Below, piece after piece: positions 1-58,356 of a stretch of 58,356 bases of DNA. Origin of the DNA: a virus. Positions within the stretch are counted from its first letter, which is position 1, and each line of letters begins with the position of its first letter. The translations under genes and the position numbers were made by a program. A model generated the notes under the pieces. That model searched no databases, was not told the DNA's origin, and saw only the letters and a program-made list of their open reading frames with translations. The stretch spans positions 1 to 58,356 of the IMG/VR virus record IMGVR_UViG_3300029563_000007, one strand, 5' to 3'.

Positions 1-225
1 GTATCAGACCTCGTTAAAAAGGGCATATTCCACGAAAAAGGCATAGACTTAGAGCACCTCAAGAAAGAGTGCGGCGATGTAATGTGGTACGTTGCTATGA
101 TTTGCGAAGCTTGCGGATTCAGTCTTGATGATGTAATGCAGACAAACATAGATAAGCTTATAGCACGTTATCCGAATGGCTTTGATTCTTACAGAGCTAA
201 TCACAGACAGGCAGGTGATAAATAA
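1..225 (+). CDS. mazG: MazG-like NTP pyrophosphohydrolase, C-terminal part of an ORF that starts at 58066 and crosses the contig junction
   Basis: Frame 1 reads ...EAGEVSDLVKKGIFHEKGIDLEHLKKECGDVMWYVAMICEACGFSLDDVMQTNIDKLIARYPNGF, stop TAA 223-225; bases 1-99 duplicate 58258-58356. Confidence 0.75.
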   Translation, partial: VSDLVKKGIFHEKGIDLEHLKKECGDVMWYVAMICEACGFSLDDVMQTNIDKLIARYPNGFDSYRANHRQAGDK

Positions 226-395
226 TGGGTAATCAGGATAAGCACTGTTACCAGTGCAAACATAGACATAAGTTATATTGTGAAAAGCCTTGTAATGCCT
301 GTAATGGCAATCCAAATGTTGTAAAAGGCAAGGATAACTTCACAGAGCTTGAAACAGCAAATAAAAATGCGGTACTCTTTGAAACAAAAGAATAG
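225..395 (+). CDS. small Cys-rich protein (56 aa, CxxC...CxxC)
   Basis: ATG overlaps mazG stop (TAATG); MGNQDKHCYQCKHRHKLYCEKPCNACNGNPN...; below the 60-aa track cutoff. Confidence 0.4.
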   Translation: MGNQDKHCYQCKHRHKLYCEKPCNACNGNPNVVKGKDNFTELETANKNAVLFETKE

Positions 396-400
396 CATAT

Positions 401-472
401 TGCCCCTTAGCCAAGTGGTCAAGGCACAGGATTTTGATTCCTGTATCGTGGGTTCAAATCCCACAGGGGTAG
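401..472 (+). tRNA. tRNA-Gln (anticodon TTG)
   Basis: Hand-folded cloverleaf: acceptor TGCCCCT/AGGGGTA, anticodon stem CAGGA/TCCTG with loop TTTTGAT, T arm GTGGG-TTCAAAT-CCCAC; no encoded CCA. Confidence 0.85.
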
Positions 473-835
473 TTCAAGTGTTTAATTACACTTGTGCCTT
501 TACAGGACTTATTGGTTTACTAGCATTAAGTCCTCCTTTCACCTCATAGCGAGAGCTGTTAAGGACTGTCAGATAGTCCGTGAGGTTTTGCGTATTATAA
601 ATACGCAAATAAAATTAAGTTATACCTATAGCGCAGCAGTTATCTGTATGGATAGACAGCGAGCGAAGCTACTTTCTTTGAGCCCAACTGCACGGGTAGA
701 ATGACATCCAAGCTTTGCCACGACCTGTTATAGGTGTCATAGCCTATACTGCTATTAAGACTAGCATTGTTTTTCAGTATCAACTATCCACCTTAATCGA
801 AACATTTTCACAATGCTAGTCTTTTAAAACGATAT

Positions 836-925
836 GGAGAAGCGGCAACGATTGGCGGTGTTGCGGCAGACTGTAAATCTGTTCCCTTGCGGTAAACATT
901 GTAGGTTCAATTCCTATCTTCTCCA
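836..925 (+). tRNA. tRNA-Tyr (anticodon GTA), long variable arm
   Basis: Acceptor GGAGAAG/CTTCTCC+A, anticodon stem GCAGA/TCTGT with loop CTGTAAA, T arm GTAGG-TTCAATT-CCTAT, long extra arm as in bacterial tRNA-Tyr. Confidence 0.8.
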
Positions 926-929
926 CTTT

Positions 930-1012
930 GCCGATATGGGATAAAGGTATTCCAGTAGCTTGCTAAGCTATCCAACAGAAATGTTGTTCGTGTTCGATTC
1001 ACGATATCGGCG
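930..1012 (+). tRNA. tRNA-Ser (anticodon GCT), long variable arm
   Basis: Acceptor GCCGATA/TATCGGC+G, anticodon stem GTAGC/GCTAT with loop TTGCTAA, extra arm CAACA-GAAA-TGTTG, T arm TCGTG-TTCGATT-CACGA. Confidence 0.8.
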
Positions 1013-1087
1013 TTTTGAAAGCACTTCTTGGGTCTGCGTGCGTAATGTTGTTTGCGGACTTATCCTAGGTTAAGAGGTGTAAGTAAG

Positions 1088-1131
1088 TTGCTATAAGTGG
1101 TGCCGTAAGGTTCGATTCCTTACATAGCAAT
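1088..1131 (+). ncRNA. tRNA-like acceptor/T-arm minihelix A (no D or anticodon arm)
   Basis: TTGCTAT-AAGTGGTGCC-GTAAGG-TTCGATT-CCTTAC-ATAGCAA: 7-bp acceptor-like stem, 10-nt linker, 6-bp stem with canonical T-loop. Confidence 0.5.
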
Positions 1132-1187
1132 TACAACAAACTAGGTTAGCTACCGAAAAGCACAAGCCTTAGTGCCTGTTTGTTGTT

Positions 1188-2318
1188 TTGTTAATAAGGC
1201 AGTTATCAGAAAGGCAGGTAATAAATATGCTATCAGAAAATGAAATCCAAACAAAAGTTAATTTTCTATCATCAGCAAGGTGTAACCACACATTCCATAA
1301 ATACATTGACATAACAGGCGATTTGATAGAGGGTGCGCTATTATCAAGAATTTTATATTGGTTTGCACCAACTAAAGATAACAAAAGCAAAGTCAAGATA
1401 TACAAAGACGGCGAATATTGGATTGCGAAACAAAGAAAAGACTGGTGGGAAGAGATAAGGATTACTGAAAGGCAGTATGATAAAGCAATTAAATCGTTGG
1501 TGAAAAAGAAATTTGTAATTACAGCAAAATACAAATTCAATTCAATGCCGACTATACATATACGACCTAATTATGATGTTATCAACGCAGAAGTTAAAAA
1601 ATGGGAAAATAGTATCAGGCAAGAGGTTATAGCAGAAGATGCAGGACAGGAGTTACATAAACAAGCAGACGGGAATGACACAAAATGTAATTCCCAAGGG
1701 AATAACACAAAGTGTAATTCGGGAGTGTCACAAGATGTAACTCTTTTAACAGGGATTACTAACAATGATTACCCTAACACTAATTACGGAACATTAAATA
1801 CAGAGTGTAATTCTCTTAACAGAGAACAATGCAATTCTTTTTTACCCAAAGATAAAAAAGCGAAAGAGTTTAAGCCGATAAGCGAATACTCTCAAAGTGA
1901 TTGGGAAGTTGCCGAAGAAAGAATGATAAGTAGAGCTGGCAATATAGCTTATGATTGGACTAACGATAAAACGCTCAAAGAAAATACAGAAGCATTCTTT
2001 AAATACTTTTTAGATAAACACGGAGAATGTACCGGAGAATATCACTACCCATTAACAGATAAGGTTTTATCAAGAGTAGTAGATAATTTAACAAAAGAAA
2101 CCGACATAGAGCGTGACGGATATACAGATACCTATTATGCGGCTATAAGTGATATGGACGATAATACAGACTACAAGATGTTGGTTGATGAATATTTCAA
2201 CACAAAGTTTTCAACACAATGTGATTACAGCTTAGTTCACTTTTCTTCTGAAAAGGTTTTAATTAACATTATGAATCACGCTTGTAAGAGTAGCTGGTGC
2301 GAAAGCAAAGAATGGTAA
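1188..2318 (+). CDS. replisome-organizer/DnaD-like DNA-binding protein (N-terminal winged-helix-like region), iterons inside the gene
   Basis: ORF track 376 aa (ATG alternative at 1227); N-terminus ...LLSRILYWFAPTKDNKSKVKIYKDGEYWIAKQRKDWWEEIRITERQYDKAIKSLVKKKFV resembles phage replication-organizer N-domains; function is inferred. Confidence 0.5.
   Translation: MLIRQLSERQVINMLSENEIQTKVNFLSSARCNHTFHKYIDITGDLIEGALLSRILYWFAPTKDNKSKVKIYKDGEYWIAKQRKDWWEEIRITERQYDKAIKSLVKKKFVITAKYKFNSMPTIHIRPNYDVINAEVKKWENSIRQEVIAEDAGQELHKQADGNDTKCNSQGNNTKCNSGVSQDVTLLTGITNNDYPNTNYGTLNTECNSLNREQCNSFLPKDKKAKEFKPISEYSQSDWEVAEERMISRAGNIAYDWTNDKTLKENTEAFFKYFLDKHGECTGEYHYPLTDKVLSRVVDNLTKETDIERDGYTDTYYAAISDMDDNTDYKMLVDEYFNTKFSTQCDYSLVHFSSEKVLINIMNHACKSSWCESKEW
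1686..1837 (+). repeat. iteron-like direct repeats TG(T/C)AA(T/C)TC x5 inside the 1188 gene (candidate ori)
   Basis: TGTAATTC at 1686, 1713, 1806; TGTAACTC at 1736; TGCAATTC at 1830, each preceded by A-rich ACAAA/ACAGA context. Confidence 0.5.
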
Positions 2319-2321
2319 GGA

Positions 2322-2525
2322 GTGATTATTATGGCAGCAGGCGTACACCCGCTAAACAAAGATAAGTTTTATGAAGCAATTAACCTGTACATATCGGGGC
2401 AGGTTTCACAGGTAAAAGCGGCAAAAGTAGCAGGTTGTAGCGTACCGACATTTAAGAAATATGCTAACAAGATTTATGGCGGCGAGGAATTACCAGATAA
2501 TTTATGGGGGAAGAACGATGATTGA
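2322..2525 (+). CDS. small HTH-like protein
   Basis: ORF track 67 aa; ...KAAKVAGCSVPTFKKYANKIYG helix-turn-helix-like. Confidence 0.5.
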   Translation: MIIMAAGVHPLNKDKFYEAINLYISGQVSQVKAAKVAGCSVPTFKKYANKIYGGEELPDNLWGKNDD

Positions 2526-2754
2526 GAGAATTGTTAATCGTTGGATAAGACGCAAGACAAAGAATCTGACAGAAATACCACTTTTTACGATGGTATTTAA
2601 TTACCGCAAGTATAAAGCAGAAGGCAAGAAAGACAGTTGTATGTTTTATACACACCCAGATATTGCTGATGACAAATTTGTAAAGAGTAAGTTACAAGAA
2701 GTTGTTGACTATATCAGAGATAACTATGATTTGGATATATTTACGAGGATTTGA
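2518..2754 (+). CDS. hypothetical protein
   Basis: In-frame ATG at 2518 (MIERIVNRW...) overlapping the upstream stop; same-strand packed array. Confidence 0.5.
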   Translation: MIERIVNRWIRRKTKNLTEIPLFTMVFNYRKYKAEGKKDSCMFYTHPDIADDKFVKSKLQEVVDYIRDNYDLDIFTRI

Positions 2755-2762
2755 GGTACAAT

Positions 2763-3065
2763 ATGAAAGATTGCTCAATTTGTAAATATTGTGATGAAGA
2801 TTTTGATTTTGATGAAGAAACAGGAGAAGAATATCCTGTTTATAATTGTCAAAAAGGAAATGATACATCACTTGACTGCGAGTGCAAGAATTTTAAGAAA
2901 TACAAGCCACAAAAATATAAAGAGAAAAATACCGAATGCGATATATGCGAGTACAGAGAAAAATGTGCAAAATATAGTTCCGGGATAGACTGTACAACCT
3001 ACAGAGATACAGAAACACATATTATTTATCCACAAGACAAATGTATTAAAAAGGCAAAGAACTAG
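2763..3065 (+). CDS. Cys-rich hypothetical protein
   Basis: ATG 2763 (MKDCSICKYCDEDF...), multiple CxxC pairs. Confidence 0.5.
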   Translation: MKDCSICKYCDEDFDFDEETGEEYPVYNCQKGNDTSLDCECKNFKKYKPQKYKEKNTECDICEYREKCAKYSSGIDCTTYRDTETHIIYPQDKCIKKAKN

Positions 3066-3125
3066 GCATTGAGATACCTAAAGATATTGAAAACTATTTC
3101 AAAGAATATGGAATTGAGGTGTAAT

Positions 3126-3341
3126 ATGTGTGAATTTTGCTCGTATAAAAACAATCCATTTATAATTTACGGAAAAGAAATCAAAATAAATAAATGTGCC
3201 AAAGAAACAGACTTGACGGAAGCACAGGTTATGAGAAACAGGGATGATGAAGTTCCGGGGATTGTGATTTATAAAGGACATAGCGCAACAGGATATTTTG
3301 ATATCAAGTATTGCCCTATCTGCGGTAGAAAGTTGGTGTAG
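3126..3341 (+). CDS. zinc-ribbon hypothetical protein
   Basis: SD GAGGTG then ATG 3126 (MCEFCSY...CPICGRKL). Confidence 0.5.
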   Translation: MCEFCSYKNNPFIIYGKEIKINKCAKETDLTEAQVMRNRDDEVPGIVIYKGHSATGYFDIKYCPICGRKLV

Positions 3342-3343
3342 TA

Positions 3344-3613
3344 ATGGCGGAACCTTTAAGTAAATTAGCAGAAAAATGTAAAAGTTGCCCTAAATCTGAA
3401 AAATGTGACCATAAAAGAATGGAGTTATGCGCTTTAGCGGATTTGCCACCACAAAATCTTGCAAGTGCTACACAAGGTATTTTGATAGACGCGGCAATGC
3501 CGGTTTTGAGGGAAGAAATAAAAAGCCCTTTAAGTCCATTTAGGTACAAAGACGAATTAGAAAAAGCAATAAATGATTCCCATTTTGGAAACAGGTTTAT
3601 GTATGGTGCTTAG
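3344..3613 (+). CDS. hypothetical protein
   Basis: ORF track 89 aa, abuts upstream stop. Confidence 0.5.
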   Translation: MAEPLSKLAEKCKSCPKSEKCDHKRMELCALADLPPQNLASATQGILIDAAMPVLREEIKSPLSPFRYKDELEKAINDSHFGNRFMYGA

Positions 3614-3627
3614 AAAGTTGGTGGAAG

Positions 3628-3795
3628 ATGATTAAAGAAGCATTGTTGGATATTTCAAAAGGATATGTCAAAGTTTTCTTTGATGGTAACCCAGTTGATA
3701 GTATATATAGTGTAGATGACATTACAGATGATGAGTCTGGAATGAAAAAGATACAACTTACTTTTTTGGTGAAAGAAGTGCTTTTTAAAGAATAA
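3628..3795 (+). CDS. hypothetical small protein (55 aa)
   Basis: SD GGTGGA then ATG 3628; MIKEALLDISKGYVKVFFDGNPVDSIYSVDDITDDESGMKKIQLTFLVKEVLFKE. Confidence 0.4.
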   Translation: MIKEALLDISKGYVKVFFDGNPVDSIYSVDDITDDESGMKKIQLTFLVKEVLFKE

Positions 3796-3831
3796 CCGAA
3801 GAGTTTGCCAATTTTGCAAAGGGGGATTACT

Positions 3832-4011
3832 ATGAAACATCAAAAAGAATGGCACACTTGTGACAGGTGCGGAAAAGAGATAAAAGTAGGGCTGTTGTGT
3901 ATGAACTCAATTACAAGGAGTGGCATATTAAATATGACTTACGATTTATGTAATGAATGTATGGAAGATTTTGAGAGGTTTATGAGGAATGAAAACATTG
4001 ATTGTAGATGA
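3832..4011 (+). CDS. zinc-ribbon hypothetical protein
   Basis: SD AGGGGG then ATG 3832 (MKHQKEWHTCDRCGKEI...CNEC). Confidence 0.5.
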   Translation: MKHQKEWHTCDRCGKEIKVGLLCMNSITRSGILNMTYDLCNECMEDFERFMRNENIDCR

Positions 4012-4165
4012 TTTAAACATTCCACCAAGTGTTATCGCAAGTGCCATTGTCAATAGAATTCCACTTAATGAAGATAAAAATTGTCACATTGAGCATTGGA
4101 GTACCAGATGGAGAATTGAAAAATATGGGAAACATACTTGTCTGGAAGTTAAGAAATTAAGATAA
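3989..4165 (+). CDS. hypothetical small protein (58 aa)
   Basis: ATG 3989 overlapping upstream gene end; MKTLIVDDLNIPPSVIASAIVNRIPLNEDKNCHIEHWSTRWRIEKYGKHTCLEVKKLR. Confidence 0.35.
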   Translation: MKTLIVDDLNIPPSVIASAIVNRIPLNEDKNCHIEHWSTRWRIEKYGKHTCLEVKKLR

Positions 4166-4169
4166 ACAA

Positions 4170-4210
4170 TTACCGACTACAGATTGATTGTAGCTGCTGA
4201 CCTTAGAAAG
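4170..4210 (+). repeat. hairpin-containing direct repeat, copy 1 (upstream of 4249 gene)
   Basis: TTACCGACTACAGATTGATTGTAGCTGCTGACC closely matches TTGCCGGCTACAGATTGGTTGTAGTCGCTACC at 4643. Confidence 0.6.
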
Positions 4211-4248
4211 CTAAAGGCTGATAAAACATATAAAAGGAGATAGAACCT

Positions 4249-4635
4249 ATGAAACAGTTATTTGTAAGTGTGCCTATGAAAGGCAGAACAGAGGAAGAAA
4301 TCAAAGCTAGTATTCAGAAGATGAAAAAAATTGCTGAAATATACGAGGGCGAAGAATTAGAGCTTATCGACAGCTACATTGAGGATAACCCACATAAAGA
4401 CAGTAAAGAAGCTGTGTGGTATTTAGGCGAGAGCCTTAAGAAGCTGGCACAGGCTGATGTATTCATTGGAATATGTGAGAGTTATGATTGGAACGGCTGT
4501 AGCATTGAAAGAGAAACAGCGGAAAAATATGGCATTAAAACATATATGATTCCAGCACGGTATGTAATTGATGATTATAATACACTTTTGAATAGATTGC
4601 ATCCGACTTGCTGTGATGCAATGCTGACATTCTAA
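4249..4635 (+). CDS. DUF4406 / nucleoside 2-deoxyribosyltransferase-like protein
   Basis: ORF track 128 aa; MKQLFVSVPMKGRTEEE...WYLGESLKKLAQADVFIGICESYDWNGCSIERETAEKYGI pattern recalled from that fold; SD AAAGGAG. Confidence 0.45.
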   Translation: MKQLFVSVPMKGRTEEEIKASIQKMKKIAEIYEGEELELIDSYIEDNPHKDSKEAVWYLGESLKKLAQADVFIGICESYDWNGCSIERETAEKYGIKTYMIPARYVIDDYNTLLNRLHPTCCDAMLTF

Positions 4636-4642
4636 TAAAAAT

Positions 4643-4683
4643 ATTGCCGGCTACAGATTGGTTGTAGTCGCTACCCTAAAACA
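4643..4683 (+). repeat. hairpin-containing direct repeat, copy 2 (downstream of 4249 gene)
   Basis: GGCTACA-GATTGGT-TGTAGTC stem-loop; see copy 1. Confidence 0.6.
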
Positions 4684-4720
4684 GTTATAGGCAGAGGTCT
4701 ATAAGCACCTTTGCTGAAAA

Positions 4721-6463
4721 GTGGAGGTGCTTTTCTTGAATTCTGAATTAAATCAACTGATAGATGATTGCGAAAAATACATATCCCAAAATGGAATAGA
4801 TGAAAATATCATAGAAACCTACTACAACGTGTGCCAGCTTGCCAAGAATGAGGGTGAAATTGACACAATGTTAAAATGTACGGCTAGGACAAAAGAACTC
4901 ATAGAAAAGGCTTGTATGCGCGATATAGGGCTATCTATGTGGGAGATAGAGAAGTTTGTCTTTAACAATAAAAGTTCCTTTGATTCGCTTGATAAATACT
5001 ATGATGTATTACTGCTTGAAGCCCAAAGCAAAATAGTAGATAGTGCATTTATGTATCTTGAAAAGAAAAGAGAACCTAAAGAGCGCTTCTATATGCCACG
5101 CCGCAAACAATTCTTAAGAATGGGGCTAATAGAAGCTTTGCAGGGTATGATTGATGATAAATACGATATATTGTGCGTATCATTGATACCAGGAGCAGGA
5201 AAGACGACTATTGAAAAAATGTTTAATGCTTTAGTAGCTGGTTGGTTTCCTAATGATTTTTGCCTTTTTTACTCCCATTCCGGCGACATTACACGAATGT
5301 ACTATGATGGCGTATACGATATTGTTACAAATGCTGATGAATATGCGTGGAACGAAATCTTTCCTAATTTGACAGTTACAAGCACTAACGCAAAGTTAGA
5401 ACAATTTAATATCGGCAAATATAAGCCATTTCCATCTGTGCAATGTACATCTGTAGGAAGTAAGAATGCCGGTAAAGTTCGTGCAAGTAAGTTTTTACTT
5501 GTGGATGATATGATAGGCGGCATTGAAGAAGCACTTAATCCTATGGTGCTTGATAAGCTATGGGATAAATATGCAGTAGATGCTAGGCAAAGAAAAATCC
5601 AAGATACGGACGGACACAATTGTAAAGAAATACACATTGCTACGCGTTGGAGTGTACATGATGTTATCGGAAGAATACAGAATATGTACGCAGGAAACAA
5701 AAGAGTTAAGACTATTGCCGTACCAGATGTAGACCCAGTAACAGGCGAGAGTAATTTTGATTATGAGTATAGCGGATTCACAAAAGAGTTTTTTGCTGAC
5801 CAACAGCTTTTAATGGATGAAATCTCTTACAGGTGTTTATACAAACAGGAACCTATCGAACGTGAGGGATTACTATTTCCAGATGATAAAATCCGCAGAT
5901 ACCTTAATCTGCCACACGGAGAACCGGAAATTATTACGGCACAATGCGATACAAAGGGAAAAGGTACGGATTATTTCGTATTGCCTGTATTGCAGAAACA
6001 CGGAGAAGACTATTACTGCATTGATTGCGTATGTGACAATACAGCTGATTATGAAGAACAATACAGAAATGCCGCAGGAGTGCTTGTAAATAATAAGGTG
6101 CAGGAATGCGAATTTGAGCGTAATGCCGGCGGCGATAGAGTGGCTATGGAAGTTAATAAGCGTGTTGAGAGCGTTGGGTGGATTTGCAATATTACTGATA
6201 CACCAACAGAAACAAACAAGGAAGCAAGGATATTTCAATGTTCTAACTGGATATTACAACACATTATTTTCAAAGACCCCTCACTTTATAAGCCTAATGA
6301 GCCATACGGAGTGATGATGTCACTATTAAAGCAATATTCAGTATCAGGTAAGAAACAATTAGATGATGTTCCAGATGTTTTCTCAAACTTTGCACTAAGA
6401 ATGACACAAGGTAATAGAACAGCTAAAGTTGAAGCTGCTATAAATCCATTTAGGAGGTATTAA
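4721..6463 (+). CDS. terL: terminase large subunit
   Basis: 580 aa; Walker A IPGAGKTT, Walker B FLLVDDM, ATRW coupling motif, C-terminal nuclease-like half. Start uncertain (GTG 4721, TTG 4736 or ATG 4868) because hairpin AAGCACCT/AGGTGCTT + T-run at 4703-4737 overlaps it. Confidence 0.85.
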   Translation: MEVLFLNSELNQLIDDCEKYISQNGIDENIIETYYNVCQLAKNEGEIDTMLKCTARTKELIEKACMRDIGLSMWEIEKFVFNNKSSFDSLDKYYDVLLLEAQSKIVDSAFMYLEKKREPKERFYMPRRKQFLRMGLIEALQGMIDDKYDILCVSLIPGAGKTTIEKMFNALVAGWFPNDFCLFYSHSGDITRMYYDGVYDIVTNADEYAWNEIFPNLTVTSTNAKLEQFNIGKYKPFPSVQCTSVGSKNAGKVRASKFLLVDDMIGGIEEALNPMVLDKLWDKYAVDARQRKIQDTDGHNCKEIHIATRWSVHDVIGRIQNMYAGNKRVKTIAVPDVDPVTGESNFDYEYSGFTKEFFADQQLLMDEISYRCLYKQEPIEREGLLFPDDKIRRYLNLPHGEPEIITAQCDTKGKGTDYFVLPVLQKHGEDYYCIDCVCDNTADYEEQYRNAAGVLVNNKVQECEFERNAGGDRVAMEVNKRVESVGWICNITDTPTETNKEARIFQCSNWILQHIIFKDPSLYKPNEPYGVMMSLLKQYSVSGKKQLDDVPDVFSNFALRMTQGNRTAKVEAAINPFRRY

Positions 6464-6469
6464 TTCACT

Positions 6470-6892
6470 ATGACAACTAAGGATTATCTGAATCAGATAA
6501 GTTATTACAACAAGATAATTGATAATAAATTGATAGAAATAACACAGTATAAAGAATTATCATACAGCATATCAGCAGTTGTTAATGAAGAAAGAGTCCT
6601 GTCATCATCAGATCCGGACAAAATAGGCTGTGGATATGTCAGACTTGAACAAATGGAAGAAAGCCTTGATAAACTCATAGACAAATACATTGATGTAAAA
6701 AACAAAATAATAGAGCAGATAGAACAGATAAACAACGAAGATTATTACACAGTATTGTTTCTAAGATATGTCAGAAAGTTTACATTTGAAAAAATTGCAA
6801 ATGAAACAGACTGGTGTTGGCGACAGGTACACAGGATACACGCTAAAGCATTACAAGCCTTTGAAGATAAATATGGAAATGAATATTTATAA
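6470..6892 (+). CDS. sigma-70 region-4-like / ArpU-RinA-type late transcriptional regulator
   Basis: 140 aa; C-terminus YYTVLFLRYVRKFTFEKIANETDWCWRQVHRIHAKALQAFEDKY looks like sigma region 4 HTH. Confidence 0.5.
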   Translation: MTTKDYLNQISYYNKIIDNKLIEITQYKELSYSISAVVNEERVLSSSDPDKIGCGYVRLEQMEESLDKLIDKYIDVKNKIIEQIEQINNEDYYTVLFLRYVRKFTFEKIANETDWCWRQVHRIHAKALQAFEDKYGNEYL

Positions 6893-7042
6893 AAGATGTC
6901 ATAGAATGTCACATTGCCGGCGTGGTATAGTATACCTGTAAGAAATTACAGAACTGTTTTTCATCAAATATTACAATCCTTTATCAGAAAGCATCGTTAC
7001 TTAATTGTGGCGGTGCTTTTTGTTATGCAACGAGGCAAAAAT

Positions 7043-7252
7043 ATGAATTTTTATATGAATAAAGATAAATCAATCATGTGTCCGAACTGCCATAAGTTTT
7101 TGACTAAGGCAGACAGCAAAGACCCACGAACACATAAGTTAGCGTGCAAGCATTGCCGTAAATGGATATGGTATGTGCCTAACGATGATGATAATTTTCA
7201 GATTAAAGAAATACCGGACAGCAGAAGTTCAAGCGGTATGACATTTTATTAG
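7043..7252 (+). CDS. zinc-ribbon protein
   Basis: ATG 7043; CPNCHK...CKHCRK; preceded by a terminator-like hairpin near 6990-7025. Confidence 0.5.
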   Translation: MNFYMNKDKSIMCPNCHKFLTKADSKDPRTHKLACKHCRKWIWYVPNDDDNFQIKEIPDSRSSSGMTFY

Positions 7253-7261
7253 GAGCAAGAT

Positions 7262-8695
7262 ATGAACACAATGTATTTTCAAGACCTTGTTAGAGGCTGT
7301 TATGGTAGAAAAATTGCATACACGAATGTAGATACAATAACTGCTAACAATGTTGTTAAGGTTATTGGAAGTACTATAGGTGTATTTAATTGGAATAAAC
7401 CAGTTATTAAGTATCTGTGGCATTACTACAAGGGCGACCAACCAATATTGTATAGGCATAAGCTAACCAATGAAGATATTACAAACAAGATTGTCGAGAA
7501 CCACGCATATGAAATTGTTCAGTTTAAGGTAGGACAGACATATGGCGAGCCAATCCAGTTTATTAGCCGTAAAGATGATGAAGCTATCAATAAGGCAGTT
7601 GACATACTTAATGATTTTATGGCGGATGCCAATAAGCAGGAGAAAGACATTAAAGCTGGAGAGTGGCAGTCGGCAACAGGTACATCATTCAAAGCAGTTC
7701 AACCTAAAAATGGAGATGTGCCATTCAGAATTGTAGCACCTACGCCAATGAACACTTATGTTGTTTACAATGAAAGCACAGAAGAACCTATGCTTGTTGT
7801 GCAGGAACTTAAAGACGAGGACGGAAATTGGTATAAAATGGCATTTTCCGACACTATGTCTTTTAGAATTGTTGACAGCAAAGTAGTTGAAGCAAAACTA
7901 CATACATATGGCGAAATTCCTATTGTTGAGTTCCCTAATAACCACGAAAGAATATCTGATATTGAGCTTGTCATAGGTATGTTGGACGCTATTAATAATA
8001 TGCAGTCTAACAGAATGGATAGTATACAGCAGTTTGTTGAGTATTGGGTTAAGTTTGTAAATTGCGAAGTTGACACAGAAACATTTGAAAAAATGAAAAT
8101 GAACCACGCCCTTACGGTTAAATCTATCAATAAAGACAACAAGTCAGACGTTGAGATTATGACACAGGAGCTTAATCAGACACAATGTCAAGTTGCTAAG
8201 GATGATTTGCTCGATAATCTTCAAGCTATCCTAGCGATACCAAATAGAGAATCACAAAACTCTGGCGGCGATACACAGGGAGCGGTATCTTTGAGAGCCG
8301 GATGGGATTTTTCAAAAACTAGAGCAAAGCAAAAAGACCCTATTGTAAAATCCGCAGAAAAAAGGCTTGCGATAGTAACTTTAAATGTATTGCGATTAGC
8401 AGGAAATGATTTAAAACTATCGCCAAGAGACTTTGATGTGCAAATTAATCATAGTCCGTTAGATAATCTCTATACAAAGACACAAGCACTTGCACAAATG
8501 CTACAAGCAGGAATAAACCCAAGAATAGCAGTTGCGACTTGCGGCTTATGGGGGGATGCGGAAAAAGTATCTTTACAATCGAAACCATATTTTGATGTTC
8601 TGTATAAAACAATAGATATGGTAAACAAAGAGATGAAAAAACAGCCAGAAAATAATCAACTTAATAATCAGCAAAATAAGGCGGTTATCGAATAA
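7262..8695 (+). CDS. portal protein (SPP1 gp6-like)
   Basis: 477 aa, position after TerL, N-terminal ...YLWHYYKGDQPILYR motif typical of SPP1-type portals. Confidence 0.8.
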   Translation: MNTMYFQDLVRGCYGRKIAYTNVDTITANNVVKVIGSTIGVFNWNKPVIKYLWHYYKGDQPILYRHKLTNEDITNKIVENHAYEIVQFKVGQTYGEPIQFISRKDDEAINKAVDILNDFMADANKQEKDIKAGEWQSATGTSFKAVQPKNGDVPFRIVAPTPMNTYVVYNESTEEPMLVVQELKDEDGNWYKMAFSDTMSFRIVDSKVVEAKLHTYGEIPIVEFPNNHERISDIELVIGMLDAINNMQSNRMDSIQQFVEYWVKFVNCEVDTETFEKMKMNHALTVKSINKDNKSDVEIMTQELNQTQCQVAKDDLLDNLQAILAIPNRESQNSGGDTQGAVSLRAGWDFSKTRAKQKDPIVKSAEKRLAIVTLNVLRLAGNDLKLSPRDFDVQINHSPLDNLYTKTQALAQMLQAGINPRIAVATCGLWGDAEKVSLQSKPYFDVLYKTIDMVNKEMKKQPENNQLNNQQNKAVIE

Positions 8696-8802
8696 TCGGT
8701 AGCTGCTTTTATTTTATACATTTTGCAGCTATGCGGTAAATAGCAGAAGACACAGCAGGAGCGACCTGCGGTAACAAAAGCGTGTGTTTAACGGAGGTAA
8801 TT

Positions 8803-9357
8803 ATGACAAGAGAAGATGTATTAAAACTTTTCCCAGAGGCAACAGATGAACAGATTACAAATCTTCTTAATCAGAACAATTCAGAAGTTGCTACGGAGAA
8901 AAACAAGGCAAAGCAGTACAAGGCTAAGGCTGACACAGCAGACGACTTACAGAAACAGCTTGATGAGATACAGGCTGGCAATCTGACGGAACTTGAAAAG
9001 GCAAATAAAGCCTTAGATACAGCTAATCAGCAGATAGCCGATTTACAGAAATCTAACGCTATCAGAGACCAGAGGGAAGCAGCTATGACTAATTTTAAGA
9101 TTACTGCTGAACAGGCAAAGACAGTTGTTAAAGATGATGGAAGCCTTGATTACACCGAACTTGGCAAGATTATGTCCGAGAAAGAAACAGCTGCGGCACA
9201 GGCTAAGGAACAGGAGATTGCTAAACATCAGGATATTCCGGGCGGTGGCAGTAATAAAGGTGGTGCAGACAATAAGACAAACGCTGAAAAGATAGCAGAA
9301 AGTCTTATATCTAATGCACCTAAGAACAATGACGTTTTATCACATTACATTCAGTAA
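8803..9357 (+). CDS. scaffolding protein (DUF4355-like)
   Basis: SD GGAGG then ATG 8803; helical, K/E/Q-rich, MTREDVLKLFPEATDEQITNLLNQ..., between portal and capsid. Confidence 0.65.
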   Translation: MTREDVLKLFPEATDEQITNLLNQNNSEVATEKNKAKQYKAKADTADDLQKQLDEIQAGNLTELEKANKALDTANQQIADLQKSNAIRDQREAAMTNFKITAEQAKTVVKDDGSLDYTELGKIMSEKETAAAQAKEQEIAKHQDIPGGGSNKGGADNKTNAEKIAESLISNAPKNNDVLSHYIQ

Positions 9358-9373
9358 TAACAGGAGGTAAGAA

Positions 9374-9727
9374 ATGGCAAAGGAAATGAATATGCAGTAT
9401 GAAAAGACTTCATACGCAGGAGATGTTCAGATTTTAAAGAGAGAGCCTAATGAAGCAATCCCACTGACACTTGATTTTGATGGCGTAACAACTACAAACG
9501 CACAGGGCAAGAAGATTGTCAAAGCAGGTACTCCAATCGGAGCAAATGGCAAGGCTGACAATACAGCCACAGTAGTAGGCATTTTAAGGTTTGATGTAAC
9601 AGAGGACAGACCGCAGGGCGTACTGCTCAAGAAAGCATATCTTAACACAAAGGTAGCAGAAGCACACTCAGGCGTTACATATGACGCAACAGTTAAGACA
9701 GCTCTTCCAATGATTGTATTTGAATAA
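9374..9727 (+). CDS. capsid-associated protein (possible decoration protein)
   Basis: 117 aa between scaffold and major capsid genes, SD AGGAGG; function by position only. Confidence 0.35.
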   Translation: MAKEMNMQYEKTSYAGDVQILKREPNEAIPLTLDFDGVTTTNAQGKKIVKAGTPIGANGKADNTATVVGILRFDVTEDRPQGVLLKKAYLNTKVAEAHSGVTYDATVKTALPMIVFE

Positions 9728-9744
9728 TAACAGGAGGTAAATAG

Positions 9745-10818
9745 ATGTTAATTAATGAAGTATTAGACAGTAAGTCTATTGCATTATCAGCAACAGAAAA
9801 CGCTAGTAATCAGATACCTTATCTTGGTTTACAGTGGTTTCCAGAAAGAAAGAAACAGGGGCTTGATTTAAGCTGGATTAAGACACATAAAGGACTTCCA
9901 GTATCACTTGCACCATCCAACTTTGACACAATCCCAACAATTAGAGCTAGAGAGGGATTAGGCAAGGAAAAAACACAGATGGCATTTTTCCGTGAGGGAA
10001 TGACAGTCGGTGAAGAGGAAATGCTTGAAATCGAGCGTATTCAATCAGCAGACGACCCTTACCTTGCAAGTGCTTTATCAAGCGTATATGACGATACCAA
10101 TAATCTTGTAAGTGGCGCAGAGGTTGTTCCAGAGCGTATGAGAATGTCACTTCTTGCCACAAGTGCAGGTCATCCGGTAATTGCTATTGAAAGTGACGGT
10201 GTTCAGTATGCTTACGATTACGATAAGGATGGCTCATACGCAAAAGACCATTACGCAAAGTTATCTGGCACAAGTATGTGGAGCGATACAACCAATTCAA
10301 AGCCACTTACAGACCTTAACAATGCAAGAAAGAAGTTACAGAAGCAGGGCAAGATTGCTAGATATGTGCTTATGAACAGCAATACATTCCAATATTTGCT
10401 TGATAATGCACAGATAAGAAACTCAATCCTTGCACAGAACCTTACAGCAACTATTGAGGTTGACGATGATACTGTTATTTCAGTAGTGCAGAAGAGGACA
10501 AAGCTTACCATCGTGCTTTACGATAAGATGTACATTGATGATGATGGTAAGGAACAGTATTTCTATCCAGATAACAAGGTTACACTTCTTCCAGCTGGCA
10601 ATCTTGGCAGCACTTGGTTCGGCACTACACCAGAAGAAAGAACTGCAAGACAGGTAGCTGATGTTGATGTAACAACATATGGCGTAGGTATTACAGTTGC
10701 TACAAAGACAGAGTACGGACCACCTATGAAGATGTCAACATTTGCTTCCGAGGTTGTACTTCCATCATATGAAAATATGGATAGCACATTCGTATATGAG
10801 GTTCATAGCGAAGAGTAG
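9745..10818 (+). CDS. major capsid protein (protein E-like family)
   Basis: 357 aa, SD AGGAGG, position; N-terminal IPYLGLQWFPERKKQGLDLSWIK resembles capsid protein E family. Confidence 0.75.
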   Translation: MLINEVLDSKSIALSATENASNQIPYLGLQWFPERKKQGLDLSWIKTHKGLPVSLAPSNFDTIPTIRAREGLGKEKTQMAFFREGMTVGEEEMLEIERIQSADDPYLASALSSVYDDTNNLVSGAEVVPERMRMSLLATSAGHPVIAIESDGVQYAYDYDKDGSYAKDHYAKLSGTSMWSDTTNSKPLTDLNNARKKLQKQGKIARYVLMNSNTFQYLLDNAQIRNSILAQNLTATIEVDDDTVISVVQKRTKLTIVLYDKMYIDDDGKEQYFYPDNKVTLLPAGNLGSTWFGTTPEERTARQVADVDVTTYGVGITVATKTEYGPPMKMSTFASEVVLPSYENMDSTFVYEVHSEE

Positions 10819-10830
10819 GAGGTGCAACTT

Positions 10831-11049
10831 ATGATATATCCATATATAGTGATTCATAACGGAAAATGGTATAACGCAGGCGAAGAGGTTCCCGAAGAGG
10901 GGGCTTTTTTAGGTTATAGCAAGACAACCATTAATCGAATGTCTACATCTGATTTGCAGGCTTTTGCCGCAGAACAAGGTATAAGCAACGCAGAAGAACT
11001 TACAGGAGCAGAGTTAAAGAAGCTGTTAATTGAGAAATTAGGATTATAG
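10831..11049 (+). CDS. hypothetical head-module protein with SAP/Rho-N-like C-terminus
   Basis: SD AGGAGGTG then ATG 10831; ...LQAFAAEQGISNAEELTGAELKKLLIEKLGL. Confidence 0.45.
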   Translation: MIYPYIVIHNGKWYNAGEEVPEEGAFLGYSKTTINRMSTSDLQAFAAEQGISNAEELTGAELKKLLIEKLGL

Positions 11050-11060
11050 GAGCTGAAATT

Positions 11061-11438
11061 ATGGAATACACTACATTAGAGCAAGTTAAAATCAGACTTA
11101 AACAATTTCATATTGATACAGTCACAAACGATGATGATACAACATCTGATGTGGTAGTGTTCGATAGCAAAGAGGATAATCCAATAATCGAACAGCTTAT
11201 TAAACAGGCTACAGAAGATGTAAAAGCAAGAAGAAATTACCCCGACAGCTACACGGATGAAATGATAACCGAGGACTTGAAGAAATTTGAGAGTGTTATT
11301 GTTAATCTGGCTGTCTATGACCATTCACAAGCGGGTGAAGCATTTATGGCAAGCTACAATGAGAATGGTGTCAACAGAACTTGGAGAGATAGAGACAGTT
11401 TATTTGTCGGGGTATTTCCATTTGCCAAAGTATTATAA
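11061..11438 (+). CDS. head-tail connector (gp6-like)
   Basis: 125 aa; MEYTTLEQVKIRLKQ... N-terminus typical of gp6-like connector/DNA-packaging proteins; position. Confidence 0.55.
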   Translation: MEYTTLEQVKIRLKQFHIDTVTNDDDTTSDVVVFDSKEDNPIIEQLIKQATEDVKARRNYPDSYTDEMITEDLKKFESVIVNLAVYDHSQAGEAFMASYNENGVNRTWRDRDSLFVGVFPFAKVL

Positions 11439-11556
11439 CGCCTATAGGGCATTACAGAATATTAAAGAAGATTGTGCGTTACCATTTTACTGATGTCGGC
11501 AATATGGTAGCAGGCGGTACACATTAAGGGTGGTGGGCAGTGTGCCATTATTAATT

Positions 11557-11898
11557 ATGAAAGGCGGTATATCAATGCCAATAGCAGTAATTATAAGCAT
11601 TATTTCAGTTGCTTTTTCCGTCTTTTTCGGACTGTTTACGTTGGGATTTAATCTTAAGAACAACAAAAAGTCTGACAATGCAGAACTTACAGAGCGTGTA
11701 AAAGAAAATACACGCATAAATATGAAACTTGACACAATATCAAGCAATACAACAGAGATAAAGAATGAAGTTACAGAAATGAGAAAAGAACTTAATTCTC
11801 ACGATAACAGGATTATTAAGGTTGAGGAAAGTGTAAAGTCGGCACACCACCGAATAGACGGATTGGAAGCACGACTTAATGAAGATAAGGAGGTATAG
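11557..11898 (+). CDS. membrane-anchored coiled-coil protein (XhlA-like architecture only)
   Basis: N-terminal TM PIAVIISIISVAFSVFFGLFTLGF followed by heptad-like helix; start ambiguous (GTG 11530, ATG 11557 or 11575). Confidence 0.45.
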   Translation: MKGGISMPIAVIISIISVAFSVFFGLFTLGFNLKNNKKSDNAELTERVKENTRINMKLDTISSNTTEIKNEVTEMRKELNSHDNRIIKVEESVKSAHHRIDGLEARLNEDKEV

Positions 11899-11902
11899 CA
11901 GA

Positions 11903-12172
11903 ATGGATATAACATCGGTAACAACAGTTGTAGCAATCGTTGTAATAACATATCTGATAGGCTTAGGAGCTAAGGCAATTCCACACATTAAGGATAATTA
12001 CATTCCTATAATTGTAGGCGTTGCAGGCGGTATATTAGGCATTATAGGTATGTATGTAATACCTGACTTTCCGGCAAATGATATTCTTAATGCAATCGCA
12101 GTAGGAATTGTGTCCGGATTATCAAGCACAGGTGTTAATCAGATTTATAAGCAGGTAAAGAACAATGCTTGA
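11903..12172 (+). CDS. holin (Hol44 / superfamily-6-like)
   Basis: SD AAGGAGG then ATG 11903; 89 aa with 3 hydrophobic segments, ...IPHIKDNYIPIIVGVAGGILGIIGMYVIP...AVGIVSGLSSTGVNQIYKQ. Confidence 0.6.
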   Translation: MDITSVTTVVAIVVITYLIGLGAKAIPHIKDNYIPIIVGVAGGILGIIGMYVIPDFPANDILNAIAVGIVSGLSSTGVNQIYKQVKNNA

Positions 12173-12623
12173 CATTAATAAGCAGGCTATGAAGTATTCA
12201 CTTCAAGGACAGACAGTAATTATCTACGAAAGAGACGATGACGGCAATATCCTTTATGAGGGATATACCGATACAGAGGGTAACTTCATTCCTTATCTTG
12301 ATGATGAGGGAAATAAGATACCTAAAGTTCTTGAAGAGAAAACGGGCTTTTCAGAGCCGGTCGATTTCAAAGCCAACATATCATTCAGCGGCGGAGAAGC
12401 ACAAAGCAAAGAATACGGCTTTGATACGGCTGATTTTGACGCTATTTTGCTGACAGATAGGGATACATTACCTATTCAAAAAGGCGACCTTATATGGCTT
12501 AATAGCAAGCCTACATACACATCTGACAGTCTTGTTGATGAAACATCAGCAGACTTCACGATTGTAGGCATTAAGCCAGCATTATATTCAACTAAGTATA
12601 TGCTTAAAGCAGTTGTAAAGTAG
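12165..12623 (+). CDS. head-tail joining module protein
   Basis: ORF track 152 aa, overlapping start; position only. Confidence 0.4.
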   Translation: MLDINKQAMKYSLQGQTVIIYERDDDGNILYEGYTDTEGNFIPYLDDEGNKIPKVLEEKTGFSEPVDFKANISFSGGEAQSKEYGFDTADFDAILLTDRDTLPIQKGDLIWLNSKPTYTSDSLVDETSADFTIVGIKPALYSTKYMLKAVVK

Positions 12624-12631
12624 GTGCATCT

Positions 12632-13174
12632 ATGGCAAGACATACAATTAATATATCATTGTCTGAAAAGTCCGTAAATGAAGCTATCAGGCAGCTACAA
12701 CAGTATAAGAACTGGCTTATCAAAAAGACTTTACAGCTTGTCAAAGAGCTTGCAGAAGTTGGAATACCTGTTATAGATGAAAATATGGCAAAAGCAAGTT
12801 ATACATATGATGAGAAAGGTGTTCGTAGCGGTTCAGATACAAGCCATCACAGTTATGTTGAGATAAAATCTGTTGGAGAATATGCCGAAGCAAAATTAAT
12901 TGTAGAGGGCAAAGAACTTATGTTTATAGAGTTCGGAGCTGGTGTATTCTACAATGGAGCGGCTGGAAGTAGTCCACACGACAAAGGTGTTGTTAATGGT
13001 ATGGTTATAGGCTCATACGGCGAACATCACGGCATACAAAAAGTGTGGGGTTACTATGACGATGACGGAACCTTAGTTCTTACACACGGCGTAGAAGCAC
13101 AAATGCCTGTTTATAAGGCTGATATGGAAATCATACAGAAATATGTTGAGGTAGCAAGGAGAGTATTTAGTTAA
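12632..13174 (+). CDS. HK97 gp10-like tail-completion/head-tail joining protein
   Basis: 180 aa; N-terminal helical segment then FIEFGAGV motif reminiscent of gp10 family; position. Confidence 0.4.
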   Translation: MARHTINISLSEKSVNEAIRQLQQYKNWLIKKTLQLVKELAEVGIPVIDENMAKASYTYDEKGVRSGSDTSHHSYVEIKSVGEYAEAKLIVEGKELMFIEFGAGVFYNGAAGSSPHDKGVVNGMVIGSYGEHHGIQKVWGYYDDDGTLVLTHGVEAQMPVYKADMEIIQKYVEVARRVFS

Positions 13175-13373
13175 TTTTAACCCATTCTGCTCTATAACCT
13201 ATTATATCAAGAATTTCTATAACTTCATTATAAGTAAAACTTTCTTTGCGAAAGCGATTACTAAAATTTTGAAAAGAAAGATGTGTTCCGTGCCTACGAT
13301 TTAATTCAGCATTTACTTGTGACATAGTAAAACCTTGAGATACAATAAGACCTTTTAATTCGTCTTTTAACAT
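13167..13373 (-). CDS. small HTH protein, opposite strand inside the structural module
   Basis: 68 aa; SD AAGGAG on the minus strand; MLKDELKGLIVSQGFTMSQVNAELNRRHG... Confidence 0.6.
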   Translation of the reverse strand: MLKDELKGLIVSQGFTMSQVNAELNRRHGTHLSFQNFSNRFRKESFTYNEVIEILDIIGYRAEWVKIN

Positions 13374-13445
13374 AAAATCAACTCCTTTATATTATTTTTA
13401 ATATATTATCATAATAAAATTAAATTGTAAAGTTTAATAAAACGC

Positions 13446-13474
13446 TTGATAATTATAATATATTGGTTTATAAT
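13446..13474 (+). promoter_or_regulatory. sigma-70-like promoter of the 13506 gene
   Basis: TTGATA (13446-51), 17-nt spacer, TATAAT (13469-74) in an extremely AT-rich gap. Confidence 0.55.
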
Positions 13475-13505
13475 TAAATTATAAAATTTAATTAAAGGTG
13501 ATATT

Positions 13506-14303
13506 ATGGGAAAAGCGATTGATTTAACAGGGAAAAGGTATGGCAGATTAATAGCTGTTGAAAAAGTGAAAAATCCAAATGATAAGCACCACGCATACTG
13601 GAAATGCAAATGTGATTGTGGGAATTTTATTATTACAAGAAAAGACTCTCTCGAAAATGGACACACAAAATCTTGCGGTTGTATAAGCGCGGAGAAAGGC
13701 TATCATAATCACGGATACTCACACGAAAAGTTGTACAGCATTTATTATGGTATGAAATACAGATGTTATAACCCAAACTGTGATTCATATTCATTATATG
13801 GTGGCAGAGGAATAAAAGTATGTGATGAATGGTTAAAAAATGTAGAAAATTTTATTAATTGGGCTTACAAAAATGGGTACGATAATAAAAAGACTAAAGC
13901 TGAACAATCCCTTGACAGAATAGATGTTAATGGCAATTATGAGCCATCTAATTGCAGATGGGCTGATAAAGATGTTCAAAATTATAACAAAAGATGTACA
14001 AGAAAGATAGTTATAAACGGAGAAGAAAAAACATTACTTGATTTACATAAAGAATATGAAATATCAATGACTACATTGAGAAGTAGATATCAAAGATATT
14101 TAAAAGGTTTATGTACTGTTGACGAATTAATTCAGAATACAAAAATAATAAATAAGCCCCAACAGATAATTATTAGGGTTGGTGAAGAAGAACACAATTT
14201 GACAGAATGGGAAAAAATAACAGGCACATCAAGAAAAACCATAATTCATAGATATAGAAAAGGGGCAAGAACATATGAAGAGTTATTTAAGAAAGGTCGC
14301 TGA
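13506..14303 (+). CDS. free-standing Zn-ribbon DNA-binding protein of the GKRYGRL...CxCxCG...SCGC family (homing-endonuclease-like)
   Basis: 265 aa; LTGKRYGRLIAVEK...WKCKCDCGN...SCGCI...YGGRGIKVCDEW...LDRIDVNGNYEPSNCRWA plus two C-terminal HTH-like repeats; paralogs at 37387 and 56041. Confidence 0.55.
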   Translation: MGKAIDLTGKRYGRLIAVEKVKNPNDKHHAYWKCKCDCGNFIITRKDSLENGHTKSCGCISAEKGYHNHGYSHEKLYSIYYGMKYRCYNPNCDSYSLYGGRGIKVCDEWLKNVENFINWAYKNGYDNKKTKAEQSLDRIDVNGNYEPSNCRWADKDVQNYNKRCTRKIVINGEEKTLLDLHKEYEISMTTLRSRYQRYLKGLCTVDELIQNTKIINKPQQIIIRVGEEEHNLTEWEKITGTSRKTIIHRYRKGARTYEELFKKGR

Positions 14304-14316
14304 AAAGCGACTTTTT
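14296..14316 (+). terminator. rho-independent terminator
   Basis: GTCGCT-GAAA-AGCGAC followed by TTTTT. Confidence 0.6.
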
Positions 14317-14366
14317 CATTTTGCAAGAAGCGATAATCTTTACATAGCAAGAGAGGTGTTTAGCTA

Positions 14367-14783
14367 ATGGCAAATGCAAACGATTGGGCGACAGACCTTG
14401 AAAACACAGTCACAGCACTTGTCAAGGCTAAAACCCTAACACAATTAAAGAAAACATACCCAAAGATAGTCATAACCAATGAGGGAGAAAACAGCGGTCA
14501 AGCAGTATTTCCAACAGTATACATTCATTTACTGCCAGCAGTAGAACAAGGACAAACACTTGACGGACAGACAATAAACGCATTGTTAGCAACATTTCAA
14601 GTAGATGTTACCACTAACACAAGCAAGTCTGACTGTCGCAAGGTTATGACGATAATTACAGATACATTTAAAACAATGAGATTTCAAGGCAATGCAATGC
14701 CAGAGTTCTCAATCAGCAATAAAGTACATAAGAGTACCGCACGATTTAGGCGGTTAATCGGAGCAAATGACAGATTATTGTAA
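14367..14783 (+). CDS. tail terminator / head-tail joining-like protein
   Basis: 138 aa immediately upstream of the tail tube gene; position only. Confidence 0.4.
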   Translation: MANANDWATDLENTVTALVKAKTLTQLKKTYPKIVITNEGENSGQAVFPTVYIHLLPAVEQGQTLDGQTINALLATFQVDVTTNTSKSDCRKVMTIITDTFKTMRFQGNAMPEFSISNKVHKSTARFRRLIGANDRLL

Positions 14784-14785
14784 CA

Positions 14786-14811
14786 AAGAGCAGAAATGCT
14801 CTTATTTTTTT
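14786..14811 (+). terminator. rho-independent terminator or attenuator
   Basis: AAGAGCA-GAAA-TGCTCTT then ATTTTTTT. Confidence 0.55.
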
Positions 14812-14833
14812 GCGAATTTTTAGGAGGTAGACA

Positions 14834-15316
14834 ATGGCAGATACAGTAGCAGGATTAAGTGCACTGGGAATCACGTTTAGTTATGGAGTTGAAACTACAG
14901 CAGGTACTAAACCAACAGCGTTTAAACTTCTTCATAGAATCAATTCTATTGATGAGATTACAGTAACCCCAGAGGCTATAGATGCATCAGCACTTGAAGA
15001 TTTACAGACAAGAAACATTGCAGGTAGAGATACAGTTACAGATACAGTTGCGGTAACAGTTAATAAGACGGAAGCTACAATCAAAGAGTGGAAAGACCTT
15101 ATTACAGAATATAAGGCTTTAACTGATGGAAAGAGAATGTGGTTTCAAGAGATTACTCCGGGTATATCAGATGCGGAGTTCTTTGTTGCACAGCCGCCTT
15201 CAAAGTTACCAATTACGGGCAAGGAGCAAAATTCACTTCTTACAATGGCTATCAACCTTATTATTGAGGATATGGTAGGAACAGATACAGCAGTAACCCC
15301 AACATCGGGGGAATAA
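14834..15316 (+). CDS. major tail (tube) protein
   Basis: 160 aa, SD AGGAGG, directly upstream of the chaperone pair and tape measure. Confidence 0.65.
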   Translation: MADTVAGLSALGITFSYGVETTAGTKPTAFKLLHRINSIDEITVTPEAIDASALEDLQTRNIAGRDTVTDTVAVTVNKTEATIKEWKDLITEYKALTDGKRMWFQEITPGISDAEFFVAQPPSKLPITGKEQNSLLTMAINLIIEDMVGTDTAVTPTSGE

Positions 15317-15428
15317 TGAGCTATTCGACTAAATCAAAAAAGGCTGTGTCGGATAGCGTAGAAAACGCCAAAACAGCCGACTACACATCATATCTTGATG
15401 ATGTAACAGAATAATTAATTTAAAAGGC

Positions 15429-15454
15429 AGGTGCGGTGTAAAATCCGCACCTTT
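15429..15454 (+). terminator. terminator-like hairpin
   Basis: AGGTGCGG-TGTAAAAT-CCGCACCT then TT. Confidence 0.45.
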
Positions 15455-15491
15455 CCCTATATGGACGATAGGGTGGGAAAGGGTAAAAATT

Positions 15492-15980
15492 ATGATGAAT
15501 ATTAATGTAAATGGAAAAGAATACAAAGTTGAGTTTAGCTTCGGTGCAGCAGAATGCAAGGAAATTGTGCAGAAAATGTTTTCTGTCGTTAATGGTTCTT
15601 ACTTACTTGCACAGACAGATAAGAGTGTTGCACAGGCTTCCTTTGATGGATTGGCAAATATGACAGCAGATGTGCCAGAGATTTGCATTTTAGCCATTTA
15701 TGCAGGCTGTATTGACAATAACCCAGTAACTATGGATGAAGCAAAGGAACTCACTAGAGCATATATTACAGAGAAGAGAAAGACAGATAAGAGTTATGGA
15801 TATAGAACATTGTTTGAAGAAATCAAGAAAGCGATGGAAGATGATGGTTTTTTCGAGTTGAGCGGAATAACAGCGATGTTAGAGGAAATGGCGAACAATG
15901 TGGAAGAAGCGACACAGGAGCAGAAGAAGCCGACAGTAGTTCCACAAGACCACAAGAAAAAGCAGACTTCCACAAAATAA
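15492..15980 (+). CDS. tail assembly chaperone (G-like)
   Basis: 162 aa, acidic, directly before the tape measure. Confidence 0.65.
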   Translation: MMNINVNGKEYKVEFSFGAAECKEIVQKMFSVVNGSYLLAQTDKSVAQASFDGLANMTADVPEICILAIYAGCIDNNPVTMDEAKELTRAYITEKRKTDKSYGYRTLFEEIKKAMEDDGFFELSGITAMLEEMANNVEEATQEQKKPTVVPQDHKKKQTSTK

Positions 15981-16348
15981 TCTGGGAAGAATACTTTGTT
16001 TTATCCAGTTCACTAGGCGTTAGTTATTCAGACTTTCTTAAAATGACACCTAAAAAGCTATGGGCTGTTGTAGAGGGTAAGAAACTTGAAAGGCAACGAA
16101 TGGATTCAGATATATGGCTTGCGATAGGTAGTTACATACTCCCAGCAATCAAGATAGGTGTTAGAAGTGGTGCTTGGGGTAAAGGCGAGCTTGAATACCC
16201 AGACAAGCCTATTTATAGAGATATTAACAAAAAAGAGAACAGCAAAGATGAAATACAAAGAAAGAGAGAAGAGTTTGTTTTGAATATGAAAATACGAAAA
16301 GCAAACTGGGATTTAACACACCCTAAAAATGATAAGCCGGAGGTATGA
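15956..16348 (+). CDS. -1 frame extension of the tail chaperone (GT-like fusion product)
   Basis: -1 frame is open from 15845 across the G stop (15978-80) to 16348; A-rich run AAGAAAAAG at 15954-62; track lists only 16043..16348. Confidence 0.55.
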   Translation, partial: EKADFHKIIWEEYFVLSSSLGVSYSDFLKMTPKKLWAVVEGKKLERQRMDSDIWLAIGSYILPAIKIGVRSGAWGKGELEYPDKPIYRDINKKENSKDEIQRKREEFVLNMKIRKANWDLTHPKNDKPEV

Positions 16349-19300
16349 GCGTGGAATTAGATTCATTAGAAGTCAAAATTACCGGTACTGCCACTAAAGC
16401 TATCAATTCTGTTGATAAACTGATAAATCAGCTTACAAGGCTGTCAACATCACTTGCGACTGTAAATGGTTCATCATTAAGCAGTCTTGCGAGCGGTGTT
16501 AGTCAGTTAGGTTCTGCTATGCAGAATATGAACGCAGGGACAGCAGATTTTACCCGACTTGCTAAGAACATCACAAAGATAGGTTCTGTTGATTCGGTTG
16601 CACTAACTAACACAGCTACATCACTTCAAGCTGTCACAAAGGCAGTTGCAAGCATATCAGCTATTCCGCAAAATGCAACACAGGTCACAGAATTTGCAAA
16701 GTCACTTGGTAAGCTAGGCAGTAAGAGTATAGAAAATGCCGTTGTAAACATTCCAAAGCTAGGCAATGCTTTAAATGGCTTAATGACAACGCTATCAAGA
16801 GCACCAACAGTAAGTCAGAATGTTATTCAAATGACTAACGCATTGGCTAATCTTGCTAGTCAAGGTAGCAAGGTGGGTACTTCTTCAAACTCACTTCAAA
16901 AGTCACTGTATGGCGTTTCTACGAGCGTCAGGACAGCGACTAAGAGCAGTTGGAACTTGGCAAGTGCAATAGGTAAGTTTTATGCCACTTATTTTATGGT
17001 AATTCGTGGCAGTAAGAAACTTATAGAAGCCATCAAGTCAACAACAGATTACATTGAAGCGTTCAACTATCAAGCGGTTGCGTTTGGTAAGATTGGTTCA
17101 GAGTGGGATAAAGATTACGAAAAGTACGGATATGATAACGCAACAGCATATGCAGAGAGCTTCCAAAGCAGAGTAAACGATACTCTCGGAAAGCTGTCTG
17201 GTTTAAAAGTTAATGTTCAAGGTGGCTTGCTTGAAGAAAGTGGAGCAAAGAACTTAGGACTTAACATACAAGAGATAACACAGTATGCTTCGCAGTTAGC
17301 TTCTGTCACTAACTCATTAGGACAGACAGGCGAAGCGACAACGGCAATAACAAAGTCAATGACAATGCTTGCAGGCGATATAAGCTCACTTTTTAACGTG
17401 GACTATTCAACAGTAGCACAGAACTTACAAAGCGGTTTAATCGGACAATCGAGGGCATTGTACAAGTATGGTATTGATATTACCAATGCTACATTAGCGA
17501 CGTATGCTTACAACTTAGGCATTTCTAAGTCGGTGTCTGAAATGACACAGATGGAAAAACAACAGTTAAGAGTGTTGGCAATATTAGACCAGAGTAAAGT
17601 ATCTTGGGGCGATTTAGCCAATACGATTAACAGTCCATCAAATATGTTACGACAGTTCAGCAACAATATGAAAGAGGTAGGAATGGTAGCAGGACAGCTA
17701 TTTATTCCAATTCTTTCAAAGGTTATGCCAATAGTAAACGGAGTAGCTATTGCAATCAAAAGATTATTAGTCAGCCTCGCTTCTTTAATGGGCGTTAAGA
17801 TTGACTTTGAGAGCTTCGGACAAAGTGGCTATAAAGACACATCAGACGGCTTAGAAGATATTTCAGATGGCTACCAAGATGTAGCTGATTCAGCTAAGAA
17901 AGCTACATTATCCCTTATGGGATTTGATGAAATAAATAAATTACAGGACGATACAAGCTCAAGCAAGGGTTCAAGTGGCGGTGGCGGTAGCACTATTGAT
18001 TTGACAGACGATATTGCTAAGGCGGCGGCAGAATATGAAGCGGCGTGGAATAAAGCGTTTGCCAATATGGAAAATTCGGCAGTTGCCTGGGCTGACAGAA
18101 TAGAGAAAACACTCGAACCTGTTAAACAGATTTTTAAAGATTTTGCAGTTGGTGATTTCTTTAAGGCGGGGCAAGATACATCTAACCTAGTGGCAGGAAT
18201 TTTTGATTGGTTTGCAAAAGCTATAGATGATGTTCCGTGGTTTAAAATCGGTCAGAAAATGGGAGATTTCCTTGCAGGCATTAATTGGACTAAGGTGTTT
18301 AAATCGGCGGCTAAAGTGCTTGTACAAGGCTTAAAAGCGGCTATTGAATTATACTTAGGTATGCTATCTAAAGCACCTATAGAAACACTTCTTATATCGC
18401 TTGTGGCAGTCCCTAAAGTACTTAAGGCGATAGGCGGTTCAGCAGTTGTAGCTAGTATAGTAAAAACGTACAAGACACTTGATAAATTTGCAACAACAGT
18501 AGCGGCGGCAACAGGCGCACTTAATGGAAATAAAGCGGCGGCTTCGGCACTAACATTTATGTACCCAAAGGCGGCTAAAACTGTAACTGATGTTAATAAA
18601 ACCTTTAATGCCCTTAAAACATCTTTAAATGACAATGGCTTTTTCGCTACATTTAATGAGGGGATTGAAACTATTAGAGGCAAAATGTCAGCATTGCAGA
18701 AAAGTGCAATAGGCGTTATAGGTGTATTTGCAGAGTTTTCGCTTGTTAAGAGCGGCTTTTATGAATTGGCGGTAGGAAGTGATAACCTTGTAGTTTCTAT
18801 TGCTAAAATAGCAGGCGGCGTAGGCGTAGCAACGGCGGCGTTAAAACTCATAGGCTTATCAAACCCATTCACAGCATTAATAGTGGGTGCTACTGGCTTA
18901 ATATCGTCAATAGTGGGTATCTCACAAGCTGTAAAAGAAGCAGAATTTAATAGTATGTTTACAGCATTGCAAGATACTGGAACTGTCACAATGAAAGAAT
19001 TAGGCGATGTAGCCAAAGACTCTTTTGGAAAAATAACAGATGGTATAACTGAAACCACAGACAAACTTAAAAATATATCAGAAGCAAAAGAAAATCTTGA
19101 AGAAACAACAGATAATGTAAATCTTTTAAAAACAGCGGTTGAAGATGGAGCATACACGACTAATGAAAAAATGCCGGAAATTATAGAACAATTCCAAAAC
19201 TTATTAAGTGAATCTAAAAATGTATTCAATGATGAATATGATGTTATCGTTGGTAATGTTGTAGGTGCTTGGAAAGATATTCTTGAAGCGCAAGGCGTTG

Positions 19301-20943
19301 CAATTCCAGAGTATGTGGCACAATTAGCAAGTTTACGCGACAAAGGAAATGAATCGTTTACAAGTATGAGTTCAGATTTAGAAACACTTATACAGCAGTT
19401 TAATGATGGGAAAATATCAGAAGAAGAGTTCTTAAATGCGGCTACGCCTTTAATAGATAAAATATCTTCTATTAATAGTGACAAGTCGGTTGATAATGCG
19501 ACACTTGCTATTCAAGGATTTGGCGGCGCATTAGATATATCACAGTATATGACAGAATCCGGACTTGATGTTCAAAGATTTAGTGAGGCTGTAAATGAAG
19601 TTGTAACAGCGGCACAAAACGGAAAAGATAACCTATCCACATTGGGAACGGAATCGTCACAAGCTATAACGGATATGAGAGATAGGCTTACAGCTTTAGG
19701 AATAGATGCAAGTCAATTTGATTGGTCAAGTTTATATGGTGCTAGTGATACGCAAGTACAACAAGGCACAGAGAGAATAGACGCGGCATATATGCAATAT
19801 GCTAATCAAGTACAGTATAACTTGCTCAATCAACTTCCATCAGTAGTTGAAGAAGCAACAAAAGACTATGAAAACCTAAACCCAATAGCTAAAATATTCA
19901 CAACAAAAGAAAACTATATTAAAAGTGTTATTGAGAAATGGCGTAAAAGCACATTAGACCCAGCACTTGATTCTGTTAAAGATGGCTTTAATCAGTTAGG
20001 AATAGACGGAAGCGTGTACGCTGATGAAGCGGCAGACAAGCTCACAACATCGCTATTTGATAGTATTAGAGTTTATTCCAATGTTGGTGTTAACAACACA
20101 AAGCCTAAACTTAAGGAAGATTGGCAAGAAATGCTTGATTCTGCTTTAAATGAAGCAGGAGAAGCAGTAGACGTAGAGGGCTATGGAAGAAATACAGTAG
20201 ATGGCTTTGTTAACGGAATTGTTGATAATGTTAATAAAAGCAACAATGCTGTAAGAGATTGGATGGATGAATTAGATAGAAATATTCACGATAGTGCAAT
20301 GAATTTTGGTTCACCATCAAGGCGTGCGGAAGAATACGGAAGATGGGTTGTTGAGGGTTTTAACAATGGTTTATCTGACAATTTAAGTAGCACATATAGC
20401 GCGATTGATGATTACGTTAACAATGTTAAATCGAGCTTTGATGGCATATATGATTCATTATGGGATATAGGTCATTATGCAGGCAGAGGTTTCTATGATG
20501 GCTTAGAAAGTATGGAAAACAGTATTTTTAGCGAAGCTAGATACATCGCAGATAACGTATCTGATACAATAAGAGATGCCTTAGACATTCATAGTCCATC
20601 AAGAGTTATGAAACAGATAGGTGAATACACGATAGAGGGCTTCAAACAAGGTATGGAGCTTAATTACAAACCTGTTGAGGTTTCTTTAAGCGACTTTACT
20701 AGCGATATTATTCAAAGCACAAAAGCAAGTAAATTTAATGCAAATACTAGCATACCTACAATGCCACAAATTAATATGGATAATAGCGCCACAACAGAAA
20801 CTAATATGTTATTAAGGCAACTAATATACGCTGTTGAAAATGGAAGAACAATAGAAATTGATGGACAAGAGATATTCAGAGTTACACAAAAGCAAGCAAA
20901 TATGTACACAGCAATGACTGGGTTACCTGCATATAATATATAA
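16345..20943 (+). CDS. tape measure protein
   Basis: 1532 aa, helical/Ala-Ser-rich with hydrophobic central segments, canonical position. Confidence 0.9.
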   Translation: MSVELDSLEVKITGTATKAINSVDKLINQLTRLSTSLATVNGSSLSSLASGVSQLGSAMQNMNAGTADFTRLAKNITKIGSVDSVALTNTATSLQAVTKAVASISAIPQNATQVTEFAKSLGKLGSKSIENAVVNIPKLGNALNGLMTTLSRAPTVSQNVIQMTNALANLASQGSKVGTSSNSLQKSLYGVSTSVRTATKSSWNLASAIGKFYATYFMVIRGSKKLIEAIKSTTDYIEAFNYQAVAFGKIGSEWDKDYEKYGYDNATAYAESFQSRVNDTLGKLSGLKVNVQGGLLEESGAKNLGLNIQEITQYASQLASVTNSLGQTGEATTAITKSMTMLAGDISSLFNVDYSTVAQNLQSGLIGQSRALYKYGIDITNATLATYAYNLGISKSVSEMTQMEKQQLRVLAILDQSKVSWGDLANTINSPSNMLRQFSNNMKEVGMVAGQLFIPILSKVMPIVNGVAIAIKRLLVSLASLMGVKIDFESFGQSGYKDTSDGLEDISDGYQDVADSAKKATLSLMGFDEINKLQDDTSSSKGSSGGGGSTIDLTDDIAKAAAEYEAAWNKAFANMENSAVAWADRIEKTLEPVKQIFKDFAVGDFFKAGQDTSNLVAGIFDWFAKAIDDVPWFKIGQKMGDFLAGINWTKVFKSAAKVLVQGLKAAIELYLGMLSKAPIETLLISLVAVPKVLKAIGGSAVVASIVKTYKTLDKFATTVAAATGALNGNKAAASALTFMYPKAAKTVTDVNKTFNALKTSLNDNGFFATFNEGIETIRGKMSALQKSAIGVIGVFAEFSLVKSGFYELAVGSDNLVVSIAKIAGGVGVATAALKLIGLSNPFTALIVGATGLISSIVGISQAVKEAEFNSMFTALQDTGTVTMKELGDVAKDSFGKITDGITETTDKLKNISEAKENLEETTDNVNLLKTAVEDGAYTTNEKMPEIIEQFQNLLSESKNVFNDEYDVIVGNVVGAWKDILEAQGVAIPEYVAQLASLRDKGNESFTSMSSDLETLIQQFNDGKISEEEFLNAATPLIDKISSINSDKSVDNATLAIQGFGGALDISQYMTESGLDVQRFSEAVNEVVTAAQNGKDNLSTLGTESSQAITDMRDRLTALGIDASQFDWSSLYGASDTQVQQGTERIDAAYMQYANQVQYNLLNQLPSVVEEATKDYENLNPIAKIFTTKENYIKSVIEKWRKSTLDPALDSVKDGFNQLGIDGSVYADEAADKLTTSLFDSIRVYSNVGVNNTKPKLKEDWQEMLDSALNEAGEAVDVEGYGRNTVDGFVNGIVDNVNKSNNAVRDWMDELDRNIHDSAMNFGSPSRRAEEYGRWVVEGFNNGLSDNLSSTYSAIDDYVNNVKSSFDGIYDSLWDIGHYAGRGFYDGLESMENSIFSEARYIADNVSDTIRDALDIHSPSRVMKQIGEYTIEGFKQGMELNYKPVEVSLSDFTSDIIQSTKASKFNANTSIPTMPQINMDNSATTETNMLLRQLIYAVENGRTIEIDGQEIFRVTQKQANMYTAMTGLPAYNI

Positions 20944-21005
20944 TTGAATTTAATACAATGTTGTGATACACTCTAACCATTAGGATAGCAAGGGGGTGTA
21001 TCACA

Positions 21006-21344
21006 ATGAAAAGGAAAGCGATATGCTTAATTATTTGGGTGTTATTATCTGCGACTTTTATATGGTATCTACAGGATAGCGGCAGAAGAACAGGCAGTAA
21101 AATTCAAGATTATTTGGAGTTTTGCACAGAGAAAAATGAAAAAGGTACAGAAACAAGCGCGGAAGTATCAACACGAAACTTTATAAATGAAGAGCTTTAT
21201 AATATGTCTGAATGGTTTCGGAGAGAAGATTTATCCCTTGGATTCGTTATAGTGATATATGTTAGTGGAACAATGGTATGTTGCTATTTTGGAAATAAAA
21301 AGGAAAGGGAAAAGCAATATGGAGATAAGCAAAGCGGGAATTAA
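21006..21344 (+). CDS. membrane protein (2 predicted TM segments)
   Basis: 112 aa; ICLIIWVLLSATFIWYL and LGFVIVIYVSGTMVCCYF hydrophobic segments; first gene of an island between tape measure and distal tail genes. Confidence 0.55.
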   Translation: MKRKAICLIIWVLLSATFIWYLQDSGRRTGSKIQDYLEFCTEKNEKGTETSAEVSTRNFINEELYNMSEWFRREDLSLGFVIVIYVSGTMVCCYFGNKKEREKQYGDKQSGN

Positions 21345-22041
21345 AGCTCATGCACTTATAACGGCGCAAGAACGTAATATACAAAGTGATATTCAAGATT
21401 GGAATAACTCAATATTAATTGTTGATAATATATATGAGGCTATTAATAAAATTGACAGTGACTATGCTAAAATGCTTAGTGGGAAAGAATTTGGGCTAGT
21501 GTACCCAACGATTAATAATCAATTTGAAGTATACATTAAGTATGGCAATGATTTAGTAAATATGATATCAACAACACATCATGAATTAACTCATATTGAT
21601 GACTTTACTATCATTGGAGAAAAATTCGGGATAAAGAACAAAAGAGAATTGACCGAAAATGATTATATAAGGCTTTGGTCTGAATTTCATGCAACGTACA
21701 TTTCAATGACAGAAATATTGAAGTACAATGAAAAATATGATTACCCAGCGATTAAAAAAGAAACAACAGACAAGTTAATTAATTATTACAATAGTTGCAC
21801 AGGAAAAATGGTGAAACAGCAAGACGTTTTCGACACTACTGTTAGAAATTATGGAATTTTTTTTGCAATATGTGATTATGGAAAAACGAAAGATAATCCA
21901 CCACCAGAATATATTAGAGGATTTAATTATTTTGCAGTATACGCCTTTTTAAATCAGCATAAGGATATTTATAAGTTTATTGATGATTACAATACATGGA
22001 AAGTGTTAGTTAATAGAACTTTAAGAATAAAAAGTAAATAG
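21319..22041 (+). CDS. HExxH-motif putative metallopeptidase
   Basis: ATG 21319 (MEISKAGIK...), motif STTHHELTHIDDF; family not recognised. Confidence 0.5.
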   Translation: MEISKAGIKAHALITAQERNIQSDIQDWNNSILIVDNIYEAINKIDSDYAKMLSGKEFGLVYPTINNQFEVYIKYGNDLVNMISTTHHELTHIDDFTIIGEKFGIKNKRELTENDYIRLWSEFHATYISMTEILKYNEKYDYPAIKKETTDKLINYYNSCTGKMVKQQDVFDTTVRNYGIFFAICDYGKTKDNPPPEYIRGFNYFAVYAFLNQHKDIYKFIDDYNTWKVLVNRTLRIKSK

Positions 22042-22258
22042 CTTACAGGCAGGATTTTTTACAGGTGTCGTTAAGAATAAGAGCGAATACGGCAAAGAAA
22101 AAATATACATATATTTTTCAAAAGATTTTAATTTAAAAAGCGGAAACTATAAAGCTGGCGATAAAATAACTGCATATGGCTTGATTGTTAATTGCAAAAA
22201 CAATGGAGCTGGCAGTTATAACAGTATTAGCTTTATACCACGTTTTATAGAAAAATAA
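22031..22258 (+). pseudogene. start-less 75-codon open frame (gene remnant or frameshifted C-terminus)
   Basis: Open frame ...GFFTGVVKNKSEYGKEKIYIYFSKDFNLKSGNYKAGDKITAYGLIVNCKNNGAGSYNSISFIPRFIEK* with no ATG/GTG near its 5' end; +1 relative to the 21319 gene. Confidence 0.35.
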
Positions 22259-22265
22259 TCCCTTA

Positions 22266-22299
22266 ATGGAGCGTATCTTTCGGTGCGTTCCATTTTTTA
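22266..22299 (+). terminator. rho-independent terminator
   Basis: ATGGAGCG / GCGTTCCAT stem followed by TTTTTT. Confidence 0.65.
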
Positions 22300-22310
22300 T
22301 TAAAAAGTGC

Positions 22311-22363
22311 TTGACAATTATTGCAAGGGCAGTTATTATAATAGCATAAATATTGCAAGGGCA
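22311..22363 (+). promoter_or_regulatory. promoter with duplicated operator-like repeat ATTGCAAGGGCA
   Basis: TTGACA 22311-16, 17 nt, TATTAT 22334-39; ATTGCAAGGGCA at 22320-31 and 22352-63. Confidence 0.55.
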
Positions 22364-22367
22364 ATAA

Positions 22368-22571
22368 TTGAAAGGAGTGATTATTATTAGTCCAGCAGGA
22401 AGACCACATAAGGAAAACCCTAGAAATGTTAATCTTAATATCAGAATAACAAAAGATGAAGCTAATCGTATTCAGAAATGTGCTGATGAATTGAAATTAA
22501 CAAGAACCGACACCATTATGAAAGGTATAGGGTTAGTAGAAAAAGAACTTAAAGACAACAAAAAAGAGTAG
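22368..22571 (+). CDS. ribbon-helix-helix (Arc/Mnt/CopG-like) regulator
   Basis: ...GRPHKENPRNVNLNIRITKDEANRIQKCADELKLTRTDTIMKGI fits an RHH beta-strand plus two helices. Start unclear: TTG 22368 lacks an SD, and SD AAGGAG 22372-77 is followed only by in-frame GTG/ATT codons. Confidence 0.55.
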   Translation: MKGVIIISPAGRPHKENPRNVNLNIRITKDEANRIQKCADELKLTRTDTIMKGIGLVEKELKDNKKE

Positions 22572-22688
22572 CAACAAGTCGGTCAAAACTTTTAGTTGCT
22601 ACTCAAACCACCAATCCGAAAGGAATTGATAAATCTATCATATCAGTTTCTTTCGGAAAATTCAAGAATATTTTCGGAGGAAAAACAA

Positions 22689-22892
22689 ATGAGTAATGTA
22701 GAAATCGTAACAAATATTGACATAGCGTCAGAAATTGCACACGCAACAGTAACAGAAGTTTTAGCAAATATGGAAAACGAAAGAGTTTCATATGTTCTTA
22801 TGGGAGTTTTGCAGCAGATAGAAACCATTCAGGACAATGTTAATAATTTTGATTTAAAGGGACAGGACAAGTCTGCAAAGGAAGTGGCATAA
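22689..22892 (+). CDS. hypothetical small protein
   Basis: SD GGAGG then ATG 22689 (MSNVEIVTNIDIASEIAH...). Confidence 0.5.
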   Translation: MSNVEIVTNIDIASEIAHATVTEVLANMENERVSYVLMGVLQQIETIQDNVNNFDLKGQDKSAKEVA

Positions 22893-22981
22893 TATTATTG
22901 CGTGAGGCATTGTGGGCATATACTCCCACTACGCAATAAGTTCTGTTTTGAGCAAATGATAAATTTGTAGGAGGTAAAATA

Positions 22982-23743
22982 ATGAGTTATAATAATCCAA
23001 CTACAAAAGATGACACTCACAATGAGATTAAGGCACCAATGAACACTAAGAATATTTGCGGCGTAGACTGCTATGAGCAGAATGGCGTTGCTTACTTAAG
23101 ATTGGAAAATGTTGCTAGAGGACTTGGGTTTACCACAACTCAAGTGATTAATGGTAAGGAATATGTAAATATTCGCTGGAACGTTGTAAAACAATATCTT
23201 AATGATATTGGCTTTTTGCAGGAAGTTGCAAAAGACGATTTTATCCCAGAAAACATCTTCTACCGCCTAGCAATGAAAGCCAAAAATGAAACAGCAGAGA
23301 AATTTCAAGCATTAGTAGCTGATGAGATTATTCCGTCAATTCGCAAGAATGGAATATATGCTACCGATAATGTTATTGATGAAATACTGAATAATCCAGA
23401 CTTTGGAATAGAATTATTAACAAAGTTAAAAAAAGAAAGGCAAGCAAGAGTTGAAGCAGAAAGAAAGAACGCTATCTTAACACACGTCAATAAAACATAT
23501 ACAATGACGGAGATTGCTAAAGAGCTGAACTTAAATTCTGCTATTCAACTTAACAAGTTGCTTGCTGATAGAAAAATTCAGTACAATGTCAATGGAACTT
23601 GGGTTCTTTACTCACCATACAGCAGTATGGGATATGAGGAAATTAAACAAGAAATTCTTGACAGTGGTAAAGTAATCTATCATAGACGAATTACCCAACT
23701 TGGAAGAGAATTTATACTGCAATTATTCAATAATGTTGCATAA
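22982..23743 (+). CDS. antirepressor (Bro-N-like N-domain plus KilA-C/ANT-like C-domain)
   Basis: 253 aa; ...LENVARGLGFT..., ETAEKFQALVADEIIPSIRKNGIY, TMTEIAKELNLNSAIQLNKLLADRKIQ. Confidence 0.7.
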   Translation: MSYNNPTTKDDTHNEIKAPMNTKNICGVDCYEQNGVAYLRLENVARGLGFTTTQVINGKEYVNIRWNVVKQYLNDIGFLQEVAKDDFIPENIFYRLAMKAKNETAEKFQALVADEIIPSIRKNGIYATDNVIDEILNNPDFGIELLTKLKKERQARVEAERKNAILTHVNKTYTMTEIAKELNLNSAIQLNKLLADRKIQYNVNGTWVLYSPYSSMGYEEIKQEILDSGKVIYHRRITQLGREFILQLFNNVA

Positions 23744-23970
23744 GTTCTCTTGTGAGATATAATAGCTCAAACAGAAAGAAAATTCAATAGCTGTAAGAAA
23801 TTTACAGCTATAAAAAATCAGAACAAGTTGAATAGACCTGTTCTGATTAGCACATATGAGTACATATAAGTTGCTCACGTCAATAATAACAAATAAATAG
23901 CAAAATGACAAGGACATTTCACTTAATTGTGAGGTGTCCTTTTTGTGTGCTTAGGAAGTGAGGTTTTACT

Positions 23971-24405
23971 ATGAATTTTATACAATACATAAAGCAAGCG
24001 TGGAAAGCTGGCACTAGCGGCGGCACTCCATTAAGTCCAGATAGACTTAACCATATGGAAGATGGAATTAAGAGTAATAATGATATGATAAGTGAACTAA
24101 ACAGCAATATAGCTAATAGTGACATTGAGGGAATATTTAATTACCTAGGTCTTGAATTAATCATATACCACAAATTGGGCATATGTTACCTGCATTCCAG
24201 CGGCAGATTAACTCAAGCATTTCCAAAAGAATGGACCACAATTGGTGAAATAAGCAATATAAATTACAAAGGTTATGGACACTTAGCCGCTAATACTAGT
24301 GGAAAAATAATAAAATTTGCATATATAAATGGAACTCTAAGTGCATATGCACCAAGTTCAACAAATGCGATTGAATATGTACAAGACAGTTGCGTACTTA
24401 TCTGA
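23971..24405 (+). CDS. small tail-fibre-tip / receptor-binding-like protein, expressed variant
   Basis: SD GGAAGTGAGG; N-terminus MNFIQYIKQAWKAGTSGGTPLSPDRLNHMEDGIKSNNDMISELNSN carries the TPL..xLNHMEDGI motif common at fibre N-termini. Confidence 0.55.
   Translation: MNFIQYIKQAWKAGTSGGTPLSPDRLNHMEDGIKSNNDMISELNSNIANSDIEGIFNYLGLELIIYHKLGICYLHSSGRLTQAFPKEWTTIGEISNINYKGYGHLAANTSGKIIKFAYINGTLSAYAPSSTNAIEYVQDSCVLI
24029..24108 (+). repeat. left arm of an 80-bp inverted repeat
   Basis: 71/80 identical to the reverse complement of 24730-24809; perfect 20-bp core AGACTTAACCATATGGAAGA. Confidence 0.85.
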
Positions 24406-24462
24406 ATTAACTATTTACCAATTTTTAATTATTAAACTTTAGGGTAATCAGAAAAAAATAAA

Positions 24463-24783
24463 TTATAAAGCTGTACACAATAAAATTTCCACATAGCCAT
24501 TAAAGTATGTGTTACTACCTGCCCACCCACCAACTTGGCATATATGTCCATCTGATATACCAACCATTGTGTAAGTAATACCAGCATTTCTTCCTAAGTG
24601 TTGCCCACATATACCTATTGCTTTATAGCCGGTAGGTAGCGTGAATTCCTTTTCTATTAGGAACGGCTTGTTAGCTTCAATTACTGCATTATCGTAACTA
24701 ACCTTGATTACTTTAAATAAATTATAAGAATTGCTGTTTAGCTTGCTTATCATATCGTTATTATTCTTAATTCCGTCTTCCAT
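24463..24783 (-). CDS. promoterless alternative C-terminal cassette of the 23971 protein
   Basis: Minus-strand frame stays open upstream of its ATG through the repeat (…SISPDRLNHMEDGIKNNNDMISKLNSN…); no SD before the ATG; C-terminal 89 aa unrelated to variant 1. Confidence 0.5.
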   Translation of the reverse strand: MEDGIKNNNDMISKLNSNSYNLFKVIKVSYDNAVIEANKPFLIEKEFTLPTGYKAIGICGQHLGRNAGITYTMVGISDGHICQVGGWAGSNTYFNGYVEILLCTAL

Positions 24784-24809
24784 ATGGTTAAGTCTGTCTG
24801 GGCTTATTG
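24730..24809 (-). repeat. right arm of the 80-bp inverted repeat
   Basis: See 24029-24108; 5 of 9 differences are synonymous in the shared reading frame. Confidence 0.85.
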
Positions 24810-24838
24810 AAGTAAATATATAGAAAAGAGGTGATTGA

Positions 24839-25210
24839 ATGATAAGCGCTGTAATTATCGAGGGAGTAACATTCCCAGTAGCATATAACGGCTACACATA
24901 CAGTAGAAATAAGATATGGTCTAAAAACACAGGCAGGAACGACTATGGCGAAATGGTAGGCACAATCGTAGCTATCAAAGACAAAGTAGAACTGCAATTA
25001 CCGCCACTTACAGGCGAACAGGCATTGTTACTTGATAATGTGATTAGCGACATAGATAACCCATTCCCAACAGCACAAGTCCTGTTCTTAGGCGGTCAAC
25101 AAAAGGAAATGACAATATACACAGGAGATGTGACATATCCGTATCTCACAAGAGCGAAGAATGAGGACGGATTAATAGTCGGAGCGAAACTAAGCTTAAT
25201 TCAGAAATAA
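24839..25210 (+). CDS. distal-tail region protein
   Basis: 123 aa, SD AGAGGTG; position upstream of the large tail-tip gene. Confidence 0.4.
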   Translation: MISAVIIEGVTFPVAYNGYTYSRNKIWSKNTGRNDYGEMVGTIVAIKDKVELQLPPLTGEQALLLDNVISDIDNPFPTAQVLFLGGQQKEMTIYTGDVTYPYLTRAKNEDGLIVGAKLSLIQK

Positions 25211-25221
25211 GGAGATTAACT

Positions 25222-25548
25222 ATGAAAATAACAGGAAATGAAGTTTTAGCACATTATGAAGCACTTGCAAGTGTAGCACAGCTTAAAATGGGTGGCAGAT
25301 TAGCAGTTGCCATTATGTCTAACATTAAGATGTTAGAGCCACACTTTAAGGCAGTCGTGGAAACGATAGAAAAGATACGCGAGGAAAATAAAGATAACAA
25401 CGATAAGATAAAATCAGAACTTGAAGAACTAGGAGAACAGGAAATAGAAGTATCTGAATACACAAAAGTTGATATAAGCGCATTTGATAGTTGTGAAGCC
25501 ATTGAGCCAGCTAACATTATCGCACTTAGCTTTATGATTAACGATTAA
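25222..25548 (+). CDS. tail-module hypothetical protein
   Basis: 108 aa, SD AAGGAG. Confidence 0.4.
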   Translation: MKITGNEVLAHYEALASVAQLKMGGRLAVAIMSNIKMLEPHFKAVVETIEKIREENKDNNDKIKSELEELGEQEIEVSEYTKVDISAFDSCEAIEPANIIALSFMIND

Positions 25549-25573
25549 TCAGCAGAAAGGAGCAATCCAATAA

Positions 25574-28500
25574 ATGAAAAATATTAATTGGGGTGCGGAT
25601 TTCAATTTGCTGTATGCAAGATATTACAGCAAATATTTAGTTGACGGAAAAGAATACAATCAGACACTTAATGAGTTTAAGTACAGCAACATAATCAATC
25701 CGAACAATAGCATTTCCATAGGTAACACTTGCAGTAGTAGTGTTACCTTTTCTATTTATAATCCAGAAATCACGCTTGAAAATAAGGATATAACTATTTT
25801 TGAGGGCGTTAAGGGCGATAGCGGCATTGAGTATGTACAGATAGGCATATTTACTGTAATTAAAGAAGAAAGCAATGGCGAATACACTAAGTACACAGCT
25901 TATGACAAGATGTACAAAGCTGAAAAAGGTTATTTTACTAAATTAACTTATCCTAGTACGGATAAGGCTATTTTAGAAGAAATCTGTACAAAGTTAGGCA
26001 TACAGTTAGCAACTAGCATAACAAACACACATACAATTACAGATAAGCCACAAGGTTATACAATGCGTGAAATGATTGGTTATATGGCTATGCTACAAGG
26101 TGGAAATGCGGCTATTAATTCTGACGGAAACCTTGAAATAAAGTGGTACAAAGATAGCGGTTATGTGCTTGACGGACATCAATACTATCAGCAAGGGGTT
26201 ACTTTTACCACTAGCAAAGATTTTACGATAAGAAAGCTGACTTGTAACAATACAAAGTCTGGTGATAGCAAAACAAGTGAGATAACTGCCGGCGACGGAA
26301 CAACAGGACTTAGCTTTGCTAATCCATTTATGACACAAGCTAACTTAAATGAGATTTATAACAAGATAGGCGGCTTTCAGTTTAGACCGCTTACAGTTAA
26401 GTTTTTAGGTGATTGGCGATTAGAGGTAGGCGACATTATAACTGTTAATAAGGGCGGCGTTGATTACAAAGTACCTATAATGCAGATTACGCACGAATGT
26501 GACGGTGGTTTAATGGACACAGTTACATCTATCGGACAATCTGACACAGAAAACAGCAATATTGCTAGTGGTCCGATAACAAAGCAAATGGAACGATACT
26601 ACGCTGATTTAGTCTTAATCAACAAGGCAGTTATTGAAAATGCTTATATGACTAATGCCAATATTGAGAATTTAAAGGCACATCAAGCATATATCGACCA
26701 ACTAAAAGCCAATAAGATTGAAGCTGTCACAGCAGATATTGTTAATTTGACGGCAAATAAAGCTACGATTAATGAAGCTAATATCGCTAAGTTGCAAGCA
26801 GATTATGCACAGATAGGCGTGTTAAATGCTGATGTAGCAGATATTAAGACCTTAATGTTTGGTTCAGCGACAGGTAAAAGCTTAACAACAGAATTCGCTA
26901 ATGCAGTTGTAAGTGTTATTGGCGATGCACAGATAAAATCTGCTATGATTGATAGTATAGCCGCAGATAAGATTACAAGTGGGAAGATTTATACAAACCT
27001 TGTTGAAATTCTAAGCGAAAGCGGAAATCTTGATATAGCTGACAATACGATACAGATAAAAGATGATAACAAGGTTGCAAGAGTTCAAATAGGTAAAGAC
27101 GCTAATTCGGACTACAATATGTATGTCTGGGATAAAGCTGGCAATCTTATGTTTGATGCCTTAGGACTTACTGAAAAAGGTGTTACGAGGAAAGTTGTTC
27201 GTGATGATGTTGTTCAAGATAATGCTAATATCAATGCAAGCAAGCTGGATATTGAAACACTATTTAATGTTATCAATAACGATAACACCCATACACTTAA
27301 GAGCAATAAAATTTATCTGGACAACGAGGGGCAGACACTTAATGTCATTATGCAAGCTATAACAAGTGGTGCTGGCAAAGATTATACTCAATGGGGCGGT
27401 ATGATGAAAGTTGCTAGTGATTTTATCACTAACAAGTTGTGGTGGACTGAAAATGTTGACAACGAAAGCATTAAGACTAAGTTTTCTACTGTTAATCAGA
27501 AACTAGATAGCTACGAAATCACGTTATCCGACTTATACCAACAAACGAACGATAATTTTATGGTGTATACAGTTACAGAAACACCTAACAAAGATAATTA
27601 CCCAGCTATTGATTGGTTCATACCTATTTATCCGTCAGATGATTTGTTTCCAAGCGATAATCTTACTTGGACTTATAGCAATGATGAATACGCAAAATAT
27701 CACGGGGCAATAGCATACAACGAAACAGCTCATAAAACTTGGCGTTGGGCTAAAGATGGTAAAGGTAATTGGGGTTGGAAAGAGGTATCTAACACACAAT
27801 TAGCCTATATGCTTAATCAGAACGCTAGTCTTAAGATTAATCTTAATAGCATATCAACAGAATTAACACAGACAAAGAAAAATCTGACAGATAATTATAG
27901 TACAACAACTACTATGATTAACAAAATTACGCAGGAAATTAATGATAATGGTTCAAGTATTAGTTTGGCACTTAGTGGAACTTACGCTAAGTCAAGCGAT
28001 TTAGAAAGTTATGCAACTAAAACAAGCCTTGATTTATATATCAAAAAAGACCCTAAAACAGGCGAGCTTAAGAGTGCTATCGAAGCTATTGCAGATACAA
28101 TAAATATTACTGCAAGGGGTGGGCTTAATTTAAGTGGCAACAGGTTTACATTAAACAGCACGAACACCAGCATTACAGCAGACGGAACTATAACTTGTAG
28201 CAATCTGATTGCCAACGGCGGAAACGTTGGCGGCTGGAAAGTGTCTAAAGATTCAATAAGTACAATATTTAAGCAGAATAATGACTTATTCAGAATTGCA
28301 TTACAAATACCTGGTGATATTACACCATATGTTTTTTCGGTTTTTCACGGAACTGCAGATGAGGGATACAGCAAAAGTCCTAATTTTTATATAAGTCAAA
28401 CTGGTAAACTATATGCAACTAACGCACAAATTACAGGAAGCGGCTATTTTTCGTCTGGCACGATTGGAGGCTGGGACATCAGCAAGTCTTCTATCTATAA

Positions 28501-29539
28501 AGATTACGGCAAATATAGAACTTATATACAGGCACCCGCTAATTCCGAAGCTTGGACATTCTCTTGCCAAGAAGAAAGAGATGGGGCATATTATGGTAAT
28601 TGGTACGTTCGTGCGGATGGATATATGTATGCTTCTAAAGGTCAAATTGGCAATTTCTCAATTGATAATGGTATATTGTCGACATATCAAAATAATGGAA
28701 TTAAAGGAATGTCGATAGACCAAAATTACATTAAATTCTATTCTTGGGTCGACGATTACGAAAATTATGTAGGTTCGATAACTACAACAAGATACTATAC
28801 TAGCAATAATGAAGTAAGAAGAGCTTTAGTGCTCAATGCAGATTATGGAGATGTTGTCGGAATAAATTGTACCAAAGAGAAAACAGAAAATACGGAATAC
28901 GAATTCGTTATAAGAATAAACAACGATTTAAACAAATCATTAGAGTTTTTTTCGCCCAATATTTCGATGAATGGCGGTTACCAAGACAATATTAAAAAAC
29001 CAACGACACTTACAGTATATTGCTATAATCCAAATTCGGGAAAAGACACACAAAATGTCAGAATTACAAATACAGAGGACAGACACTACGAGAACTGCGA
29101 ACTGTCAGTATATGGAAGTACATACATAGGATATGATTTGCGATGTTTCGGGTCAATTTATGGAACAATTGCTTCTGATTCAGACGAGAACGTAAAAAAA
29201 GATGTTCATTTATTGAATTCAGAAGACTCTTCTGAATTTATCTACAATTTAAAACCTTGCGAATTTAAAATGATTAACGGTACTTCTAATCGCTACCATC
29301 ACGGATTTATTGCACAGCAGGTTAAAGAAACTATGAAAGATGACTGGGGATTATTTATCGATAAAAAGATTAATAATGATAACTACGAAACACAAGTCTC
29401 AGACGAAAACGGAAATACAACTAAAGAGCTAACAGCAAGATACGCATTACGCTATGATGAATTAATAGCGGATATAGTTGCGACTGTACAATCGCAGAAT
29501 ATGCGTATTAAAAAATTGGAAAAGCAATTAAGCAATTAA
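25574..29539 (+). CDS. tail tip/fibre protein with C-terminal peptidase S74 intramolecular chaperone domain
   Basis: 1321 aa; N-terminal minor-structural/Tal-like region, coiled-coil repeats, C-terminus SDENVKKDV...NRYHHGFIAQQVKE...LRYDELIADIV typical of the S74 auto-cleaving chaperone. Confidence 0.7.
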   Translation: MKNINWGADFNLLYARYYSKYLVDGKEYNQTLNEFKYSNIINPNNSISIGNTCSSSVTFSIYNPEITLENKDITIFEGVKGDSGIEYVQIGIFTVIKEESNGEYTKYTAYDKMYKAEKGYFTKLTYPSTDKAILEEICTKLGIQLATSITNTHTITDKPQGYTMREMIGYMAMLQGGNAAINSDGNLEIKWYKDSGYVLDGHQYYQQGVTFTTSKDFTIRKLTCNNTKSGDSKTSEITAGDGTTGLSFANPFMTQANLNEIYNKIGGFQFRPLTVKFLGDWRLEVGDIITVNKGGVDYKVPIMQITHECDGGLMDTVTSIGQSDTENSNIASGPITKQMERYYADLVLINKAVIENAYMTNANIENLKAHQAYIDQLKANKIEAVTADIVNLTANKATINEANIAKLQADYAQIGVLNADVADIKTLMFGSATGKSLTTEFANAVVSVIGDAQIKSAMIDSIAADKITSGKIYTNLVEILSESGNLDIADNTIQIKDDNKVARVQIGKDANSDYNMYVWDKAGNLMFDALGLTEKGVTRKVVRDDVVQDNANINASKLDIETLFNVINNDNTHTLKSNKIYLDNEGQTLNVIMQAITSGAGKDYTQWGGMMKVASDFITNKLWWTENVDNESIKTKFSTVNQKLDSYEITLSDLYQQTNDNFMVYTVTETPNKDNYPAIDWFIPIYPSDDLFPSDNLTWTYSNDEYAKYHGAIAYNETAHKTWRWAKDGKGNWGWKEVSNTQLAYMLNQNASLKINLNSISTELTQTKKNLTDNYSTTTTMINKITQEINDNGSSISLALSGTYAKSSDLESYATKTSLDLYIKKDPKTGELKSAIEAIADTINITARGGLNLSGNRFTLNSTNTSITADGTITCSNLIANGGNVGGWKVSKDSISTIFKQNNDLFRIALQIPGDITPYVFSVFHGTADEGYSKSPNFYISQTGKLYATNAQITGSGYFSSGTIGGWDISKSSIYKDYGKYRTYIQAPANSEAWTFSCQEERDGAYYGNWYVRADGYMYASKGQIGNFSIDNGILSTYQNNGIKGMSIDQNYIKFYSWVDDYENYVGSITTTRYYTSNNEVRRALVLNADYGDVVGINCTKEKTENTEYEFVIRINNDLNKSLEFFSPNISMNGGYQDNIKKPTTLTVYCYNPNSGKDTQNVRITNTEDRHYENCELSVYGSTYIGYDLRCFGSIYGTIASDSDENVKKDVHLLNSEDSSEFIYNLKPCEFKMINGTSNRYHHGFIAQQVKETMKDDWGLFIDKKINNDNYETQVSDENGNTTKELTARYALRYDELIADIVATVQSQNMRIKKLEKQLSN

Positions 29540-29563
29540 GGACATCTTCGGGTGTCCTTTTTT
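29540..29563 (+). terminator. rho-independent terminator
   Basis: GGACATC-TTCG-GGTGTCC then TTTTTT. Confidence 0.7.
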
Positions 29564-29588
29564 AATGCGAATTAGGAGGTAAAACACA

Positions 29589-29882
29589 ATGTTAGACATC
29601 AACTCATCAATTCAGAAGAACGGAACATTATCCGTTCAAAACTCAGACGGGGCACTTAAACAGGTAGCTTATCTGTCAGCTACAATCAGCGAAAGCGGCA
29701 CAGTTAGTATGTCAGCTAGCTTCAATGACTTTGCGGCATACTTGGCAAATGATATAGCACTAGACAGCGAGCTTAAGAGCTTTCTTGATGGTGTTAAAAA
29801 CACATACAAGGCAACATACAGCACAGAAGATAGCACAGTTGGTTCAGATGTAACAGGAACAGTAGAAAGTGAGGTATTTTAA
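29589..29882 (+). CDS. hypothetical protein between tail fibre and lysin
   Basis: 97 aa, SD AGGAGG. Confidence 0.45.
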   Translation: MLDINSSIQKNGTLSVQNSDGALKQVAYLSATISESGTVSMSASFNDFAAYLANDIALDSELKSFLDGVKNTYKATYSTEDSTVGSDVTGTVESEVF

Positions 29883-29884
29883 TT

Positions 29885-30991
29885 ATGATTAAATGTGGAG
29901 ATTTTTCAGCGTGGAATGGTGTAGTTGACTGGAACAGAGTTAAGGCGGCAGGACTTACTCACGCTATTCTTAAGGTTATCAGACGTGATTTTGACCCAGA
30001 TAAGCAACTTGAAAACAACTGGAAAGGCTGTCAGTTAGCAGGTGTGCATATTTGCGGTGTATACAACTATGTTTACACACCAACAGTAGAAGAAGCTATT
30101 GCGGCGGCTAACAGAGTGCTTGAAGTGCTTGACGGACGTAAGGTAACTGTCTGGATGGACGTTGAAGATACTTGTATGCGAAACTTAGGTTCAGAGCTTA
30201 TTGATATTATCAAGGCTTACAAAGAGGTTATTGAGGGTGCAGGATATGACTTTGGCGTATATACTGGCTTATCATTCTATGGTAGTTACATCAAGCCCTA
30301 TACAGACCCTAGCGACTTAGATTGTCCGTTCTGGATAGCACGTTACTACTTAGGATATGATGAAATGCAGTTAAATGATGATGTTAACGCAGATAAGACA
30401 CCCAGTATCGACCATTATCTTGCGGGGTGGCAGTATACTTCTAGCGCAAGAATTGACGGTGTAGACGGAGTTTGCGACTTATCAGAATTCTATGGCTTTC
30501 ATAATGAAGAAGATAATACAGAAGATAACAGCGAAGAAGATAACACAGAGGATAGCACAGATGAACACGTATATGCTACATACGCCGCTTATACCGATAG
30601 ATGGTGGGGTGAAGTAGAAGATAGAGAAGATTGGGCTGGTGCAGGCGACAATAAAGCTATCACAGCACTTATTATCAAGGTTAGCAGAGGTTCAGTTAAG
30701 TACAGAGTTCACTTAAAGGGCGGAGATTGGCTTCCTTATGTTACTGGCTTTAATTATGACGATTACGATAATGGCTATGCAGGTGACAAGAAGCACGAGA
30801 TTGACGCAATAGAAATCATTTACTATACACCAGAGGGCGAGCCTTGGAAGTATGCTAAGTATATGGTATCTGTATTTAACAACCGCAACTTCTATCCAGA
30901 ACAGGTAGATGATGAAACATCAAACGGAATGGACGGATATGCAGGCGTTATGGGTAATGCAATCGACAAGTTCCAGTTAGTTGTCGAATAA
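29885..30991 (+). CDS. endolysin, GH25 muramidase domain plus acidic linker and C-terminal putative wall-binding domain
   Basis: N-terminus GDFSAWNGVVDWNRVKAAGLTHAILKV... resembles GH25 (D.S..QG.IDW..VK); NEEDNTEDNSEEDNTEDSTDE linker. Confidence 0.7.
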   Translation: MIKCGDFSAWNGVVDWNRVKAAGLTHAILKVIRRDFDPDKQLENNWKGCQLAGVHICGVYNYVYTPTVEEAIAAANRVLEVLDGRKVTVWMDVEDTCMRNLGSELIDIIKAYKEVIEGAGYDFGVYTGLSFYGSYIKPYTDPSDLDCPFWIARYYLGYDEMQLNDDVNADKTPSIDHYLAGWQYTSSARIDGVDGVCDLSEFYGFHNEEDNTEDNSEEDNTEDSTDEHVYATYAAYTDRWWGEVEDREDWAGAGDNKAITALIIKVSRGSVKYRVHLKGGDWLPYVTGFNYDDYDNGYAGDKKHEIDAIEIIYYTPEGEPWKYAKYMVSVFNNRNFYPEQVDDETSNGMDGYAGVMGNAIDKFQLVVE

Positions 30992-31135
30992 AGTTGAAAT
31001 AACACGACCGAAAGTATTTGAAATATACTAACGATAAATGTATAATAAACTTGTCTTTAAGAAAAGACCCTTAAACATTTTCAAGTTCTGGCAGGCGATA
31101 TTGTTTGATTGGCGTTGGCAATATCGCCGCTACAC

Positions 31136-31164
31136 TTGACACTATAGAACGTGTGTTCTATAAT
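31136..31164 (+). promoter_or_regulatory. consensus sigma-70 promoter with a palindromic operator in the spacer
   Basis: TTGACA 31136-41, 17 nt, TATAAT 31159-64; TATAGAAC-GTGT-GTTCTATA palindrome 31143-62. Confidence 0.65.
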
Positions 31165-31214
31165 AATCGTATCGCTATCAAACGTGCAAGGGCAAGAGAG
31201 GGGAGTGCGGGTTT

Positions 31215-31334
31215 ATGAGTAATGAGGAATACAGGCAAATAATAATAGAAACAGTCAATAACTGTAATAATAAAAGATTTTTAAAGTTTTTATATGAATT
31301 AATTATATCATTCAAAAAGAAATGGGGCATTTAA
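31215..31334 (+). CDS. 39-aa protein (moron-like)
   Basis: SD GAGGGGAG then ATG 31215; MSNEEYRQIIIETVNNCNNKRFLKFLYELIISFKKKWGI; ends in bidirectional hairpin GGGGCAT-TTA-ATGCCCC. Confidence 0.45.
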   Translation: MSNEEYRQIIIETVNNCNNKRFLKFLYELIISFKKKWGI

Positions 31335-31690
31335 TGCCCCTCTTTCTCATACCAATAGGCTATATTGTCAAATATAGTTTGTTGATGTTCTTTATTAAGT
31401 TTCATTAACTTCTTAACACTATCCAACATTTTCTTATCTGACATCAAGTCGGGAATAATATCAGCATTATCAGTAGATAAATTATCTTCCCATCCCATTA
31501 AATATGATGGAGAAATATCAAGAATCTGTGCAGCAATCTGAATTTTATCACTTGGTATGTTTGTTACGGCATTGTTTTCATACTTATATAATGTCTGTTT
31601 AGAAACGCCCATCTTTTTAGCCAACTCTACTTGTGACATATTGTTAAGCTCTCTTTGTTCCTTAATCCTATCTCCAACAGTTTTAATCAT
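31331..31690 (-). CDS. CI-like repressor (XRE-family HTH)
   Basis: 119 aa; VGDRIKEQRELNNMSQVELAKKMGVSKQTLYKYENN; divergent from a Cro-like gene. Confidence 0.8.
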   Translation of the reverse strand: MIKTVGDRIKEQRELNNMSQVELAKKMGVSKQTLYKYENNAVTNIPSDKIQIAAQILDISPSYLMGWEDNLSTDNADIIPDLMSDKKMLDSVKKLMKLNKEHQQTIFDNIAYWYEKEGH

Positions 31691-31713
31691 TAGTGTTTCC
31701 TCCTTTCCTATCG

Positions 31714-31810
31714 GTAACTTGATTATAGCACAAAAAAGTTACAAGTCAAGAAAAAAATAACTTGACAAGTTACTTTTGTGGTGTATAATAAGAGTAACTT
31801 CAAAAGTTAC
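31714..31810. promoter_or_regulatory. genetic-switch region: divergent promoters plus GTAACTT/AAGTTAC operators
   Basis: Rightward TTGACA 31762-67 and TATAAT 31784-89. Leftward TTGACT (rc 31744-49) and TGcTATAAT (rc 31722-27). Palindromes TAACTTG-A-CAAGTTA 31758-72 and GTAACTT-CAA-AAGTTAC 31794-810; half-sites 31714-20 and 31736-42. Confidence 0.7.
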
Positions 31811-31833
31811 GAAGTTGGAAAGGAGATGAGAAG

Positions 31834-32043
31834 ATGGTTGATACAAATAAGCTTCGTGGGATTATTGCTGAAAACGGAAAAACGCAGACAGAAGTTGCAC
31901 AAATGATAGGTGTAACACCCAAGACTTTCTATTTACGAATGCACAAGGGAGTTTTTGGCAGTAACGAAATTCAGATTATGATTGATAATTTGAATATTGA
32001 AAATCCTATGGAGATTTTTTTTGCAAAGAAAGTAACTTCATAA
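31834..32043 (+). CDS. Cro-like HTH regulator
   Basis: 69 aa; KTQTEVAQMIGVTPKTFYLRMHKG; SD AAGGAG. Confidence 0.65.
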   Translation: MVDTNKLRGIIAENGKTQTEVAQMIGVTPKTFYLRMHKGVFGSNEIQIMIDNLNIENPMEIFFAKKVTS

Positions 32044-32048
32044 GTTAC
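32032..32048. promoter_or_regulatory. third copy of the switch operator palindrome
   Basis: GTAACTT-CAT-AAGTTAC overlapping the cro-like stop codon. Confidence 0.55.
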
Positions 32049-32063
32049 TGGAAAGGAGTAAGA

Positions 32064-32318
32064 ATGGCAAGCTTTATTGATGAAGTAGAGAAAAGTTATC
32101 TTAATAGTCTTAAAGACAACTTATGCAAAACCTGTGAGGGAGCTGCATTTATGGAGAAATACTTTTCTTCAAGGTCTGCTATCTCTGAATTAGAGAATAA
32201 AGTTTTATCAGAACTCAAAGATAGCAAACTAACAGTTACGGAAATGATTGGCTTTTTAGAGTATATGAAACAGTCTATTAAAAACCACTCATTTCTTCCG
32301 CGAGAGAAAGAACACTGA
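32064..32318 (+). CDS. hypothetical early protein
   Basis: 84 aa, SD AAGGAG. Confidence 0.5.
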   Translation: MASFIDEVEKSYLNSLKDNLCKTCEGAAFMEKYFSSRSAISELENKVLSELKDSKLTVTEMIGFLEYMKQSIKNHSFLPREKEH

Positions 32319-32508
32319 TACAGCATTCTTTGTCAGAAGTAATGTTACCAGCTGGTATTTCTTTAGCAGTCTTGAGTATAGATAATACTTTGTCAGAGTA
32401 AGGGTATTCAAGACCGCAGTTAGGGCAAACAATCTTGCTAGTAGATATATCTTCGTTAACAGTATATCTGCTATAACAAGTGCAAGTTATTTGAAATTTT
32501 AGAAGCAT
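32278..32508 (-). CDS. zinc-ribbon protein on the opposite strand
   Basis: 76 aa, minus-strand SD GAAAGGTGG; CTC...CPNCG; 3' end overlaps 32064 gene convergently. Confidence 0.5.
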   Translation of the reverse strand: MLLKFQITCTCYSRYTVNEDISTSKIVCPNCGLEYPYSDKVLSILKTAKEIPAGNITSDKECCISVLSLAEEMSGF

Positions 32509-32571
32509 ATTTACACCACCTTTCTTTATTTAGTAAAGGAATTATAACATAAAAAGGAGATAATAATAACA

Positions 32572-32973
32572 ATGAATGAAATTCAAATTAATTTATTAAA
32601 AGATTACATACTTGAGGATTTAGAGAAAACAAGAAAAAGCGACATATCTGCAAAAGAAAAGGCAGAATTGGAAATTTCAGCTTTAAGAGCACTTGTAGAG
32701 TTAGAAAACAGTCCGGTAGCCGCAAAAATTGACAAGGCTTATGAAAATTTTACGGCGCAGAAAAACGAAATGGATATTAATAAAAATTTTTATGATAAGG
32801 TTGCTGAATATTGCGGCGAAAGAAAAATGCCAATATCAGCATTTGAAAAAATGTGTAGCATTGGTAATGGAACGTGTGGTCGTTGGAGAGATAGTATGTC
32901 TTCACCAACATTAACTACTATGCAGAAGATTGCAGAAGCAACAAAAATTCCGATTGAAAATTGGGTCAGATAA
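32572..32973 (+). CDS. protein with C-terminal XRE-type HTH
   Basis: 133 aa; ...ISAFEKMCSIGNGTCGRWRDSMSSPTLTTMQKIAEATKIPIENW. Confidence 0.55.
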   Translation: MNEIQINLLKDYILEDLEKTRKSDISAKEKAELEISALRALVELENSPVAAKIDKAYENFTAQKNEMDINKNFYDKVAEYCGERKMPISAFEKMCSIGNGTCGRWRDSMSSPTLTTMQKIAEATKIPIENWVR

Positions 32974-32987
32974 GAAAGGACATGTTT

Positions 32988-33740
32988 ATGGAGTTACAGA
33001 TTTTTAGCAATTCAGAGTTTGGAGAAATCCGAACTATTACTAAAGATAATGAGCCTATGTTTTGTCTGGCTGATGTATGCAAGGCATTGGAAATATCAAA
33101 TGTAAGTCAGCTAAAAACAAGGCTCAAAGAAGATGGGGTCATTACTAATGAGGTAGGGGTACAGACAGGCGTTAAAGCTGATGGCACTCCAGCAATTCAG
33201 AAAGTAAGAATGAACTTTATCAACGAGAGCAATCTTTACAAGACAATCTTTCAGAGCCGTAAAGAAAGTGCGGAGAGATTTACAGATTGGGTTACAGGAG
33301 AGGTGCTTCCGTCAATCAGAAAGACGGGTAGTTATGGTATGCCAAAGACAACAGGCGGTCAGATACAGCTTTTAGCACAGGGTTATACAGAACTTGAACA
33401 GGCTGTTAACTCTATCAAAGAAGATATGACAGAGCTTAAGGATAACACACCTCTTTACGGCTGTGAGATTGATGAGGTCAAACAGCACGTTAATAGAAAA
33501 GGCGTAATTGTACTTGGTGGCAAGGATAGTGAAGCTTATAAGAACGGCAGTATTCGCAGTTCAGTATATTCTGACATATATAAGCAGTTAAAACGTGAGT
33601 TTGGTTGCGTGACAACATATAAAAGCATAAGAAGAAAGTACATTGATAATGTACACAAGTTTATAGATGATTATGCGTTGCCTATGGCACTTGCTGAACA
33701 GGTAAAAGAAGCTAATGCACAGATAAGTATGAGCTTTTAA
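32988..33740 (+). CDS. antirepressor (BRO-N domain plus ORF6C-like C-domain)
   Basis: MELQIFSNSEFGEIRTITKDNEPMFCLADVCKALEISN...ESAERFTDWVTGEVLPSIRKTGSYG. Confidence 0.75.
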   Translation: MELQIFSNSEFGEIRTITKDNEPMFCLADVCKALEISNVSQLKTRLKEDGVITNEVGVQTGVKADGTPAIQKVRMNFINESNLYKTIFQSRKESAERFTDWVTGEVLPSIRKTGSYGMPKTTGGQIQLLAQGYTELEQAVNSIKEDMTELKDNTPLYGCEIDEVKQHVNRKGVIVLGGKDSEAYKNGSIRSSVYSDIYKQLKREFGCVTTYKSIRRKYIDNVHKFIDDYALPMALAEQVKEANAQISMSF

Positions 33741-33755
33741 GGAAAGGAGTAAGGG

Positions 33756-33908
33756 TTGGAAAGATTGATAAAAGAATTAATCGCAGTTGAGAAAAAGAGA
33801 AATTCCTTGCTTGCGGAACTGAATAAGATTTTAAAGAAACTGGTAAGTAAGGAAAATGAGTGCAGTAGAGATAAGCACAGCGATTACGATGATAGATTTA
33901 CTTTTTAG
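33756..33908 (+). CDS. hypothetical small protein (TTG start)
   Basis: SD GGAAAGGAG 7 nt before TTG 33756; coiled-coil-like LERLIKELIAVEKKRNSLLAELNKILKKL. Confidence 0.3.
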   Translation: MERLIKELIAVEKKRNSLLAELNKILKKLVSKENECSRDKHSDYDDRFTF

Positions 33909-33941
33909 TAATATCACAATTTTTAAGATAAGGAGAAGTTT

Positions 33942-34091
33942 ATGGAAGATATGATAGCAGAAAGAAACAAGTTAGAAGTCTCTATTGCGCCATACAAGAA
34001 AGCTAAGAGAGACAGCAGGATAGCTGAATATTTATGGATGTTATCAGCAATATTATTTATTGCGCAAATGATATTTCAGCTTATTAATTAG
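33942..34091 (+). CDS. small membrane protein (49 aa)
   Basis: SD AAGGAG; C-terminal hydrophobic YLWMLSAILFIAQMIFQLI. Confidence 0.35.
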   Translation: MEDMIAERNKLEVSIAPYKKAKRDSRIAEYLWMLSAILFIAQMIFQLIN

Positions 34092-34108
34092 AAAGGAGTT
34101 TTAGCAGA

Positions 34109-34390
34109 TTGATATTTATTATTTCTGAAAAAGGCGAAAGAGAGCAGATTAATGAGGTGGAAAAACTTGAAATCCTGGCACACATTGGCAGAAGAACAAG
34201 TTACCTCTTAGGAAGAAATAAGAATTGTGAACTCTTAAGAAGAGCAGTTGTAAAGGACATTTTAGGGCAGTTAAAGCACGAATACGGGTGTGGTTTGAGT
34301 GAACTCAAAAAGAAGTACATAGCAGACACTCACGATTATATCGACTGCTACGAACTGCCTACAATAATGAAAGAGAGATATAAGCTATGA
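34109..34390 (+). CDS. ORF6C-domain-like small protein
   Basis: 93 aa; VVKDILGQLKHEYGCGLSELKKKYIADTHDYIDCYELP parallels the C-terminus of the 32988 protein. Confidence 0.45.
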   Translation: MIFIISEKGEREQINEVEKLEILAHIGRRTSYLLGRNKNCELLRRAVVKDILGQLKHEYGCGLSELKKKYIADTHDYIDCYELPTIMKERYKL

Positions 34391-34539
34391 TACAGGGATT
34401 TATGCTAGGAACGATATTCGGGATGTTTTTAGAACTGGCTTGTATCGTTCTGACAATGGCAAGGGCAAAGAGAAAAGAAAGGATTGAACAATATGAAACA
34501 GGTAAACGAGAAAGTAATAACAGTACAGGATTGCATTGA
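34387..34539 (+). CDS. small membrane protein (50 aa)
   Basis: ATGA overlap with the upstream stop; MIQGFMLGTIFGMFLELACIVLTMARAKRKE... Confidence 0.3.
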   Translation: MIQGFMLGTIFGMFLELACIVLTMARAKRKERIEQYETGKRESNNSTGLH

Positions 34540-34621
34540 TATGTACGAGAAGAAAGATATGGTGACAGTTATAGACGGCGGCAAAGTCGTAGGATTCGTT
34601 AAGAGAGGAGAAAAGGAATGA
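34493..34621 (+). CDS. hypothetical 42-aa protein
   Basis: MKQVNEKVITVQDCIDMYEKKDMVTVIDGGKVVGFVKRGEKE; stop overlaps the next start (ATGA). Confidence 0.3.
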   Translation: MKQVNEKVITVQDCIDMYEKKDMVTVIDGGKVVGFVKRGEKE

Positions 34622-35259
34622 TAACAAATAATAAAGCCTATATGATAGGTAAGATTGCTAAGAAACCAGTATTTTCACACGAGGTTTATGGTGAGGGATT
34701 TTATATTTTTCACATAGAAGCTCCAAGAAAAAGCGGCAATGTAGATACGCTTCCGGTCGTTGTATCTGAAAGACTTGTTGACATTAACAGACTAGATGTA
34801 GACAGAACTGTAGTAATTAACGGACAGATTAGGTCATACAATCAACACATAGATGGCACACATAGCCATCTGATACTTAGCATATTCGCTAGGGAGATTG
34901 ATATATTAGAGGATGTTGAAATTCCACTGGATACGAACAATTCAATTGAAATCGTAGGGCATTTATGCAAAGCACCTACATATAGAACAACACCGCAAGG
35001 CAGAGAGGTATGTGACATTATGATGGCTGTCAATAGAGCCTATGGTAAGTCAGATTACATACCTTGTATCGTATGGGGAAGAAATGCGAGATTTGCAGGT
35101 AGACTTGAAGCTGGGGAACATATTCAGATTCAGGGAAGATTCCAGAGCAGGGAATACGCTAAGAAGATAAGTGACAATGAAGTTGAAACAAGAACTGCTT
35201 ATGAAGTATCGGTAAGCAAGATTGATTATGCAGATGAGGGCGAAGCTAATGTGCAGTGA
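34618..35259 (+). CDS. tandem OB-fold SSB-like protein
   Basis: 213 aa; two SSB-like halves (MIGKIAKKPVFSHE...INGQIRSYN and IVGHLCKAPTYRTTPQGREVCDIMMAVNR...IQGRFQSREY). Confidence 0.5.
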   Translation: MITNNKAYMIGKIAKKPVFSHEVYGEGFYIFHIEAPRKSGNVDTLPVVVSERLVDINRLDVDRTVVINGQIRSYNQHIDGTHSHLILSIFAREIDILEDVEIPLDTNNSIEIVGHLCKAPTYRTTPQGREVCDIMMAVNRAYGKSDYIPCIVWGRNARFAGRLEAGEHIQIQGRFQSREYAKKISDNEVETRTAYEVSVSKIDYADEGEANVQ

Positions 35260-35440
35260 TATTACGGTTAGAGAGTTAGCAAGTATGGCGCTTGATGAAG
35301 ATGCGATGTGTCAGATATGGTCACCACGATACGGAACAATCTTTGATGGTTCGTTTAATGAAGCTAAAAATTGTACATACATAAATATCGTGGTTGATAG
35401 CTTTCAGGTTGAAGATGGTGTATTTATTATGAATATATAA
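35249..35440 (+). CDS. hypothetical protein
   Basis: ATG 35249 (MCSDITVRELASMALDEDAM...). Confidence 0.4.
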   Translation: MCSDITVRELASMALDEDAMCQIWSPRYGTIFDGSFNEAKNCTYINIVVDSFQVEDGVFIMNI

Positions 35441-35453
35441 ATAAGGAAAGGAT

Positions 35454-37394
35454 ATGTTTATGGAAAGAACAGTTTTAAAAAAGGTAGCTCTTGAAAACTT
35501 TATGTGCTATGCACACGCAGAGCTTGATTTTTATGCCATTACAAAGATTATGGCTAAGAATGGCAAGGGTAAGTCAACTATTGCCACAGCTTATCTGTGG
35601 TGTCTGTTTAACTGTGATTATGAGCTAAAGGATAATCCGGTTGTAAGAAGAGAGGTTGGCGGAAAGTCCGTTGATGATATGGACACAAGCGTTGAACTTA
35701 CACTTGATGTTGACGGAAAAGAAATAACTATGAAGAAAGTGCAGAAAAGAACCTACAGCAAAGATGGTAGCAGCTACAAGGACGATAACAAGTATTTTGT
35801 CAATGATGTGCCTAAGACATTAAAGGATTTCAACGCATATCTTGATGTGGATATGAATGTATTCAAGATGTGCAGTAATGTAAATGCTTTTCTTAATCAG
35901 AAGCCGGCAGAAATGAGAGAATACCTATTCGGTCTTGTAGGAGATGTTACAGACCTTGATATAGCTTCACAGAAAGCTGAATTAGCCGAGTTAGTTCCTT
36001 TACTTAATAAGTATACAGTTGAAGAATTATCCGCTATGAATAAAGCTACAAAGACCAAGATTACAAAGGATTTGCCTATTCTTGACGGACAAATTAAGGA
36101 AAAGGAAAGGGATATACAGCTTAAACAGGCTATTGAAGTATCTGACCTTGAATTACAGAAGAACAGCCTTAAAGAGCAGATTGCTGATTGCGTGGCAAAG
36201 CAGACCGACAATGAAAAGCTGATGGCTGAATATGACAAGGGTAGTTCGGATATTCTCAATTTGAAGTTTGAACTTAACGATATGTCACGCAAGGCTAATG
36301 AGGACAATGTTAAGGCAAGAAGAAATCTTGAATCACAGATTAGCAACCTTAATTATGTGATTATAGATAGTAAGCAGTCAGTAAGTAGTGCAGAAATTAT
36401 TGTTAGTCTTGATAAAGATAAAATAGCTGAATATCAGAAAACACTTGATGATAGCAGAACCGAATGGAAAGCCGGAAAAGAGCGTGTATTTGACGAGAAT
36501 AACCTTATTTGCCCTTATTGCAAACAGGGATACCCGGAGGATAAAAAAGAGGAATTAAGGGCAGATTTTAAGACGCACAAAGAAGCAGAACTTAACAGAA
36601 TTACTGATAAAGGCAACACAGCTAAGAAAATGCTTGATGAAATCAAAGGATTGTTAGTTGAAGCTGAACAGGAATTGGCTGACAGAAAGCAGAAGTTAGA
36701 AAAGCATTTAGTTGATTTAGCAGACCTTGAAAAGCAGTTATCAGAACTTCCGCAGGAAATTGATGCATCAGCCACAGAAGAATACAAGGCACTCGAACAG
36801 CAGATTGCTGAAAAGGAACAGGCTATGCACAAAGCTAATGATATTTCAGCAATCAAGGCAGAATTAAAAGCACAGGAAACAGCTTTAAGGCAGCAGTTAG
36901 CAGAATGCGAAAGTCAGATTGCAAAGTCTGATACGGCAGCAGATGAACAGCGACTTGAAGAATTAAAGCAGACAAGGATTGATTCTGAACAGAATAAGAC
37001 TAATGCCGAGAAAATCCTTGATTTACTTGATGAACTTGACAAAGCAAAGAATGAAGCCTTGACAGAAGCGGTAAACAGTCATTTTGGGTTAGTTAAGTGG
37101 CAGTTGTTCACTTATACAAAGTCTGGTGGTTATAAAACAGTTTGTATTCCTACCATAGATAACAAATCGTTATTAGATTGTACATCAAATAAAGCAAAGA
37201 AAATTATGGGGAAGATAGATATATGTTTATCTATTCAAAAAATATGTAACATAAATTGCCCTTTAATTGTTGATGATATAGAATCACTCGATTCAGAAAA
37301 TGTATCAAATATTATAAAAAAAAATAAATCACAAGTAATAATGCTAGCTGTTAGTGATGGAGATATGGAAATTTTGGAGATAAAAAATGATTAG
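35454..37394 (+). CDS. SMC/SbcC/RecN-like AAA ATPase
   Basis: 646 aa; N-terminal P-loop KNGKGKST, long central coiled coil with CPYC hook-like motif, C-terminal LIVDDIESLD Walker B. Confidence 0.7.
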   Translation: MFMERTVLKKVALENFMCYAHAELDFYAITKIMAKNGKGKSTIATAYLWCLFNCDYELKDNPVVRREVGGKSVDDMDTSVELTLDVDGKEITMKKVQKRTYSKDGSSYKDDNKYFVNDVPKTLKDFNAYLDVDMNVFKMCSNVNAFLNQKPAEMREYLFGLVGDVTDLDIASQKAELAELVPLLNKYTVEELSAMNKATKTKITKDLPILDGQIKEKERDIQLKQAIEVSDLELQKNSLKEQIADCVAKQTDNEKLMAEYDKGSSDILNLKFELNDMSRKANEDNVKARRNLESQISNLNYVIIDSKQSVSSAEIIVSLDKDKIAEYQKTLDDSRTEWKAGKERVFDENNLICPYCKQGYPEDKKEELRADFKTHKEAELNRITDKGNTAKKMLDEIKGLLVEAEQELADRKQKLEKHLVDLADLEKQLSELPQEIDASATEEYKALEQQIAEKEQAMHKANDISAIKAELKAQETALRQQLAECESQIAKSDTAADEQRLEELKQTRIDSEQNKTNAEKILDLLDELDKAKNEALTEAVNSHFGLVKWQLFTYTKSGGYKTVCIPTIDNKSLLDCTSNKAKKIMGKIDICLSIQKICNINCPLIVDDIESLDSENVSNIIKKNKSQVIMLAVSDGDMEILEIKND

Positions 37395-38046
37395 CGAAAA
37401 TAAAAGAATAAAAACCAAAGATATAACTGGAAAAAGGTATGGAAAGCTTATCGTTCTTGGTTTTTGTGAGTACAAATATTCTAAATCTGGGCACAAGAAT
37501 TGCTATTGGAATTGCTTGTGCGATTGCGGTAATGAAAAAGTGGTATCAAGCGATAGTTTAAGAAGTGGTAATGTAAGAAGTTGTGGTTGCATAAAAACTC
37601 AAAGAAACGCAGAGTATTTTACTACTCATAATAAAACACATACCAGATTGTACAGCATATACACAGATGTTAAGCAACGCTGTTTTAACCCGAATAGCAA
37701 AGCTTATTTTTATTATGGCGGTAGAGGAATAGTGATGTGTGATGAGTGGAAAAATAATTTTTGCTTATTTTACGATTGGGCTATTGAAAATGGCTATGAA
37801 GAATCACTAACCTTGGAAAGAATAGACGTAAACGGAAACTATGAACCATCTAATTGTACTTGGATTCCGGCTAGAGAGCAATCTAAGAATAGGCGTAATA
37901 GTCATTATATCACGCACAATGGAACTACTAAAACGTTATCAGATTGGAGTAGTGAGCTAAAAGTTAGTAGGCAAACTTTAAGAAAATGGGAAAATGAGAG
38001 TAACGGTGAAAATGCGATAGAAAGAGCAATACAAAGAAGAAAGTGA
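37387..38046 (+). CDS. Zn-ribbon DNA-binding protein, paralog of 13506 (homing-endonuclease-like)
   Basis: ITGKRYGKLIVLGF...WNCLCDCGN...SCGCI...YGGRGIVMCDEW...LERIDVNGNYEPSNCTW. Confidence 0.55.
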   Translation: MISENKRIKTKDITGKRYGKLIVLGFCEYKYSKSGHKNCYWNCLCDCGNEKVVSSDSLRSGNVRSCGCIKTQRNAEYFTTHNKTHTRLYSIYTDVKQRCFNPNSKAYFYYGGRGIVMCDEWKNNFCLFYDWAIENGYEESLTLERIDVNGNYEPSNCTWIPAREQSKNRRNSHYITHNGTTKTLSDWSSELKVSRQTLRKWENESNGENAIERAIQRRK

Positions 38047-38055
38047 GGATTAATT

Positions 38056-39123
38056 ATGGCAGAGAATACAGCAGTTGCGGAAAAGAAAGCGTTTACCACC
38101 TCATTAAGTGAGTGGAGTAATACAATGACAGGACTTATTATCAATGATTATAAGGCTGTTGGAATGGATATGGACGATTATGCAAAAGAGTGTGCTATGG
38201 AAGCAATGACAAGCATATTCAATCTTGTTAAGAGCGACCCTAAGATTGATATGAGAAATCTTGATACAAGCAATTTAAGGGGCATTGTCAAGCGTTGTGC
38301 AAGCCTTAAGTTAAATGCTAGTGCATACCCAAGAGAGTGCTATTTTCAGTTAAGGAATGTAAAAATAGGAGTTGACCCGCAGACAGGCAAGGATGTATGG
38401 CAGAAACAGGTTGAAATGGGAATCGAGGGTACAGGTTATGACTCTTTGCTTGCCAACTATGGAAAAGATGTTAAGCAGGTTTATCCGTACTGGGTAATTA
38501 AAGAGGGTGACAAGTACATACCACCTAAGCATAAAGGACTTACAGTTACAGAGCCGGAGTGGGAAGAAAGCGGATTATCTGATAAAGCGGTAAGAGTTGT
38601 ATATCCTGTTAAGCTGTTAGACGGAACAGTAACATATCTTTCTGCTGATAGAGATAGTGTTAAGGTAAATCTTTTAGCTCATGTTAAGCAAAACATAATG
38701 AATGAGACTTTTGGTATCTGTGAGGACAGATACCACGCAACACCAAAGCAGAAAGCAGAAATTAAGGCTAAGAAAGACGAGATACTTAATGCCTTAAGAG
38801 CGTGCAAGACAGTAGATGAAATGCTTGAATGTGAAATTGCAAGACCATTCATCAGCGGTGCTTGGCTTGATACGCCAGAGAGTATGATTCAGAGAAAAAT
38901 GTGCAACAACGCTACAAGGAAATACCCTAAGAACTATGACCCAATGGCACGACAGGCACAGGTTGAAATGGATGAGGTATATCAAGTTGCACAGGCTGAA
39001 ATTGCCGAAAATGCTAATACTGTTGAGTTCATAGAGAATACGGAAGATGTTGATACAACAGCCGCAGAAGCAACAGAAGAACAAACAGACAGCACATTGC
39101 CACCATTTATGCAGGCAGAATAG
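38056..39123 (+). CDS. RecT-family single-strand annealing protein (putative)
   Basis: 355 aa; context beside ATPase, MBL and SSB genes; C-terminal WLDTPESMIQRKMCNNATRKYPKNY resembles the RecT W..pe.M..K..r motif. Confidence 0.5.
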   Translation: MAENTAVAEKKAFTTSLSEWSNTMTGLIINDYKAVGMDMDDYAKECAMEAMTSIFNLVKSDPKIDMRNLDTSNLRGIVKRCASLKLNASAYPRECYFQLRNVKIGVDPQTGKDVWQKQVEMGIEGTGYDSLLANYGKDVKQVYPYWVIKEGDKYIPPKHKGLTVTEPEWEESGLSDKAVRVVYPVKLLDGTVTYLSADRDSVKVNLLAHVKQNIMNETFGICEDRYHATPKQKAEIKAKKDEILNALRACKTVDEMLECEIARPFISGAWLDTPESMIQRKMCNNATRKYPKNYDPMARQAQVEMDEVYQVAQAEIAENANTVEFIENTEDVDTTAAEATEEQTDSTLPPFMQAE

Positions 39124-39133
39124 GAGATTGAGT

Positions 39134-39466
39134 ATGAGAGTAATTTCACAGGACGGAACATTAGATGTTCCATATAATGATTATCAATTATTTGTTATTG
39201 GTGCTAAATATGATGCAAAAGTAGCACGTATATATTGCCAAAGCTCATACGCACCAAGTGTAAAAATTGCTGAATATTCAACCAACGCAAAGGCACTTAA
39301 AGCTATGAAAATGCTTAGAAAAGTGTATGAAAATAATGTGTTTTATCATTGCACAGCCAGTTCAAAGCGTTTTGAAGAAGTACAGCGTATTTTGAGTGAG
39401 GAACAATTCCGGAAAGCTACAACAGAGTACTTTCAGTTTCCACAGGATGATGAAATCGAGGTGTGA
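39134..39466 (+). CDS. hypothetical protein
   Basis: SD AGGAG then ATG 39134 (MRVISQDGTLDVPYNDY...). Confidence 0.45.
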   Translation: MRVISQDGTLDVPYNDYQLFVIGAKYDAKVARIYCQSSYAPSVKIAEYSTNAKALKAMKMLRKVYENNVFYHCTASSKRFEEVQRILSEEQFRKATTEYFQFPQDDEIEV

Positions 39467-39468
39467 GT

Positions 39469-40199
39469 ATGAAATTAAAATGCTTAGGCTCATCATCAGC
39501 CGGAAATTGCTATCTGCTAACTTCCAACAGTGAAGAAACGCTTATCCTTGATTGTGGAATACCGATTAGGAAAATCAAGAAAGGCTTAGATTGGAACATA
39601 AGGGGGATTACGGGTGTGATTATAAGTCACACCCACCTCTAGACCATAGCAAGTCAGTAAACGATTTTAAATCAATGGGAATACCGATACTTGCCCCATA
39701 TTTAGGCGATAGCTGTAAATCAATGAATATGGGCGAATTTACAGTGAAACCCTTTGATTTAACGACAATAGACGGAAATTGGACACATACCAATGCAGAC
39801 GGAACACCTTGCCCGATATATGGCTTTCTGATTACTCACCCGGAAATGGGGAGAATGCTTTACATAACCGATTGTGAGGTTGTCAAGTGGAGATTTAAAG
39901 ACATAAACAACATTCTCTTAGGCGTGAATTATGACAAGGATTTAATCGACAAGGACAATGCAGGCAAAGCTAATCACGTATTCAGAGGTCACTTAAGTAT
40001 TGATACAGCTTGCGATTTTGTTAAGGCAAATTATTCAGATAACTTGCAAAACGTCATAATGTGCCATTTATCAAGTGAAAATGCTGATAGAGATAGTTTT
40101 ATCGAGAAGATGAAAAAAGTTGCTTATGGGGCGAATGTAGATGTTGCAGAGCGCAACAAGGAATGGTTACTTGCTAATCCTAATGAGTGCCCGTTTTAG
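39469..40199 (+). pseudogene. MBL-fold metallo-hydrolase gene split by a frameshift inside the HxHxDH motif
   Basis: Frame A: MKLKCLGSSSAGNCYLL...GVIISHTHL then TAG 39640-42. Frame A-1 continues LDHSKSVNDFKSMGIP... to 40199. Junction CACCTCTAGACC contains a CT dinucleotide repeat. Confidence 0.7.
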
Positions 40200-40209
40200 A
40201 AAGGAGATA

Positions 40210-40722
40210 ATGACTATGAATTTCAAATGGAGTGAGGAGGAAGTCCTTTTATTAAAAGATAAATATTCTTGCTCAACAAATGATGAATTAATTGCCTTAT
40301 TTCCTAATAAAACATTTTTGGCAATCTATAAAAAAGCTTATTCGCTTAACTTAAAGAGAGATGAAGAAATTAAGTTTTTGAACAGGTCAAAGACTAAAAG
40401 TGGTAAAAATGCTAGTAATTGGAATGGCGGTGTTAGGAGAACAAGCAAAGGATATATACAAATATTAATGCCGGAACATAAAAGAGCAGATAAAGGCGGG
40501 TACGTTATGGAACATATCTTAGTTTATGAAAAAGCCACAGGAATAGAAGTGCCACGAAATTGTTGCATACATCATTTGAACGGGATAAAAAATGATAACA
40601 GAATTGAAAATTTATGTATGATGACAAATTCAGCACACACAATATATCATCATACAGGGCAAAAAAGAAGTGAAGAAACTAGAAAACGAATTTCAGAAAG
40701 CAAGAGGAAAAAATATGAATAA
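40210..40722 (+). CDS. HNH homing endonuclease
   Basis: ...CCIHHLNGIKNDNRIENLCMMTNSAHTIYHH (HNH core); start ATG 40210 or 40216. Confidence 0.8.
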   Translation: MTMNFKWSEEEVLLLKDKYSCSTNDELIALFPNKTFLAIYKKAYSLNLKRDEEIKFLNRSKTKSGKNASNWNGGVRRTSKGYIQILMPEHKRADKGGYVMEHILVYEKATGIEVPRNCCIHHLNGIKNDNRIENLCMMTNSAHTIYHHTGQKRSEETRKRISESKRKKYE

Positions 40723-41143
40723 AGTGATAATTTCGGGGAGAGTTGTTAGGGATGCTGATGTTAGATATTCACAGACAGCAAACGGAAGTATGGCGGTAGC
40801 AAGGTATACATTAGCTGTTGACAGAACTTTTAAGAAAGAGGGCGAACAGGCAGCAGACTTTATTAACTGTATTGCATTTGGCAAGAATGGAGAGTTTGCA
40901 GAGAAGTATTTACATCAGGGAACTAAGATTATCGTTGAGGGCAGATGGCAGACAGGCAACTACACTAACAAGGACGGACAGAAAGTCTACACTAATGATT
41001 GCGTTGTTGAAAGACACGAGTTCTGCGAAAGTCGTACTAATCAGCAGAGCAACAATAATGGAATTATGGGCGGTAATGCTAGTTCAGACAGTTTTATGTC
41101 AATTCCAGACAATGTAGCTGACGAGGGATTACCATTTAATTAA
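40715..41143 (+). CDS. ssb: single-stranded DNA-binding protein
   Basis: MNKVIISGRVVRDADVRYSQTANGSMAVARYTLAVDR... OB fold, Q/N/G-rich tail ending DEGLPFN. Confidence 0.9.
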   Translation: MNKVIISGRVVRDADVRYSQTANGSMAVARYTLAVDRTFKKEGEQAADFINCIAFGKNGEFAEKYLHQGTKIIVEGRWQTGNYTNKDGQKVYTNDCVVERHEFCESRTNQQSNNNGIMGGNASSDSFMSIPDNVADEGLPFN

Positions 41144-41155
41144 AGAGGTGTGAGT

Positions 41156-41467
41156 ATGAAAGAGAATGAAGCAATAGAAAAACTGAAAAATATGCGATTA
41201 TATATGCAGATTACGGACAAGAACAACGATTGCAAGTTTACAGAAGATGATTACAAGGCTAACGAAATGGCAATACAGGCACTTGAAAAGCAGATACCAA
41301 TGAAACCTATATTTAACCATAACCTTAGTGATACTCTTTCTTTATTCCATTGTGAATGTGGAAACGCAATCAAAGTCAGTCACGATATAGGAATAATGGA
41401 TAAAAACAATGCACCAAATTACTGCAGTGAGTGCGGTTGTAAGCTAGATTGGAGTGATGAAGAATGA
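41156..41467 (+). CDS. zinc-binding hypothetical protein
   Basis: ATG 41156; HCECGN...CSECGC. Confidence 0.45.
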   Translation: MKENEAIEKLKNMRLYMQITDKNNDCKFTEDDYKANEMAIQALEKQIPMKPIFNHNLSDTLSLFHCECGNAIKVSHDIGIMDKNNAPNYCSECGCKLDWSDEE

Positions 41468-41742
41468 GAATGATTGACGCAGATAAATTATTAGAACTGA
41501 TGAAAGACCAGAAAGAAAGAGAAATAGGAGCATACGCAAAAGGCATAAATGCCGGTCTGAATATCGTAAAGAGTATTATCAATGATGAAACACAAACTCC
41601 AACTGCCTATGATGTGGATAAGGTTGTAGAGCAGTTGAAAACAGACTCTTCTGTAAGATTGTATGGAAGTGGTAATAGCAATAATTATCTTATTCCTCTT
41701 GAAAGGGCAATAGAGATAGTAAAGGCAGGAGACAATATATGA
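41464..41742 (+). CDS. hypothetical protein (MRMIDADKL family)
   Basis: 92 aa; N-terminus paralogous to the next gene. Confidence 0.45.
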   Translation: MRMIDADKLLELMKDQKEREIGAYAKGINAGLNIVKSIINDETQTPTAYDVDKVVEQLKTDSSVRLYGSGNSNNYLIPLERAIEIVKAGDNI

Positions 41743-41921
41743 GATTGATTGATGCAGATAAACTAATTGAGGATATTCACAAAAGAAATTATATCGATAA
41801 GGCTTTATCTGAAATACTTGAAACTATCATTAATGAACAACCAACGGCTTTCAGTATGGCAGCTAAACCTATTGATAATTTTATAAATCCTTTTGAAGTA
41901 AAGGCAGGTGGTAATTCTTGA
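41739..41921 (+). CDS. hypothetical protein (MRLIDADKL family)
   Basis: 60 aa; tandem paralog of 41464. Confidence 0.4.
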   Translation: MRLIDADKLIEDIHKRNYIDKALSEILETIINEQPTAFSMAAKPIDNFINPFEVKAGGNS

Positions 41922-42508
41922 GTTATCAGAACATAGCGAGAGCCAAGGCAATAGAGAAAAGTAATAAGCAAAGGCTACTAAAGATAAATCCAAAACTTGA
42001 TGATAGGAGTGGCATTTATTTTTTGACCAGAGTTGACGAGAACAATATTCCTTATTTTTACATCGGGCAAGCACTACACCTATCGCAGAGGATGTGTGGT
42101 CACCTTGTAGGGTATCAGCACATAGATTTATCAATCAAGAAAAGAGGATTTTATAGCAAAGATAATCCTTATGGTTGGAAACTAAACTTTATTCATTACC
42201 CAGAAAACGAACTTGATAAATGGGAGCAGTACTGGATTTTGGAGTACACCAAGAAAGGTTATCAGTGTCGCTATAATAAGACAGCTGGCGGTCAAGGAGA
42301 GGGTAAAGAAAAGATAAATGAATTTAAGCCCTCTAAAGGCTACAGAGACGGCATACAGCAAGGCAAAAAGGTATTAGCGAGGGAATTATCGTCTATCGCA
42401 GAAAAGCACCTTATAATCCGATTGAAGCCCGAAAAAGAGCATAACAAGGTGTCGCAGAAACAGTATGAGAAGTTTATGGATTTATTGAAAGTGGGTGAAA
42501 GTGAATGA
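41918..42508 (+). CDS. GIY-YIG nuclease (homing-endonuclease-like)
   Basis: SGIYFLTRVDENNIPYFYIGQALHLSQRMCGH...WEQYWILEYTKKGYQCRYNKTAGG; TTG start overlapping the upstream stop. Confidence 0.75.
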   Translation: MSYQNIARAKAIEKSNKQRLLKINPKLDDRSGIYFLTRVDENNIPYFYIGQALHLSQRMCGHLVGYQHIDLSIKKRGFYSKDNPYGWKLNFIHYPENELDKWEQYWILEYTKKGYQCRYNKTAGGQGEGKEKINEFKPSKGYRDGIQQGKKVLARELSSIAEKHLIIRLKPEKEHNKVSQKQYEKFMDLLKVGESE

Positions 42509-42810
42509 CAAAAGCGGAAGAACTTTTAAACAAGGCAAAAGAAAAATACGCAGAGGGAGAAAAATACAGAAAGCTTGCCAATAGCTATTTTAAAAGTTGT
42601 AGGGAATATACGATTGAATACAGGATGGAAAGTGTAGATAGGGTTTTGGATTTTATTCGTGATGAATACAGAGCCGGCAGAATTTGCAACCTTGAAATGC
42701 TATTGTGTCATTGCCAAAACAAGCTGAATGGAAATATTGATGGAACGGAATTAGACCTTGATGAGCATTTAAGAGGAGTTCCTTTTGAGAAAGTGGGTGA
42801 TTCGGAATGA
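42505..42810 (+). CDS. hypothetical protein
   Basis: ORF track 101 aa, overlapping start. Confidence 0.45.
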   Translation: MTKAEELLNKAKEKYAEGEKYRKLANSYFKSCREYTIEYRMESVDRVLDFIRDEYRAGRICNLEMLLCHCQNKLNGNIDGTELDLDEHLRGVPFEKVGDSE

Positions 42811-42947
42811 ATGATTGCAATGGCTGTAGATACGAAAACAGCACAGATATAGAGGTGCATTTAGAATTTTGTACGAATTGTAAAAGAGCCTATTCCAATG
42901 AAGAAGATAGGGAATTTCACGAAGATAAGTATAGGACTATAGACTAA
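42807..42947 (+). CDS. small zinc-ribbon protein (46 aa)
   Basis: ATGA overlap; MNDCNGCRYENSTDIEVHLEFCTNCKRAY... Confidence 0.35.
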   Translation: MNDCNGCRYENSTDIEVHLEFCTNCKRAYSNEEDREFHEDKYRTID

Positions 42948-43010
42948 AAATCAAAGAAAGGAATAGGTTGTCGCGACATAAAACCGAGGTTTCCTTTTGG
43001 TAGATTTAGA

Positions 43011-43731
43011 ATGAAAGTACATTGTTTATTTGAACAGTCAGGAACATTCAAGAACGCTTTCAAGAAGTACGGAATTGAAGCCTACGACTATGATATTCAG
43101 AATGAATTTGGCGAAACCGACTATGTTACTGACCTTTTCGAATAGATTGATAGGGGGGTATCAGGGTGAGCCGAGTTTGTTTGATAAGATAAGCCCTGAT
43201 GATTTGATATTTGCATTTTTCCCTTGCACTTATTTTTCAGACCAGGGATTGAGACATCTGGCTTGCACGGCTTATCAGTACAGGAATTACACTATTGAGC
43301 AAAAATGTGAATTGGCAATGAAGCGGCATAAGGAACTTGATTTGTTTTATGAAAAGCTGAATAAATTAGTGATAATTTGTCAGCGAGGTCATTTGCAAAT
43401 TGTAATTGAAAATCCATTGAATACAAGTGGATTACATTACCTTACAAACTTCTGGTGCTTGAAGCCAAGTGTAATTGACAGAGATAGGACACAGAATGGG
43501 GATTATTACAAGAAGCCTACTCAGTATTGGTTTATTGGATTAAATCCTAAAAACAATCTTATTTTTGAGCCGTTGGAACAAGTAGAAAGTATGCAACCAA
43601 TACAATATATGACAAATAAAAATTCTTTAGGTATAGACAGAAAAACGGCAAGGTCAATGATACACCCACAGTACGCAGATAGATTTATCAGACAATATAT
43701 TCTTGATGAAGAGATATGGAGAGGTAAATAA
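43011..43731 (+). pseudogene. SAM-dependent DNA methyltransferase-like gene (C5-MTase-like FPC and ENP motifs) split across two frames
   Basis: Frame A: MKVHCLFEQSGTFKNAFKKYGIEAYDYDIQNEFGETDYVTDLFE then TAG 43143-45. Frame A+1: ...GGYQGEPSLFDKISPDDLIFAFFPCTYFS...LQIVIENP... to 43731. T4 at 43135-38 and G6 at 43153-58 at the junction. Confidence 0.55.
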
Positions 43732-43922
43732 TGAAAGACGAAACAAAGCAGGAAATACAGGTAGTCCTTGACCTGCTAAAAGGCAGTCTTACAAGAAATG
43801 GTGTAAGTATGGCAACAGACAGAGAGGGCAACTTAATGTTCTTTGATACATCTACCTATGTTAGAAGTAAAGGTAAGGAATTTGACGGATTCAGAGTTAA
43901 TATTAATGATTTAGTGAAGTAA
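43731..43922 (+). CDS. hypothetical protein
   Basis: ORF track 63 aa, ATGA-type overlap. Confidence 0.45.
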   Translation: MKDETKQEIQVVLDLLKGSLTRNGVSMATDREGNLMFFDTSTYVRSKGKEFDGFRVNINDLVK

Positions 43923-43950
43923 CAATGTGACAGAACTTGAAGAGGTAATT

Positions 43951-44712
43951 ATGGCAGGCAATTTTATTAAAATTGACAGAAAGATTTTAAAGTGGGAATG
44001 GTGGAGCGATATTAATACATTCAGACTTTTTATGTATATGTTGATAAGTGCCTATTGGAAAGACGGAAATTATAAAGGCAAGATAATTGAAAGAGGGTCT
44101 TTCCCCTCTTCAATATCTGAATTATCAAAAGAAACTAATTTGTCTGTAATGGAAATTCGTACCTCACTAAAACACTTACAATTAACAGGCGAAATAACAA
44201 GCAAAGCAACAAACAAATTCACGATATTTACTGTGGTTAACTACAATTTGTATCAAACGGATAACAAGCAAGATAACAAACAAATAACAAGCAACTTAAC
44301 AGACAATCAACAAACAGATAACATTCTATTAACAAACTCTATATTAAAAGAAAGTAAGAATGAAAGAACAGAAGAAATTAAAGAAGATAAGAATACAGAA
44401 AAAGATATTACTAACGTAATATCCAAAAAGAAAAGTTATTACCCAGATGATGAATTACTTGATGAAGCATTTAATGAGTATGTGACAATGCGTAAGAGAA
44501 TTAAAAAACCTATATGTACCGACAAGGCATTACATAGGGCTATGAACACTCTTGAAAAGCTGTCAGGTGGAGATAATGACTTGGGTGTTAAAATTCTTAA
44601 TCAGTCAGTAGACCATTGCTGGCAAGGACTGTTCGAGCTGAAAGAAGATAATTCTAATAAGCAAGGCAATCAGATTTTCAATAAGGGTGCTATTGACTGG
44701 GATAATGTGTAA
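43951..44712 (+). CDS. replisome organizer / DnaD-like replication protein
   Basis: MAGNFIKIDRKILKWEWWSDINTFRLFMYMLISAYWKDGNYKGKIIERGSFPSSISELSKETNLS... typical organizer N-domain; tandem 12-bp repeats inside. Confidence 0.6.
   Translation: MAGNFIKIDRKILKWEWWSDINTFRLFMYMLISAYWKDGNYKGKIIERGSFPSSISELSKETNLSVMEIRTSLKHLQLTGEITSKATNKFTIFTVVNYNLYQTDNKQDNKQITSNLTDNQQTDNILLTNSILKESKNERTEEIKEDKNTEKDITNVISKKKSYYPDDELLDEAFNEYVTMRKRIKKPICTDKALHRAMNTLEKLSGGDNDLGVKILNQSVDHCWQGLFELKEDNSNKQGNQIFNKGAIDWDNV
44258..44324 (+). repeat. tandem 12-bp iterons inside the organizer gene (candidate ori)
   Basis: GATAACAAGCAA GATAACAAACAA ATAACAAGCAA CTTAACAGACAA TCAACAAACA GATAACATTC. Confidence 0.6.
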
Positions 44713-44732
44713 AAAAAAGGGGGGCAGTAAGA

Positions 44733-44912
44733 ATGAGCAGATTAGATGATACACTTAATGGAATTAATTTCAGATACGATTATCCGCACAACGGAAGGGT
44801 TGAATCACTTTTAAGAACAATAGCGATTAATAGTGCTATTATATGCGACAAATTAGATACTATTTCTAATCAACTGAAAGGAGATGGCAATGACAAGAGA
44901 AGAAACAGTTAA
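44733..44912 (+). CDS. hypothetical 59-aa protein
   Basis: ATG 44733 (MSRLDDTLNGINFRYDYPHNGRVESLL...), overlaps the next gene start. Confidence 0.35.
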   Translation: MSRLDDTLNGINFRYDYPHNGRVESLLRTIAINSAIICDKLDTISNQLKGDGNDKRRNS

Positions 44913-45552
44913 AATCATCCGCATTATGTGTGATTGCTACCCTAACTACAAGCCTAACAACTTATCCGAAACAGTAGATGTGTGGAATATGATGCTGAAT
45001 AATTACAGTTATGAACAAGTGTCAGTTGCACTTAAAGCATACATCAACTCTGATATAAGCGGATTTGCTCCAAGTATAGGACAGTTGATAGGTAAGATAC
45101 AGACAATATCACAGCCACAGGAGCTTGACGGAATGACAGCTTGGGGATTGGTTAGTAAGGCGTTACGGAATGGTACTTATGGAGCAGTTGAAGAATTTAA
45201 CAAGCTACCGCCACTTGTAAAACAGGCGGTTGGTTTGCCAGATAACCTTAAAAACTGGGCAACATCAGATTATCAGACGATTGAAACAGTAATACAATCG
45301 AATTTCTTAAGAACCTATGAAACAGTTGTTAAGCGTGCAAATGAAATAAATCGTATGCCAGACGACATTAAGTCACTTATCGAAAAGACGAATGCAATTT
45401 CGTATAAAGCTCAATTCCAGCAAAAATTCCAAAGGGATATAAATACACCTACAATCAAAGAAAATGTCCTTATTGGTCAAAATACAAACGCAGAAGAATA
45501 TATTGAAGCACCTAAAGAAGTGCAAGATAGAATTGACAGAATGAGAGGTTGA
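44890..45552 (+). CDS. helicase-loader-like protein (G39P-like N-domain)
   Basis: MTREETVKIIRIMCDCYPNYKPNNLSETVDVWNMMLNNYSYEQVSVALKAYI resembles the loader/inhibitor of G40P family; follows the organizer gene. Confidence 0.4.
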   Translation: MTREETVKIIRIMCDCYPNYKPNNLSETVDVWNMMLNNYSYEQVSVALKAYINSDISGFAPSIGQLIGKIQTISQPQELDGMTAWGLVSKALRNGTYGAVEEFNKLPPLVKQAVGLPDNLKNWATSDYQTIETVIQSNFLRTYETVVKRANEINRMPDDIKSLIEKTNAISYKAQFQQKFQRDINTPTIKENVLIGQNTNAEEYIEAPKEVQDRIDRMRG

Positions 45553-45558
45553 TTTTCA

Positions 45559-46203
45559 ATGGAGACAACGCCAATTAGTCCGCAGAAGAAATTATATAAT
45601 TACCGCCGAGAGAATGGATTGTGCCCTAAATGCGGCAAGCCGCTTGATAGAAAAGGCTTTTATTGTGAAGAATGTAGGGAGAAGCAAACGACTTACAGTA
45701 GAGAAACTAGAGAACTTTGCAGGCAGTTTAAAATTTGCCCGGAATGTCGCAAAAATAAACTTGTGGGTGATGAAAAGATATGTCCGGAATGTTTGGCTAA
45801 CAAAGCTGAATATAGAGCTAATCACCCATTAAGTGATGATAAGCGAAGAAAAAACAATGAAGCATTTAAACAATATTCAAAAAACTTATATGCTGAACGT
45901 AGAAAAGCTGGCATATGTGTTAGATGTGGCAAGGCTAAAGCTGTTAAGGGTAAAGCAAAGTGTTTTATATGTCAGAGTAAAGATAATGCTATCCACAGAA
46001 AAAGAACTGAAAATAGGCAAAATATAAAAGAATATCGCAAAGAAAATCACTTGTGCTATTACTGTGGAGAACCTATTAACAGACCACAAGGGCAATTGTG
46101 TCAGAAATGCTGGCAGACAGACTATGAAAGGGGTAAAAGCCTTAAGAATGATAACAGCAAGCACTACTGGCGATACGACAATCAGTTTCTAAGAAAGAAG
46201 TGA
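45559..46203 (+). CDS. protein with four tandem CxxC...CxxC zinc-ribbon repeats
   Basis: CPKCGK..CEEC, CPECRK..CPEC, CVRCGK..CFIC, CYYCGE..CQKC. Confidence 0.5.
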   Translation: METTPISPQKKLYNYRRENGLCPKCGKPLDRKGFYCEECREKQTTYSRETRELCRQFKICPECRKNKLVGDEKICPECLANKAEYRANHPLSDDKRRKNNEAFKQYSKNLYAERRKAGICVRCGKAKAVKGKAKCFICQSKDNAIHRKRTENRQNIKEYRKENHLCYYCGEPINRPQGQLCQKCWQTDYERGKSLKNDNSKHYWRYDNQFLRKK

Positions 46204-46207
46204 AAAT

Positions 46208-46486
46208 ATGAGCAAGGCAGAACAGAAAAAGTTTAAGGAACAAATGTTGCGTGTTCAGATGAACAGAATTAGCAATGAACACCAGAAAAAAAATTTTGAA
46301 TCAGCATTGATATTAATTATGTGGGTACTACATGATAAGTTCGGTTTCGGACAGCAGAGATTAACAAAAGTACAGAGAGAACTTAAAGTACTTATAGATA
46401 ACTATAATGACGGATTATTCACAGCGGAAGAGCTTGTTAATCAGTTATACGAAGAAACAGGAATAGAACATATTAAGTTTAAATAA
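46208..46486 (+). CDS. hypothetical protein
   Basis: ORF track 92 aa. Confidence 0.45.
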   Translation: MSKAEQKKFKEQMLRVQMNRISNEHQKKNFESALILIMWVLHDKFGFGQQRLTKVQRELKVLIDNYNDGLFTAEELVNQLYEETGIEHIKFK

Positions 46487-46498
46487 GGAGATAGGCTT

Positions 46499-46897
46499 AT
46501 GAAGTTTTCGGGACTGACTAAGCCGGAGCTTGATGAAATAATTGAAAATGCCAATTTCACAGAAGAGGAACTAAGAATTTTCAAGTTGCTTGTGGGTAAT
46601 ATGAGCTTAGAACAGGTTAGTCAAAGACTTATGTTATCCAAAGCAACAATTTCAAGAAGAGTTAAGGATATAAAAATCAAGATAGAAAGGACTGATGACA
46701 TGGTTAAAACAATTCCTATATGGGAAAAAGTTACATTAACAGTTGAAGAAGCGTCCGAATATAGCAATATCGGAATTAATAGAATCAGCAGTATGCTTAA
46801 TGAAATTAGCTGTCCATTTGTTTTAAGAGTTGGGAATAAGAGGCTTGTTAAGCGTAAGGAGTTTGAGCACTATATAGAAAAAAGTAACGAAATATAG
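46499..46897 (+). CDS. two-domain DNA-binding protein: sigma-region-4/LuxR-like HTH plus excisionase-type HTH
   Basis: EEELRIFKLLVGNMSLEQVSQRLMLSKATISRRVKDIK and LTVEEASEYSNIGINRISSMLNE...LRVGNKRLVKRKEFEHYIE; directly upstream of int. Confidence 0.5.
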   Translation: MKFSGLTKPELDEIIENANFTEEELRIFKLLVGNMSLEQVSQRLMLSKATISRRVKDIKIKIERTDDMVKTIPIWEKVTLTVEEASEYSNIGINRISSMLNEISCPFVLRVGNKRLVKRKEFEHYIEKSNEI

Positions 46898-46915
46898 AGA
46901 TATATTGAAATATAT

Positions 46916-46959
46916 GCCTTGATGTAGTAATATGTGGTTGTCTATATCAAGGCTTTTTT
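46916..46959 (+). terminator. rho-independent terminator whose loop carries a GTAGTAA arm-site-like word
   Basis: GCCTTGAT...ATCAAGGC then TTTTTT; GCCTTGATGTA recurs at 48454-64. Confidence 0.6.
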
Positions 46960-46979
46960 CAAAAGAAAGGAGCTTTTGA

Positions 46980-48167
46980 ATGGGAAAAGATTTAAAAGGT
47001 AAAGAACTAGGTGTAGGATTGTCGCAGCGAAAGGACGGTGTGTATCAAGGGAGATATAAAGATAGATTTAATAAGATTAAATATATTTATGGCACAAAGT
47101 TATCAGAAGTTAAAAAAGAATTGGCTGTTGCAATAGCAGAAAATATTCAATTTACAAGCATTAGAGATGATATTAAGCTGGACGATTGGTTTAATCGTTG
47201 GATAGAAGTGTACAAAAAGAAAAGTGTACGCCCTAATACCCTTAGAGAATACACTCACATATACAATAAAAATATATCACCTTTTTTAGGAAATCGCAAC
47301 ATAAATTCCTTTGTTAAATCAGATATTCAAACACTAATTGATAAAATAGCTGATGACAATTATAAATATGAACGGCAGAACAAGATTAAGGTTATACTTA
47401 ATGATATGTTCAGTAGAGCAATAGAAGATGACTTAATGATTAAAAATCCAGCAAAAGGTGTAAAGCTTAGGGCTGATAAAGAACTTAAAGCTTTCACACT
47501 AACAGCAAAACAACAGATAGAGTTTTTAGAAGCAAGTAAAGGGACATTTTACGATAATTTGTATAATGTGGCAGTTAATACAGGCTTGCGGCCAGGGGAA
47601 TTGTTTGCACTTACACCTAATGATATACACTTAGATGAGGGGTATATTGATGTTAATAAGACACTTGTGTATCAAAAATACCTTGATGATAAGTGCAAAA
47701 CTTTTCACATTGAGCCGCCTAAAACCAAACAGAGTTATAGACAAGTACCTATTAACAGCGAATGCATTAAATATCTTGAAAAGCAGTTCGAATTAAAGGA
47801 TATTGTAAAGTGCAAAAGACCTAAAGAGCAGAACAATTATTTGTTTGTGACAAGTTATAACACGCCTCTCAATTCGCAGATTTATTCAGATTCAATTAAA
47901 GCTATTGTTAAGCAGATAAATCTTGCAAGAAGTTTTGATAACGAATTTCCTGTGTTTAGTGGACATACTTTAAGACATACTTTTGCTACAAGATGTTTTG
48001 AAGCAGGTGTGCAGGCAAAAGTTGTTCAATCATATTTAGGTCATGCAACTCTTAAAATGACAATGGATTTATATACACATGTAACAGAAGAAAGAGCGGC
48101 AGTAGATATTGAAAGAATTGTGAAAGACAAGGACAACATTGTTGATTTTAAGAAAAGTGCTGTGTAG
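46980..48167 (+). CDS. int: tyrosine integrase (Tn916-Int-like, with N-terminal arm-binding domain)
   Basis: 395 aa; N-terminus ...VGLSQRKDGVYQGRYKDRFNK..; catalytic GLRPGE, HTLRHTFAT, LGHATLKMTMDLYTH. Confidence 0.9.
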   Translation: MGKDLKGKELGVGLSQRKDGVYQGRYKDRFNKIKYIYGTKLSEVKKELAVAIAENIQFTSIRDDIKLDDWFNRWIEVYKKKSVRPNTLREYTHIYNKNISPFLGNRNINSFVKSDIQTLIDKIADDNYKYERQNKIKVILNDMFSRAIEDDLMIKNPAKGVKLRADKELKAFTLTAKQQIEFLEASKGTFYDNLYNVAVNTGLRPGELFALTPNDIHLDEGYIDVNKTLVYQKYLDDKCKTFHIEPPKTKQSYRQVPINSECIKYLEKQFELKDIVKCKRPKEQNNYLFVTSYNTPLNSQIYSDSIKAIVKQINLARSFDNEFPVFSGHTLRHTFATRCFEAGVQAKVVQSYLGHATLKMTMDLYTHVTEERAAVDIERIVKDKDNIVDFKKSAV

Positions 48168-48437
48168 TAAGTGTGTAGTACTACACACATTAAAACTGAA
48201 AAAACCACAAAATAAGAGGGTTTAAGATGCATAATATATTTAACTTGGAAAACTTATTATGTATACCAGACGACCCCTTATGAACTTAACAAAAAGCACG
48301 ATAAATGCGGTATTTAAGGGTTTTTATGTGACATTAGACTGATTATCAATTTCCACATATTTCTATGTATTTCAATGCATTTCAATAGCAAAAGTGTGTA
48401 GTAAGTGTGTAGTAACAAGATTAAAAGTGTGTAGTAA
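48162..48437. repeat. attP-type region with five GTGTAGTA(A) arm-type repeats and an 18-bp palindrome
   Basis: GTGTAGTAA at 48162, 48173, 48396, 48407, 48429; palindrome GTGTGTAGTACTACACAC 48171-88; CATTTCAAT x2 at 48370-87. Confidence 0.6.
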
Positions 48438-48476
48438 ATTAAAACTAAATAAAGCCTTGATGTATGACATAAATAT

Positions 48477-48509
48477 GAGAAGAACTTGATAATGTTCTTC
48501 TCTTTTTTT
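48477..48509 (+). terminator. rho-independent terminator at the edge of the att region
   Basis: GAGAAGAAC-TTGATAAT-GTTCTTCTC then TTTTTTT. Confidence 0.7.
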
Positions 48510-48544
48510 ATGCAAAAATATAATCAGAAAGAGAGGTAATGCGA

Positions 48545-48700
48545 ATGTTTTCTGATGAAGTTAGAGAAAAAATCTTAAGCAAAGAAGAATTGCAAAAGCT
48601 TGACTTAGTGACATTATCTCTTGTTATCCACGCAATCGAGGAAGTTTTAGAGGAGGCAGACAATGAACAATCCTTATCAAGCAGTGCCTATGATGAATAA
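48545..48700 (+). CDS. hypothetical acidic 51-aa protein
   Basis: SD GAGAGG then ATG 48545; overlaps the next gene by 38 nt. Confidence 0.3.
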   Translation: MFSDEVREKILSKEELQKLDLVTLSLVIHAIEEVLEEADNEQSLSSSAYDE

Positions 48701-49193
48701 TTCTTATATGCAATCTCAAAATCCATATATGGATAGAATGAACTTTTTGCAAAATTATCAGCAGAGCTTGCAACAACAGCCTATGCAGATGAATCAGCAG
48801 CCTATGCCACAGCAGATAGCAGGCATTAACGGAAGAATAGTACAGACAGTTGAAAATATTAATGCAAATGAAGTGCCTATGGATGGCTCAATGGCATTTT
48901 TTCCAAAACAGGATATGTCGGAAATATATGTTAAGGGTTGGAATGCTGACGGAACAATTAAGACGGTTGTGTATAAGCCTTATACAGCCCCTAAAGATAA
49001 TCAGACAGTAAATTCTATGGCTAATACAGAAAACGCTAAATTTACCCTATCAGACGAAAGCACACAGCTATTTCTGAATAAGTTTGAGGAATTATCGGAG
49101 AAAATAGGGCAGTTGGAAAATAGATTTGATAAATCTTTAGGAACACAGAGAAAAACATCAAGAACTCAAAGTAAGGGCGGTGATGAAGAATGA
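48663..49193 (+). CDS. Q/M/N-rich N-terminus plus beta-rich domain protein, unknown function
   Basis: 176 aa; MNNPYQAVPMMNNSYMQSQNPYMDRMNFLQNYQQSLQQQPMQMNQQPMPQQ then INGRIVQTVENINANEVPMDGSMAFFPKQDMSEIYVKGWNADGTIKTVVYKPY. Confidence 0.6.
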   Translation: MNNPYQAVPMMNNSYMQSQNPYMDRMNFLQNYQQSLQQQPMQMNQQPMPQQIAGINGRIVQTVENINANEVPMDGSMAFFPKQDMSEIYVKGWNADGTIKTVVYKPYTAPKDNQTVNSMANTENAKFTLSDESTQLFLNKFEELSEKIGQLENRFDKSLGTQRKTSRTQSKGGDEE

Positions 49194-49417
49194 ATCAGCA
49201 GTTAATTCAAACTATAAATCAACTTAAGTCAATTCGGAATCCACAGCAAATGGCAATGAATTGTTTACAACAGTCGGCACAGCGTGGAAATCCTATGGCA
49301 AAAAACTTGCTTAATCAGATAAACAGTGGAAACACGCAAGGCGCAGAGCAAATTTTAAGTAATTTTATGAATACACAAGGAATAAACCTTAATGATATTA
49401 AGGGTATGATGAATTAG
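49190..49417 (+). CDS. Q/N-rich helical small protein
   Basis: 75 aa, ATGA overlap. Confidence 0.5.
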   Translation: MNQQLIQTINQLKSIRNPQQMAMNCLQQSAQRGNPMAKNLLNQINSGNTQGAEQILSNFMNTQGINLNDIKGMMN

Positions 49418-49488
49418 GACATTTTGGGTTGTGCGCACATAATGACCGGTTATCCCATTTGTTAATAAAATAAATGGAGGTAAACAAG

Positions 49489-50256
49489 ATGTTTAATTCA
49501 AACGGAGTTAGTCTCGCAGATATTGCCGCAGTAACAGGCAATAATCGTAATAACGATGGTATGTGGGGCGATGGTGCATGGTGGATTGTAATTCTCTTAA
49601 TCTTTGGCTGGGGCAATAACGGCTGGGGCGGTTTCGGTGGAAATGGCAACGGCGCAGGCTACACTGATTCAGCTATACAAAGAGGTTTTGACAATCAGGC
49701 AGTTATCAGCAAGTTAGATGGCATTTCTAACGGACTTTGTGACGGCTTTTATGCTATGAACAACAGTATGCTCACAGGTTTCAATGGCATTAACACAAAT
49801 ATTATGCAGACAGGCTATGGCATCCAGCAGGCTATTAACGCTGATACAGTCGCTAATATGCAGAATATAAACGCATTACAGGCACAGCTTGCTAACTGCT
49901 GCTGTGAAACTCGTGAAGCTATCCAAGGTGTAAACTACAACATGGCAACTAACACTTGCGCTTTACAAAACACAATGAACAATAACGCAAGAGACATTAT
50001 CGACAGTCAGAATGCAGGAACGCGCGCTATTCTCGATTATCTCTGCAATGAGAAAATTTCTTCCTTACAGGCAGAAAATAACGACCTTCGCAGAGCAGCT
50101 TCGCAGGATCGTCAGAGTGCATTACTTACAACTCAGATGGCAGCTCAGACACAGCAGATTATCAATGCTGTAAATCCGGCACCAATTCCGGCATATACAG
50201 TACCTAATCCAAATGCGTATTATGGATGCGGATGTAATACAGGATGCGGATGCTAA
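49489..50256 (+). CDS. membrane protein with G/W/N-rich segment, Q/N-rich repeats and Cys-rich tail
   Basis: SD GGAGG then ATG 49489; GAWWIVILLIFGWGNNGWGGFGGNGNGAG, CCCETREAIQG, C-terminus YYGCGCNTGCGC. Confidence 0.6.
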   Translation: MFNSNGVSLADIAAVTGNNRNNDGMWGDGAWWIVILLIFGWGNNGWGGFGGNGNGAGYTDSAIQRGFDNQAVISKLDGISNGLCDGFYAMNNSMLTGFNGINTNIMQTGYGIQQAINADTVANMQNINALQAQLANCCCETREAIQGVNYNMATNTCALQNTMNNNARDIIDSQNAGTRAILDYLCNEKISSLQAENNDLRRAASQDRQSALLTTQMAAQTQQIINAVNPAPIPAYTVPNPNAYYGCGCNTGCGC

Positions 50257-50409
50257 ACAATTAAATAATCAAGTATCTTAATCAAATTTAATCGGTTTAA
50301 TTCTTAGTTTATCTTGGTTTTAATCGGTTTAATCGAGTTAAGTATCGAGTTTAACTCGAAAGAAAACTCGGAAGATTATGTCTGCTAAGCAGTATTACTT
50401 ACAAACACA

Positions 50410-50441
50410 AAGGGCAGGCTATAATGTTTGCCCTTATTTTT
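50410..50441 (+). terminator. rho-independent terminator
   Basis: AAGGGCA...TGCCCTT then ATTTTTAT. Confidence 0.6.
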
Positions 50442-50461
50442 ATGAAAGAGAGGTAAAAATA

Positions 50462-50881
50462 ATGGAAATAACAGGAATTGCGTTACAAACAGTTGCCGCC
50501 GGCGAAGATGTGGCATTCACAGAAACAGCAGTGAACGGAACAAAATGTATCGTACACAGACAGGGAAGCGGAATTATCAAGTTAAGAGGTATCACAAATC
50601 AGTGCAAGGCTAGATTTTTGGTATCGTATTCCGGCAACATTCAGATTCCGACAGGCGGTACAGTCGGAGCTATTTCACTTGCCATTGCAGTAGACGGAGA
50701 GCCTTTACAGTCAACACGAATGATAGTTACTCCGGCAGCAGTACAAAATTTATTTAACGTTTCAGCGCAGGCATACGTTGATGTGCCTTGTGGTTGTTGC
50801 AGTACAGTAGCGGTGCAAAATACATCTACACAGGCTGTTGAGGTGCAGAACAGCAACTTAATCGCAGTAAGGGAGGCTTGA
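50462..50881 (+). CDS. beta-sandwich protein reminiscent of BclA C-terminal / C1q-TNF-like jelly-roll domains
   Basis: SD GAGAGG then ATG 50462; VAFTETAVNGTKCIV...GIIKLRGI...FLVSYSGNIQIPTGG..ISLAIAVDGEPLQ...VAVQNTSTQAVEVQNSNLIAV; pattern-level resemblance only. Confidence 0.4.
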   Translation: MEITGIALQTVAAGEDVAFTETAVNGTKCIVHRQGSGIIKLRGITNQCKARFLVSYSGNIQIPTGGTVGAISLAIAVDGEPLQSTRMIVTPAAVQNLFNVSAQAYVDVPCGCCSTVAVQNTSTQAVEVQNSNLIAVREA

Positions 50882-50885
50882 TGAT

Positions 50886-51500
50886 ATGCATAAATGGGCT
50901 AAACAGATTATGGAATGTGTCAAGGCAAAAGTTGAAGCAATCGGATTAGATAGCTTTGAGGGGCAGAACCTTGACGATTTAAAGGATTTTACAGAAATAG
51001 CGAAGAATATAGCTTGCTTTGACAAGGATTACAGAATTGTTGAAGCTATGGAAAAGTCAGAAGATAATGAGGATATTATGCGTATGCTTGAACAGTACGA
51101 AGATTATCCGGACAGAAGATTTTACGACCACTACCGCTATGCAGATGGAAGATTTGCCCCTAAAGGTAAAGGAACATACCGCAGAGGATATGAAGAACCA
51201 CCTTATTACCATATGTACCCAGAAAGAGATATGGATAGAGAGTATGGCAGAATGTACTATACAGAGCCTACAAGTACACATACCGCTGAAAGTGGCTATG
51301 ACAGGGCAAAGAGAATGTATACAGAAACTAAAGAAATGCACAAAGCTAATACACCAGAGGATAAGGAGCATAAGATGAAGTCCCTTGACAGCTACACTAA
51401 GGAACTTGCAAGCGACATTACAGGTATGGTTGCCGATATGTCAGCAGAAGAAAAAAACTTACTTAGAACAAAGTTAAGCACTCTTGTATCTAAGATTTGA
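50886..51500 (+). CDS. Tyr/Arg/Glu/Pro-rich protein, unknown function
   Basis: 204 aa; ...YRRGYEEPPYYHMYPERDMDREYGRMYYTEP... Confidence 0.5.
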   Translation: MHKWAKQIMECVKAKVEAIGLDSFEGQNLDDLKDFTEIAKNIACFDKDYRIVEAMEKSEDNEDIMRMLEQYEDYPDRRFYDHYRYADGRFAPKGKGTYRRGYEEPPYYHMYPERDMDREYGRMYYTEPTSTHTAESGYDRAKRMYTETKEMHKANTPEDKEHKMKSLDSYTKELASDITGMVADMSAEEKNLLRTKLSTLVSKI

Positions 51501-51507
51501 TTTTAAG

Positions 51508-51543
51508 GGCTATGGGTAGCAATATTCATAGCCTGTTTTATTT
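51508..51543 (+). terminator. terminator-like hairpin
   Basis: GGCTATG...CATAGCC then TGTTTTATTT. Confidence 0.5.
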
Positions 51544-51559
51544 AGAAAGGGGCATACAG

Positions 51560-51880
51560 ATGATTTTTAACATCAATGGTACAATTTGGCACATACAATA
51601 TAAAAATTCAAATTCAAGTGAATTAAGGCGGTCGGACAACACAATTAGCTTAGGTGTAACTGACAGAAACACGCATACAATATACCTGTCAGACAAATTG
51701 CAGGGATTTATGCAACGCAAAGTGCTTATACACGAAGTATGCCACGCAATCTGTATGTCTTATGATGTGTATTTACCGATTGAGCAGGAAGAAATATTGT
51801 GCGATTTTGTAGCAACTTACGGAGATGAAATATTTGATATTGTTGATATGGTGCTTGGGGCAGTTAGGAGAGTGGGATAA
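51560..51880 (+). CDS. small HExxH putative metallopeptidase
   Basis: SD AAAGGGG then ATG 51560; motif VLIHEVCHAI. Confidence 0.45.
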   Translation: MIFNINGTIWHIQYKNSNSSELRRSDNTISLGVTDRNTHTIYLSDKLQGFMQRKVLIHEVCHAICMSYDVYLPIEQEEILCDFVATYGDEIFDIVDMVLGAVRRVG

Positions 51881-52026
51881 TGAGTATTGATGAGCTATTG
51901 GAAATAATTCAAAGGACTAATCCAACTATGACAAAGGAATTATTGATATATGAGCTTAGTCAATGTCAGTATTCAAGTAAGGCGTTGATACATACAGAAG
52001 AATGCTGTCAAAAAATTTCGAGGTAA
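51880..52026 (+). CDS. hypothetical 48-aa protein
   Basis: ATG overlaps the upstream TAA; MSIDELLEIIQRTNPTMTKELLIYELSQCQYSSKALIHTEECCQKISR. Confidence 0.35.
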   Translation: MSIDELLEIIQRTNPTMTKELLIYELSQCQYSSKALIHTEECCQKISR

Positions 52027-52039
52027 CGCATTCAATACG

Positions 52040-52305
52040 CCCCCAGGTATGGCATTTTGTATTCGCAATTTCGATTTTGACAATTCCCAAAATTTGGTCC
52101 AGATTTCGTTCAAATCCTACTTAAAAATTGGAAAAATTTCTCCACAAATTTTATTGCTAAAAATTTTGATACCCCCGTCATATGCAATTTTGGAATCCAA
52201 AAATCGGTTACGCAGAATTTCAATTTTTGCTCCCGATTTCGTTCAGATTTGCCCTGAAAAATTGATGAAAAACTTCAACAGATTAAAGTGCATTATATAA
52301 ACTTG
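52040..52305. repeat. two degenerate ~132-bp tandem repeats rich in phased A/T tracts
   Basis: Both units start CCCCC(A/G).. (52040, 52172) and share GCAATTT.., GATTTCGTTCA(A/G)AT (52102, 52235) and ..AAAAATTG..AAAAA..TTC. Confidence 0.55.
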
Positions 52306-52424
52306 ACTGGCTGTGGTTCGCGTTTATTTTGGCGTTGTGGCTTTGTGATTTGCCCTGTACGGCGGTTTTATTGTGTCGGTGTAGAACTTATAAGCCTACA
52401 GAACAAAACAGCCTTAAAACGCCT

Positions 52425-52453
52425 TTGAAAGCGTTGTATAAAATGGGTATAAT
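52425..52453 (+). promoter_or_regulatory. near-consensus sigma-70 promoter with no ORF downstream
   Basis: TTGAAA 52425-30, 17-nt spacer, TATAAT 52448-53. Confidence 0.55.
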
Positions 52454-52600
52454 ATACCCTTGAAAGTTGTGGAAGCTGTTGTCAGTTCTGGAGAATTCAA
52501 CAGAACGCACGCCGCTCCAACCGGGTACACTTGTACACCTAAAAAGCGCAAAAGCCTTATATATAAGCATAGCATTATTATATTAATTTTTCAAGGTACG

Positions 52601-52629
52601 CAAAGAAAAGCATATAAAAATATATGCTT
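52601..52629 (-). terminator. rho-independent terminator (minus strand)
   Basis: Minus strand AAGCAUAUA-UUUU-UAUAUGCUU followed by UUCUUUG. Confidence 0.6.
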
Positions 52630-52631
52630 AA

Positions 52632-52673
52632 TGCTTGCGGCTGGAATCGAACCAACCAGAACCCACAGCAAGC
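52632..52673 (-). ncRNA. tRNA-like acceptor/T-arm minihelix B
   Basis: Minus strand GCUUGCU-GUGGGUUCU-GUUGG-UUCGAUU-CCAGC-CGCAAGC-A; 6 of 7 acceptor pairs; no D or anticodon arm. Confidence 0.5.
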
Positions 52674-52674
52674 C

Positions 52675-52700
52675 AAAAAGGGCGCAGATTGTACGCCCTT
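52675..52700 (-). terminator. rho-independent terminator (minus strand) after the 52699 gene
   Basis: Minus strand GGGCG-UACAAUCUG-CGCCC then UUUUU. Confidence 0.6.
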
Positions 52701-52980
52701 AATCATTGAGAAAATTATAAATTTTTTCATTCTGTTTGTTTTCCTTGAACAAATAAAATGCTTCTAGCCTGTTAGGCTTTTTCAATAATTTTTTAACATC
52801 ATTTTCGCTGTCGTGCTCAATCGAGCAGAAAATCATAAATACACAACATTTTATTTTTTTAATCTCTTCGCTGTCAACTCTAGCAAAATCAAAAAAGTTT
52901 TTGATAGCGTTCTTGTATGCTTTTTCACAAGCTGGAATGGTCTTGTATGGTAAGTCTTTTGTATACCATTTTTTATTCAT
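52699..52980 (-). CDS. hypothetical protein
   Basis: 93 aa, minus-strand SD GGAGG. Confidence 0.55.
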   Translation of the reverse strand: MNKKWYTKDLPYKTIPACEKAYKNAIKNFFDFARVDSEEIKKIKCCVFMIFCSIEHDSENDVKKLLKKPNRLEAFYLFKENKQNEKIYNFLND

Positions 52981-53025
52981 TGTTATACCTCCATATTTTC
53001 ATTTTCCCCCTGACATCAGGGTAAA

Positions 53026-53066
53026 AGCAAGCCGGGGAATCGAACCCCGGAAACGCCAGCCTTGCT
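53026..53066 (-). ncRNA. tRNA-like acceptor/T-arm minihelix C
   Basis: Minus strand AGCAAG-GCUGGCGUUU-CCGGGG-UUCGAUU-CCCCGG-CUUGCU; its first two nt are the AG of the upstream UAG stop. Confidence 0.55.
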
Positions 53067-53298
53067 AATTTGCATAATAAAAATCAAAAACTTCTTTTCT
53101 TTCGGCTTGTCGCATTGCAAGAACACGCTCGAAAGCTCTTTTTACTAAAGGGAGAACATTTGCGCCCGATTTAATTGATTTCGCAATAGCAAGCATCTCT
53201 TCCGACGTCTTGTCGTAGATATAGCTAATAGCATTGTCAAAAGTCTCCTCCGAAATTTTTAATTCTTTCAAATCCTGTTGATATGTTTTAAATTCCAT
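53065..53298 (-). CDS. hypothetical protein
   Basis: 77 aa ORF track. Confidence 0.55.
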   Translation of the reverse strand: MEFKTYQQDLKELKISEETFDNAISYIYDKTSEEMLAIAKSIKSGANVLPLVKRAFERVLAMRQAERKEVFDFYYAN

Positions 53299-53322
53299 AA
53301 AATCAACCTTCCTTTCATTTTT

Positions 53323-53499
53323 CTATAAATACAGTTCCATAAATCTTCCACTTTTAGTTTTACTTTTAGTTAATACAACACCAGGGCGGTCAACTTTTAC
53401 ATATTGGGCAACTAATTCTTCAATTACTTCTTTGCTGTAGTATTGTTTCAAAGCTTCTCTTGTGTAGTCTTTTGCTTCTTCTAATATCATCATTTTCAT
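53323..53499 (-). CDS. hypothetical 58-aa protein
   Basis: MKMMILEEAKDYTREALKQYYSKEVIEELVAQYVKVDRPGVVLTKSKTKSGRFMELYL; tightly packed in the minus operon. Confidence 0.4.
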   Translation of the reverse strand: MKMMILEEAKDYTREALKQYYSKEVIEELVAQYVKVDRPGVVLTKSKTKSGRFMELYL

Positions 53500-53515
53500 A
53501 TACTCAACATCCTTT

Positions 53516-53695
53516 CTATGCGTTTGCTTCTGCTCTTAAAATCTCAATGCATTCTTTTTTCGTGTGCTCTCCGTAAAATTTTATAGGCTTATGAAATGCC
53601 TTTGCAAGGGCAAAATTTTCTTGATTTTTTAAAAATAAATCACGGATTTCTAAAAATGTCTTTTTGTGGCTTTCATACTGTTCTTTTTTTGTCAT
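53516..53695 (-). CDS. hypothetical 59-aa protein
   Basis: MTKKEQYESHKKTFLEIRDLFLKNQENFALAKAFHKPIKFYGEHTKKECIEILRAEANA; SD-like GGAUGG upstream. Confidence 0.4.
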   Translation of the reverse strand: MTKKEQYESHKKTFLEIRDLFLKNQENFALAKAFHKPIKFYGEHTKKECIEILRAEANA

Positions 53696-53723
53696 AATAA
53701 TTAACCATCCTTTCTTTTTGCTT

Positions 53724-53782
53724 GTCTCATCAGTGGCAAGGTTGCAACCCTACACCAGACCGCCGGGCGGCGGTTTCGACTA
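53724..53782 (-). ncRNA. hammerhead self-cleaving ribozyme, type II topology (candidate)
   Basis: Minus strand GUC-GAAA-CCGCC(GCCC)GGCGG-UC|UGGUGUAGGGU(UGCA)ACCUUGCCA-CUGAUGA-GAC; all invariant core nucleotides in the canonical order. Confidence 0.7.
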
Positions 53783-53929
53783 TATCTTTATGAACATTTC
53801 CCAAGGTGCTATAATAATACCGCCTTTACAATCGGCGTATATTATTACTTCCCCATTTTTGGTTATTTCGTACTTTTTAAAAGTACATTCTATCTCATTG
53901 CCGTAAATAATCTTGTCGCCTATTTTCAT
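53780..53929 (-). CDS. hypothetical 49-aa protein
   Basis: SD GGAGGG then ATG; MKIGDKIIYGNEIECTFKKYEITKNGEVIIYADCKGGIIIAPWEMFIKI. Confidence 0.4.
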   Translation of the reverse strand: MKIGDKIIYGNEIECTFKKYEITKNGEVIIYADCKGGIIIAPWEMFIKI

Positions 53930-53941
53930 TTTTAACCCTCC

Positions 53942-54322
53942 TTATTCTGTAATCCTTTCAAATATTTCTATTGTTTTGCGTGCGTTTTCCCTCTTCTTTT
54001 CAGCCGTATAACTATGGCGGCGGCTCTTTAATGCCTTTCTTGCTGTCTCTATGCTATTAACTCCCCACGCTGCGGCTTCTCTTAATAACTCAACCTCTTC
54101 TTTTGGTAGCTTAATAGCTCTTAAAGTGTCAGAGTTGATAGAGTAATCATCTTTAATTCCCGGATACAAATCTTGGCAAACTGGAATATATTCATCACTC
54201 CCCATATTCTCGCCGATATTCCATACATAGAAACCAAATGGAATCTTTTCAACTATTTTATAAATATCTGTTTTACCTAATGTTTCACTTGTAATTGTGT
54301 CGCCCTTAACTTCAAATCTCAT
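53942..54322 (-). CDS. hypothetical protein, first gene of the minus-strand operon
   Basis: 126 aa ORF track. Confidence 0.55.
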   Translation of the reverse strand: MRFEVKGDTITSETLGKTDIYKIVEKIPFGFYVWNIGENMGSDEYIPVCQDLYPGIKDDYSINSDTLRAIKLPKEEVELLREAAAWGVNSIETARKALKSRRHSYTAEKKRENARKTIEIFERITE

Positions 54323-54431
54323 ATTCTTGCACCATCTCGCCGATTGTGATATAATCGGCTTACCTTTCTTTTTTTGATTGGTGGCGGTTCGTTCTTGGTA
54401 GGAGTGACCGCCTTATTTATTTTGTAGCTTA

Positions 54432-54475
54432 ATAATAACACCTTTTAAGGTGTATGTCAACACCTTTTAAGATGT
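54432..54475 (-). promoter_or_regulatory. leftward promoter with palindromic operators
   Basis: Minus strand TTGACA (rc 54455-60), 17 nt, TATTAT (rc 54432-37). ACACCTTTTAAGGTGT (54438-53) fills the spacer; near-copy ACACCTTTTAAGATGT at 54460-75. Confidence 0.6.
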
Positions 54476-54497
54476 TTTTAAATTTTGTTTTTAAGTG

Positions 54498-54526
54498 TTG
54501 CAAAACTGCAATATTTTATATATAAT
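54498..54526 (+). promoter_or_regulatory. rightward promoter of the HTH gene
   Basis: TTGCAA 54498-503, 17 nt, TATAAT 54521-26. Confidence 0.55.
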
Positions 54527-54557
54527 AGTAAAAACAAAACAGAAAGGAGCTTGCGAA

Positions 54558-54785
54558 ATGCTTACATATAAAATAGATGTATTAAAAGAGCTGGCACAGC
54601 GTGGCTACACCGCAAACAGAATGAGAAAAGAGAAGATATTGAGTGAAAGCACGATGCAGAATTTAAGGAATAAAAGCGATATTAATACAAAGACATTAAA
54701 TACATTATGTATTATTTTAAGATGTCAGCCAAGCGATATAATAGAGATAGTACCAACCGATGACGAGAAGATAAAATATTTTTAA
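54558..54785 (+). CDS. Cro/C1-type HTH regulator (HTH_26/YozG-like)
   Basis: MLTYKIDVLKELAQRGYTANRMRKEKILSESTMQNLRNKSDINTKTLNTLCIILRCQPSDIIEI. Confidence 0.65.
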   Translation: MLTYKIDVLKELAQRGYTANRMRKEKILSESTMQNLRNKSDINTKTLNTLCIILRCQPSDIIEIVPTDDEKIKYF

Positions 54786-54787
54786 AT

Positions 54788-54832
54788 AACACTAAAAATA
54801 GTGTTGACAATATAACGCTATCGGTATATAAT
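54788..54832 (+). promoter_or_regulatory. consensus promoter overlapped by a palindrome
   Basis: AACACTA-AAAA-TAGTGTT 54788-805; TTGACA 54804-09, 17 nt, TATAAT 54827-32. Confidence 0.6.
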
Positions 54833-54881
54833 CAAGGTACATTAAAAGAAAGGACAGCCGCAAAGCTGAAAGGTGAAGAAT

Positions 54882-55364
54882 ATGGAAATAACAAAAGAAA
54901 TACGCGAAGGCAAAGAGATTTACGCGCAGCGAAAGAATTATGAAAATGTTGAATTAGCTGTGCTTAATGGTGCTACAGAAGAACAGGCACAAGCAATAGC
55001 ACGATTGTGCGGAGATAGACACTATATCCATAGGAACAGAAGCAGAGTTTTTTATGCTGAGTCCGGCGATGCCGAGACGATTGGGGAGTTGCTAAGTAAT
55101 TGCTCAACAGAGAGCATTAATGACTATTTAAGCAAGGCAGGACTGCCGAGGATAGAATACACCTACAGTTTTGATGATGATACATCTAACGATTATCTTT
55201 ATGAGCTAGAGGAAATGACACGAGAGGAAGCAGAGGAAAAAACCGAAGAAGTTATGAAACAATTTGACGAGGATATAATGAAATATATCCAAGATTTTGA
55301 CAAAAAATATAATACACATTTTACCCCTACTTTAGCGGGAAGAACGAAGGGATACGAATTTTAA
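54882..55364 (+). CDS. hypothetical protein with acidic C-terminal half
   Basis: ATG 54882 (MEITKEIREGKEIY...), ...DDDTSNDYLYELEEMTREEAEEKTEEVMKQFDEDIMKY. Confidence 0.5.
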   Translation: MEITKEIREGKEIYAQRKNYENVELAVLNGATEEQAQAIARLCGDRHYIHRNRSRVFYAESGDAETIGELLSNCSTESINDYLSKAGLPRIEYTYSFDDDTSNDYLYELEEMTREEAEEKTEEVMKQFDEDIMKYIQDFDKKYNTHFTPTLAGRTKGYEF

Positions 55365-55385
55365 GAAAGGTTAAAGGTGGAAAGA

Positions 55386-55937
55386 ATGAAAACAATAAGC
55401 ATTGACAAGCTCAAGAAGATGAGCTACGAAGATGGAAAAGCAATTTTAGTAAATGCCGGATATAACGCAAAAGCCGGAAAAGAAAATTATCAACCTTGTA
55501 ATACGGAATATGAATATGCAACAGATATTTATTTCTGTTTAGAAAATAAGGACAGATTAAAAGAAATAGATAGAATATGTTGCACTATATACTCTGACGA
55601 GTATATATATACTAACGAAGATGAAGGTGTATATAATGTGTTAGATAGTGACACGTTAAAAACAACCTGGGAAAAAGATGACCCACGAATAACAAAAGTG
55701 GGTGTTCTTGCCAATTTAAAAAAACTTATTGGTAGGAATATAGATGACCTTGATACAGATGTATGTGAGGCTTTTGAAGATTATGACGAGCAAGGCGAGA
55801 CTTGTATGTCTTGCGAAGAAAGTCAAGATAATAGTTATACTTATGTAGCATCTATAGATGTTGAACTTTCGACGTCATTCGTCATAAATTGCGATAGTGA
55901 TAACGTAATAATAGACGTTTGGATACAAGAACGATAA
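55386..55937 (+). CDS. strongly acidic hypothetical protein
   Basis: SD AAAGGTGG then ATG 55386; D/E-rich throughout (…DDLDTDVCEAFEDYDEQGETCMSCEESQDN…). Confidence 0.5.
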   Translation: MKTISIDKLKKMSYEDGKAILVNAGYNAKAGKENYQPCNTEYEYATDIYFCLENKDRLKEIDRICCTIYSDEYIYTNEDEGVYNVLDSDTLKTTWEKDDPRITKVGVLANLKKLIGRNIDDLDTDVCEAFEDYDEQGETCMSCEESQDNSYTYVASIDVELSTSFVINCDSDNVIIDVWIQER

Positions 55938-55969
55938 AAAATAACTGATTTAAGCTAGGAAACTGCGTA

Positions 55970-56012
55970 AGATGTATAATCGTTAAAATAGGCGGTTATA
56001 CATCTTTTTTTA
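55970..56012 (+). terminator. rho-independent terminator
   Basis: AGATGTATAA...TTATACATCT then TTTTTTT. Confidence 0.65.
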
Positions 56013-56040
56013 TTTTAAAACAGAAAGCAGGAATACAACG

Positions 56041-56736
56041 ATGAAAAGAATAGAGTTTGAACCAGGAGAAAAAATTTCTGGCACGTATTGGACAGTTATA
56101 GAAGAAGCCCCAAGTAAAAACGGGGAAAGATATTACAAATGTCGCTGCATTTGTGGAAAAGTTAAAGAAGTAAATGTTAAAAATTTAAAGTATGGGAAAA
56201 GTAAATCGTGTGGCTGTGTGGCAGCTAAAAGATTAAGCAAAAAATACAAGGGCGTTGTTAAAAAAGAGAATGATATAGATTTAACAAATAAAATATTTAA
56301 CAAGATTAAAGTGGTTAAACGCATAAGTGGGAAGGGAGTTCAAACAATATGGGAGTGTGAATGTTTAAATTGTGGGAAAATCTTTAATAAAACCCAGCAC
56401 AATCTCGCATCTGGTCGATGTGTGTCCTGTGGATGTGCAAAGCGGGAAAATTCTAAGAAAAATATTAATAAATATTTAGGACAGGTAGAAAAAACAAATC
56501 TTAGCACAATTAATAGCGATAAGCCGGGGAAAGCGAACACTTCCGGAGTTAAGGGCGTAAGCTATCGAAAAACAACGAACAATTATGTTGCATACATTGG
56601 ATTTAAGGGCAAATTGAATATAATAGGCTATTTTAAGACGCTAGAAGAAGCAGCAGCCGCACGAAAACAAGCGGAAGAGAAATTGTATAAGCCAATTTTA
56701 GAAAAATATAACTATAAATCAAACAAAGAAAATTGA
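56041..56736 (+). CDS. Zn-ribbon repeat protein with C-terminal AP2-like domain (third paralog of the 13506 family)
   Basis: YKCRCICGK...SCGCV, CECLNCGK...CVSCGC, then NTSGVKGVSYRKTTNNYVAYIGFKGKLNIIGYFKTLEEAAAARKQAEEKLY. Confidence 0.55.
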   Translation: MKRIEFEPGEKISGTYWTVIEEAPSKNGERYYKCRCICGKVKEVNVKNLKYGKSKSCGCVAAKRLSKKYKGVVKKENDIDLTNKIFNKIKVVKRISGKGVQTIWECECLNCGKIFNKTQHNLASGRCVSCGCAKRENSKKNINKYLGQVEKTNLSTINSDKPGKANTSGVKGVSYRKTTNNYVAYIGFKGKLNIIGYFKTLEEAAAARKQAEEKLYKPILEKYNYKSNKEN

Positions 56737-56788
56737 CTTTGCAATATATTTATGCTATATTATTTTAATAATTAAATATAAGATTTAC

Positions 56789-56825
56789 ACCCGATAATAT
56801 TAATATTGTTATCGGGTTATTTTTA
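56789..56825 (+). terminator. rho-independent terminator
   Basis: ACCCGATAA...TTATCGGGT then TATTTTTAT. Confidence 0.6.
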
Positions 56826-56883
56826 TGTTATTAGATATATAAAATTAATTAGCTGGAGCAGACCCAGCAGAAAGGGGGAACAT

Positions 56884-57546
56884 ATGGAGAAACTACAGGA
56901 AACACCAGACACACCGGAGATATTCCAGAATGACATAGAATTATATCTGACAAAATTTTGTGAAGAGCACAACATCGAAGATATGACCAAAGAACCACAG
57001 AGCAGATGGAATGCTGCATTAATGTATATAAATAAATATGTTTTTAGTGATAAAAGTATATTAAAGTTAAATAAGAATATTAATAAAAATAATACTAATT
57101 GCATAATGGATAATAATTTTAATATGTATGATTATGATAAAGTTGAGTATATATTATATATATATTATTATTTATGTGCTGTATATGATAAAGAGTGTAG
57201 TATTATAGGTTTTAGTTTATTAACTGGAATTAATAGGGATACTATATACGACTGGGGTACGAAAGAGAAGAAGCTAAGTACAAAAAGTTGTGACATCGCG
57301 GAAAAACTGCGCATATTCCGTGAGGAAAGTTTATCAAATAAATTGGCAACCGGCAACAAAAATCCGGTCGGAGTTCTGGCAATACTCAATCGTCATTTTG
57401 CTTGGAATCTTCCCGGCGTGAGTAGAGAAAGCACCACAAAAACAGCGCTGACAGCTGCAGAAATACGCCAGCAATTAAACCAAAATAATACACAATTAAC
57501 GGATAAACAGCAGATAAACGCTGTAAACAATTCAGACACAATTTAA
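56884..57546 (+). CDS. terS: terminase small subunit (putative)
   Basis: SD AAAGGGGG then ATG 56884; ...SIIGFSLLTGINRDTIYDWG (HTH-like) and NKNPVGVLAILNRHFAWNLPG resembling the TerS ..G.IF.LKN.. motif. Confidence 0.5.
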   Translation: MEKLQETPDTPEIFQNDIELYLTKFCEEHNIEDMTKEPQSRWNAALMYINKYVFSDKSILKLNKNINKNNTNCIMDNNFNMYDYDKVEYILYIYYYLCAVYDKECSIIGFSLLTGINRDTIYDWGTKEKKLSTKSCDIAEKLRIFREESLSNKLATGNKNPVGVLAILNRHFAWNLPGVSRESTTKTALTAAEIRQQLNQNNTQLTDKQQINAVNNSDTI

Positions 57547-57697
57547 ACAGCTTGCAAACCGCTTAAATACTGGGTTTGTGAGTAATAAGTATTTATATAA
57601 CGCTGATAAATTAAGGTTTATCGGCGTTATAGTATGGATATGGTGTTAATTGTGTTAATTATTTGAGAATATGGCATAAAATAGACACAATTACATA

Positions 57698-57739
57698 GAC
57701 GAGGGCGGAGGGGGTTTATTTGTCCTCGGAACACGCCCC
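57698..57739. other. isolated GC-rich island in a ~520-bp ORF-free AT-rich region (candidate packaging site)
   Basis: GACGAGGGCGGAGGGGGTTTATTTGTCCTCGGAACACGCCCC flanked by ATAGACACA words (57681, 57951) and GTGTTAATT x2 (57643-60). Confidence 0.3.
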
Positions 57740-58065
57740 AACTAAGTCACTCAATTATCCAAAATAACAAAAAGTCCTTATATATTAATATATATTTATA
57801 TTATTATTACCCACATAATACACATATTATATAATTATATATAAATAACACATAACCATTAATCATATAATTAATACCAATAAATCACTTATATATTTAA
57901 TTAAAAATAATCCAATTAACATCTATACATTTAAGCTAATTAGGTGTATAATAGACACATATTAATTAATCACAAGATATTCAATAAGCACATCAGAAAA
58001 CGGCTAATTCAGCTGAGTAAATTCCAAAAAAATTTCAAAAAATAAAAAAGAGTTAGGAGTTATAA

Positions 58066-58356
58066 ATGCAGGGCAATGAATACCAAAAATTGGCTATGCG
58101 TACTAACGATAAAAAGGCATATCGTAGATTATATATTGAATTAACTGGCAAGCTTCCACTTAGTCCTATAACAGAAAGCAATGCTAAGTGTAGCAACATA
58201 AATGACATAGCAGGACTTCTTAATGGTGTCTTAGGTTTAACTGGCGAAGCTGGCGAGGTATCAGACCTCGTTAAAAAGGGCATATTCCACGAAAAAGGCA
58301 TAGACTTAGAGCACCTCAAGAAAGAGTGCGGCGATGTAATGTGGTACGTTGCTATG
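58066..58356 (+). CDS. mazG: MazG-like NTP pyrophosphohydrolase, N-terminal part (continues at base 100 of the circle)
   Basis: SD AGGAG then ATG 58066; MQGNEYQKLAMRTNDKKAY...LLNGVLGLTGEAGEVSDLVKK. Confidence 0.75.
   Translation, partial: MQGNEYQKLAMRTNDKKAYRRLYIELTGKLPLSPITESNAKCSNINDIAGLLNGVLGLTGEAGEVSDLVKKGIFHEKGIDLEHLKKECGDVMWYVAM
58258..58356 (+). repeat. 99-bp terminal overlap identical to bases 1-99 (circular closure of the assembly)
   Basis: Direct comparison of both ends; the overlap lies inside one continuous ORF. Confidence 0.9.

Follow-up and report, generated by a model that had tools for sequence, protein, structure and literature searches.

Two alternative receptor-binding-protein heads between inverted repeats: a putative invertible tail-tip module in a prophage common in the human gut

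Introduction

Host-range switching by DNA inversion is textbook biology for phages Mu and P1, in which the crossover sites, gix and cix, are short (26 bp), dyad symmetric, and located at the repeat boundary. Shufflons that use tyrosine recombinases (R64 Rci and Rin) have three or more cassettes and short, asymmetric repeats of 11 to 19 bp. In Neisseria pilE/pilS, RecA-dependent gene conversion draws on many silent loci, and the receptor-binding proteins (RBPs) of lactococcal P335 and 936 phages (TP901-1 BppL and p2 ORF18) are ∼160 to 260 aa long, with head exchange that is evolutionary or engineered.

The inversion systems of Mu, P1, and plasmid p15B have an adjacent serine invertase, short crossover sites (the Mu repeats are 34 bp), and an enhancer, and a tail-fibre assembly gene, U/U', lies inside the segment (see also PMC6109161 and PMC9881135). 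In the Rin shufflon of bifidophages, siphophages of the Gram-positive gut flora, an Rc N-terminus is joined by inversion to Rv heads of 95 to 100 aa (Mavrich et al. 2018, PMC6109161), using three to five cassettes, rix sites that are asymmetric and 11 bp long, and an arm-less tyrosine invertase encoded next to them. A different bifidophage locus, in 689b-1 and Bb423phi2, has an inversion of ∼500 bp that covers a small gene and the 3' end of its neighbour, with an 8-bp repeat; the gene functions are unknown, and only the two genomes were compared (PMC6109161). Such switching is barely documented in Gram-positive phages, and the literature searched holds no example for Clostridia gut phages.

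Here, we describe a locus in a viral DNA of 58,356 nucleotides (IMG/VR record IMGVR_UViG_3300029563_000007; the whole stretch is referred to as the window), in which two alternative tips for a small tail RBP are arranged head to head between 84-bp inverted repeats. Positions 23971 to 24813 probably, in our modestly confident view, constitute a two-cassette invertible RBP module of a temperate siphophage of Pseudoruminococcus (Clostridia), and the prophage carrying it is very common in the human gut. The two-head module is a variation on the Mu G / P1 C / bifidophage Rin theme, although with two cassettes and 84-bp arms it departs from shufflons, with their three or more cassettes and short repeats.

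Results

The module is organized as a single expressed gene, ORF A, facing a silent cassette on the opposite strand, and the features that bear on it are as follows.

23910..23941, plus strand: terminator-like hairpin followed by a T-run, closing an inserted antirepressor/moron block just 5' of the RBP gene
23958..23963, plus strand: Shine-Dalgarno (SD)-like GTGAGG, 7 nt 5' of the ATG of the expressed gene and outside the invertible segment (read directly from the sequence)
23971..24024, plus strand: constant N-terminal coding part, MNFIQYIKQAWKAGTSGG, 18 unique codons, one copy per genome and always outside the repeat
23971-24405, plus strand: ORF A, 144 aa, comprising the constant N-terminus, arm, and cassette T01 in the expressed orientation
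24025..24108, plus strand: left arm of the inverted repeat, TPLSPDRLNHMEDGIKSNNDMISELNSN, codons 19 to 46 of the RBP-like protein
24043..24062, plus strand: perfect 20-bp core, copy 1, the longest uninterrupted arm identity in this genome
24109..24405, plus strand: cassette T01, a 98-aa C-terminal head domain and stop, now joined to the constant N-terminus
24406..24462, no strand: 57-bp spacer between the two convergent stops, inverting along with the cassettes
24463..24729, minus strand: cassette T00, an 88-aa alternative head domain and stop, silent in the window orientation
24730..24813, minus strand: right arm of the inverted repeat, TSISPDRLNHMEDGIKNNNDMISKLNSN; upstream of it, the same strand has neither a start codon nor an SD
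24776..24795, minus strand: perfect 20-bp core, copy 2
24839..29539, plus strand: distal-tail genes for proteins of 123, 108, and 1321 aa, fixed during a flip
38056..39123, plus strand: RecT-family single-strand annealing protein, a candidate phage helper that might assist homology-driven inversion
46499..48436, plus strand: prophage integration module, with a Tn916-type Xis (46499-46897) and a tyrosine integrase (46980-48167)
48160-48436, plus strand: attP arm-type repeats GTGTGTAGTA, with the att crossover near 48275-48289 and no link to the cassette

T01 and T00 are convergent, mutually unrelated C-terminal domains flanked by the arms. Besides the cassettes, the segment between the arms contains only the 57-bp spacer, with no tail-fibre assembly (chaperone) gene inside, and neither the window nor any of 81 related loci has a third copy of the arm. 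The minus-strand frame, ORF B, is open upstream of its arm, and its first start codon is the internal Met of MEDGIK, which lacks an SD. Downstream, the 123-aa protein matches phrog_1194 and, weakly, DUF6711, the 108-aa protein matches phrog_1401, and the 1321-aa tail/adsorption protein carries a Peptidase_S74 chaperone domain.

An inverted-repeat search places the arms 621 nt apart, with 74 of their 84 nt complementary (88%), and the next-longest inverted repeat within the 3-kb neighbourhood is only 21 nt; the binomial chance of a 74/84 match, corrected for every placement in the window, is ∼3e-23. Both arms are in frame and encode the same 28 codons, reading TPLSPDRLNHMEDGIKSNNDMISELNSN on the plus strand and TSISPDRLNHMEDGIKNNNDMISKLNSN on the minus strand. 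The core, AGACTTAACCATATGGAAGA, has its sole perfect copies in the window at the two positions listed, and 0.02 matches would be expected by chance in the window with up to three mismatches allowed. The perfect-identity run between arms is 20 bp in the window, 26 nt in L103, 36 nt in L355, 32 to 50 nt in L337 to L340, and 70 nt in L100 and L024, and the arms of certain strains are identical over 66 to 80 nt. RecA-type recombination would work very poorly in the window genome, where perfect identity spans only 20 bp.

The original prediction, made from these letters alone, had aligned 24029-24108 with the reverse complement of 24730-24809 at 71 of 80 positions, and recomputation agrees. It also described correctly a perfect 20-bp core containing the palindrome CCATATGG in both arms, the encoding of the same peptide in frame by both, five synonymous changes among the nine differences in the 80-nt span, and an SD on the plus-strand gene only. 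The repeat nevertheless reaches 4 nt further out than had been supposed (84 versus 80 nt), and the C-termini, given as 99 and 89 aa, are 98 and 88 aa. The palindrome is present in the arms of the window, but it is not a conserved feature: the flipped lineages described below lack it, with L100 and L337 carrying TCATATCG and L355 carrying AGGCTTAAT, and no block longer than ∼11 nt is invariant across all arms.

Several features suggest that the protein acts in receptor binding. At its N-terminus, residues 5 to 41 match the N-terminal regions of two families, phrog_2012 (minor tail protein) and phrog_5711 (head fiber), and clade members carry the NCBI record name "receptor binding protein." A near-invariant 46-aa N-terminus is followed by approximately 20 unrelated C-termini, the two parts meeting exactly at the inner edge of the arm, and all full-length family members have the N-terminal 18 residues. 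Structure prediction of the heads, advised with the original prediction, gave a confident all-beta domain for T00 (pLDDT 89), a beta-sandwich, but an unusable single-sequence AlphaFold model for ORF A (pLDDT 37). Distant homologues of T00 are C-terminal domains of other fibre-like proteins; a further candidate homologue, P0108, proved to be a translated sequencing adapter. A fold search with T00 gave a best PDB match at E=0.2 and a best viral match at E=5.5e-4 to an uncharacterised protein, with no significant match to a characterised RBP, and a PDB sequence search returned nothing but a spurious match (E=0.74); no sequence or significant fold match to lactococcal RBPs was found. Within the explanation that we favour as a whole, and with the same modest confidence, the two heads would be unrelated beta-sandwich domains of ∼90 to 100 aa, and they may differ in receptor or host specificity.

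The protein expected from inversion, a 134-aa chimera of the constant N-terminus and T00, exists in public assemblies, both exactly (P0105) and as a variant (P0085). The inverted junctions are present on five short contigs from five different samples, with the left junction in L013, L014, and L265 and the right junction in L018 and L019, and the fusion of the constant N-terminus to the alternative C-terminus that had been predicted is thus borne out. The contigs are 0.66 to 3.4 kb, and SPAdes coverage, known for two, is ∼1.9x for both, such that the flipped state of T01/T00 appears on short, mostly low-coverage contigs; the parental arms of several may have been identical over more than k bases, and misassembly or library template-switching may be involved. 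The exchange points, as apparent from the contigs themselves, vary among the flipped contigs (columns 17-22, 28-49, 67-79, and 82-95). Approximately 99.5% of the T01/T00 contigs are T01-expressed (roughly 5 flipped versus ∼900 standard), including all 31 long contigs in IMG/VR, 8 of 9 in a metagenome scan, and hundreds found by protein look-up. T00 is intact in ∼900 contigs.

Two other candidate signs of flipping were rejected. P0090 and P0106 (116 aa), considered as T01 copies in the silent position, derive from loci in the standard orientation (L011, L012, and L015 to L017) in which the gene calls are truncated or the contig begins inside the arm. The "TPIS" of L013 had hinted at a crossover right at the outermost end of the repeat, an idea that was dropped because TPIS is common in standard-orientation ORF A (P0087, 111 contigs).

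Three sister cassette pairs of the same phage clade, T03/T05, T03/T05del, and T03'/T02, are present in both orientations, the flanks staying collinear and the middle being reversed, matching the suggestion that related phages fixed in the opposite orientation might be found. The opposed loci are L103 (53 kb) versus L024 and L030, L100 (20 kb) versus L031 and L036, and L355 (56 kb, 102x coverage) versus L039, L033, and L040. Flipped T03/T05 and T03'/T02 are on long, reliably assembled contigs (53 to 57 kb), and the flipped P0114 lineage includes at least 18 contigs, among them MEGAHIT k141 contigs and 55- to 57-kb scaffolds. Assembly ambiguity is excluded for L103 and L355 because the identity shared by their arms is shorter than k (26 nt at k=31, and 36 nt, respectively), and for L337 and L340 because k=141 is longer than the 84-nt repeat. 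Gene calls give T05 at full length on at least 50 contigs and at silent length on at least 139. In genomes of the pairs seen both ways, the perfect arm runs are 26 to 70 nt, and window-type arms (20-bp run) are almost never seen flipped, a pattern that is suggestive of a dependence on identity length.

The architecture is repeated in at least four cassette pairs, convergent every time and with the arm kept every time. There is no second inverted arm in the distant relatives L290 to L336 (N-termini 45 to 54% identical), and the two-cassette design is therefore confined to this clade. Megablast against GenBank phages with the 10-kb neighbourhood as query found nothing, and scanning GTDB representative genomes produced no confirmed match; in the protein collection, 735 blocks index the exact ORF A protein and 1220 the integrase. 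The module is 99.9 to 100% identical in 110 genomes in which a neighbouring gene is only ∼94% identical (blast-based); the whole module is near-clonal and spread recently.

Not all loci are intact two-head modules. Thirty-two of the 81 clade loci have a single cassette, and decaying silent cassettes include a T03 frameshift, a 65-aa deletion in T05, and a 9-nt arm deletion in L103; a truncated, defective head occupies the expressed position in L100 to L102. T02 and T05 are silent in one phage and are expressed heads in others. There are two variant sites among 112 copies of the silent cassette, too few for dN/dS to have power on purifying selection. The decay of some silent cassettes speaks against a working switch being under strong selection everywhere.

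No Resolvase or serine-recombinase domain, and no serine or shufflon-type invertase, emerged from Pfam scans of 50 ORFs spread over the whole window; the original prediction had likewise stated that a serine invertase is absent. The sole recombinase is the prophage integrase with its Xis, a tyrosine recombinase that is 22 kb from the cassette, has a Tn916-type N-terminal DNA-binding domain, and is located at the prophage end beside attP, with att sites that are unrelated to the arms. A tyrosine invertase lacking an arm-binding domain is absent from beside the cassette, as are integrase arm-type sites and the att core, and the arm-type repeats occur at attP only. The integrase was considered as the invertase and is unsupported in that role, the att core and arm core having just the 7-mer ACTTAAC in common, which is near chance.

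The arms have converted, non-reciprocal patches of varied extent, spanning columns 28-82 in L001, columns 49-67 in L007, and column 28 in L002/L003, and in P0093 and P0088 the left arm has residues of the right type. The two arms of one genome resemble each other more closely than arms from different genomes do (69.8 versus 67.8 of 75 positions), a difference reached in 0 of 2000 permutations. These alignments indicate that the arms undergo non-reciprocal exchange and concerted evolution, and, together with the absence of CCATATGG in flipped lineages, they point to homology-driven inversion, through host RecA or phage RecT, as the most likely mechanism. The Mu G / P1 C / shufflon logic first proposed for the locus thus holds for the swapping of heads by inversion; as to the chemistry, the evidence favours homologous recombination over the site-specific reaction of those systems.

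Discussion

The explanation that we consider best, and somewhat probable, is an invertible two-head RBP module with a homology-driven flip and heads of different specificity. An SD-bearing, promoter-proximal constant N-terminus (18 unique and 28 arm codons) would be joined to whichever head faces it, with the other head held on the opposite strand behind a second 28-codon arm that lacks both start codon and SD. Recombination between the arms would flip the 621-bp segment and swap the head, probably by general homologous recombination (host RecA and/or phage RecT) rather than a dedicated invertase, and the flip rate may be set by the length of perfect arm identity, predicting rare flipping with the 20 bp of the window. 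As judged from sequence comparisons, the data support a phage that is able to exchange its tip through DNA inversion without having a dedicated invertase gene of its own.

An unlikely alternative is a programmed inverton run by a site-specific recombinase acting in trans, either a global invertase of the host, of which C. difficile RecV and B. fragilis Mpi are examples, or the phage Tn916-type integrase at a secondary arm site, with the conversion patches as a by-product. The clean whole-segment inversions with both junctions in four cassette pairs would suit such an enzyme, as would the retention of a perfect 20-bp core in the window arms though flanking synonymous sites differ, and a phage inversion locus with no flanking recombinase has been described for which a trans invertase was proposed (PMC6109161); the 7-mer shared by the att and arm cores might be added, though it is near chance. 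However, the phage has no invertase gene and its integrase has arm-type repeats at attP only, the core and palindrome vary among the flipped lineages, apparent exchange points differ among flipped contigs, no block beyond ∼11 nt is invariant over all arms, and reliance on a host enzyme for a host-range switch would be unusual for a phage. A trans-acting site-specific invertase would yield the identical two products, and the gene conversion may be a distinct process.

Less likely again is that there is no working switch, and that the second cassette merely remains from an earlier horizontal exchange of modules, with inversions as rare accidents and the window frozen as T01-expressed; an inverted duplicate would persist because, unlike a direct duplicate, it cannot be deleted by recombination. 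The extreme orientation bias of T01/T00, the decay of silent copies in some lineages and expression of a defective head in L100 to L102, the 32 single-cassette loci, the lack of polymorphism with which to show purifying selection on T00, and the near-clonal, recent spread of the module are all consistent with this. It fits poorly, though, with an architecture that recurs in at least four cassette pairs, always convergent and with the arm retained, with T03/T05 being common in both orientations, with the intact T00 of ∼900 contigs, with heads silent in one phage and expressed in another (T02 and T05), and with conversion that keeps the arms similar. That no inversion occurs at all, ORF B being a small minus-strand gene in its own right that begins at the internal Met and the flipped contigs being assembly or library chimeras, is very improbable: the short flipped T01/T00 contigs (∼1.9x for the two of known coverage) and, in some strains, arms identical over 66 to 80 nt (ambiguous for short-k assemblers) would allow it, but ORF B lacks an SD and the 18 N-terminal residues of every full-length member, the flipped sister pairs are on contigs that are long, of high coverage, or from k141 assemblies, and whose arms the assembler k can tell apart, and both junction types were recovered independently.

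Returning to the homology-driven module, we tentatively propose, at slightly less than even confidence, that it is a recombinase-free inverton in which the 28-codon neck of the RBP doubles as an 84-bp homology arm, with conversion tuning the flip rate and the arms also serving as portable junctions that spread the two-head module horizontally across diverged backbones. If no dedicated enzyme is required for the flip, then bet-hedging on receptor specificity could arise from the mere inverted duplication of a conserved neck segment, and inverton pipelines that seek nearby recombinases would overlook such loci. The clade is extremely common in metagenomes of the human gut, and orientation ratios, host links, and flip rates are therefore measurable from existing read archives. 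Natural two-head modules also mark the exact in-frame junction for head swapping (after ...ELN(S/N)N), which is useful for engineering anti-Oscillospirales phages.

Compared with the coliphage systems, the locus resembles Mu (G/Gin), P1 (C/Cin), and p15B (Min) in having a constant N-terminus outside and alternative C-termini on opposite strands inside the segment, with inverted repeats at the junction and a flip that would swap the expressed tip. It differs in having no invertase, 84-bp coding arms with gene conversion, and no extra gene inside, and, relative to Mu and P1, in its small heads (88 to 98 aa) and its Gram-positive Clostridia siphophage setting. With Rin it shares a constant RBP N-terminus and variable heads of ∼95 to 100 aa, and in both cases the evidence comes from prophages fixed in different orientations, but here there are two cassettes, 84-bp arms, no adjacent recombinase, and a constant part of only 46 aa. 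As at the 689b-1 / Bb423phi2 locus, the 3' end of a structural gene and a small opposing ORF invert with no flanking recombinase, although the repeat here is an 84-bp conserved coding sequence, found in hundreds of genomes and four cassette pairs.

Two systems that do not invert offer further parallels. Like Neisseria pilE/pilS, the silent copy is promoterless and 5' truncated, shares a conserved segment with the expressed copy, and takes part in non-reciprocal transfer, but here a single adjacent segment would invert reciprocally and conversion is within the arms only. As in TP901-1 BppL and p2 ORF18, a conserved N-terminal attachment part and a helical neck would carry an exchangeable, host-range-setting beta-sandwich head; unlike in the lactococcal RBPs, the exchange here would proceed by inversion within the genome.

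Genomic setting of the cassette

The window is the genome of a low-GC temperate siphophage (~58 kb) with nearly all of its genes on the + strand, and the following features lie at and around the cassette.

16345-20943, tape-measure gene, upstream of the cassette
22982-23743, inserted block containing an RHH-like and an antirepressor gene, upstream of the cassette
23910-23941, terminator-like hairpin that closes the inserted block
23971-24405, + strand, ORF A, the expressed gene (144 aa), with an SD-like GTGAGG 7 nt upstream
24025-24108 and 24730-24813, left and right arms of an inverted repeat found by repeat search (84 nt, 88% complementary, 621 nt between them)
Downstream: genes for proteins of 123 aa (phrog_1194) and 108 aa (phrog_1401), a tail/adsorption protein of 1321 aa carrying Peptidase_S74, and a GH25 endolysin

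Two unknown genes separate the tape-measure gene from the inserted block. The region at 22368-23743 is strain-variable among loci of related phages (L001-L010), coding for a Bro-N/ANT antirepressor, a Phage_pRha protein, or a protein of 226 aa that faintly matches Rv1352, with terminator-like hairpins at 23787-23848 and 23910-23941 closing the region; this variable block ahead of the receptor-binding protein (RBP) gene is a moron-type insertion hotspot within the tail module. The tail/adsorption protein (25574-29539), compared also in L003, L007, and L009, has no fewer than three length forms, of 1014, 1127, and 1320-1321 aa, and only the longest carries the Peptidase_S74 chaperone domain, and this length variation is a second, independent host-range-type polymorphism adjoining the cassette. 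Elsewhere, three tRNA genes (Gln-TTG, Tyr-GTA, and Ser-GCT) are clustered at 400-1013 between a small-terminase-like gene and the packaging/head genes, and the early region (34618-35259, 40670-41143, 40141-40722, and 41918-42508) contains two SSB genes together with HNH and GIY-YIG endonuclease genes, probably homing-type insertions.

ORF A residues 5-41 match the N-termini of the PHROG "minor tail protein" and "head fiber protein" families, and NCBI records label clade members "receptor binding protein." Proteins in the collection share a nearly invariant stretch of ~46 N-terminal residues (MNFIQYIKQAWKAGTSGGTPLSPDRLNHMEDGIKNNNDMISELNNN), behind which come ~20 unrelated C-termini; the inner edge of the arm is in every case the exact point of the break. 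An exact copy of ORF A is indexed in 735 collection blocks, on contigs reaching 0.2-1 Mb, and the host according to NCBI naming is Pseudoruminococcus massiliensis (Acutalibacteraceae, Clostridia).

Anatomy of the inverted repeat

The two arms match at 74 of 84 positions, a match with a chance probability anywhere in the window of ~3e-23, and all other inverted repeats in the surrounding 3 kb are 21 nt or shorter. Recomputation reproduced the originally noted 71/80 identity of 24029-24108 to the second arm, with five of the nine differences synonymous, and the perfect 20-bp core (AGACTTAACCATATGGAAGA) occurs in the window only at the two arms; the palindrome within it, CCATATGG, is plain His-Met-Glu coding. 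The reading frames do diverge fully past ...LNSN, as noted before, but the C-terminal heads are 98 aa (T01, expressed in ORF A) and 88 aa (T00, in the silent minus-strand ORF B) rather than 99 and 89 aa. Only the plus-strand gene has an SD, as had been claimed: the minus-strand frame is open across the right arm, with no SD and no start codon ahead of the Met in MEDGIK. No chaperone gene is present inside the invertible segment.

Sister cassettes in both orientations

Scanning IMG/VR with the N-terminus recovered 80 loci, and of these plus the window, 49 are convergent two-arm loci and 32 have one cassette. Among all loci whose C-termini were typed, the two-cassette arrangements are expressed T01 with silent T00 at 41 loci, and expressed T03 with silent T02 (8 loci), T05 (5 loci), T05 with a 65-aa in-frame deletion (T05del; 3 loci), or T03 itself (1 locus); single-cassette loci also carry T02 or T04. 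At L068 (4045-6574; IMGVR_UViG_3300045988_072332), the arms are 2.5 kb apart compared with the usual ~0.8 kb; each arm has a T03-like head behind it, and additional DNA lies inside the putative invertible segment.

A search for relatives in the opposite orientation found mirror-image T03/T05, T03/T05del, and T03'/T02 arrangements. T05 is expressed and T03 silent in L103 (a 53-kb Logan contig) and in the P0114 lineage (18 or more contigs, among them scaffolds of 56.7 kb and 55.5 kb and k141 contigs from MEGAHIT); T05del is expressed and T03 silent in L100 (20 kb); and T02 is expressed and T03' silent in L355 (56 kb, 102x coverage), whose protein is on 11 contigs. In each mirror comparison the flanks are collinear at 88-99% identity and ~610-790 nt, comprising the arms and interior, align reversed at 88-98%. 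Assembly ambiguity is excluded for L103, L355, and the MEGAHIT contigs: no more than 26 identical bases are common to the arms of L103, fewer than k=31; the figure for L355 is 36; and the k=141 of the MEGAHIT contigs is longer than the 84-nt repeat. In the large collection, T05 has the full-length call on at least 50 contigs and the silent length on at least 139. Thus the arms have undergone inversion repeatedly within the clade.

The flipped form of the T01/T00 pair

Inversion was predicted to fuse the constant N-terminus to the alternative C-terminus, and the collection does contain such a chimera with the arms of the window itself (P0105). A representative-level search for the predicted fusion returned only the silent 106-aa ORF; a 134-aa member in the cluster listing, P0085, is the chimera. 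At the left junction, the forward left flank continues into reversed window sequence 24813→24117 in L013 (SRR27201073) and 24813→24345 in L014 (ERZ28637364), both at 99.4-99.6% identity to the window, and L265 (OJKY01024273.1) has a similar junction. The reciprocal right junction, in which the T01 cassette comes after the 123-aa gene and the right outer flank, is present in L018 (ERZ652233) and L019 (ERZ1309606), and thus both junctions of a whole-segment inversion are recovered, in five samples.

The junction contigs are uniformly short, at 0.66-3.4 kb, two with SPAdes coverage of ~1.9x each, and any one of them taken singly may be an assembly or library chimera, because the arms of some strains are identical across 66-80 nt. 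The long contigs of the T01/T00 pair are all in the standard orientation (10/10 in a first set, 31/31 in IMG/VR, and 8/9 in the metagenome scan), and protein look-up places ORF A variants on ~650 contigs and ORF B on ~900. Switching in the window's genome is at best rare.

Is the module a maintained switch?

The evidence for a maintained switch is mixed. In its favor, four or more pairs show this architecture, convergent every time; heads silent in one phage are expressed in others; intact T00 is on ~900 contigs and is modeled as a confident beta-sandwich (pLDDT 89); and distant T00 homologues are C-termini of other fibre-like proteins. Against it, the silent T03 of the P0114 lineage (L337-L343) has a C-terminal frameshift, the 65-aa in-frame T05 deletion is present in some genomes (L025, L031, L036, and L100-L102) and in the expressed position yields an 80-aa protein that is probably defective, the silent arm of L103 (4290-4324) has a 9-nt deletion, and many relatives have one cassette. 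A selection test on the silent cassette has no power with the polymorphism available.

Fold searches with T00 gave no significant match to a characterised RBP (best PDB match, E=0.2), and the best viral match (E=5.5e-4) is an uncharacterised siphovirus protein. P0108 (840 aa, E=1e-9 to T00) was rejected as a homologue, as it consists of tandem translated sequencing-adapter-like repeats and is a contaminant of the representative protein library.

Among the 110 loci with the segment at 24109-24729 (T01, spacer, and T00), every copy of it is 99.9-100% identical, and in the same loci the adjacent 123-aa gene has a mean identity of 93.9% (minimum 89.8%) and the next genes ~97% (compared region 24839-26173). 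The two-head module thus has the look of a unit that spread recently into diverged backbones, with the arms as its bounds.

Mechanism of inversion

The recombination genes considered lie as follows.

38056-39123, phage RecT system
46980-48167, sole integrase, paired with a Tn916-type Xis

Across 50 ORFs, Pfam scans turned up neither a serine recombinase, in line with the original observation, nor a second tyrosine recombinase. The integrase lies at the end adjoining host genes in prophage contigs; its arm-type repeats (GTGTGTAGTA, six or seven copies) are found only at 48160-48436, the attP region, with crossover near 48275-48289, close to ...CCCCTTATGAACTTAA, and the att region and the inversion arm core have only a 7-mer in common. 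The prophage right end adjoins a host Phd/YoeB toxin-antitoxin pair and a polysaccharide synthase gene (L349-L354 examined). One contig (ERZ1764870 NODE_6, 301,673 nt; L348 and L349) has the same integrase twice, 55 kb apart, with phage genes after one copy and host genes after the other, which suggests tandem related prophages or a double lysogen.

The arms themselves bear marks of general recombination, in the form of non-reciprocal conversion patches that differ in length: the right arm of L001 is left-type across columns 28-82 of the arm alignment, L007 has a converted patch at columns 49-67, L002 and L003 have a right-type base at column 28 of the left arm, and P0093 has right-type residues in the left arm. 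Both arms of one genome carry the same lineage-specific synonymous variants, and mean arm identity is 69.8/75 within genomes versus 67.8/75 between them, an excess reached in 0/2000 permutations, in a test weakened by genome relatedness. Lineages that have flipped have TCATATCG in place of the palindrome CCATATGG, and the apparent exchange points vary between flipped contigs.

The main rival explanation is that an invertase acting in trans flips the segment. Homology-driven inversion, which would proceed through the host RecA and/or the phage RecT system, is favored because there is no cis-encoded invertase, the arms have converted patches, the palindrome is not conserved, and the exchange points vary. 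With window-type arms (20-bp perfect run) the flipped state is almost never seen, and in genomes of pairs with both orientations the run is 26-70 nt (flipped L103, 26; flipped L355, 36; L337-L340, 32-50; L100 and L024, 70), which is weakly suggestive that flipping depends on the length of arm identity.

Relationship to known inversion systems

The inverted-repeat cassette is confirmed and its interpretation as a switch is supported. The phage clade, which is very prevalent in the human gut, carries an invertible module of RBP heads and encodes no invertase in cis. We found no report of a comparable module in Clostridia phages in the literature searched, the coverage of which was limited. The proposed logic of Mu G, P1 C, and shufflons holds for the arrangement but not for the defining enzymes, which were sought and are absent. 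The module shares its inversion logic with Mu G/Gin, P1 C/Cin, and p15B Min and, among Gram-positive phages, with the Rin shufflon in Bifidobacterium prophages (PMC6109161; Milman et al., PMC9881135). In place of 8-34-bp sites, the module here has long coding arms, and its segment lacks a chaperone gene. The closest precedent is a second bifidophage locus, known from two genomes only, with an ~500-bp inversion and no flanking recombinase (PMC6109161).

What the first reader, a model, noticed from the sequence alone, without database searches (positions are those of the whole stretch)
48545..52026. att-proximal cargo module of compositionally extreme proteins with no recognisable phage function
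Right after the attP repeats and an insulating terminator (48477-48509) come eight plus-strand genes:
- an acidic 51-aa peptide;
- a protein with a Q/M/N/P-rich prion-like N-terminus and a beta-rich domain;
- a Q/N-rich helical protein;
- a membrane protein with a GWGNNGWGGFGGNGNG segment, a CCC motif and a C-terminal YYGCGCNTGCGC;
- a 139-aa beta-sandwich whose sequence pattern recalls BclA C-terminal / C1q-like jelly rolls and contains CGCC;
- a Tyr/Arg/Glu/Pro-rich protein (YRRGYEEPPYYHMYPERDMDREYGRMYY);
- a small HExxH protein;
- a Cys-containing 48-aa peptide.

Internal terminators and a direct repeat TTAATCGGTTTAAT x2 (50288-301, 50320-33) suggest separate regulation. High Cys, Tyr, Gly and Gln content is typical of cross-linked surface layers such as spore coat or exosporium proteins. 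The position next to att is where lysogenic-conversion genes usually sit. This could be a prophage-encoded cell-surface or spore-surface remodelling module, but I cannot assign families by eye.
Basis: inference. Interest (0 to 1): 0.65.

Follow-up and report, generated by a model that had tools for sequence, protein, structure and literature searches.

The report
Mobile phage cassette with TNF-like protein
The eight genes next to the phage attachment site are real and one does fold like a spore-surface (BclA/C1q/TNF) protein, but the set is a widely travelling phage gene cassette of unknown function, also found in non-temperate phages and in phages of non-sporulating hosts, so it is not a spore-remodelling cargo special to this prophage.

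Summary
Observation confirmed.

The attP is proven by two prophage junctions. The phage carries the last ~24 codons of the host metA/HTS gene at 48254-48326.

The AlphaFold2 model has pLDDT 97. Its best solved-structure matches are F-BclA, ExsFA/BxpB and BclA C-terminal domains, plus TNF and C1q.

The interpretation as lysogenic-conversion, spore-surface cargo is only partly supported. The core genes g2-g6 form a conserved cassette with its own 5' terminator and edge motif, and it sits in very different places:
- inside a head operon;
- among tail-fibre genes;
- after lysis genes;
- next to recombination genes.

It occurs in Butyrivibrio phage Ceridwen, in crAss-like and Bacteroides phages, and the g4 gene in a putative archaeal virus. 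None of the soluble proteins has an export signal.

Best reading (about 0.4): a self-contained phage accessory cassette that builds a membrane-anchored complex inside the cell. The complex would pair the Cys-rich helical protein g4 with a small beta-sandwich partner. g7-g8 is probably a separate ImmA-like regulatory pair. The function remains unknown.

The parts
48160..48437 (.). attP: arm-type integrase repeats GTGTGTAGTAA (48160-48188, three copies, one of them inverted; 48394-48437, three direct copies) flanking the core
   Evidence: 7 matches against 1.2 expected; integrase 46980-48167 hits PF00589 at 8e-29; excisionase 46499-46897
48254..48326 (+). attP core and phage-borne copy of the 3' end of the host metA/HTS gene (…NYYVYQTTPYELNKKHDKCGI*). 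Homology to the prophage left junctions starts here
   Evidence: L043 is 98% identical from window 48254 onward, with host metA (PF04204) directly upstream
48477..48509 (+). terminator T1 (9-bp stem plus T7) insulating the cassette from upstream transcription
   Evidence: An equivalent hairpin with a different stem sequence sits at the same place in L074
48504..48519 (+). conserved 5'-edge motif TTTTTTATGCAAAAAT, unique in the window
   Evidence: found once per locus in 37 loci, always at the 5' edge of the cassette, in two different phage lineages
48545..48700 (+). g1, acidic 51-aa peptide (present only in this clade)
48663..49193 (+). g2: Q/N/P/M/Y-rich N-terminus, ~55-aa beta domain, coiled-coil helix, basic tail; phrog_21718
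49190..49417 (+). g3: 75-aa Q/N-rich helical protein
49474..50256 (+). g4: single 13-residue hydrophobic segment (WWIVILLIFGW) in a 30-residue uncharged Gly/Trp/Asn stretch, then a long helical region with invariant CCC, a Pro-rich segment and a Cys-rich C-terminus; phrog_16490
50257..50461 (+). g4-g5 spacer: variable TTTAAY-type repeats including TTAATCGGTTTAAT x2 (50288, 50320); a conserved 4-bp hairpin in ATGTCTGC…GCAGTATTAC (50378-50398); a conserved 10-bp GC hairpin plus U-tract (50410-50442) just before the g5 ribosome-binding site
50462..50881 (+). g5: stand-alone 139-aa TNF/C1q/BclA-CTD-fold jelly roll; phrog_20016
50886..51500 (+). g6: two helical ends around a Tyr/Arg/Asp/Glu-rich low-complexity centre
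51507..51541 (+). terminator-like hairpin T3 after g6, separating g7-g8
51560..51880 (+). g7: small HExxH metallopeptidase, ImmA/IrrE (M78)-like; phrog_1233. Likely start is the ATG at 51560 (106 aa), as in the relatives
51880..52026 (+). g8: 48-aa Cys-containing peptide that always follows g7 in this clade

Best explanation
The region is a composite of two parts.

(1) g1-g6, with terminator T1 and a conserved 16-nt edge motif, is a self-contained cassette that moves horizontally among phages. It belongs to phages and is not host-derived cargo.

Its invariant heart is g4 and the small beta-rich protein encoded directly after it. g4 is a bitopic-looking protein with a short hydrophobic anchor, a Gly/Trp-rich juxtamembrane stretch, a long helical region clamped by an invariant CCC, and a Cys-rich tail. 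Here the partner is g5, a TNF/C1q-fold jelly roll. In other phages an unrelated Cys-rich ~130-aa family fills the same slot. g2, g3 and g6 are coiled-coil and low-complexity accessory subunits.

None of the soluble proteins has an export signal, so I infer that the complex is assembled inside the cell on the cytoplasmic face of the membrane, with g4 as anchor and stalk and the beta-sandwich as its head.

The cassette works in phages of monoderm, diderm and possibly archaeal hosts, and sits anywhere in the genome. I therefore infer that it acts autonomously on something universal, namely the cytoplasmic membrane of the infected or lysogenic cell. The most likely job is to control traffic through that membrane: exclusion of superinfecting DNA, or control of lysis timing.

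(2) g7-g8, behind terminator T3, is probably a separate ImmA-like metallopeptidase unit belonging to the adjacent regulatory region.

Shown: gene reality, synteny, fold of g5, attP, mobility and distribution.
Inferred: topology, g4-g5 contact, site of action, function.
For: Conservation and coupling:
- Order g2-g3-g4-(beta protein)-g6 is conserved across 45 loci.
- g4 is followed at once by g5-type in 25 loci or by the alternative family in 11.
- In divergent phages the g4 stop and g5 start are only 10-20 nt apart.

Mobility. The cassette is found:
- at attP (window, L042, L043);
- inside a head operon, between the portal and minor head protein genes and the scaffold and major head protein genes (L074);
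- between tail-fibre genes and the tape measure gene (L034, L039);
- after tail and lysis genes (Ceridwen, bajarodcaudo virus 5, L019, L037, cr116_1);
- next to recombination genes (XP41-N3, Bacteroides phage C3_41T2LP).

Autonomy. Its own upstream terminator and the identical 5' motif are present both in the 58-kb and the 44-kb lineages.

Abundance. More than 7800 90%-identity clusters for g4, and 660 50%-identity clusters for g5, all stand-alone at ~140 aa.

Host breadth. The crAss-like g4 hits phrog_16490 at 1.8e-50. vir215 g4 carries CCC twice.

Structure and topology:
- g5 model pLDDT 97.1, TNF/C1q/BclA fold.
- No N-terminal hydrophobic h-region in g1, g2, g3, g5 or g6.

g7. Pfam M78 at 1e-4 (22.3 bits against a cut-off of 22). 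It is preceded by an HTH_3 gene in L043 and separated from g6 by inserted genes in L008.
Against:
- g4 could not be modelled (pLDDT 45.8), so its stalk nature rests on composition and on other annotators' 'spike/viral fibre' labels.
- The hydrophobic segment is short (13 residues) and need not be a membrane span.
- Most contexts are late or structural regions on the late strand, which equally fits a virion role.
- A TNF-fold head on the cytoplasmic side of a membrane has no precedent that I know of.
- No similarity to any known exclusion, holin or defence protein.
- A small HExxH protein also follows the cassette in L004 and in Bacteroides and crAss-like phages, so g7 may belong to it after all.
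Confidence: 0.4

Rival explanations
1. Split virion fibre. g4 is a trimeric coiled-coil shaft with an N-terminal anchor, and g5 (or the alternative beta protein) is an exchangeable TNF-like knob joined through the Cys-rich ends. g2, g3 and g6 (and possibly g7) are assembly helpers. The fibre decorates the particle as a whisker or side fibre and binds a ligand in the gut.
For: - TNF-like knobs cap phage fibres and needles. Foldseek hits include the cyanophage A4 tail, the phi812 central spike knob and the A-1(L) short fibre, and collagen/C1q-tipped viral fibres.
- Gene neighbourhood among tail-fibre genes, next to a tail protein and a DGR reverse transcriptase in vir215, and within a head operon.
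- Exchange of the distal partner between unrelated families resembles receptor-binding-module swapping.
- No export signals, so assembly is in the cytoplasm.
- Other annotators labelled crAss-like and Bacteroides g4 as 'spike' or 'viral fibre'.
Against: - A fibre needs a docking site on the particle, yet the cassette moves between sipho-type, crAss-type and putative archaeal viruses and between head, tail, lysis, early and att positions.
- It carries its own upstream terminator even inside the head operon.
- g5 is the most conserved gene of the cassette among close relatives (96-98% against 88-91% for g4 and 56-90% for g6). That is the opposite of a receptor-binding tip.
- Q/N-rich and Y/R-rich low-complexity partners are unusual for virion proteins.
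- In the window it lies 17 kb downstream of the lysis gene, behind the early operon.
Confidence: 0.2
2. First reader's reading. This is lysogenic-conversion cargo expressed from the prophage. It adds a cross-linked Cys/Tyr/Gly/Gln-rich layer with a BclA/ExsF-like head to the host spore (or cell) surface, assembled in the mother cell.
For: - Best solved-structure matches of g5 are exosporium proteins: F-BclA 1e-8, ExsFA 1e-6, BclA 1.5e-6, BxpB 3e-6. ExsFA/BxpB are also stand-alone proteins.
- Lack of signal peptides fits assembly in the mother cell.
- The hosts of this clade carry gpr, spoIIP, spoIIGA and sigE.
- The module is the first thing after attL and is insulated by a terminator.
- Sister phages insert into a sigG-like sporulation sigma gene.
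- The composition resembles coat proteins.
Against: - The same cassette occurs in Ceridwen, which was only seen to grow lytically and whose host Butyrivibrio does not sporulate.
- It occurs in crAss-like and Bacteroides phages, in a Solobacterium MAG and in a putative archaeal virus.
- It is embedded in head and tail operons.
- No Pfam or NCBIfam match to BclA_C, C1q, TNF or any coat or exosporium family.
- No collagen-like partner; all 660 cluster representatives are stand-alone.
- No sporulation-type promoter could be recognised.
Confidence: 0.1
3. A membrane-tethered organiser of phage replication or assembly. The low-complexity, coiled-coil proteins (g2, g3, g6) would form a scaffold or condensate anchored by g4, comparable in logic to phi29 p16.7/p1.
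For: - Architecture of N-terminal anchor, coiled coil and C-terminal Cys cluster.
- Prion-like Q/N and Y/R/D/E low-complexity regions.
- Adjacency to recombination or replication genes in XP41-N3, C3_41T2LP and L004.
- Universality of the membrane as a platform.
Against: - No DNA-binding or replication domain detected.
- The cassette is accessory, absent from most relatives of these phages.
- The role of a TNF-fold partner is unexplained.
- There is no homology to p16.7; the comparison is from memory only.
Confidence: 0.1
4. A phage-borne anti-phage defence (abortive-infection type) system with g4 as membrane effector, g5 as sensor and g7 as protease.
For: - Mobility, att-proximal hotspot position, own regulatory signals, multi-gene make-up, membrane protein plus protease.
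- Weak PADLOC hit of g4 to ZorA (E 0.0035, coiled-coil part only).
Against: - No significant PADLOC or NCBIfam match.
- All 31 genome loci look like prophages, none like a defence island.
- Present in virulent crAss-like phages and inside structural operons.
- No enzymatic effector domain.
Confidence: 0.07

Closest known systems
BclA C-terminal domain, F-BclA, and ExsFA/BxpB (Bacillus exosporium TNF/C1q-like trimers)
   Same: g5 has the same jelly-roll fold (Foldseek E 1e-8 to 3e-6, TM 0.66-0.75). Like ExsFA/BxpB it is a stand-alone protein of ~140-170 aa without a signal peptide.
   Different: Only 10-16% identity and no Pfam family match. No collagen-like region in g5 or in any of 660 cluster representatives. 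It is encoded by phages, including phages of non-sporulating hosts. Its operon partner is a hydrophobic-anchored helical protein, not ExsY or BclA.
Phage fibre and needle tips with TNF-like knobs (Sf6-type tail-needle knob, cyanophage and phi812 knobs, collagen/C1q-tipped fibres)
   Same: A helical or collagen shaft plus a TNF-fold trimeric tip is a recurrent viral design. Foldseek finds such knobs at E ~5e-5 and many in BFVD.
   Different: Here shaft and knob would be separate polypeptides. The shaft carries a membrane-type hydrophobic segment. The cassette is not fixed in the tail module. The comparison with the Sf6 needle is from memory and was not tested.
Morons encoding membrane exclusion proteins (HK97 gp15, lambda lom/bor, T5 llp, Sie2009/Ltp)
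   Same: An autonomous unit bounded by terminators, inserted between unrelated phage genes including structural operons and att-proximal sites, and encoding a membrane-anchored protein.
   Different: Five to six genes rather than one. No sequence similarity. Also present in non-temperate phages. Expression from the prophage was not shown.
ImmA/IrrE (Peptidase_M78) anti-repressor proteases
   Same: g7 has HExxH, a borderline Pfam M78 match (22.3 bits against 22), lies beside a divergent regulatory region, and in L043 follows a small HTH_3 gene.
   Different: Only ~106 aa. The best family is phrog_1233, of unknown function. A small HExxH protein also trails the cassette in phages without such a switch. 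Cleavage of a repressor was not tested.

Membership tests
TNF/C1q/BclA-CTD jelly-roll superfamily (g5) | Ten-stranded antiparallel jelly-roll beta sandwich | tested here: met
   AF2 model pLDDT 97.1, pTM 0.89. Foldseek PDB: 132 matches at E<=1e-3, led by 9h38, 1rj7, 7r1m, 1wck and 8d02, with TM 0.66-0.76
TNF/C1q/BclA-CTD jelly-roll superfamily (g5) | Homotrimer around a threefold axis | not testable with these tools
   Only monomer prediction was available
TNF/C1q/BclA-CTD jelly-roll superfamily (g5) | Sequence-profile membership (Pfam TNF, C1q, BclA_C) | tested here: not met
   No Pfam family at E<=1; no NCBIfam family; profile against PDB sequences gives nothing relevant
BclA-type exosporium glycoprotein | N-terminal targeting region plus collagen-like GXX repeats before the C-terminal domain | tested here: not met
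   g5 is 139 aa with no repeats. All listed representatives of the 660 clusters are ~100-196 aa and match end to end
BclA-type exosporium glycoprotein / ExsFA | Located on spores of the host | not testable with these tools
   Indirect evidence against: homologous cassettes occur in phages of Butyrivibrio and Bacteroides
Moron (autonomous accessory unit in a phage genome) | Present at different positions, or absent, in otherwise related genomes | tested here: met
   Found at att-proximal, head-operon, tail, post-lysis and early positions
Moron (autonomous accessory unit in a phage genome) | Flanked by its own terminator(s) and promoter | tested here: inconclusive
   Upstream and internal terminators are present and travel with the cassette. 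No convincing promoter: the best candidate, 48464-48493, scores 10 of 12 and is not conserved in L042
Moron (autonomous accessory unit in a phage genome) | Expressed from the repressed prophage | not testable with these tools
ImmA/IrrE Peptidase_M78 (g7) | HExxH zinc site within the M78 domain profile | tested here: met
   HEVCH present; PF06114 at E 1.2e-4, 22.3 bits against a cut-off of 22. Borderline, and it also hits SprT-like and DUF6782 below their cut-offs
ImmA/IrrE Peptidase_M78 (g7) | Paired with an adjacent XRE-type repressor that it cleaves | tested here: inconclusive
   L043 has a 60-aa HTH_3 gene just upstream of its g7. The window itself has only g8 and a divergent block of unassigned small genes
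Known anti-phage defence systems | Match to a PADLOC model | tested here: not met
   Only g4 against ZorA, E 0.0035, 14 bits, in the coiled-coil part

The most novel reading that the evidence does not exclude
The cassette encodes a so far undescribed cell-built nanostructure shared across the gut virome, in phages of Bacillota and Bacteroidota and possibly in archaeal viruses. It would be a membrane-anchored, cysteine-clamped helical stalk carrying an exchangeable trimeric head (TNF-like or other), with prion-like and Tyr/Arg-rich partners forming a matrix. Its function would be new for phages, for example marking or remodelling the infected-cell membrane or released vesicles, or, in spore formers, the spore surface.
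Probability: 0.12. Interest if true: 0.85.

Novelty: new variant of a known kind. Interest (0 to 1): 0.55.

Why it matters
The g4 family alone has more than 7800 90%-identity clusters in public metagenomes. It crosses from Lachnospiraceae siphophages to crAss-like phages. It is therefore one of the common unknowns of the human gut virome.

Three results give experimenters a concrete handle:
- a high-confidence TNF/C1q fold for its partner g5;
- a defined cassette boundary;
- a cultured lysogen carrying a close relative (Lachnospira intestinalis CLA-AA-H89B, L011).

The analysis also corrects an attractive but too narrow reading as spore-surface conversion. Along the way it shows that sister phages of this one interrupt a sigG-like sporulation sigma gene.

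Tried and rejected
(1) Small 4-7 kb GenBank records carrying the module (MT838775 and others) were considered as possible complete small phages. They are unverified linear scaffolds, that is, fragments.

(2) The 167-aa form of g5 starting at 50378. Rejected because the distance from that ATG to the g5 ATG is 84 nt here but 83 nt in L043, relatives have stops in between, and most family members are 139-140 aa.

(3) 'Promoter -10 boxes in the terminator loops' (GATAAT, TATAAT). The loop sequences are not conserved in relatives while the stems are.

(4) The conserved motif upstream of g5 as a general late promoter. It is unique in the window.

(5) Remote homology between g5 and the alternative Cys-rich family. 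hhalign probability is 0.2%.

(6) AlphaFold2 of g4 with 145 sequences gave pLDDT 45.8, which is unusable.

(7) Profile searches of g2, g4, g5 and the alternative family against PDB sequences gave only coiled-coil noise.

(8) A ferritin-like guess for the proteins downstream of the cassette in XP41-N3 and bajarodcaudo virus 5. No Pfam support.

(9) Pfam, NCBIfam and PADLOC scans of g1-g8 gave nothing beyond the g7 peptidase.

(10) Literature searches for a described function, for prophage BclA-like proteins and for sigG-interrupting elements found nothing specific.

(12) The direct repeat as a conserved operator. It lies in an insertion that the nearest relatives lack; other relatives have different short repeats at the same place.

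Full report
**The window.** It is a ~58-kb tailed-phage genome of the low-GC Firmicutes type (35-40% GC). Its features, in order:
- three tRNA genes at 400-1013;
- a tape-measure-sized ORF at 16345-20943;
- an endolysin at 29885-30991;
- an XRE-type repressor on the minus strand at 31331-31690;
- a plus-strand early block with anti-repressor, SbcC-like, RecT, SSB and DnaD-like genes;
- an excisionase at 46499-46897;
- a tyrosine integrase at 46980-48167 (PF00589, 8e-29).

The finding lies directly downstream of the integrase. No close DNA relative exists in the annotated phage collection.

**Check of the observation.** Each has homologues in the same order in other phages, so they are genes.

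Three start sites were refined:
Relatives begin MFSDEV.
- g5 is the 139-aa form from 50462. The upstream in-frame ATG at 50378 is part of a conserved non-coding element, and its distance to the g5 start is not kept in frame (84 nt here, 83 nt in L043). Most family members are 139-140 aa.
- g7 most likely starts at 51560 (106 aa), as in its relatives. That leaves a terminator-like hairpin at 51507-51534 between g6 and g7.

The terminator at 48477-48502 plus T-run and the internal one at 50410-50435 are found by the scan, in a region with 15 such sites against 5.5 expected. The integrase arm repeats are highly significant. The 14-nt direct repeat is exact but sits in an 82-nt stretch that the nearest relatives lack.

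**attP is proven, and the host site identified.** Two bacterial contigs carry near-identical prophages (L042, L043; g5 96-98% identical). In both, the host gene order is gpr, spoIIP, M20 peptidase, DUF5688, pseudouridine synthase, ligA and metA/HTS, followed at once by g1.

Homology between the window and these junctions begins at window 48254, inside the last codons of metA. The phage therefore carries a replacement 3' end of metA (48254-48326) between its two sets of arm repeats. After integration, the module is the first thing behind attL, about 150 nt and one terminator downstream of the metA stop. The host is a spore former by gene content. The related prophage L011 is in the cultured Lachnospira intestinalis CLA-AA-H89B.

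**What the proteins are.** Pfam, NCBIfam and PADLOC name nothing except g7, which is a borderline ImmA/IrrE M78 peptidase with HEVCH. PHROGs places four of the proteins in phage families of unknown function:

| Protein | PHROG family | E-value |
|---|---|---|
| g2 | phrog_21718 | 1.8e-10 |
| g4 | phrog_16490 | 2e-57 |
| g5 | phrog_20016 | 1e-65 |
| g7 | phrog_1233 | 4.1e-17 |

The families are very large. g5 has 1403 hits at 90% clustering and 660 clusters at 50% identity, all listed ones stand-alone at ~100-196 aa (most ~140) without fusions. g4 has more than 7800 hits in each of two searches.

**g5 fold.** With a 74-sequence alignment, AlphaFold2 gives g5 a model of pLDDT 97.1 and pTM 0.89, all beta. 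The best Foldseek matches against the PDB are:

| Match | PDB | E-value | TM |
|---|---|---|---|
| F-BclA tip domain | 9h38 | 1e-8 | 0.66 |
| EDA-A1 (TNF family) | 1rj7 | 7e-7 | 0.76 |
| ExsFA | 7r1m | 1e-6 | 0.72 |
| BclA C-terminal domain | 1wck | 1.5e-6 | 0.68 |
| BxpB | 8d02 | 3e-6 | 0.75 |

After these come 4-1BBL, C1q, collagen X NC1 and phage fibre knobs. Against predicted viral structures, the nearest matches are other ~135-145-aa stand-alone proteins of human-gut phages (TM 0.80-0.88), two of them already labelled 'BclA protein'.

**g4 features.** g4 could not be modelled (pLDDT 45.8). Its alignments show:
- an invariant CCC and a conserved WW/Gly-Asn-Gly stretch;
- one hydrophobic run of only 13 residues inside a 30-residue uncharged segment;
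- helices in the last third of the protein;
- a Pro-rich segment and a Cys-rich C-terminus.

None of g1, g2, g3, g5 or g6 has an N-terminal hydrophobic region that could serve as a signal peptide. This is a heuristic, not a dedicated predictor.

**The cassette and its variable partner.** Across 45 loci, the order g2, g3, g4, small beta protein, g6 recurs. The gene after g4 falls into three groups:
- g5-type in 25 loci;
- in 11 loci, a different ~130-aa family beginning M-x-C-x-x-x-C-x-x-C (alignment A4), with no detectable relation to g5 (hhalign probability 0.2%);
- no partner detected in the remaining 9, two of which end at a contig edge.

In divergent phages, the g4 stop and g5 start are 10-20 nt apart with only a ribosome-binding site between them. 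The two are therefore an operon pair.

The window's clade has acquired a 112-400-nt spacer between them. It holds variable TTTAAY-type repeats, a conserved 4-bp hairpin within ATGTCTGC…GCAGTATTAC, and a conserved 10-bp GC hairpin with a U-tract just before the g5 ribosome-binding site. Three of 14 predicted pairs show compensatory changes. This is best read as an attenuator or terminator that sets the g1-g4 to g5-g6 ratio.

**Where the cassette sits elsewhere.** This is the key result.
- Dulem virus 39 has the window's layout: integrase, g1-g8, a divergent block, then Cro.
- In a large ~44-kb lineage, g2-g6 (g4 83% and g5 64% identical) lies inside the head operon, between the portal and minor head protein genes and the scaffold, major head protein and head-tail adaptor genes.
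- In that lineage it has the same kind of upstream terminator and the identical sequence TCTTTTTTTATGCAAAAATATAA(C/T)CAGAAAG at its 5' edge.
- The 16-nt core of that motif occurs once per locus in 37 loci and once in the window.
- In L034 and L039, the cassette lies between tail-fibre genes and further tail genes or the tape measure gene.
- In Butyrivibrio virus Ceridwen, bajarodcaudo virus 5, L019 (Acutalibacter) and L037, it follows tail and lysis genes.
- Ceridwen is an isolated phage seen only in lytic growth and judged virulent by its authors (PMC7372960).
- In C. perfringens phage XP41-N3 and Bacteroides uniformis phage C3_41T2LP, it lies beside recombination genes.
- In crAss-like phage cr116_1, a g4 homologue with CCC, a Cys-rich tail and a phrog_16490 match of 1.8e-50 lies between the lysis and capsid genes. 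It is followed by a small beta protein, a beta-plus-coiled-coil protein, a Tyr/Glu/Arg-rich peptide and an HExxH protein.
- g4 homologues occur in many Crassvirales genera and in two viruses assigned to Methanomassiliicoccales. The vir215 protein has CCC twice and lies near a tail protein and a reverse transcriptase.

**What follows from this.** The cassette is a phage entity that moves as a unit with its own boundary signals. It is not restricted to temperate phages or to spore-forming hosts. Butyrivibrio and Bacteroides do not sporulate, and Crassvirales are generally not temperate (established knowledge).

This removes the main support for a lysogenic-conversion, spore-surface function as the general role. 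Within spore formers, such a use is not excluded. The fold resemblance to exosporium proteins is real, but the TNF/C1q jelly roll is also the standard tip of viral fibres.

**Most likely mechanism.** Three facts constrain it:
- the g4/beta-protein pair is the conserved heart and is translationally close-coupled;
- all soluble components lack export signals, so whatever is built is built in the cytoplasm;
- the cassette functions regardless of virion type, genome position or host envelope.

The third point argues for an autonomous system acting on a universal target, and g4's hydrophobic segment points to the cytoplasmic membrane. I therefore favour a membrane-anchored complex, with g4 as stalk, the beta sandwich as head, and g2/g3/g6 as coiled-coil or low-complexity subunits. 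It would act at the membrane of the infected or lysogenic cell, with superinfection exclusion or lysis control as the most ordinary purposes. Morons encoding membrane exclusion proteins inside structural operons have precedent (HK97 gp15, from memory).

Confidence is about 0.4 overall. It is high for 'mobile phage cassette with a TNF-fold partner' and low for the function.

The main rival (0.2) is a split virion fibre with an exchangeable knob. It is favoured by the frequent late or structural context and by the fold. It is disfavoured by the promiscuous mobility, the upstream terminator, the strong conservation of g5 relative to g4 and g6 among close relatives, and the window's own layout. 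The spore-surface reading keeps about 0.1.

**g7-g8.** This pair is separated from g6 by a terminator-like hairpin. It is split from g6 by inserted genes in L008 and L043 and is absent from the 44-kb lineage's cassette. In L043 it is preceded by a small HTH_3 gene. I read it as an ImmA-like regulatory unit of the neighbouring switch region. One caveat: small HExxH proteins also trail the cassette in L004 and in Bacteroides and crAss-like phages.

**Limits.**
- No expression data could be obtained.
- No multimer prediction was possible.
- Host assignments of MAG contigs (Bacteroidaceae, Tenericutes, Solobacterium) and of the archaeal viruses are those of the records and were not verified.

Noticed in passing
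window 53716-53781 (- strand): Hammerhead type II ribozyme-like sequence between two minus-strand small genes. It scores 31.3 bits (Rfam gathering score 37), E 1.7e-4 for the 500-nt search. The conserved core elements CUGAUGA, CGAAAC and the GUC site are all present.
   Followed up: partly
window ~52627-52673 and ~53020-53070 (- strand): Two tRNA-like T-arm/acceptor fragments (GGTTCGATTCC-type) that ARAGORN does not call as tRNAs. The second is conserved in many relatives (L007-L014, L042, L043). They lie in the same minus-strand block as the hammerhead-like element.
   Followed up: partly
L008 7693-8000 against L007 ~7980-8010; L011 8413-8925: Sister phages with a large serine recombinase are inserted in a sigG-like sporulation sigma gene just after spoIIGA-sigE. 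The break is at codons AVPM|IIGE, with core CCCATGG. In Lachnospira intestinalis (L011) the same site is occupied in the opposite orientation. This would be a prophage interrupting a forespore sigma gene; I found no paper describing it.
   Followed up: partly
window 48254-48326: The phage carries the last ~24 codons of the host metA (homoserine O-acyltransferase, PF04204) gene, so integration keeps that gene intact.
   Followed up: yes
window 52027-52700: A ~670-nt stretch without convincing ORFs after g8, conserved at 83-89% in L042/L043. It has a 20-nt internal repeat (52093-52112 and 52226-52245) and a promoter-like site TTGAAA-17-TATAAT at 52425-52453. It could be an origin, a packaging site or a non-coding RNA.
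   Followed up: partly
window 54804-54832: A perfect sigma-70 consensus (TTGACA-17-TATAAT) on the + strand, just after the Cro-like gene. It is a candidate start of the long rightward operon that runs across the window ends into the packaging genes.
   Followed up: no
window 13796-13837: A 42-nt stretch 97.6% identical to the HNH endonuclease gene of Pseudomonas phage 201phi2-1. It is the only DNA match of the first 25 kb apart from a tRNA.
   Followed up: no
L074 8959-9140; L007 6153-6365: A small sigma-region-4/GerE-like HTH gene lies just upstream of the cassette in the 44-kb lineage, and upstream of the recombinase in the serine-recombinase relatives. It could be the cassette's or the late genes' activator.
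   Followed up: no
L001 11-757: An ORF whose first half looks like a sugar ABC-transporter permease and whose second half is a g2 homologue. L001 diverges from L074 upstream of position 388. It is either a prophage junction within a permease gene or a chimeric scaffold.
   Followed up: partly
L048 (Caudoviricetes sp. vir215) 2152-4759: In a virus assigned to Methanomassiliicoccales, the g4 homologue lies two small genes downstream of a DGR-type reverse transcriptase and a tail protein.
   Followed up: no

Follow-up and report, generated by a model that had tools for sequence, protein, structure and literature searches.

Why should a phage operon of six very small genes be interrupted by a ribozyme and by structures that resemble pieces of tRNA? 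The question is raised by a leftward operon in a viral sequence of 58,356 nucleotides (the window), for which an earlier note had proposed that the RNA elements cut a polycistronic transcript into pieces with structured ends. The window was compared with over 90 related loci from phages and prophages of Lachnospiraceae; Lachnospira intestinalis CLA-AA-H89B is a cultured lysogen. The locus is best described as a putative accessory operon of a temperate Lachnospiraceae phage, which would be transcribed as one long RNA carrying two kinds of cutting signal.

Transcription of the operon would start at a sigma-70-type promoter on the minus strand (54432..54460), in which a sequence check placed the −35 hexamer TTGACA at 54460-54455 and the extended −10 element TGtTATTAT at 54437-54432, with a spacer of 17 nt and 11 of 12 consensus matches. 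The A-rich stretch upstream of this promoter is like that of strong Staphylococcus phage promoters. The spacer is occupied by operator O1, ACACCTTTTAAGGTGT (54438..54453), a perfect 7+2+7 palindrome. A pattern search located a second operator, O2 (54460..54475), an imperfect 16-bp palindrome (one mismatch) directly adjoining the −35 hexamer and lying 22 bp from O1, centre to centre; the same search found no further copy in the 58 kb (0.13 expected by chance). The earlier note had placed the palindrome exactly between the two promoter elements, and the coordinate check agreed with it.

The gene divergent from the operon (54558..54785, plus strand) encodes a 75-aa HTH_26 (Cro/C1-type) regulator (Pfam E = 6e-12) and is preceded by a promoter-like site found in the promoter scan (TTGCAA, 17 nt, TATAAT; 54498..54526, plus strand). 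An HTH gene beside dyad sites that overlap a promoter is the arrangement of a Cro/CI-type repressor-operator pair. Among 43 relatives, three HTH_26 variants and several non-HTH_26 regulators (the latter called RHH-like by eye) were present, with a different spacer sequence for each type; the same regulator was accompanied by the same palindrome, and regulator type and palindrome changed together. This match between each regulator type and a spacer palindrome of its own supports a specific pairing of the predicted 54558 protein with the promoter palindromes, for which the earlier note had already put this protein forward. Cro/CI-type immunity cassettes are alike in having a small HTH protein divergent from a promoter with two dyad operators about two helical turns apart, and in the exchange of modules between related phages. 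They differ in that the candidate roles of the regulator here would be those of a lysogeny repressor, a Cro-like protein, or a dedicated switch for an accessory operon.

The leader holds two hairpins on the minus strand, GGCGGU/ACCGCC (54383..54412) and GCCGAUU/AAUCGGC (54339..54359), both of which are present in the minimum-energy structure (z = −4.2). In relatives the first stem is GCCUGUCG/CGACAGGC or GCUCAUCG/CGAUGAGC and the second is GGGAAUU/AAUUCCC, with compensatory changes in 7 of 16 leader pairs; fold and compensatory changes together confirm the two-hairpin leader described earlier. Six reading frames follow on the minus strand, with the lengths first reported for them: ORF1 (126 aa; 53942..54322), ORF2 (49 aa; 53780..53929), ORF3 (59 aa; 53516..53695), ORF4 (58 aa; 53323..53499), ORF5 (77 aa; 53065..53298), and, from the ORF list, ORF6 (93 aa; 52699..52980). 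ORF1 is the conserved gene of the operon and the first gene in the closer relatives; none of its 369 homologs in a large protein search carried a functional name or a Pfam domain. Structure prediction had been asked for on the small proteins, and an AlphaFold2 model of ORF1 (pLDDT 84) had no PDB fold neighbour with E < 1. ORF2 had five homologs in related loci (87-93% identity), ORF4 had no relatives in IMG/VR, and ORF6 had no match among PDB sequences. The claim that the six cistrons belong to no recognisable family was borne out by scans of Pfam, PHROGs, and NCBIfam, in which none had a significant match and the listed rows were far below curated cut-offs. A search of GenBank phages with the stretch from ORF6 to minihelix B returned no match, and with the full 3 kb as query the only matches were to the regulator gene of two uncultured phages and, via promoter similarity, to Staphylococcus phages. 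No RNA ligase, RtcB, or CCA-adding enzyme was found among the approximately 30 non-structural window ORFs scanned, the structural region and several small ORFs lying outside that scan.

The first of the intergenic RNA elements follows ORF2. It was matched by the Rfam type II hammerhead model (Hammerhead_II, RF02276; 53717..53784, minus strand) at 31.3 bits (E = 7.7e-4), below the gathering score of 37; sister hammerheads of a second subtype, found in the same operons of relatives, scored 47-69 bits and pass that threshold. All parts of the catalytic core were present (CUGANGA, GAAA, the A15.1-U16.1 pair, and an NUH cleavage triplet), as CUGAUGA at 53733-53727, CGAAAC at 53778-53773, and GUC at 53760-53758, which puts the predicted cut between C53758 and U53757. 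The minimum-energy fold is a three-way junction in which loops close stems I and III, whereas stem II (53780-53778 with 53726-53724) is open. Stems I and III were 100% paired in 20 relatives, with compensatory changes. A pseudoknot (UUGC/GCAA, 53747-53744 with 53721-53718) joins loop I to the 3′ tail; its 4 bp equal the minimum that the published definition sets for pairing of loop I with the bases right after stem II (PMC3088659), and its counterparts in relatives have 5-6 bp and covary. Both the sub-gathering score and the pseudoknot of only 4 bp count against the window element. Core, stems, pseudoknot, and covariation in relatives confirmed the hammerhead that had been reported after cistron 2, and on structural grounds we file it as a probable divergent member of type II. 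An Rfam scan for other ribozyme classes found none in the window or in 17 relatives.

The second kind of element, which we call a minihelix, consists of an acceptor stem and a T-arm without anticodon arm or D-arm. Minihelix C (53026..53066, minus strand) is made up of a 6-bp acceptor-like stem, a 10-nt GG-containing linker, a 6-bp T-stem, and the loop UUCGAUU; minihelix B (52633..52673, minus strand) was identified by model match and fold; minihelix A (1089..1129, plus strand) belongs to a rightward transcription unit, where 4 nt separate it from the int-alpA RNA downstream (1134-1199). These were the sole three model matches in the window. As in tRNA, the two stems stack as 6 + 6 = 12 bp, the 3′ acceptor strand following the T-stem with no intervening base, and the linker between acceptor strand and T-stem is unpaired, 6-13 nt long across copies, and contains GG in 52 of 57 distinct copies. 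The core GGTTCGATTCC occurred exactly in A, B, and C, with one near-match in a real tRNA of the window (0.37 expected); it is nearly invariant across minihelix copies, and the consensus GGTTCRANYCC fits 52 of the 57. The T-arm consensus and the 12-bp acceptor/T stack of the window minihelices are the features that define t-element-type structures. By comparison of model and covariation, minihelix C after cistron 5 and minihelix B after cistron 6 stood as first described.

The covariation of the minihelices was examined in the same 57 distinct copies. MAFFT set the 5′ strands of the subtypes out of register, and the model was therefore built from copies of equal length and the matches realigned. 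Pairing was maintained in 97.7% of cells, with double changes in 10 of the 12 pairs; since the covariation is largely between a few subtypes, the independent events are fewer than these cell counts suggest. None of 500 shuffles matched the observed covariation, and sliding the partners lowered pairing to 26-53%. The sequences of the acceptor stems vary freely between subtypes. G-U pairs were formed on the sense strand only, and all 100 of 100 minihelix matches in the window and loci L001-L085 lay on the sense strand of their own operon; the real tRNAs of the same sequences gave no score against the model. ARAGORN called only Gln, Tyr, and Ser tRNAs in the window (400-1013) and none of the minihelices, and a permissive Rfam scan (52300-54600, 1-1300, and 51800-52650) gave only weak, non-significant minihelix matches to mascRNA, the tmRNA T-arm, and Plastid-ycf2. 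A role as functional tRNA was ruled out, the elements having no cloverleaf and no match to the Rfam tRNA model. An encoded CCA was found in 0 of 63 unique minihelices and 0 of 3 phage tRNAs; CCA-less precursors are, reportedly from work by Pellegrini in 2003, the RNase Z substrate class in Bacillus. Gene callers have laid false CDSs over such elements, for example in GenBank PP511791.1.

Both kinds of element are tied to stop codons. Stem II of the hammerhead begins at the G of the ORF2 TAG, and minihelix C begins at the AG of the ORF5 TAG, as expected from the earlier claim that two RNA elements start inside the stop codon of the upstream gene; the hairpin T1 begins inside the ORF6 TAA. Across loci, the hammerhead starts at the last base of the stop codon or one base after it in 30 of 37 unique junctions, and the minihelix within −4 to +5 of the stop codon in 38 of 74. 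A small hairpin, CCCUG-AUGU-CAGGG (53008..53021, minus strand), is found 4 nt past minihelix C, where it is proposed to cap the 5′ end of the ORF6 message. Such a hairpin was present past the internal minihelix in 28 of 32 unique relatives, in 23 different sequences (stem plus loop), starting at +2 to +6 and at +4 or +5 in 22 of the 28. Its MAFFT alignment was structurally inconsistent, so each sequence was folded against its shuffles in place of pair counting; mean folding energy was −5.0 kcal/mol versus −1.2 kcal/mol for the shuffles. Minihelix B is flanked by hairpins (z = −5.4) that agree with the terminators first described on either side of it, in so far as both are terminator-like and carry a U-tract: T1 (52674..52700, minus strand) was called by the terminator scan and ends 1 nt before the minihelix, and the AT-rich T2 (52601..52629, minus strand) was recognised by its fold, the scan having missed it because it has only 2 G-C pairs. 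Located behind a terminator-like hairpin, minihelix B may seldom be transcribed.

The two kinds of element replace each other at the same junctions. Behind the ORF5 family stands a minihelix in the window, L094, and L100, a hammerhead in L096-L099, and no element in L093 and L095. Members of the ORF3 family come after a minihelix and its hairpin in 16 relatives, but in the window ORF3 comes after the hammerhead. In most relatives the slot of minihelix A is filled by a real tRNA, with the distance to the int-alpA RNA fixed at 4 nt. The comparison of loci thus established the interchangeability of these elements along with their structures, covariation, and positions. The exchange of hammerhead and minihelix suggests that both would cut the transcript into single-gene messages with protected ends.

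We give a probability of roughly 60% to RNA punctuation, in which the hammerhead cuts itself, the minihelices recruit tRNA enzymes, and the cistrons receive hairpin-capped ends. This reading, as put forward in the earlier note, is supported by the covariation, the locking to stop codons, the substitution at orthologous junctions, the downstream hairpin, and the minihelix that takes the place of a real tRNA before the int-alpA RNA. The steps would be as follows: transcription proceeds from the near-consensus promoter, which the HTH_26 protein most likely represses by binding both palindromes. The hammerhead, with its stem II in the ORF2 stop codon, would cut itself 22 nt further on, leaving the ORF1-ORF2 message with a 3′ end formed by the stem III hairpin and a cyclic phosphate, and the message downstream with a 5′ end flush with the stem I hairpin. 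Past ORF5 and ORF6, host tRNA-maturation enzymes would do the cutting, most likely RNase Z or RNase P recruited by the minihelix, whose 12 bp, full set of invariant T-loop bases, and D-loop-like GG linker would form the surface by which RNase Z recognises its 3′ side and RNase P its 5′ side. A cut right past the minihelix would cap the upstream message with it, and the downstream message would begin 2-3 nt before the small hairpin, near enough to block 5′-end-dependent decay in a Firmicute. The cutting of the transcript, the identity of the enzyme acting at the minihelices, and a purpose of stability set cistron by cistron are what we infer. Two further points count against RNA punctuation. 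Were RNase P to cut exactly at the 5′ border of minihelix C, the ORF5 stop codon would lose two bases and a non-stop message would result. Punctuation is also, to judge from the relatives, dispensable: 8 of 80 related loci have no model-passing element, some junctions are bare, and chimeric minihelices that cannot fold occur in phage contigs.

Stable GC-rich stacks of 12 bp would block 3′ exonucleases, and the minihelices might act by structure only, with no endonuclease, as such barriers, as terminators that are weak or attenuate, or as pause sites, and so adjust how much transcription and decay pass between cistrons. The T-arm of minihelix C together with CUUGCUUUUA scored as terminator-like in the scan, and minihelix B sits between two terminator-like hairpins. 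However, a plain hairpin has no need of an invariant T-loop, a GG linker, or exactly 12 pairs, all of which are kept across subtypes, and in minihelix B and other subtypes the helix is not followed by a U-tract. That a minihelix and a self-cleaving ribozyme swap at one junction, and that a minihelix replaces a real tRNA upstream of int-alpA, would also be left unexplained, and we consider this account unlikely.

The released minihelix could instead be the functional product, a stable mimic of an acceptor end that serves as decoy or sponge for host factors, with the separation of cistrons as a side effect. The conserved features are tRNA-specific, as many as three copies lie in one operon behind a near-consensus promoter, and minihelix B has no downstream cistron to serve; plant t-elements, once released, are stable and are given non-templated C and A residues (PMC1920247). 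The acceptor stems, however, differ so freely between subtypes that no specific minihelix identity is kept, hammerheads that release no such RNA take the place of minihelices at the same junction, and both the tight link to stop codons and the capping hairpin downstream speak for a role in the mRNAs. We hold a decoy function to be quite unlikely, and we are just as doubtful of a broader version, in which excised minihelices would receive CCA and accumulate as acceptor-end mimics that soak up host factors (e.g. CCA-modifying defence toxins), their cores would also join cassettes, and the tRNA pathway would be a drop-in for the ribozyme.

It is less probable still that the minihelices are decayed remnants of phage tRNAs, with no function at the RNA level, that spread as microhomology for cassette recombination. 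The phage does have a tRNA cluster, the gene content between elements is highly mosaic, and in L009 and L038 chimeric minihelices are joined inside GGTTCGATTCC with the intervening genes deleted; recombination at the minihelix core may be real but secondary. Against decay stand the compensatory changes and sense-strand G-U pairs, which show selection on an RNA helix, the constant geometry without intermediates that retain a partial D-arm or anticodon arm, the sense-strand orientation of all copies, and the co-occurrence of the downstream hairpin. Integrases often target the 3′ ends of tRNAs, attP commonly holds a T-arm and 3′ acceptor strand, and a tyrosine integrase and excisionase are encoded 5-6 kb away, but attachment or recombination sites are hardly credible here, with three different minihelices per genome that each have a 5′ acceptor strand att does not need and that lie between genes at stop codons, and the idea was rejected on the evidence of the Lachnospira intestinalis prophage, where the operon lies inside, with phage sequence on both flanks.

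RNA punctuation has precedents. The closest known hammerheads include one from Clostridium scindens, which we take to be a member of the Lachnospiraceae. In that study, clustered prophage hammerheads, the C. scindens example among them, cut polycistronic RNAs of about 2 kb in vitro, and it was proposed that long phage transcripts are cut into gene-length mRNAs (Perreault 2011; PMC3088659). Hammerhead punctuation of prophage operons is thus already published, in 2011. The hammerheads are alike in architecture, with closed stems I and III, an open stem II, and a pseudoknot from loop I to the 3′ tail, and in flanking single genes or short blocks of varying identity in prophages. The window element differs as a subtype below the Rfam cut-off, and the 2011 paper reports no tRNA-like alternative punctuation, no start of stem II in a stop codon, and no logic of hairpin-capped ends.

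For the minihelices, the nearest likeness is to plant mitochondrial t-elements, incomplete tRNA-like structures with GGTTCRANYCC at mRNA ends, cleaved 5′ by RNase P and 3′ by RNase Z, some of them overlapping the end of a reading frame (Forner 2007; PMC1920247). The incomplete tRNA shape and T-loop motif are shared. The t-elements differ in being organellar and in having no repeated operon punctuation, ribozyme partner, or regular downstream capping hairpin; they are also cleaved, whereas the phage minihelices are described here from sequence. Animal mitochondrial tRNAs between cistrons, according to Ojala, Montoya and Attardi in 1981, are said to mark RNase P and RNase Z cuts; those are full functional tRNAs, whereas the phage minihelices have no anticodon arm or D-arm and cannot decode, and only some junctions are punctuated. 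In the mascRNA of MALAT1 and the MEN-beta element (Rfam RF01684), a tRNA-like structure lies in a long transcript, and cuts by RNase P and RNase Z define the ends of the flanking RNA. Those are eukaryotic nuclear lncRNAs with a cloverleaf-like fold, unlike the minihelices, and the mascRNA match was non-significant (17.9 bits, E = 2.6). The tRNA-like domain of tmRNA has an acceptor stem stacked on a T-arm and a D-loop-like strand, without D-stem or anticodon arm; tmRNA also carries the alanine identity pair G3-U70, a CCA that is either encoded or added, and a long insert containing the tag reading frame. The minihelices have neither the G3-U70 pair, the CCA, nor the tag insert, and the Rfam tmRNA match covered the T-arm only (15.4 bits). 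In the literature searched, no description of minihelix punctuation in phages or bacteria was found.

To our knowledge, hammerheads in bacteria and phages have been on record since 2011 with their purpose still unproven. Since a minihelix, presumably a substrate of tRNA nucleases, replaces a hammerhead at the same junction, the operon provides independent natural evidence that cutting between cistrons is a selected function; the function selected in these hammerheads would then be cutting, rather than circularisation, splicing, or ligand regulation. The rule that hairpins flank the predicted cut on both sides is precise, and the elements could serve as compact, host-powered insulators for synthetic Firmicute operons. 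The tRNA-style punctuation that we know of has so far been confined to organelles and a few eukaryotic and archaeal RNAs; the analysis points to its presence in a phage of a common gut bacterium.

Nearly all genes in the window were oriented rightward, including those for the large terminase, SSB, RecT, a G39P-type helicase loader, excisionase, and tyrosine integrase; the operon of six small genes studied here (about 52601-54475, minus strand) was the sole leftward transcription unit. A search based on ORF1, the first gene of this operon, recovered 80 loci on IMG/VR contigs, many of 55-60 kb, along with prophages in Lachnospira intestinalis (a cultured lysogen, CLA-AA-H89B), Clostridium sp. 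CAG:510, and other Lachnospiraceae/Clostridiales assemblies. Based on this gene content and these relatives, the window is, as judged from sequence, a temperate phage of gut Lachnospiraceae. Its rightward lysogeny-side block ended with a gene for an ImmA/IrrE-type M78 metallopeptidase (51497-51880, plus strand); no obvious ImmR-type repressor partner was located next to it, the closest HTH gene being the divergent regulator at 54558. A region of about 570 bp (52030-52600) held no convincing ORF on either strand and was conserved among relatives at the nucleotide level, with indels. It opened with a promoter-like site (TTGAAA-17 nt-TATGCT; 52594-52566, minus strand), contained GATTTCGTTCARAT twice (at 52102 and 52235), and had no match in Rfam; a non-coding RNA, an origin, and a regulatory region are all possible identities.

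Everything that the earlier note described for the operon, from promoter to terminators, was found in the positions assigned to it. The type II hammerhead between ORF2 and ORF3 (53784-53717, minus strand) had a full catalytic core, the three-way-junction fold, and a pseudoknot in which loop I forms 4 bp with the 3' tail. Its covariance model identified a single window copy and 58 copies in the 85 related loci, all on the operon strand; among relatives, stems I and III showed 100% pairing with compensatory changes, and covariation extended to the pseudoknot. The Rfam type II model scored one subtype in the relatives at 47-69 bits and the window subtype at 31.3, below the cut-off of 37. In one related locus (L070, 4380-4445), the hammerhead carried G12 -> A (CAAAAC versus CGAAAC), a change that abolishes catalysis; this is likely a dead copy, and elements of this kind would thus be able to decay. 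The same ORF1 operon was present in Dulem virus 39 (GenBank PP511791.1), a deposited lemur-gut phage, with two hammerheads (4307-4372 and 4789-4857, plus strand) and zero minihelices; a third hammerhead (2588-2653, minus strand) was located in the operon of opposite orientation, and a hypothetical CDS in the record (4359-4448) overlapped the 3' end of one hammerhead.

The minihelices, tRNA-like RNAs composed of an acceptor stem and a T-arm, were located after ORF5 (minihelix C, 53066-53026) and ORF6 (minihelix B, 52673-52633), both on the minus strand. Each folded as predicted, and two terminator-like hairpins with U-tracts did flank minihelix B (z = -5.4 over the whole stretch). In geometry the minihelices matched the acceptor/T-arm half of a tRNA, with 6 + 6 stacked pairs, a G-C closed UUCGAUU loop that retained every invariant T-loop position, and an unpaired linker, mostly of 8-10 nt, with a D-loop-like GG in 52 of 57 copies. 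No anticodon arm or D-stem was present, and none of 63 unique copies encoded CCA. A covariance model built on 12 equal-length copies matched the window at three sites and no others (E about 1e-11 to 1e-16). Over the window and 85 related loci it had 100 matches, all on the operon sense strand, and it scored none of the numerous genuine tRNAs present there. Across the 57 distinct copies, which included at least six acceptor stems and at least five T-stems, 97.7% of cells were paired and 10 of 12 pairs showed two-sided changes. The observed covariation was reached by 0 of 500 shuffles, and sliding the 3' partners lowered pairing to 26-53%. The frequent G-U pairs suggest that the helix forms in RNA of the sense strand.

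Use of the elements varied across the 80 loci: hammerheads were found in 38, minihelices in 58, both in 24, and in 8 none that passed the models. No operon contained more than four elements, and the gene content between them was highly mosaic. Overlap with stop codons, another point raised earlier, was borne out: stem II of the hammerhead started from the G of the ORF2 TAG and minihelix C from the AG of the ORF5 TAG, and the first terminator hairpin likewise began within the ORF6 TAA. Of 37 unique hammerhead junctions, 30 had stem II starting at the last stop-codon base or one base later. The stop codon was at -4 to +5 of the minihelix in 38 of 74 unique junctions; most of the others were terminal (B-type) minihelices, which immediately follow a terminator-like hairpin. 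Internal minihelices were followed by 3-5 unpaired bases, a small hairpin, an A-rich spacer, and a Shine-Dalgarno sequence in 28 of 32 unique sequences, the hairpin occurring as 23 different sequences (stem plus loop) with a mean energy of -5.0 kcal/mol, versus -1.2 in shuffles. After the ORF5 family came a minihelix in the window and two related loci (L094, L100), a hammerhead in four (L096-L099), and nothing in two (L093, L095); the ORF3 family was preceded by minihelix and hairpin in 16 relatives and by the hammerhead in the window. Compared locus by locus, minihelix and hammerhead each take the other's place.

Self-cleavage of the hammerhead, predicted between C53758 and U53757, would leave the upstream message with the stem III hairpin as its 3' end and start the downstream message flush with the stem I hairpin. 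The minihelix and its hairpin would produce the same layout if cut just 3' of the minihelix, and because of this shared layout we interpret the two elements as punctuation by which every piece would receive structured 3' and 5' ends; all of the cleavage steps at the minihelix we infer. In Bacillus, RNase Z cuts CCA-less tRNA precursors just 3' of the tRNA. Acceptor/T-arm minihelices are also said, from work of McClain, Guerrier-Takada and Altman in 1987, to be usable as substrates by RNase P, and a cut on the 5' side is possible. At B-type minihelices such a cut would create an upstream message ending in a hairpin and U-tract; at minihelix C it would damage the ORF5 stop codon, an argument for the 3' cut as the one that matters at this site. 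Given 5'-end-dependent decay by RNase J in a Firmicute, the structured ends would determine how long the message of each cistron lasts.

The third minihelix of the window (A, 1089-1129, plus strand) was separated by 4 nt from the int-alpA RNA that follows it (Rfam RF02996, 53.8 bits; through 1199). In most relatives its slot was occupied by a real tRNA with the same N-TTA-CAACAAAC junction and, because slot and junction are shared, the 5' end of int-alpA would probably be made by tRNA 3' processing. None of the three phage tRNA genes (Gln, Tyr, and Ser; 400-1013, plus strand) encoded CCA; Tyr and Ser were spaced by 2 nt, and Gln and Tyr by a gap of 360 nt.

Minihelices with a purely structural role, as stabilisers or attenuators, would leave unexplained both their tRNA-specific conservation and their exchange with hammerheads. 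Release as decoys, a less probable role, is opposed by acceptor stems that vary freely and, again, by replacement with hammerheads. Chimeric minihelices were observed in two related loci (L009, about 4805-4850; L038, about 4828-4875), where two subtypes, one supplying the 5' half and the other the 3' half, were fused inside GGTTCGATTCC with loss of the intervening genes. To judge from these junctions, they show deletions mediated by the conserved T-loop core as recombination microhomology, and such recombination may have helped cassette shuffling. They favor minihelices as tRNA remnants serving solely as recombination linkers, a role that is contradicted by the covariation. An att-site role was excluded, the operon being internal within a prophage.

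The leftward promoter matched the consensus at 11 of 12 positions, with an extended -10, and its 17-nt spacer was indeed occupied by a 7+2+7 palindrome (54438-54453). A second copy with one mismatch (54460-54475) was located 22 bp from the first, abutting the -35 hexamer; a pattern search detected no further copies of either elsewhere in the 58 kb. Among relatives, the promoter-operator-regulator block was swapped modularly and the leader and ORF1 were constant. Three diverged HTH_26 proteins paired with ACACCTTAAAAGGTGT, CACTAATATTAGTG, and TAAACCGTTTTAGGTTTA, respectively, and regulators not homologous to HTH_26 (RHH-like by eye only) with still other sequences; identical regulators always accompanied identical palindromes in the relatives compared. 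This joint change of regulator type and palindrome provides good comparative support for the predicted binding of the 54558 protein (54558-54785, plus strand) to the operator at 54438-54475. The promoter and its A-rich upstream region (54416-54499) shared 77-79% identity over about 84 nt with intergenic promoters of Staphylococcus Kayvirus, of the form AAAAGGTGTTGACA-17 nt-TGTTATTATTAAG and missing the palindrome; this likeness probably arose as both converged on a strong Firmicute promoter.

The two hairpins proposed for the leader formed its minimum-energy fold (z = -4.2). In 14 relatives, two-sided changes kept pairing at 7 of 16 predicted pairs, as where GGCGGUUG/CAACCGCC became GCCUGUCG/CGACAGGC. 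An upstream ORF of seven codons (AUGGUGCAAGAAUAUGAGAUUUGA; 54312-54335, minus strand), conserved among relatives, overlapped the ORF1 start out of frame, and the best Shine-Dalgarno-like sequence, GAAAGG, was upstream of leader hairpin 2; translational control of ORF1 is thus a possibility. All six ORFs were present as described, several with visible Shine-Dalgarno sequences, and had no significant match in Pfam, PHROGs, or NCBIfam, in agreement with the earlier view that they belong to no recognisable family. None of 369 ORF1 homologs had a functional name or domain. The confident AlphaFold2 model of ORF1, with a beta-rich N-terminal half followed by three C-terminal helices, had no neighbour in the PDB; anti-defence or host-takeover roles for these proteins are guesses.

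As far as the hammerheads go, the finding is not new: Perreault et al. 2011 (PMC3088659) described this hammerhead type and pseudoknot clustered around single genes in prophages, one of them in Clostridium scindens, observed cleavage in vitro, and proposed cutting of long phage transcripts into mRNAs of gene length. We found no phage or bacterial description of minihelix-type elements in the literature searched and no Rfam family for them. Plant mitochondrial t-elements (PMC1920247) are defined by the same T-loop motif that the minihelices carry, and their borders fall at mRNA ends that RNase P and RNase Z generate; we liken the minihelices to them in working, with cleavage at the minihelix putative. 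Mitochondrial tRNA punctuation and mascRNA are alike more loosely. The main value of the finding is in the exchange of minihelix and hammerhead, which is natural evidence on the purpose of phage hammerheads.
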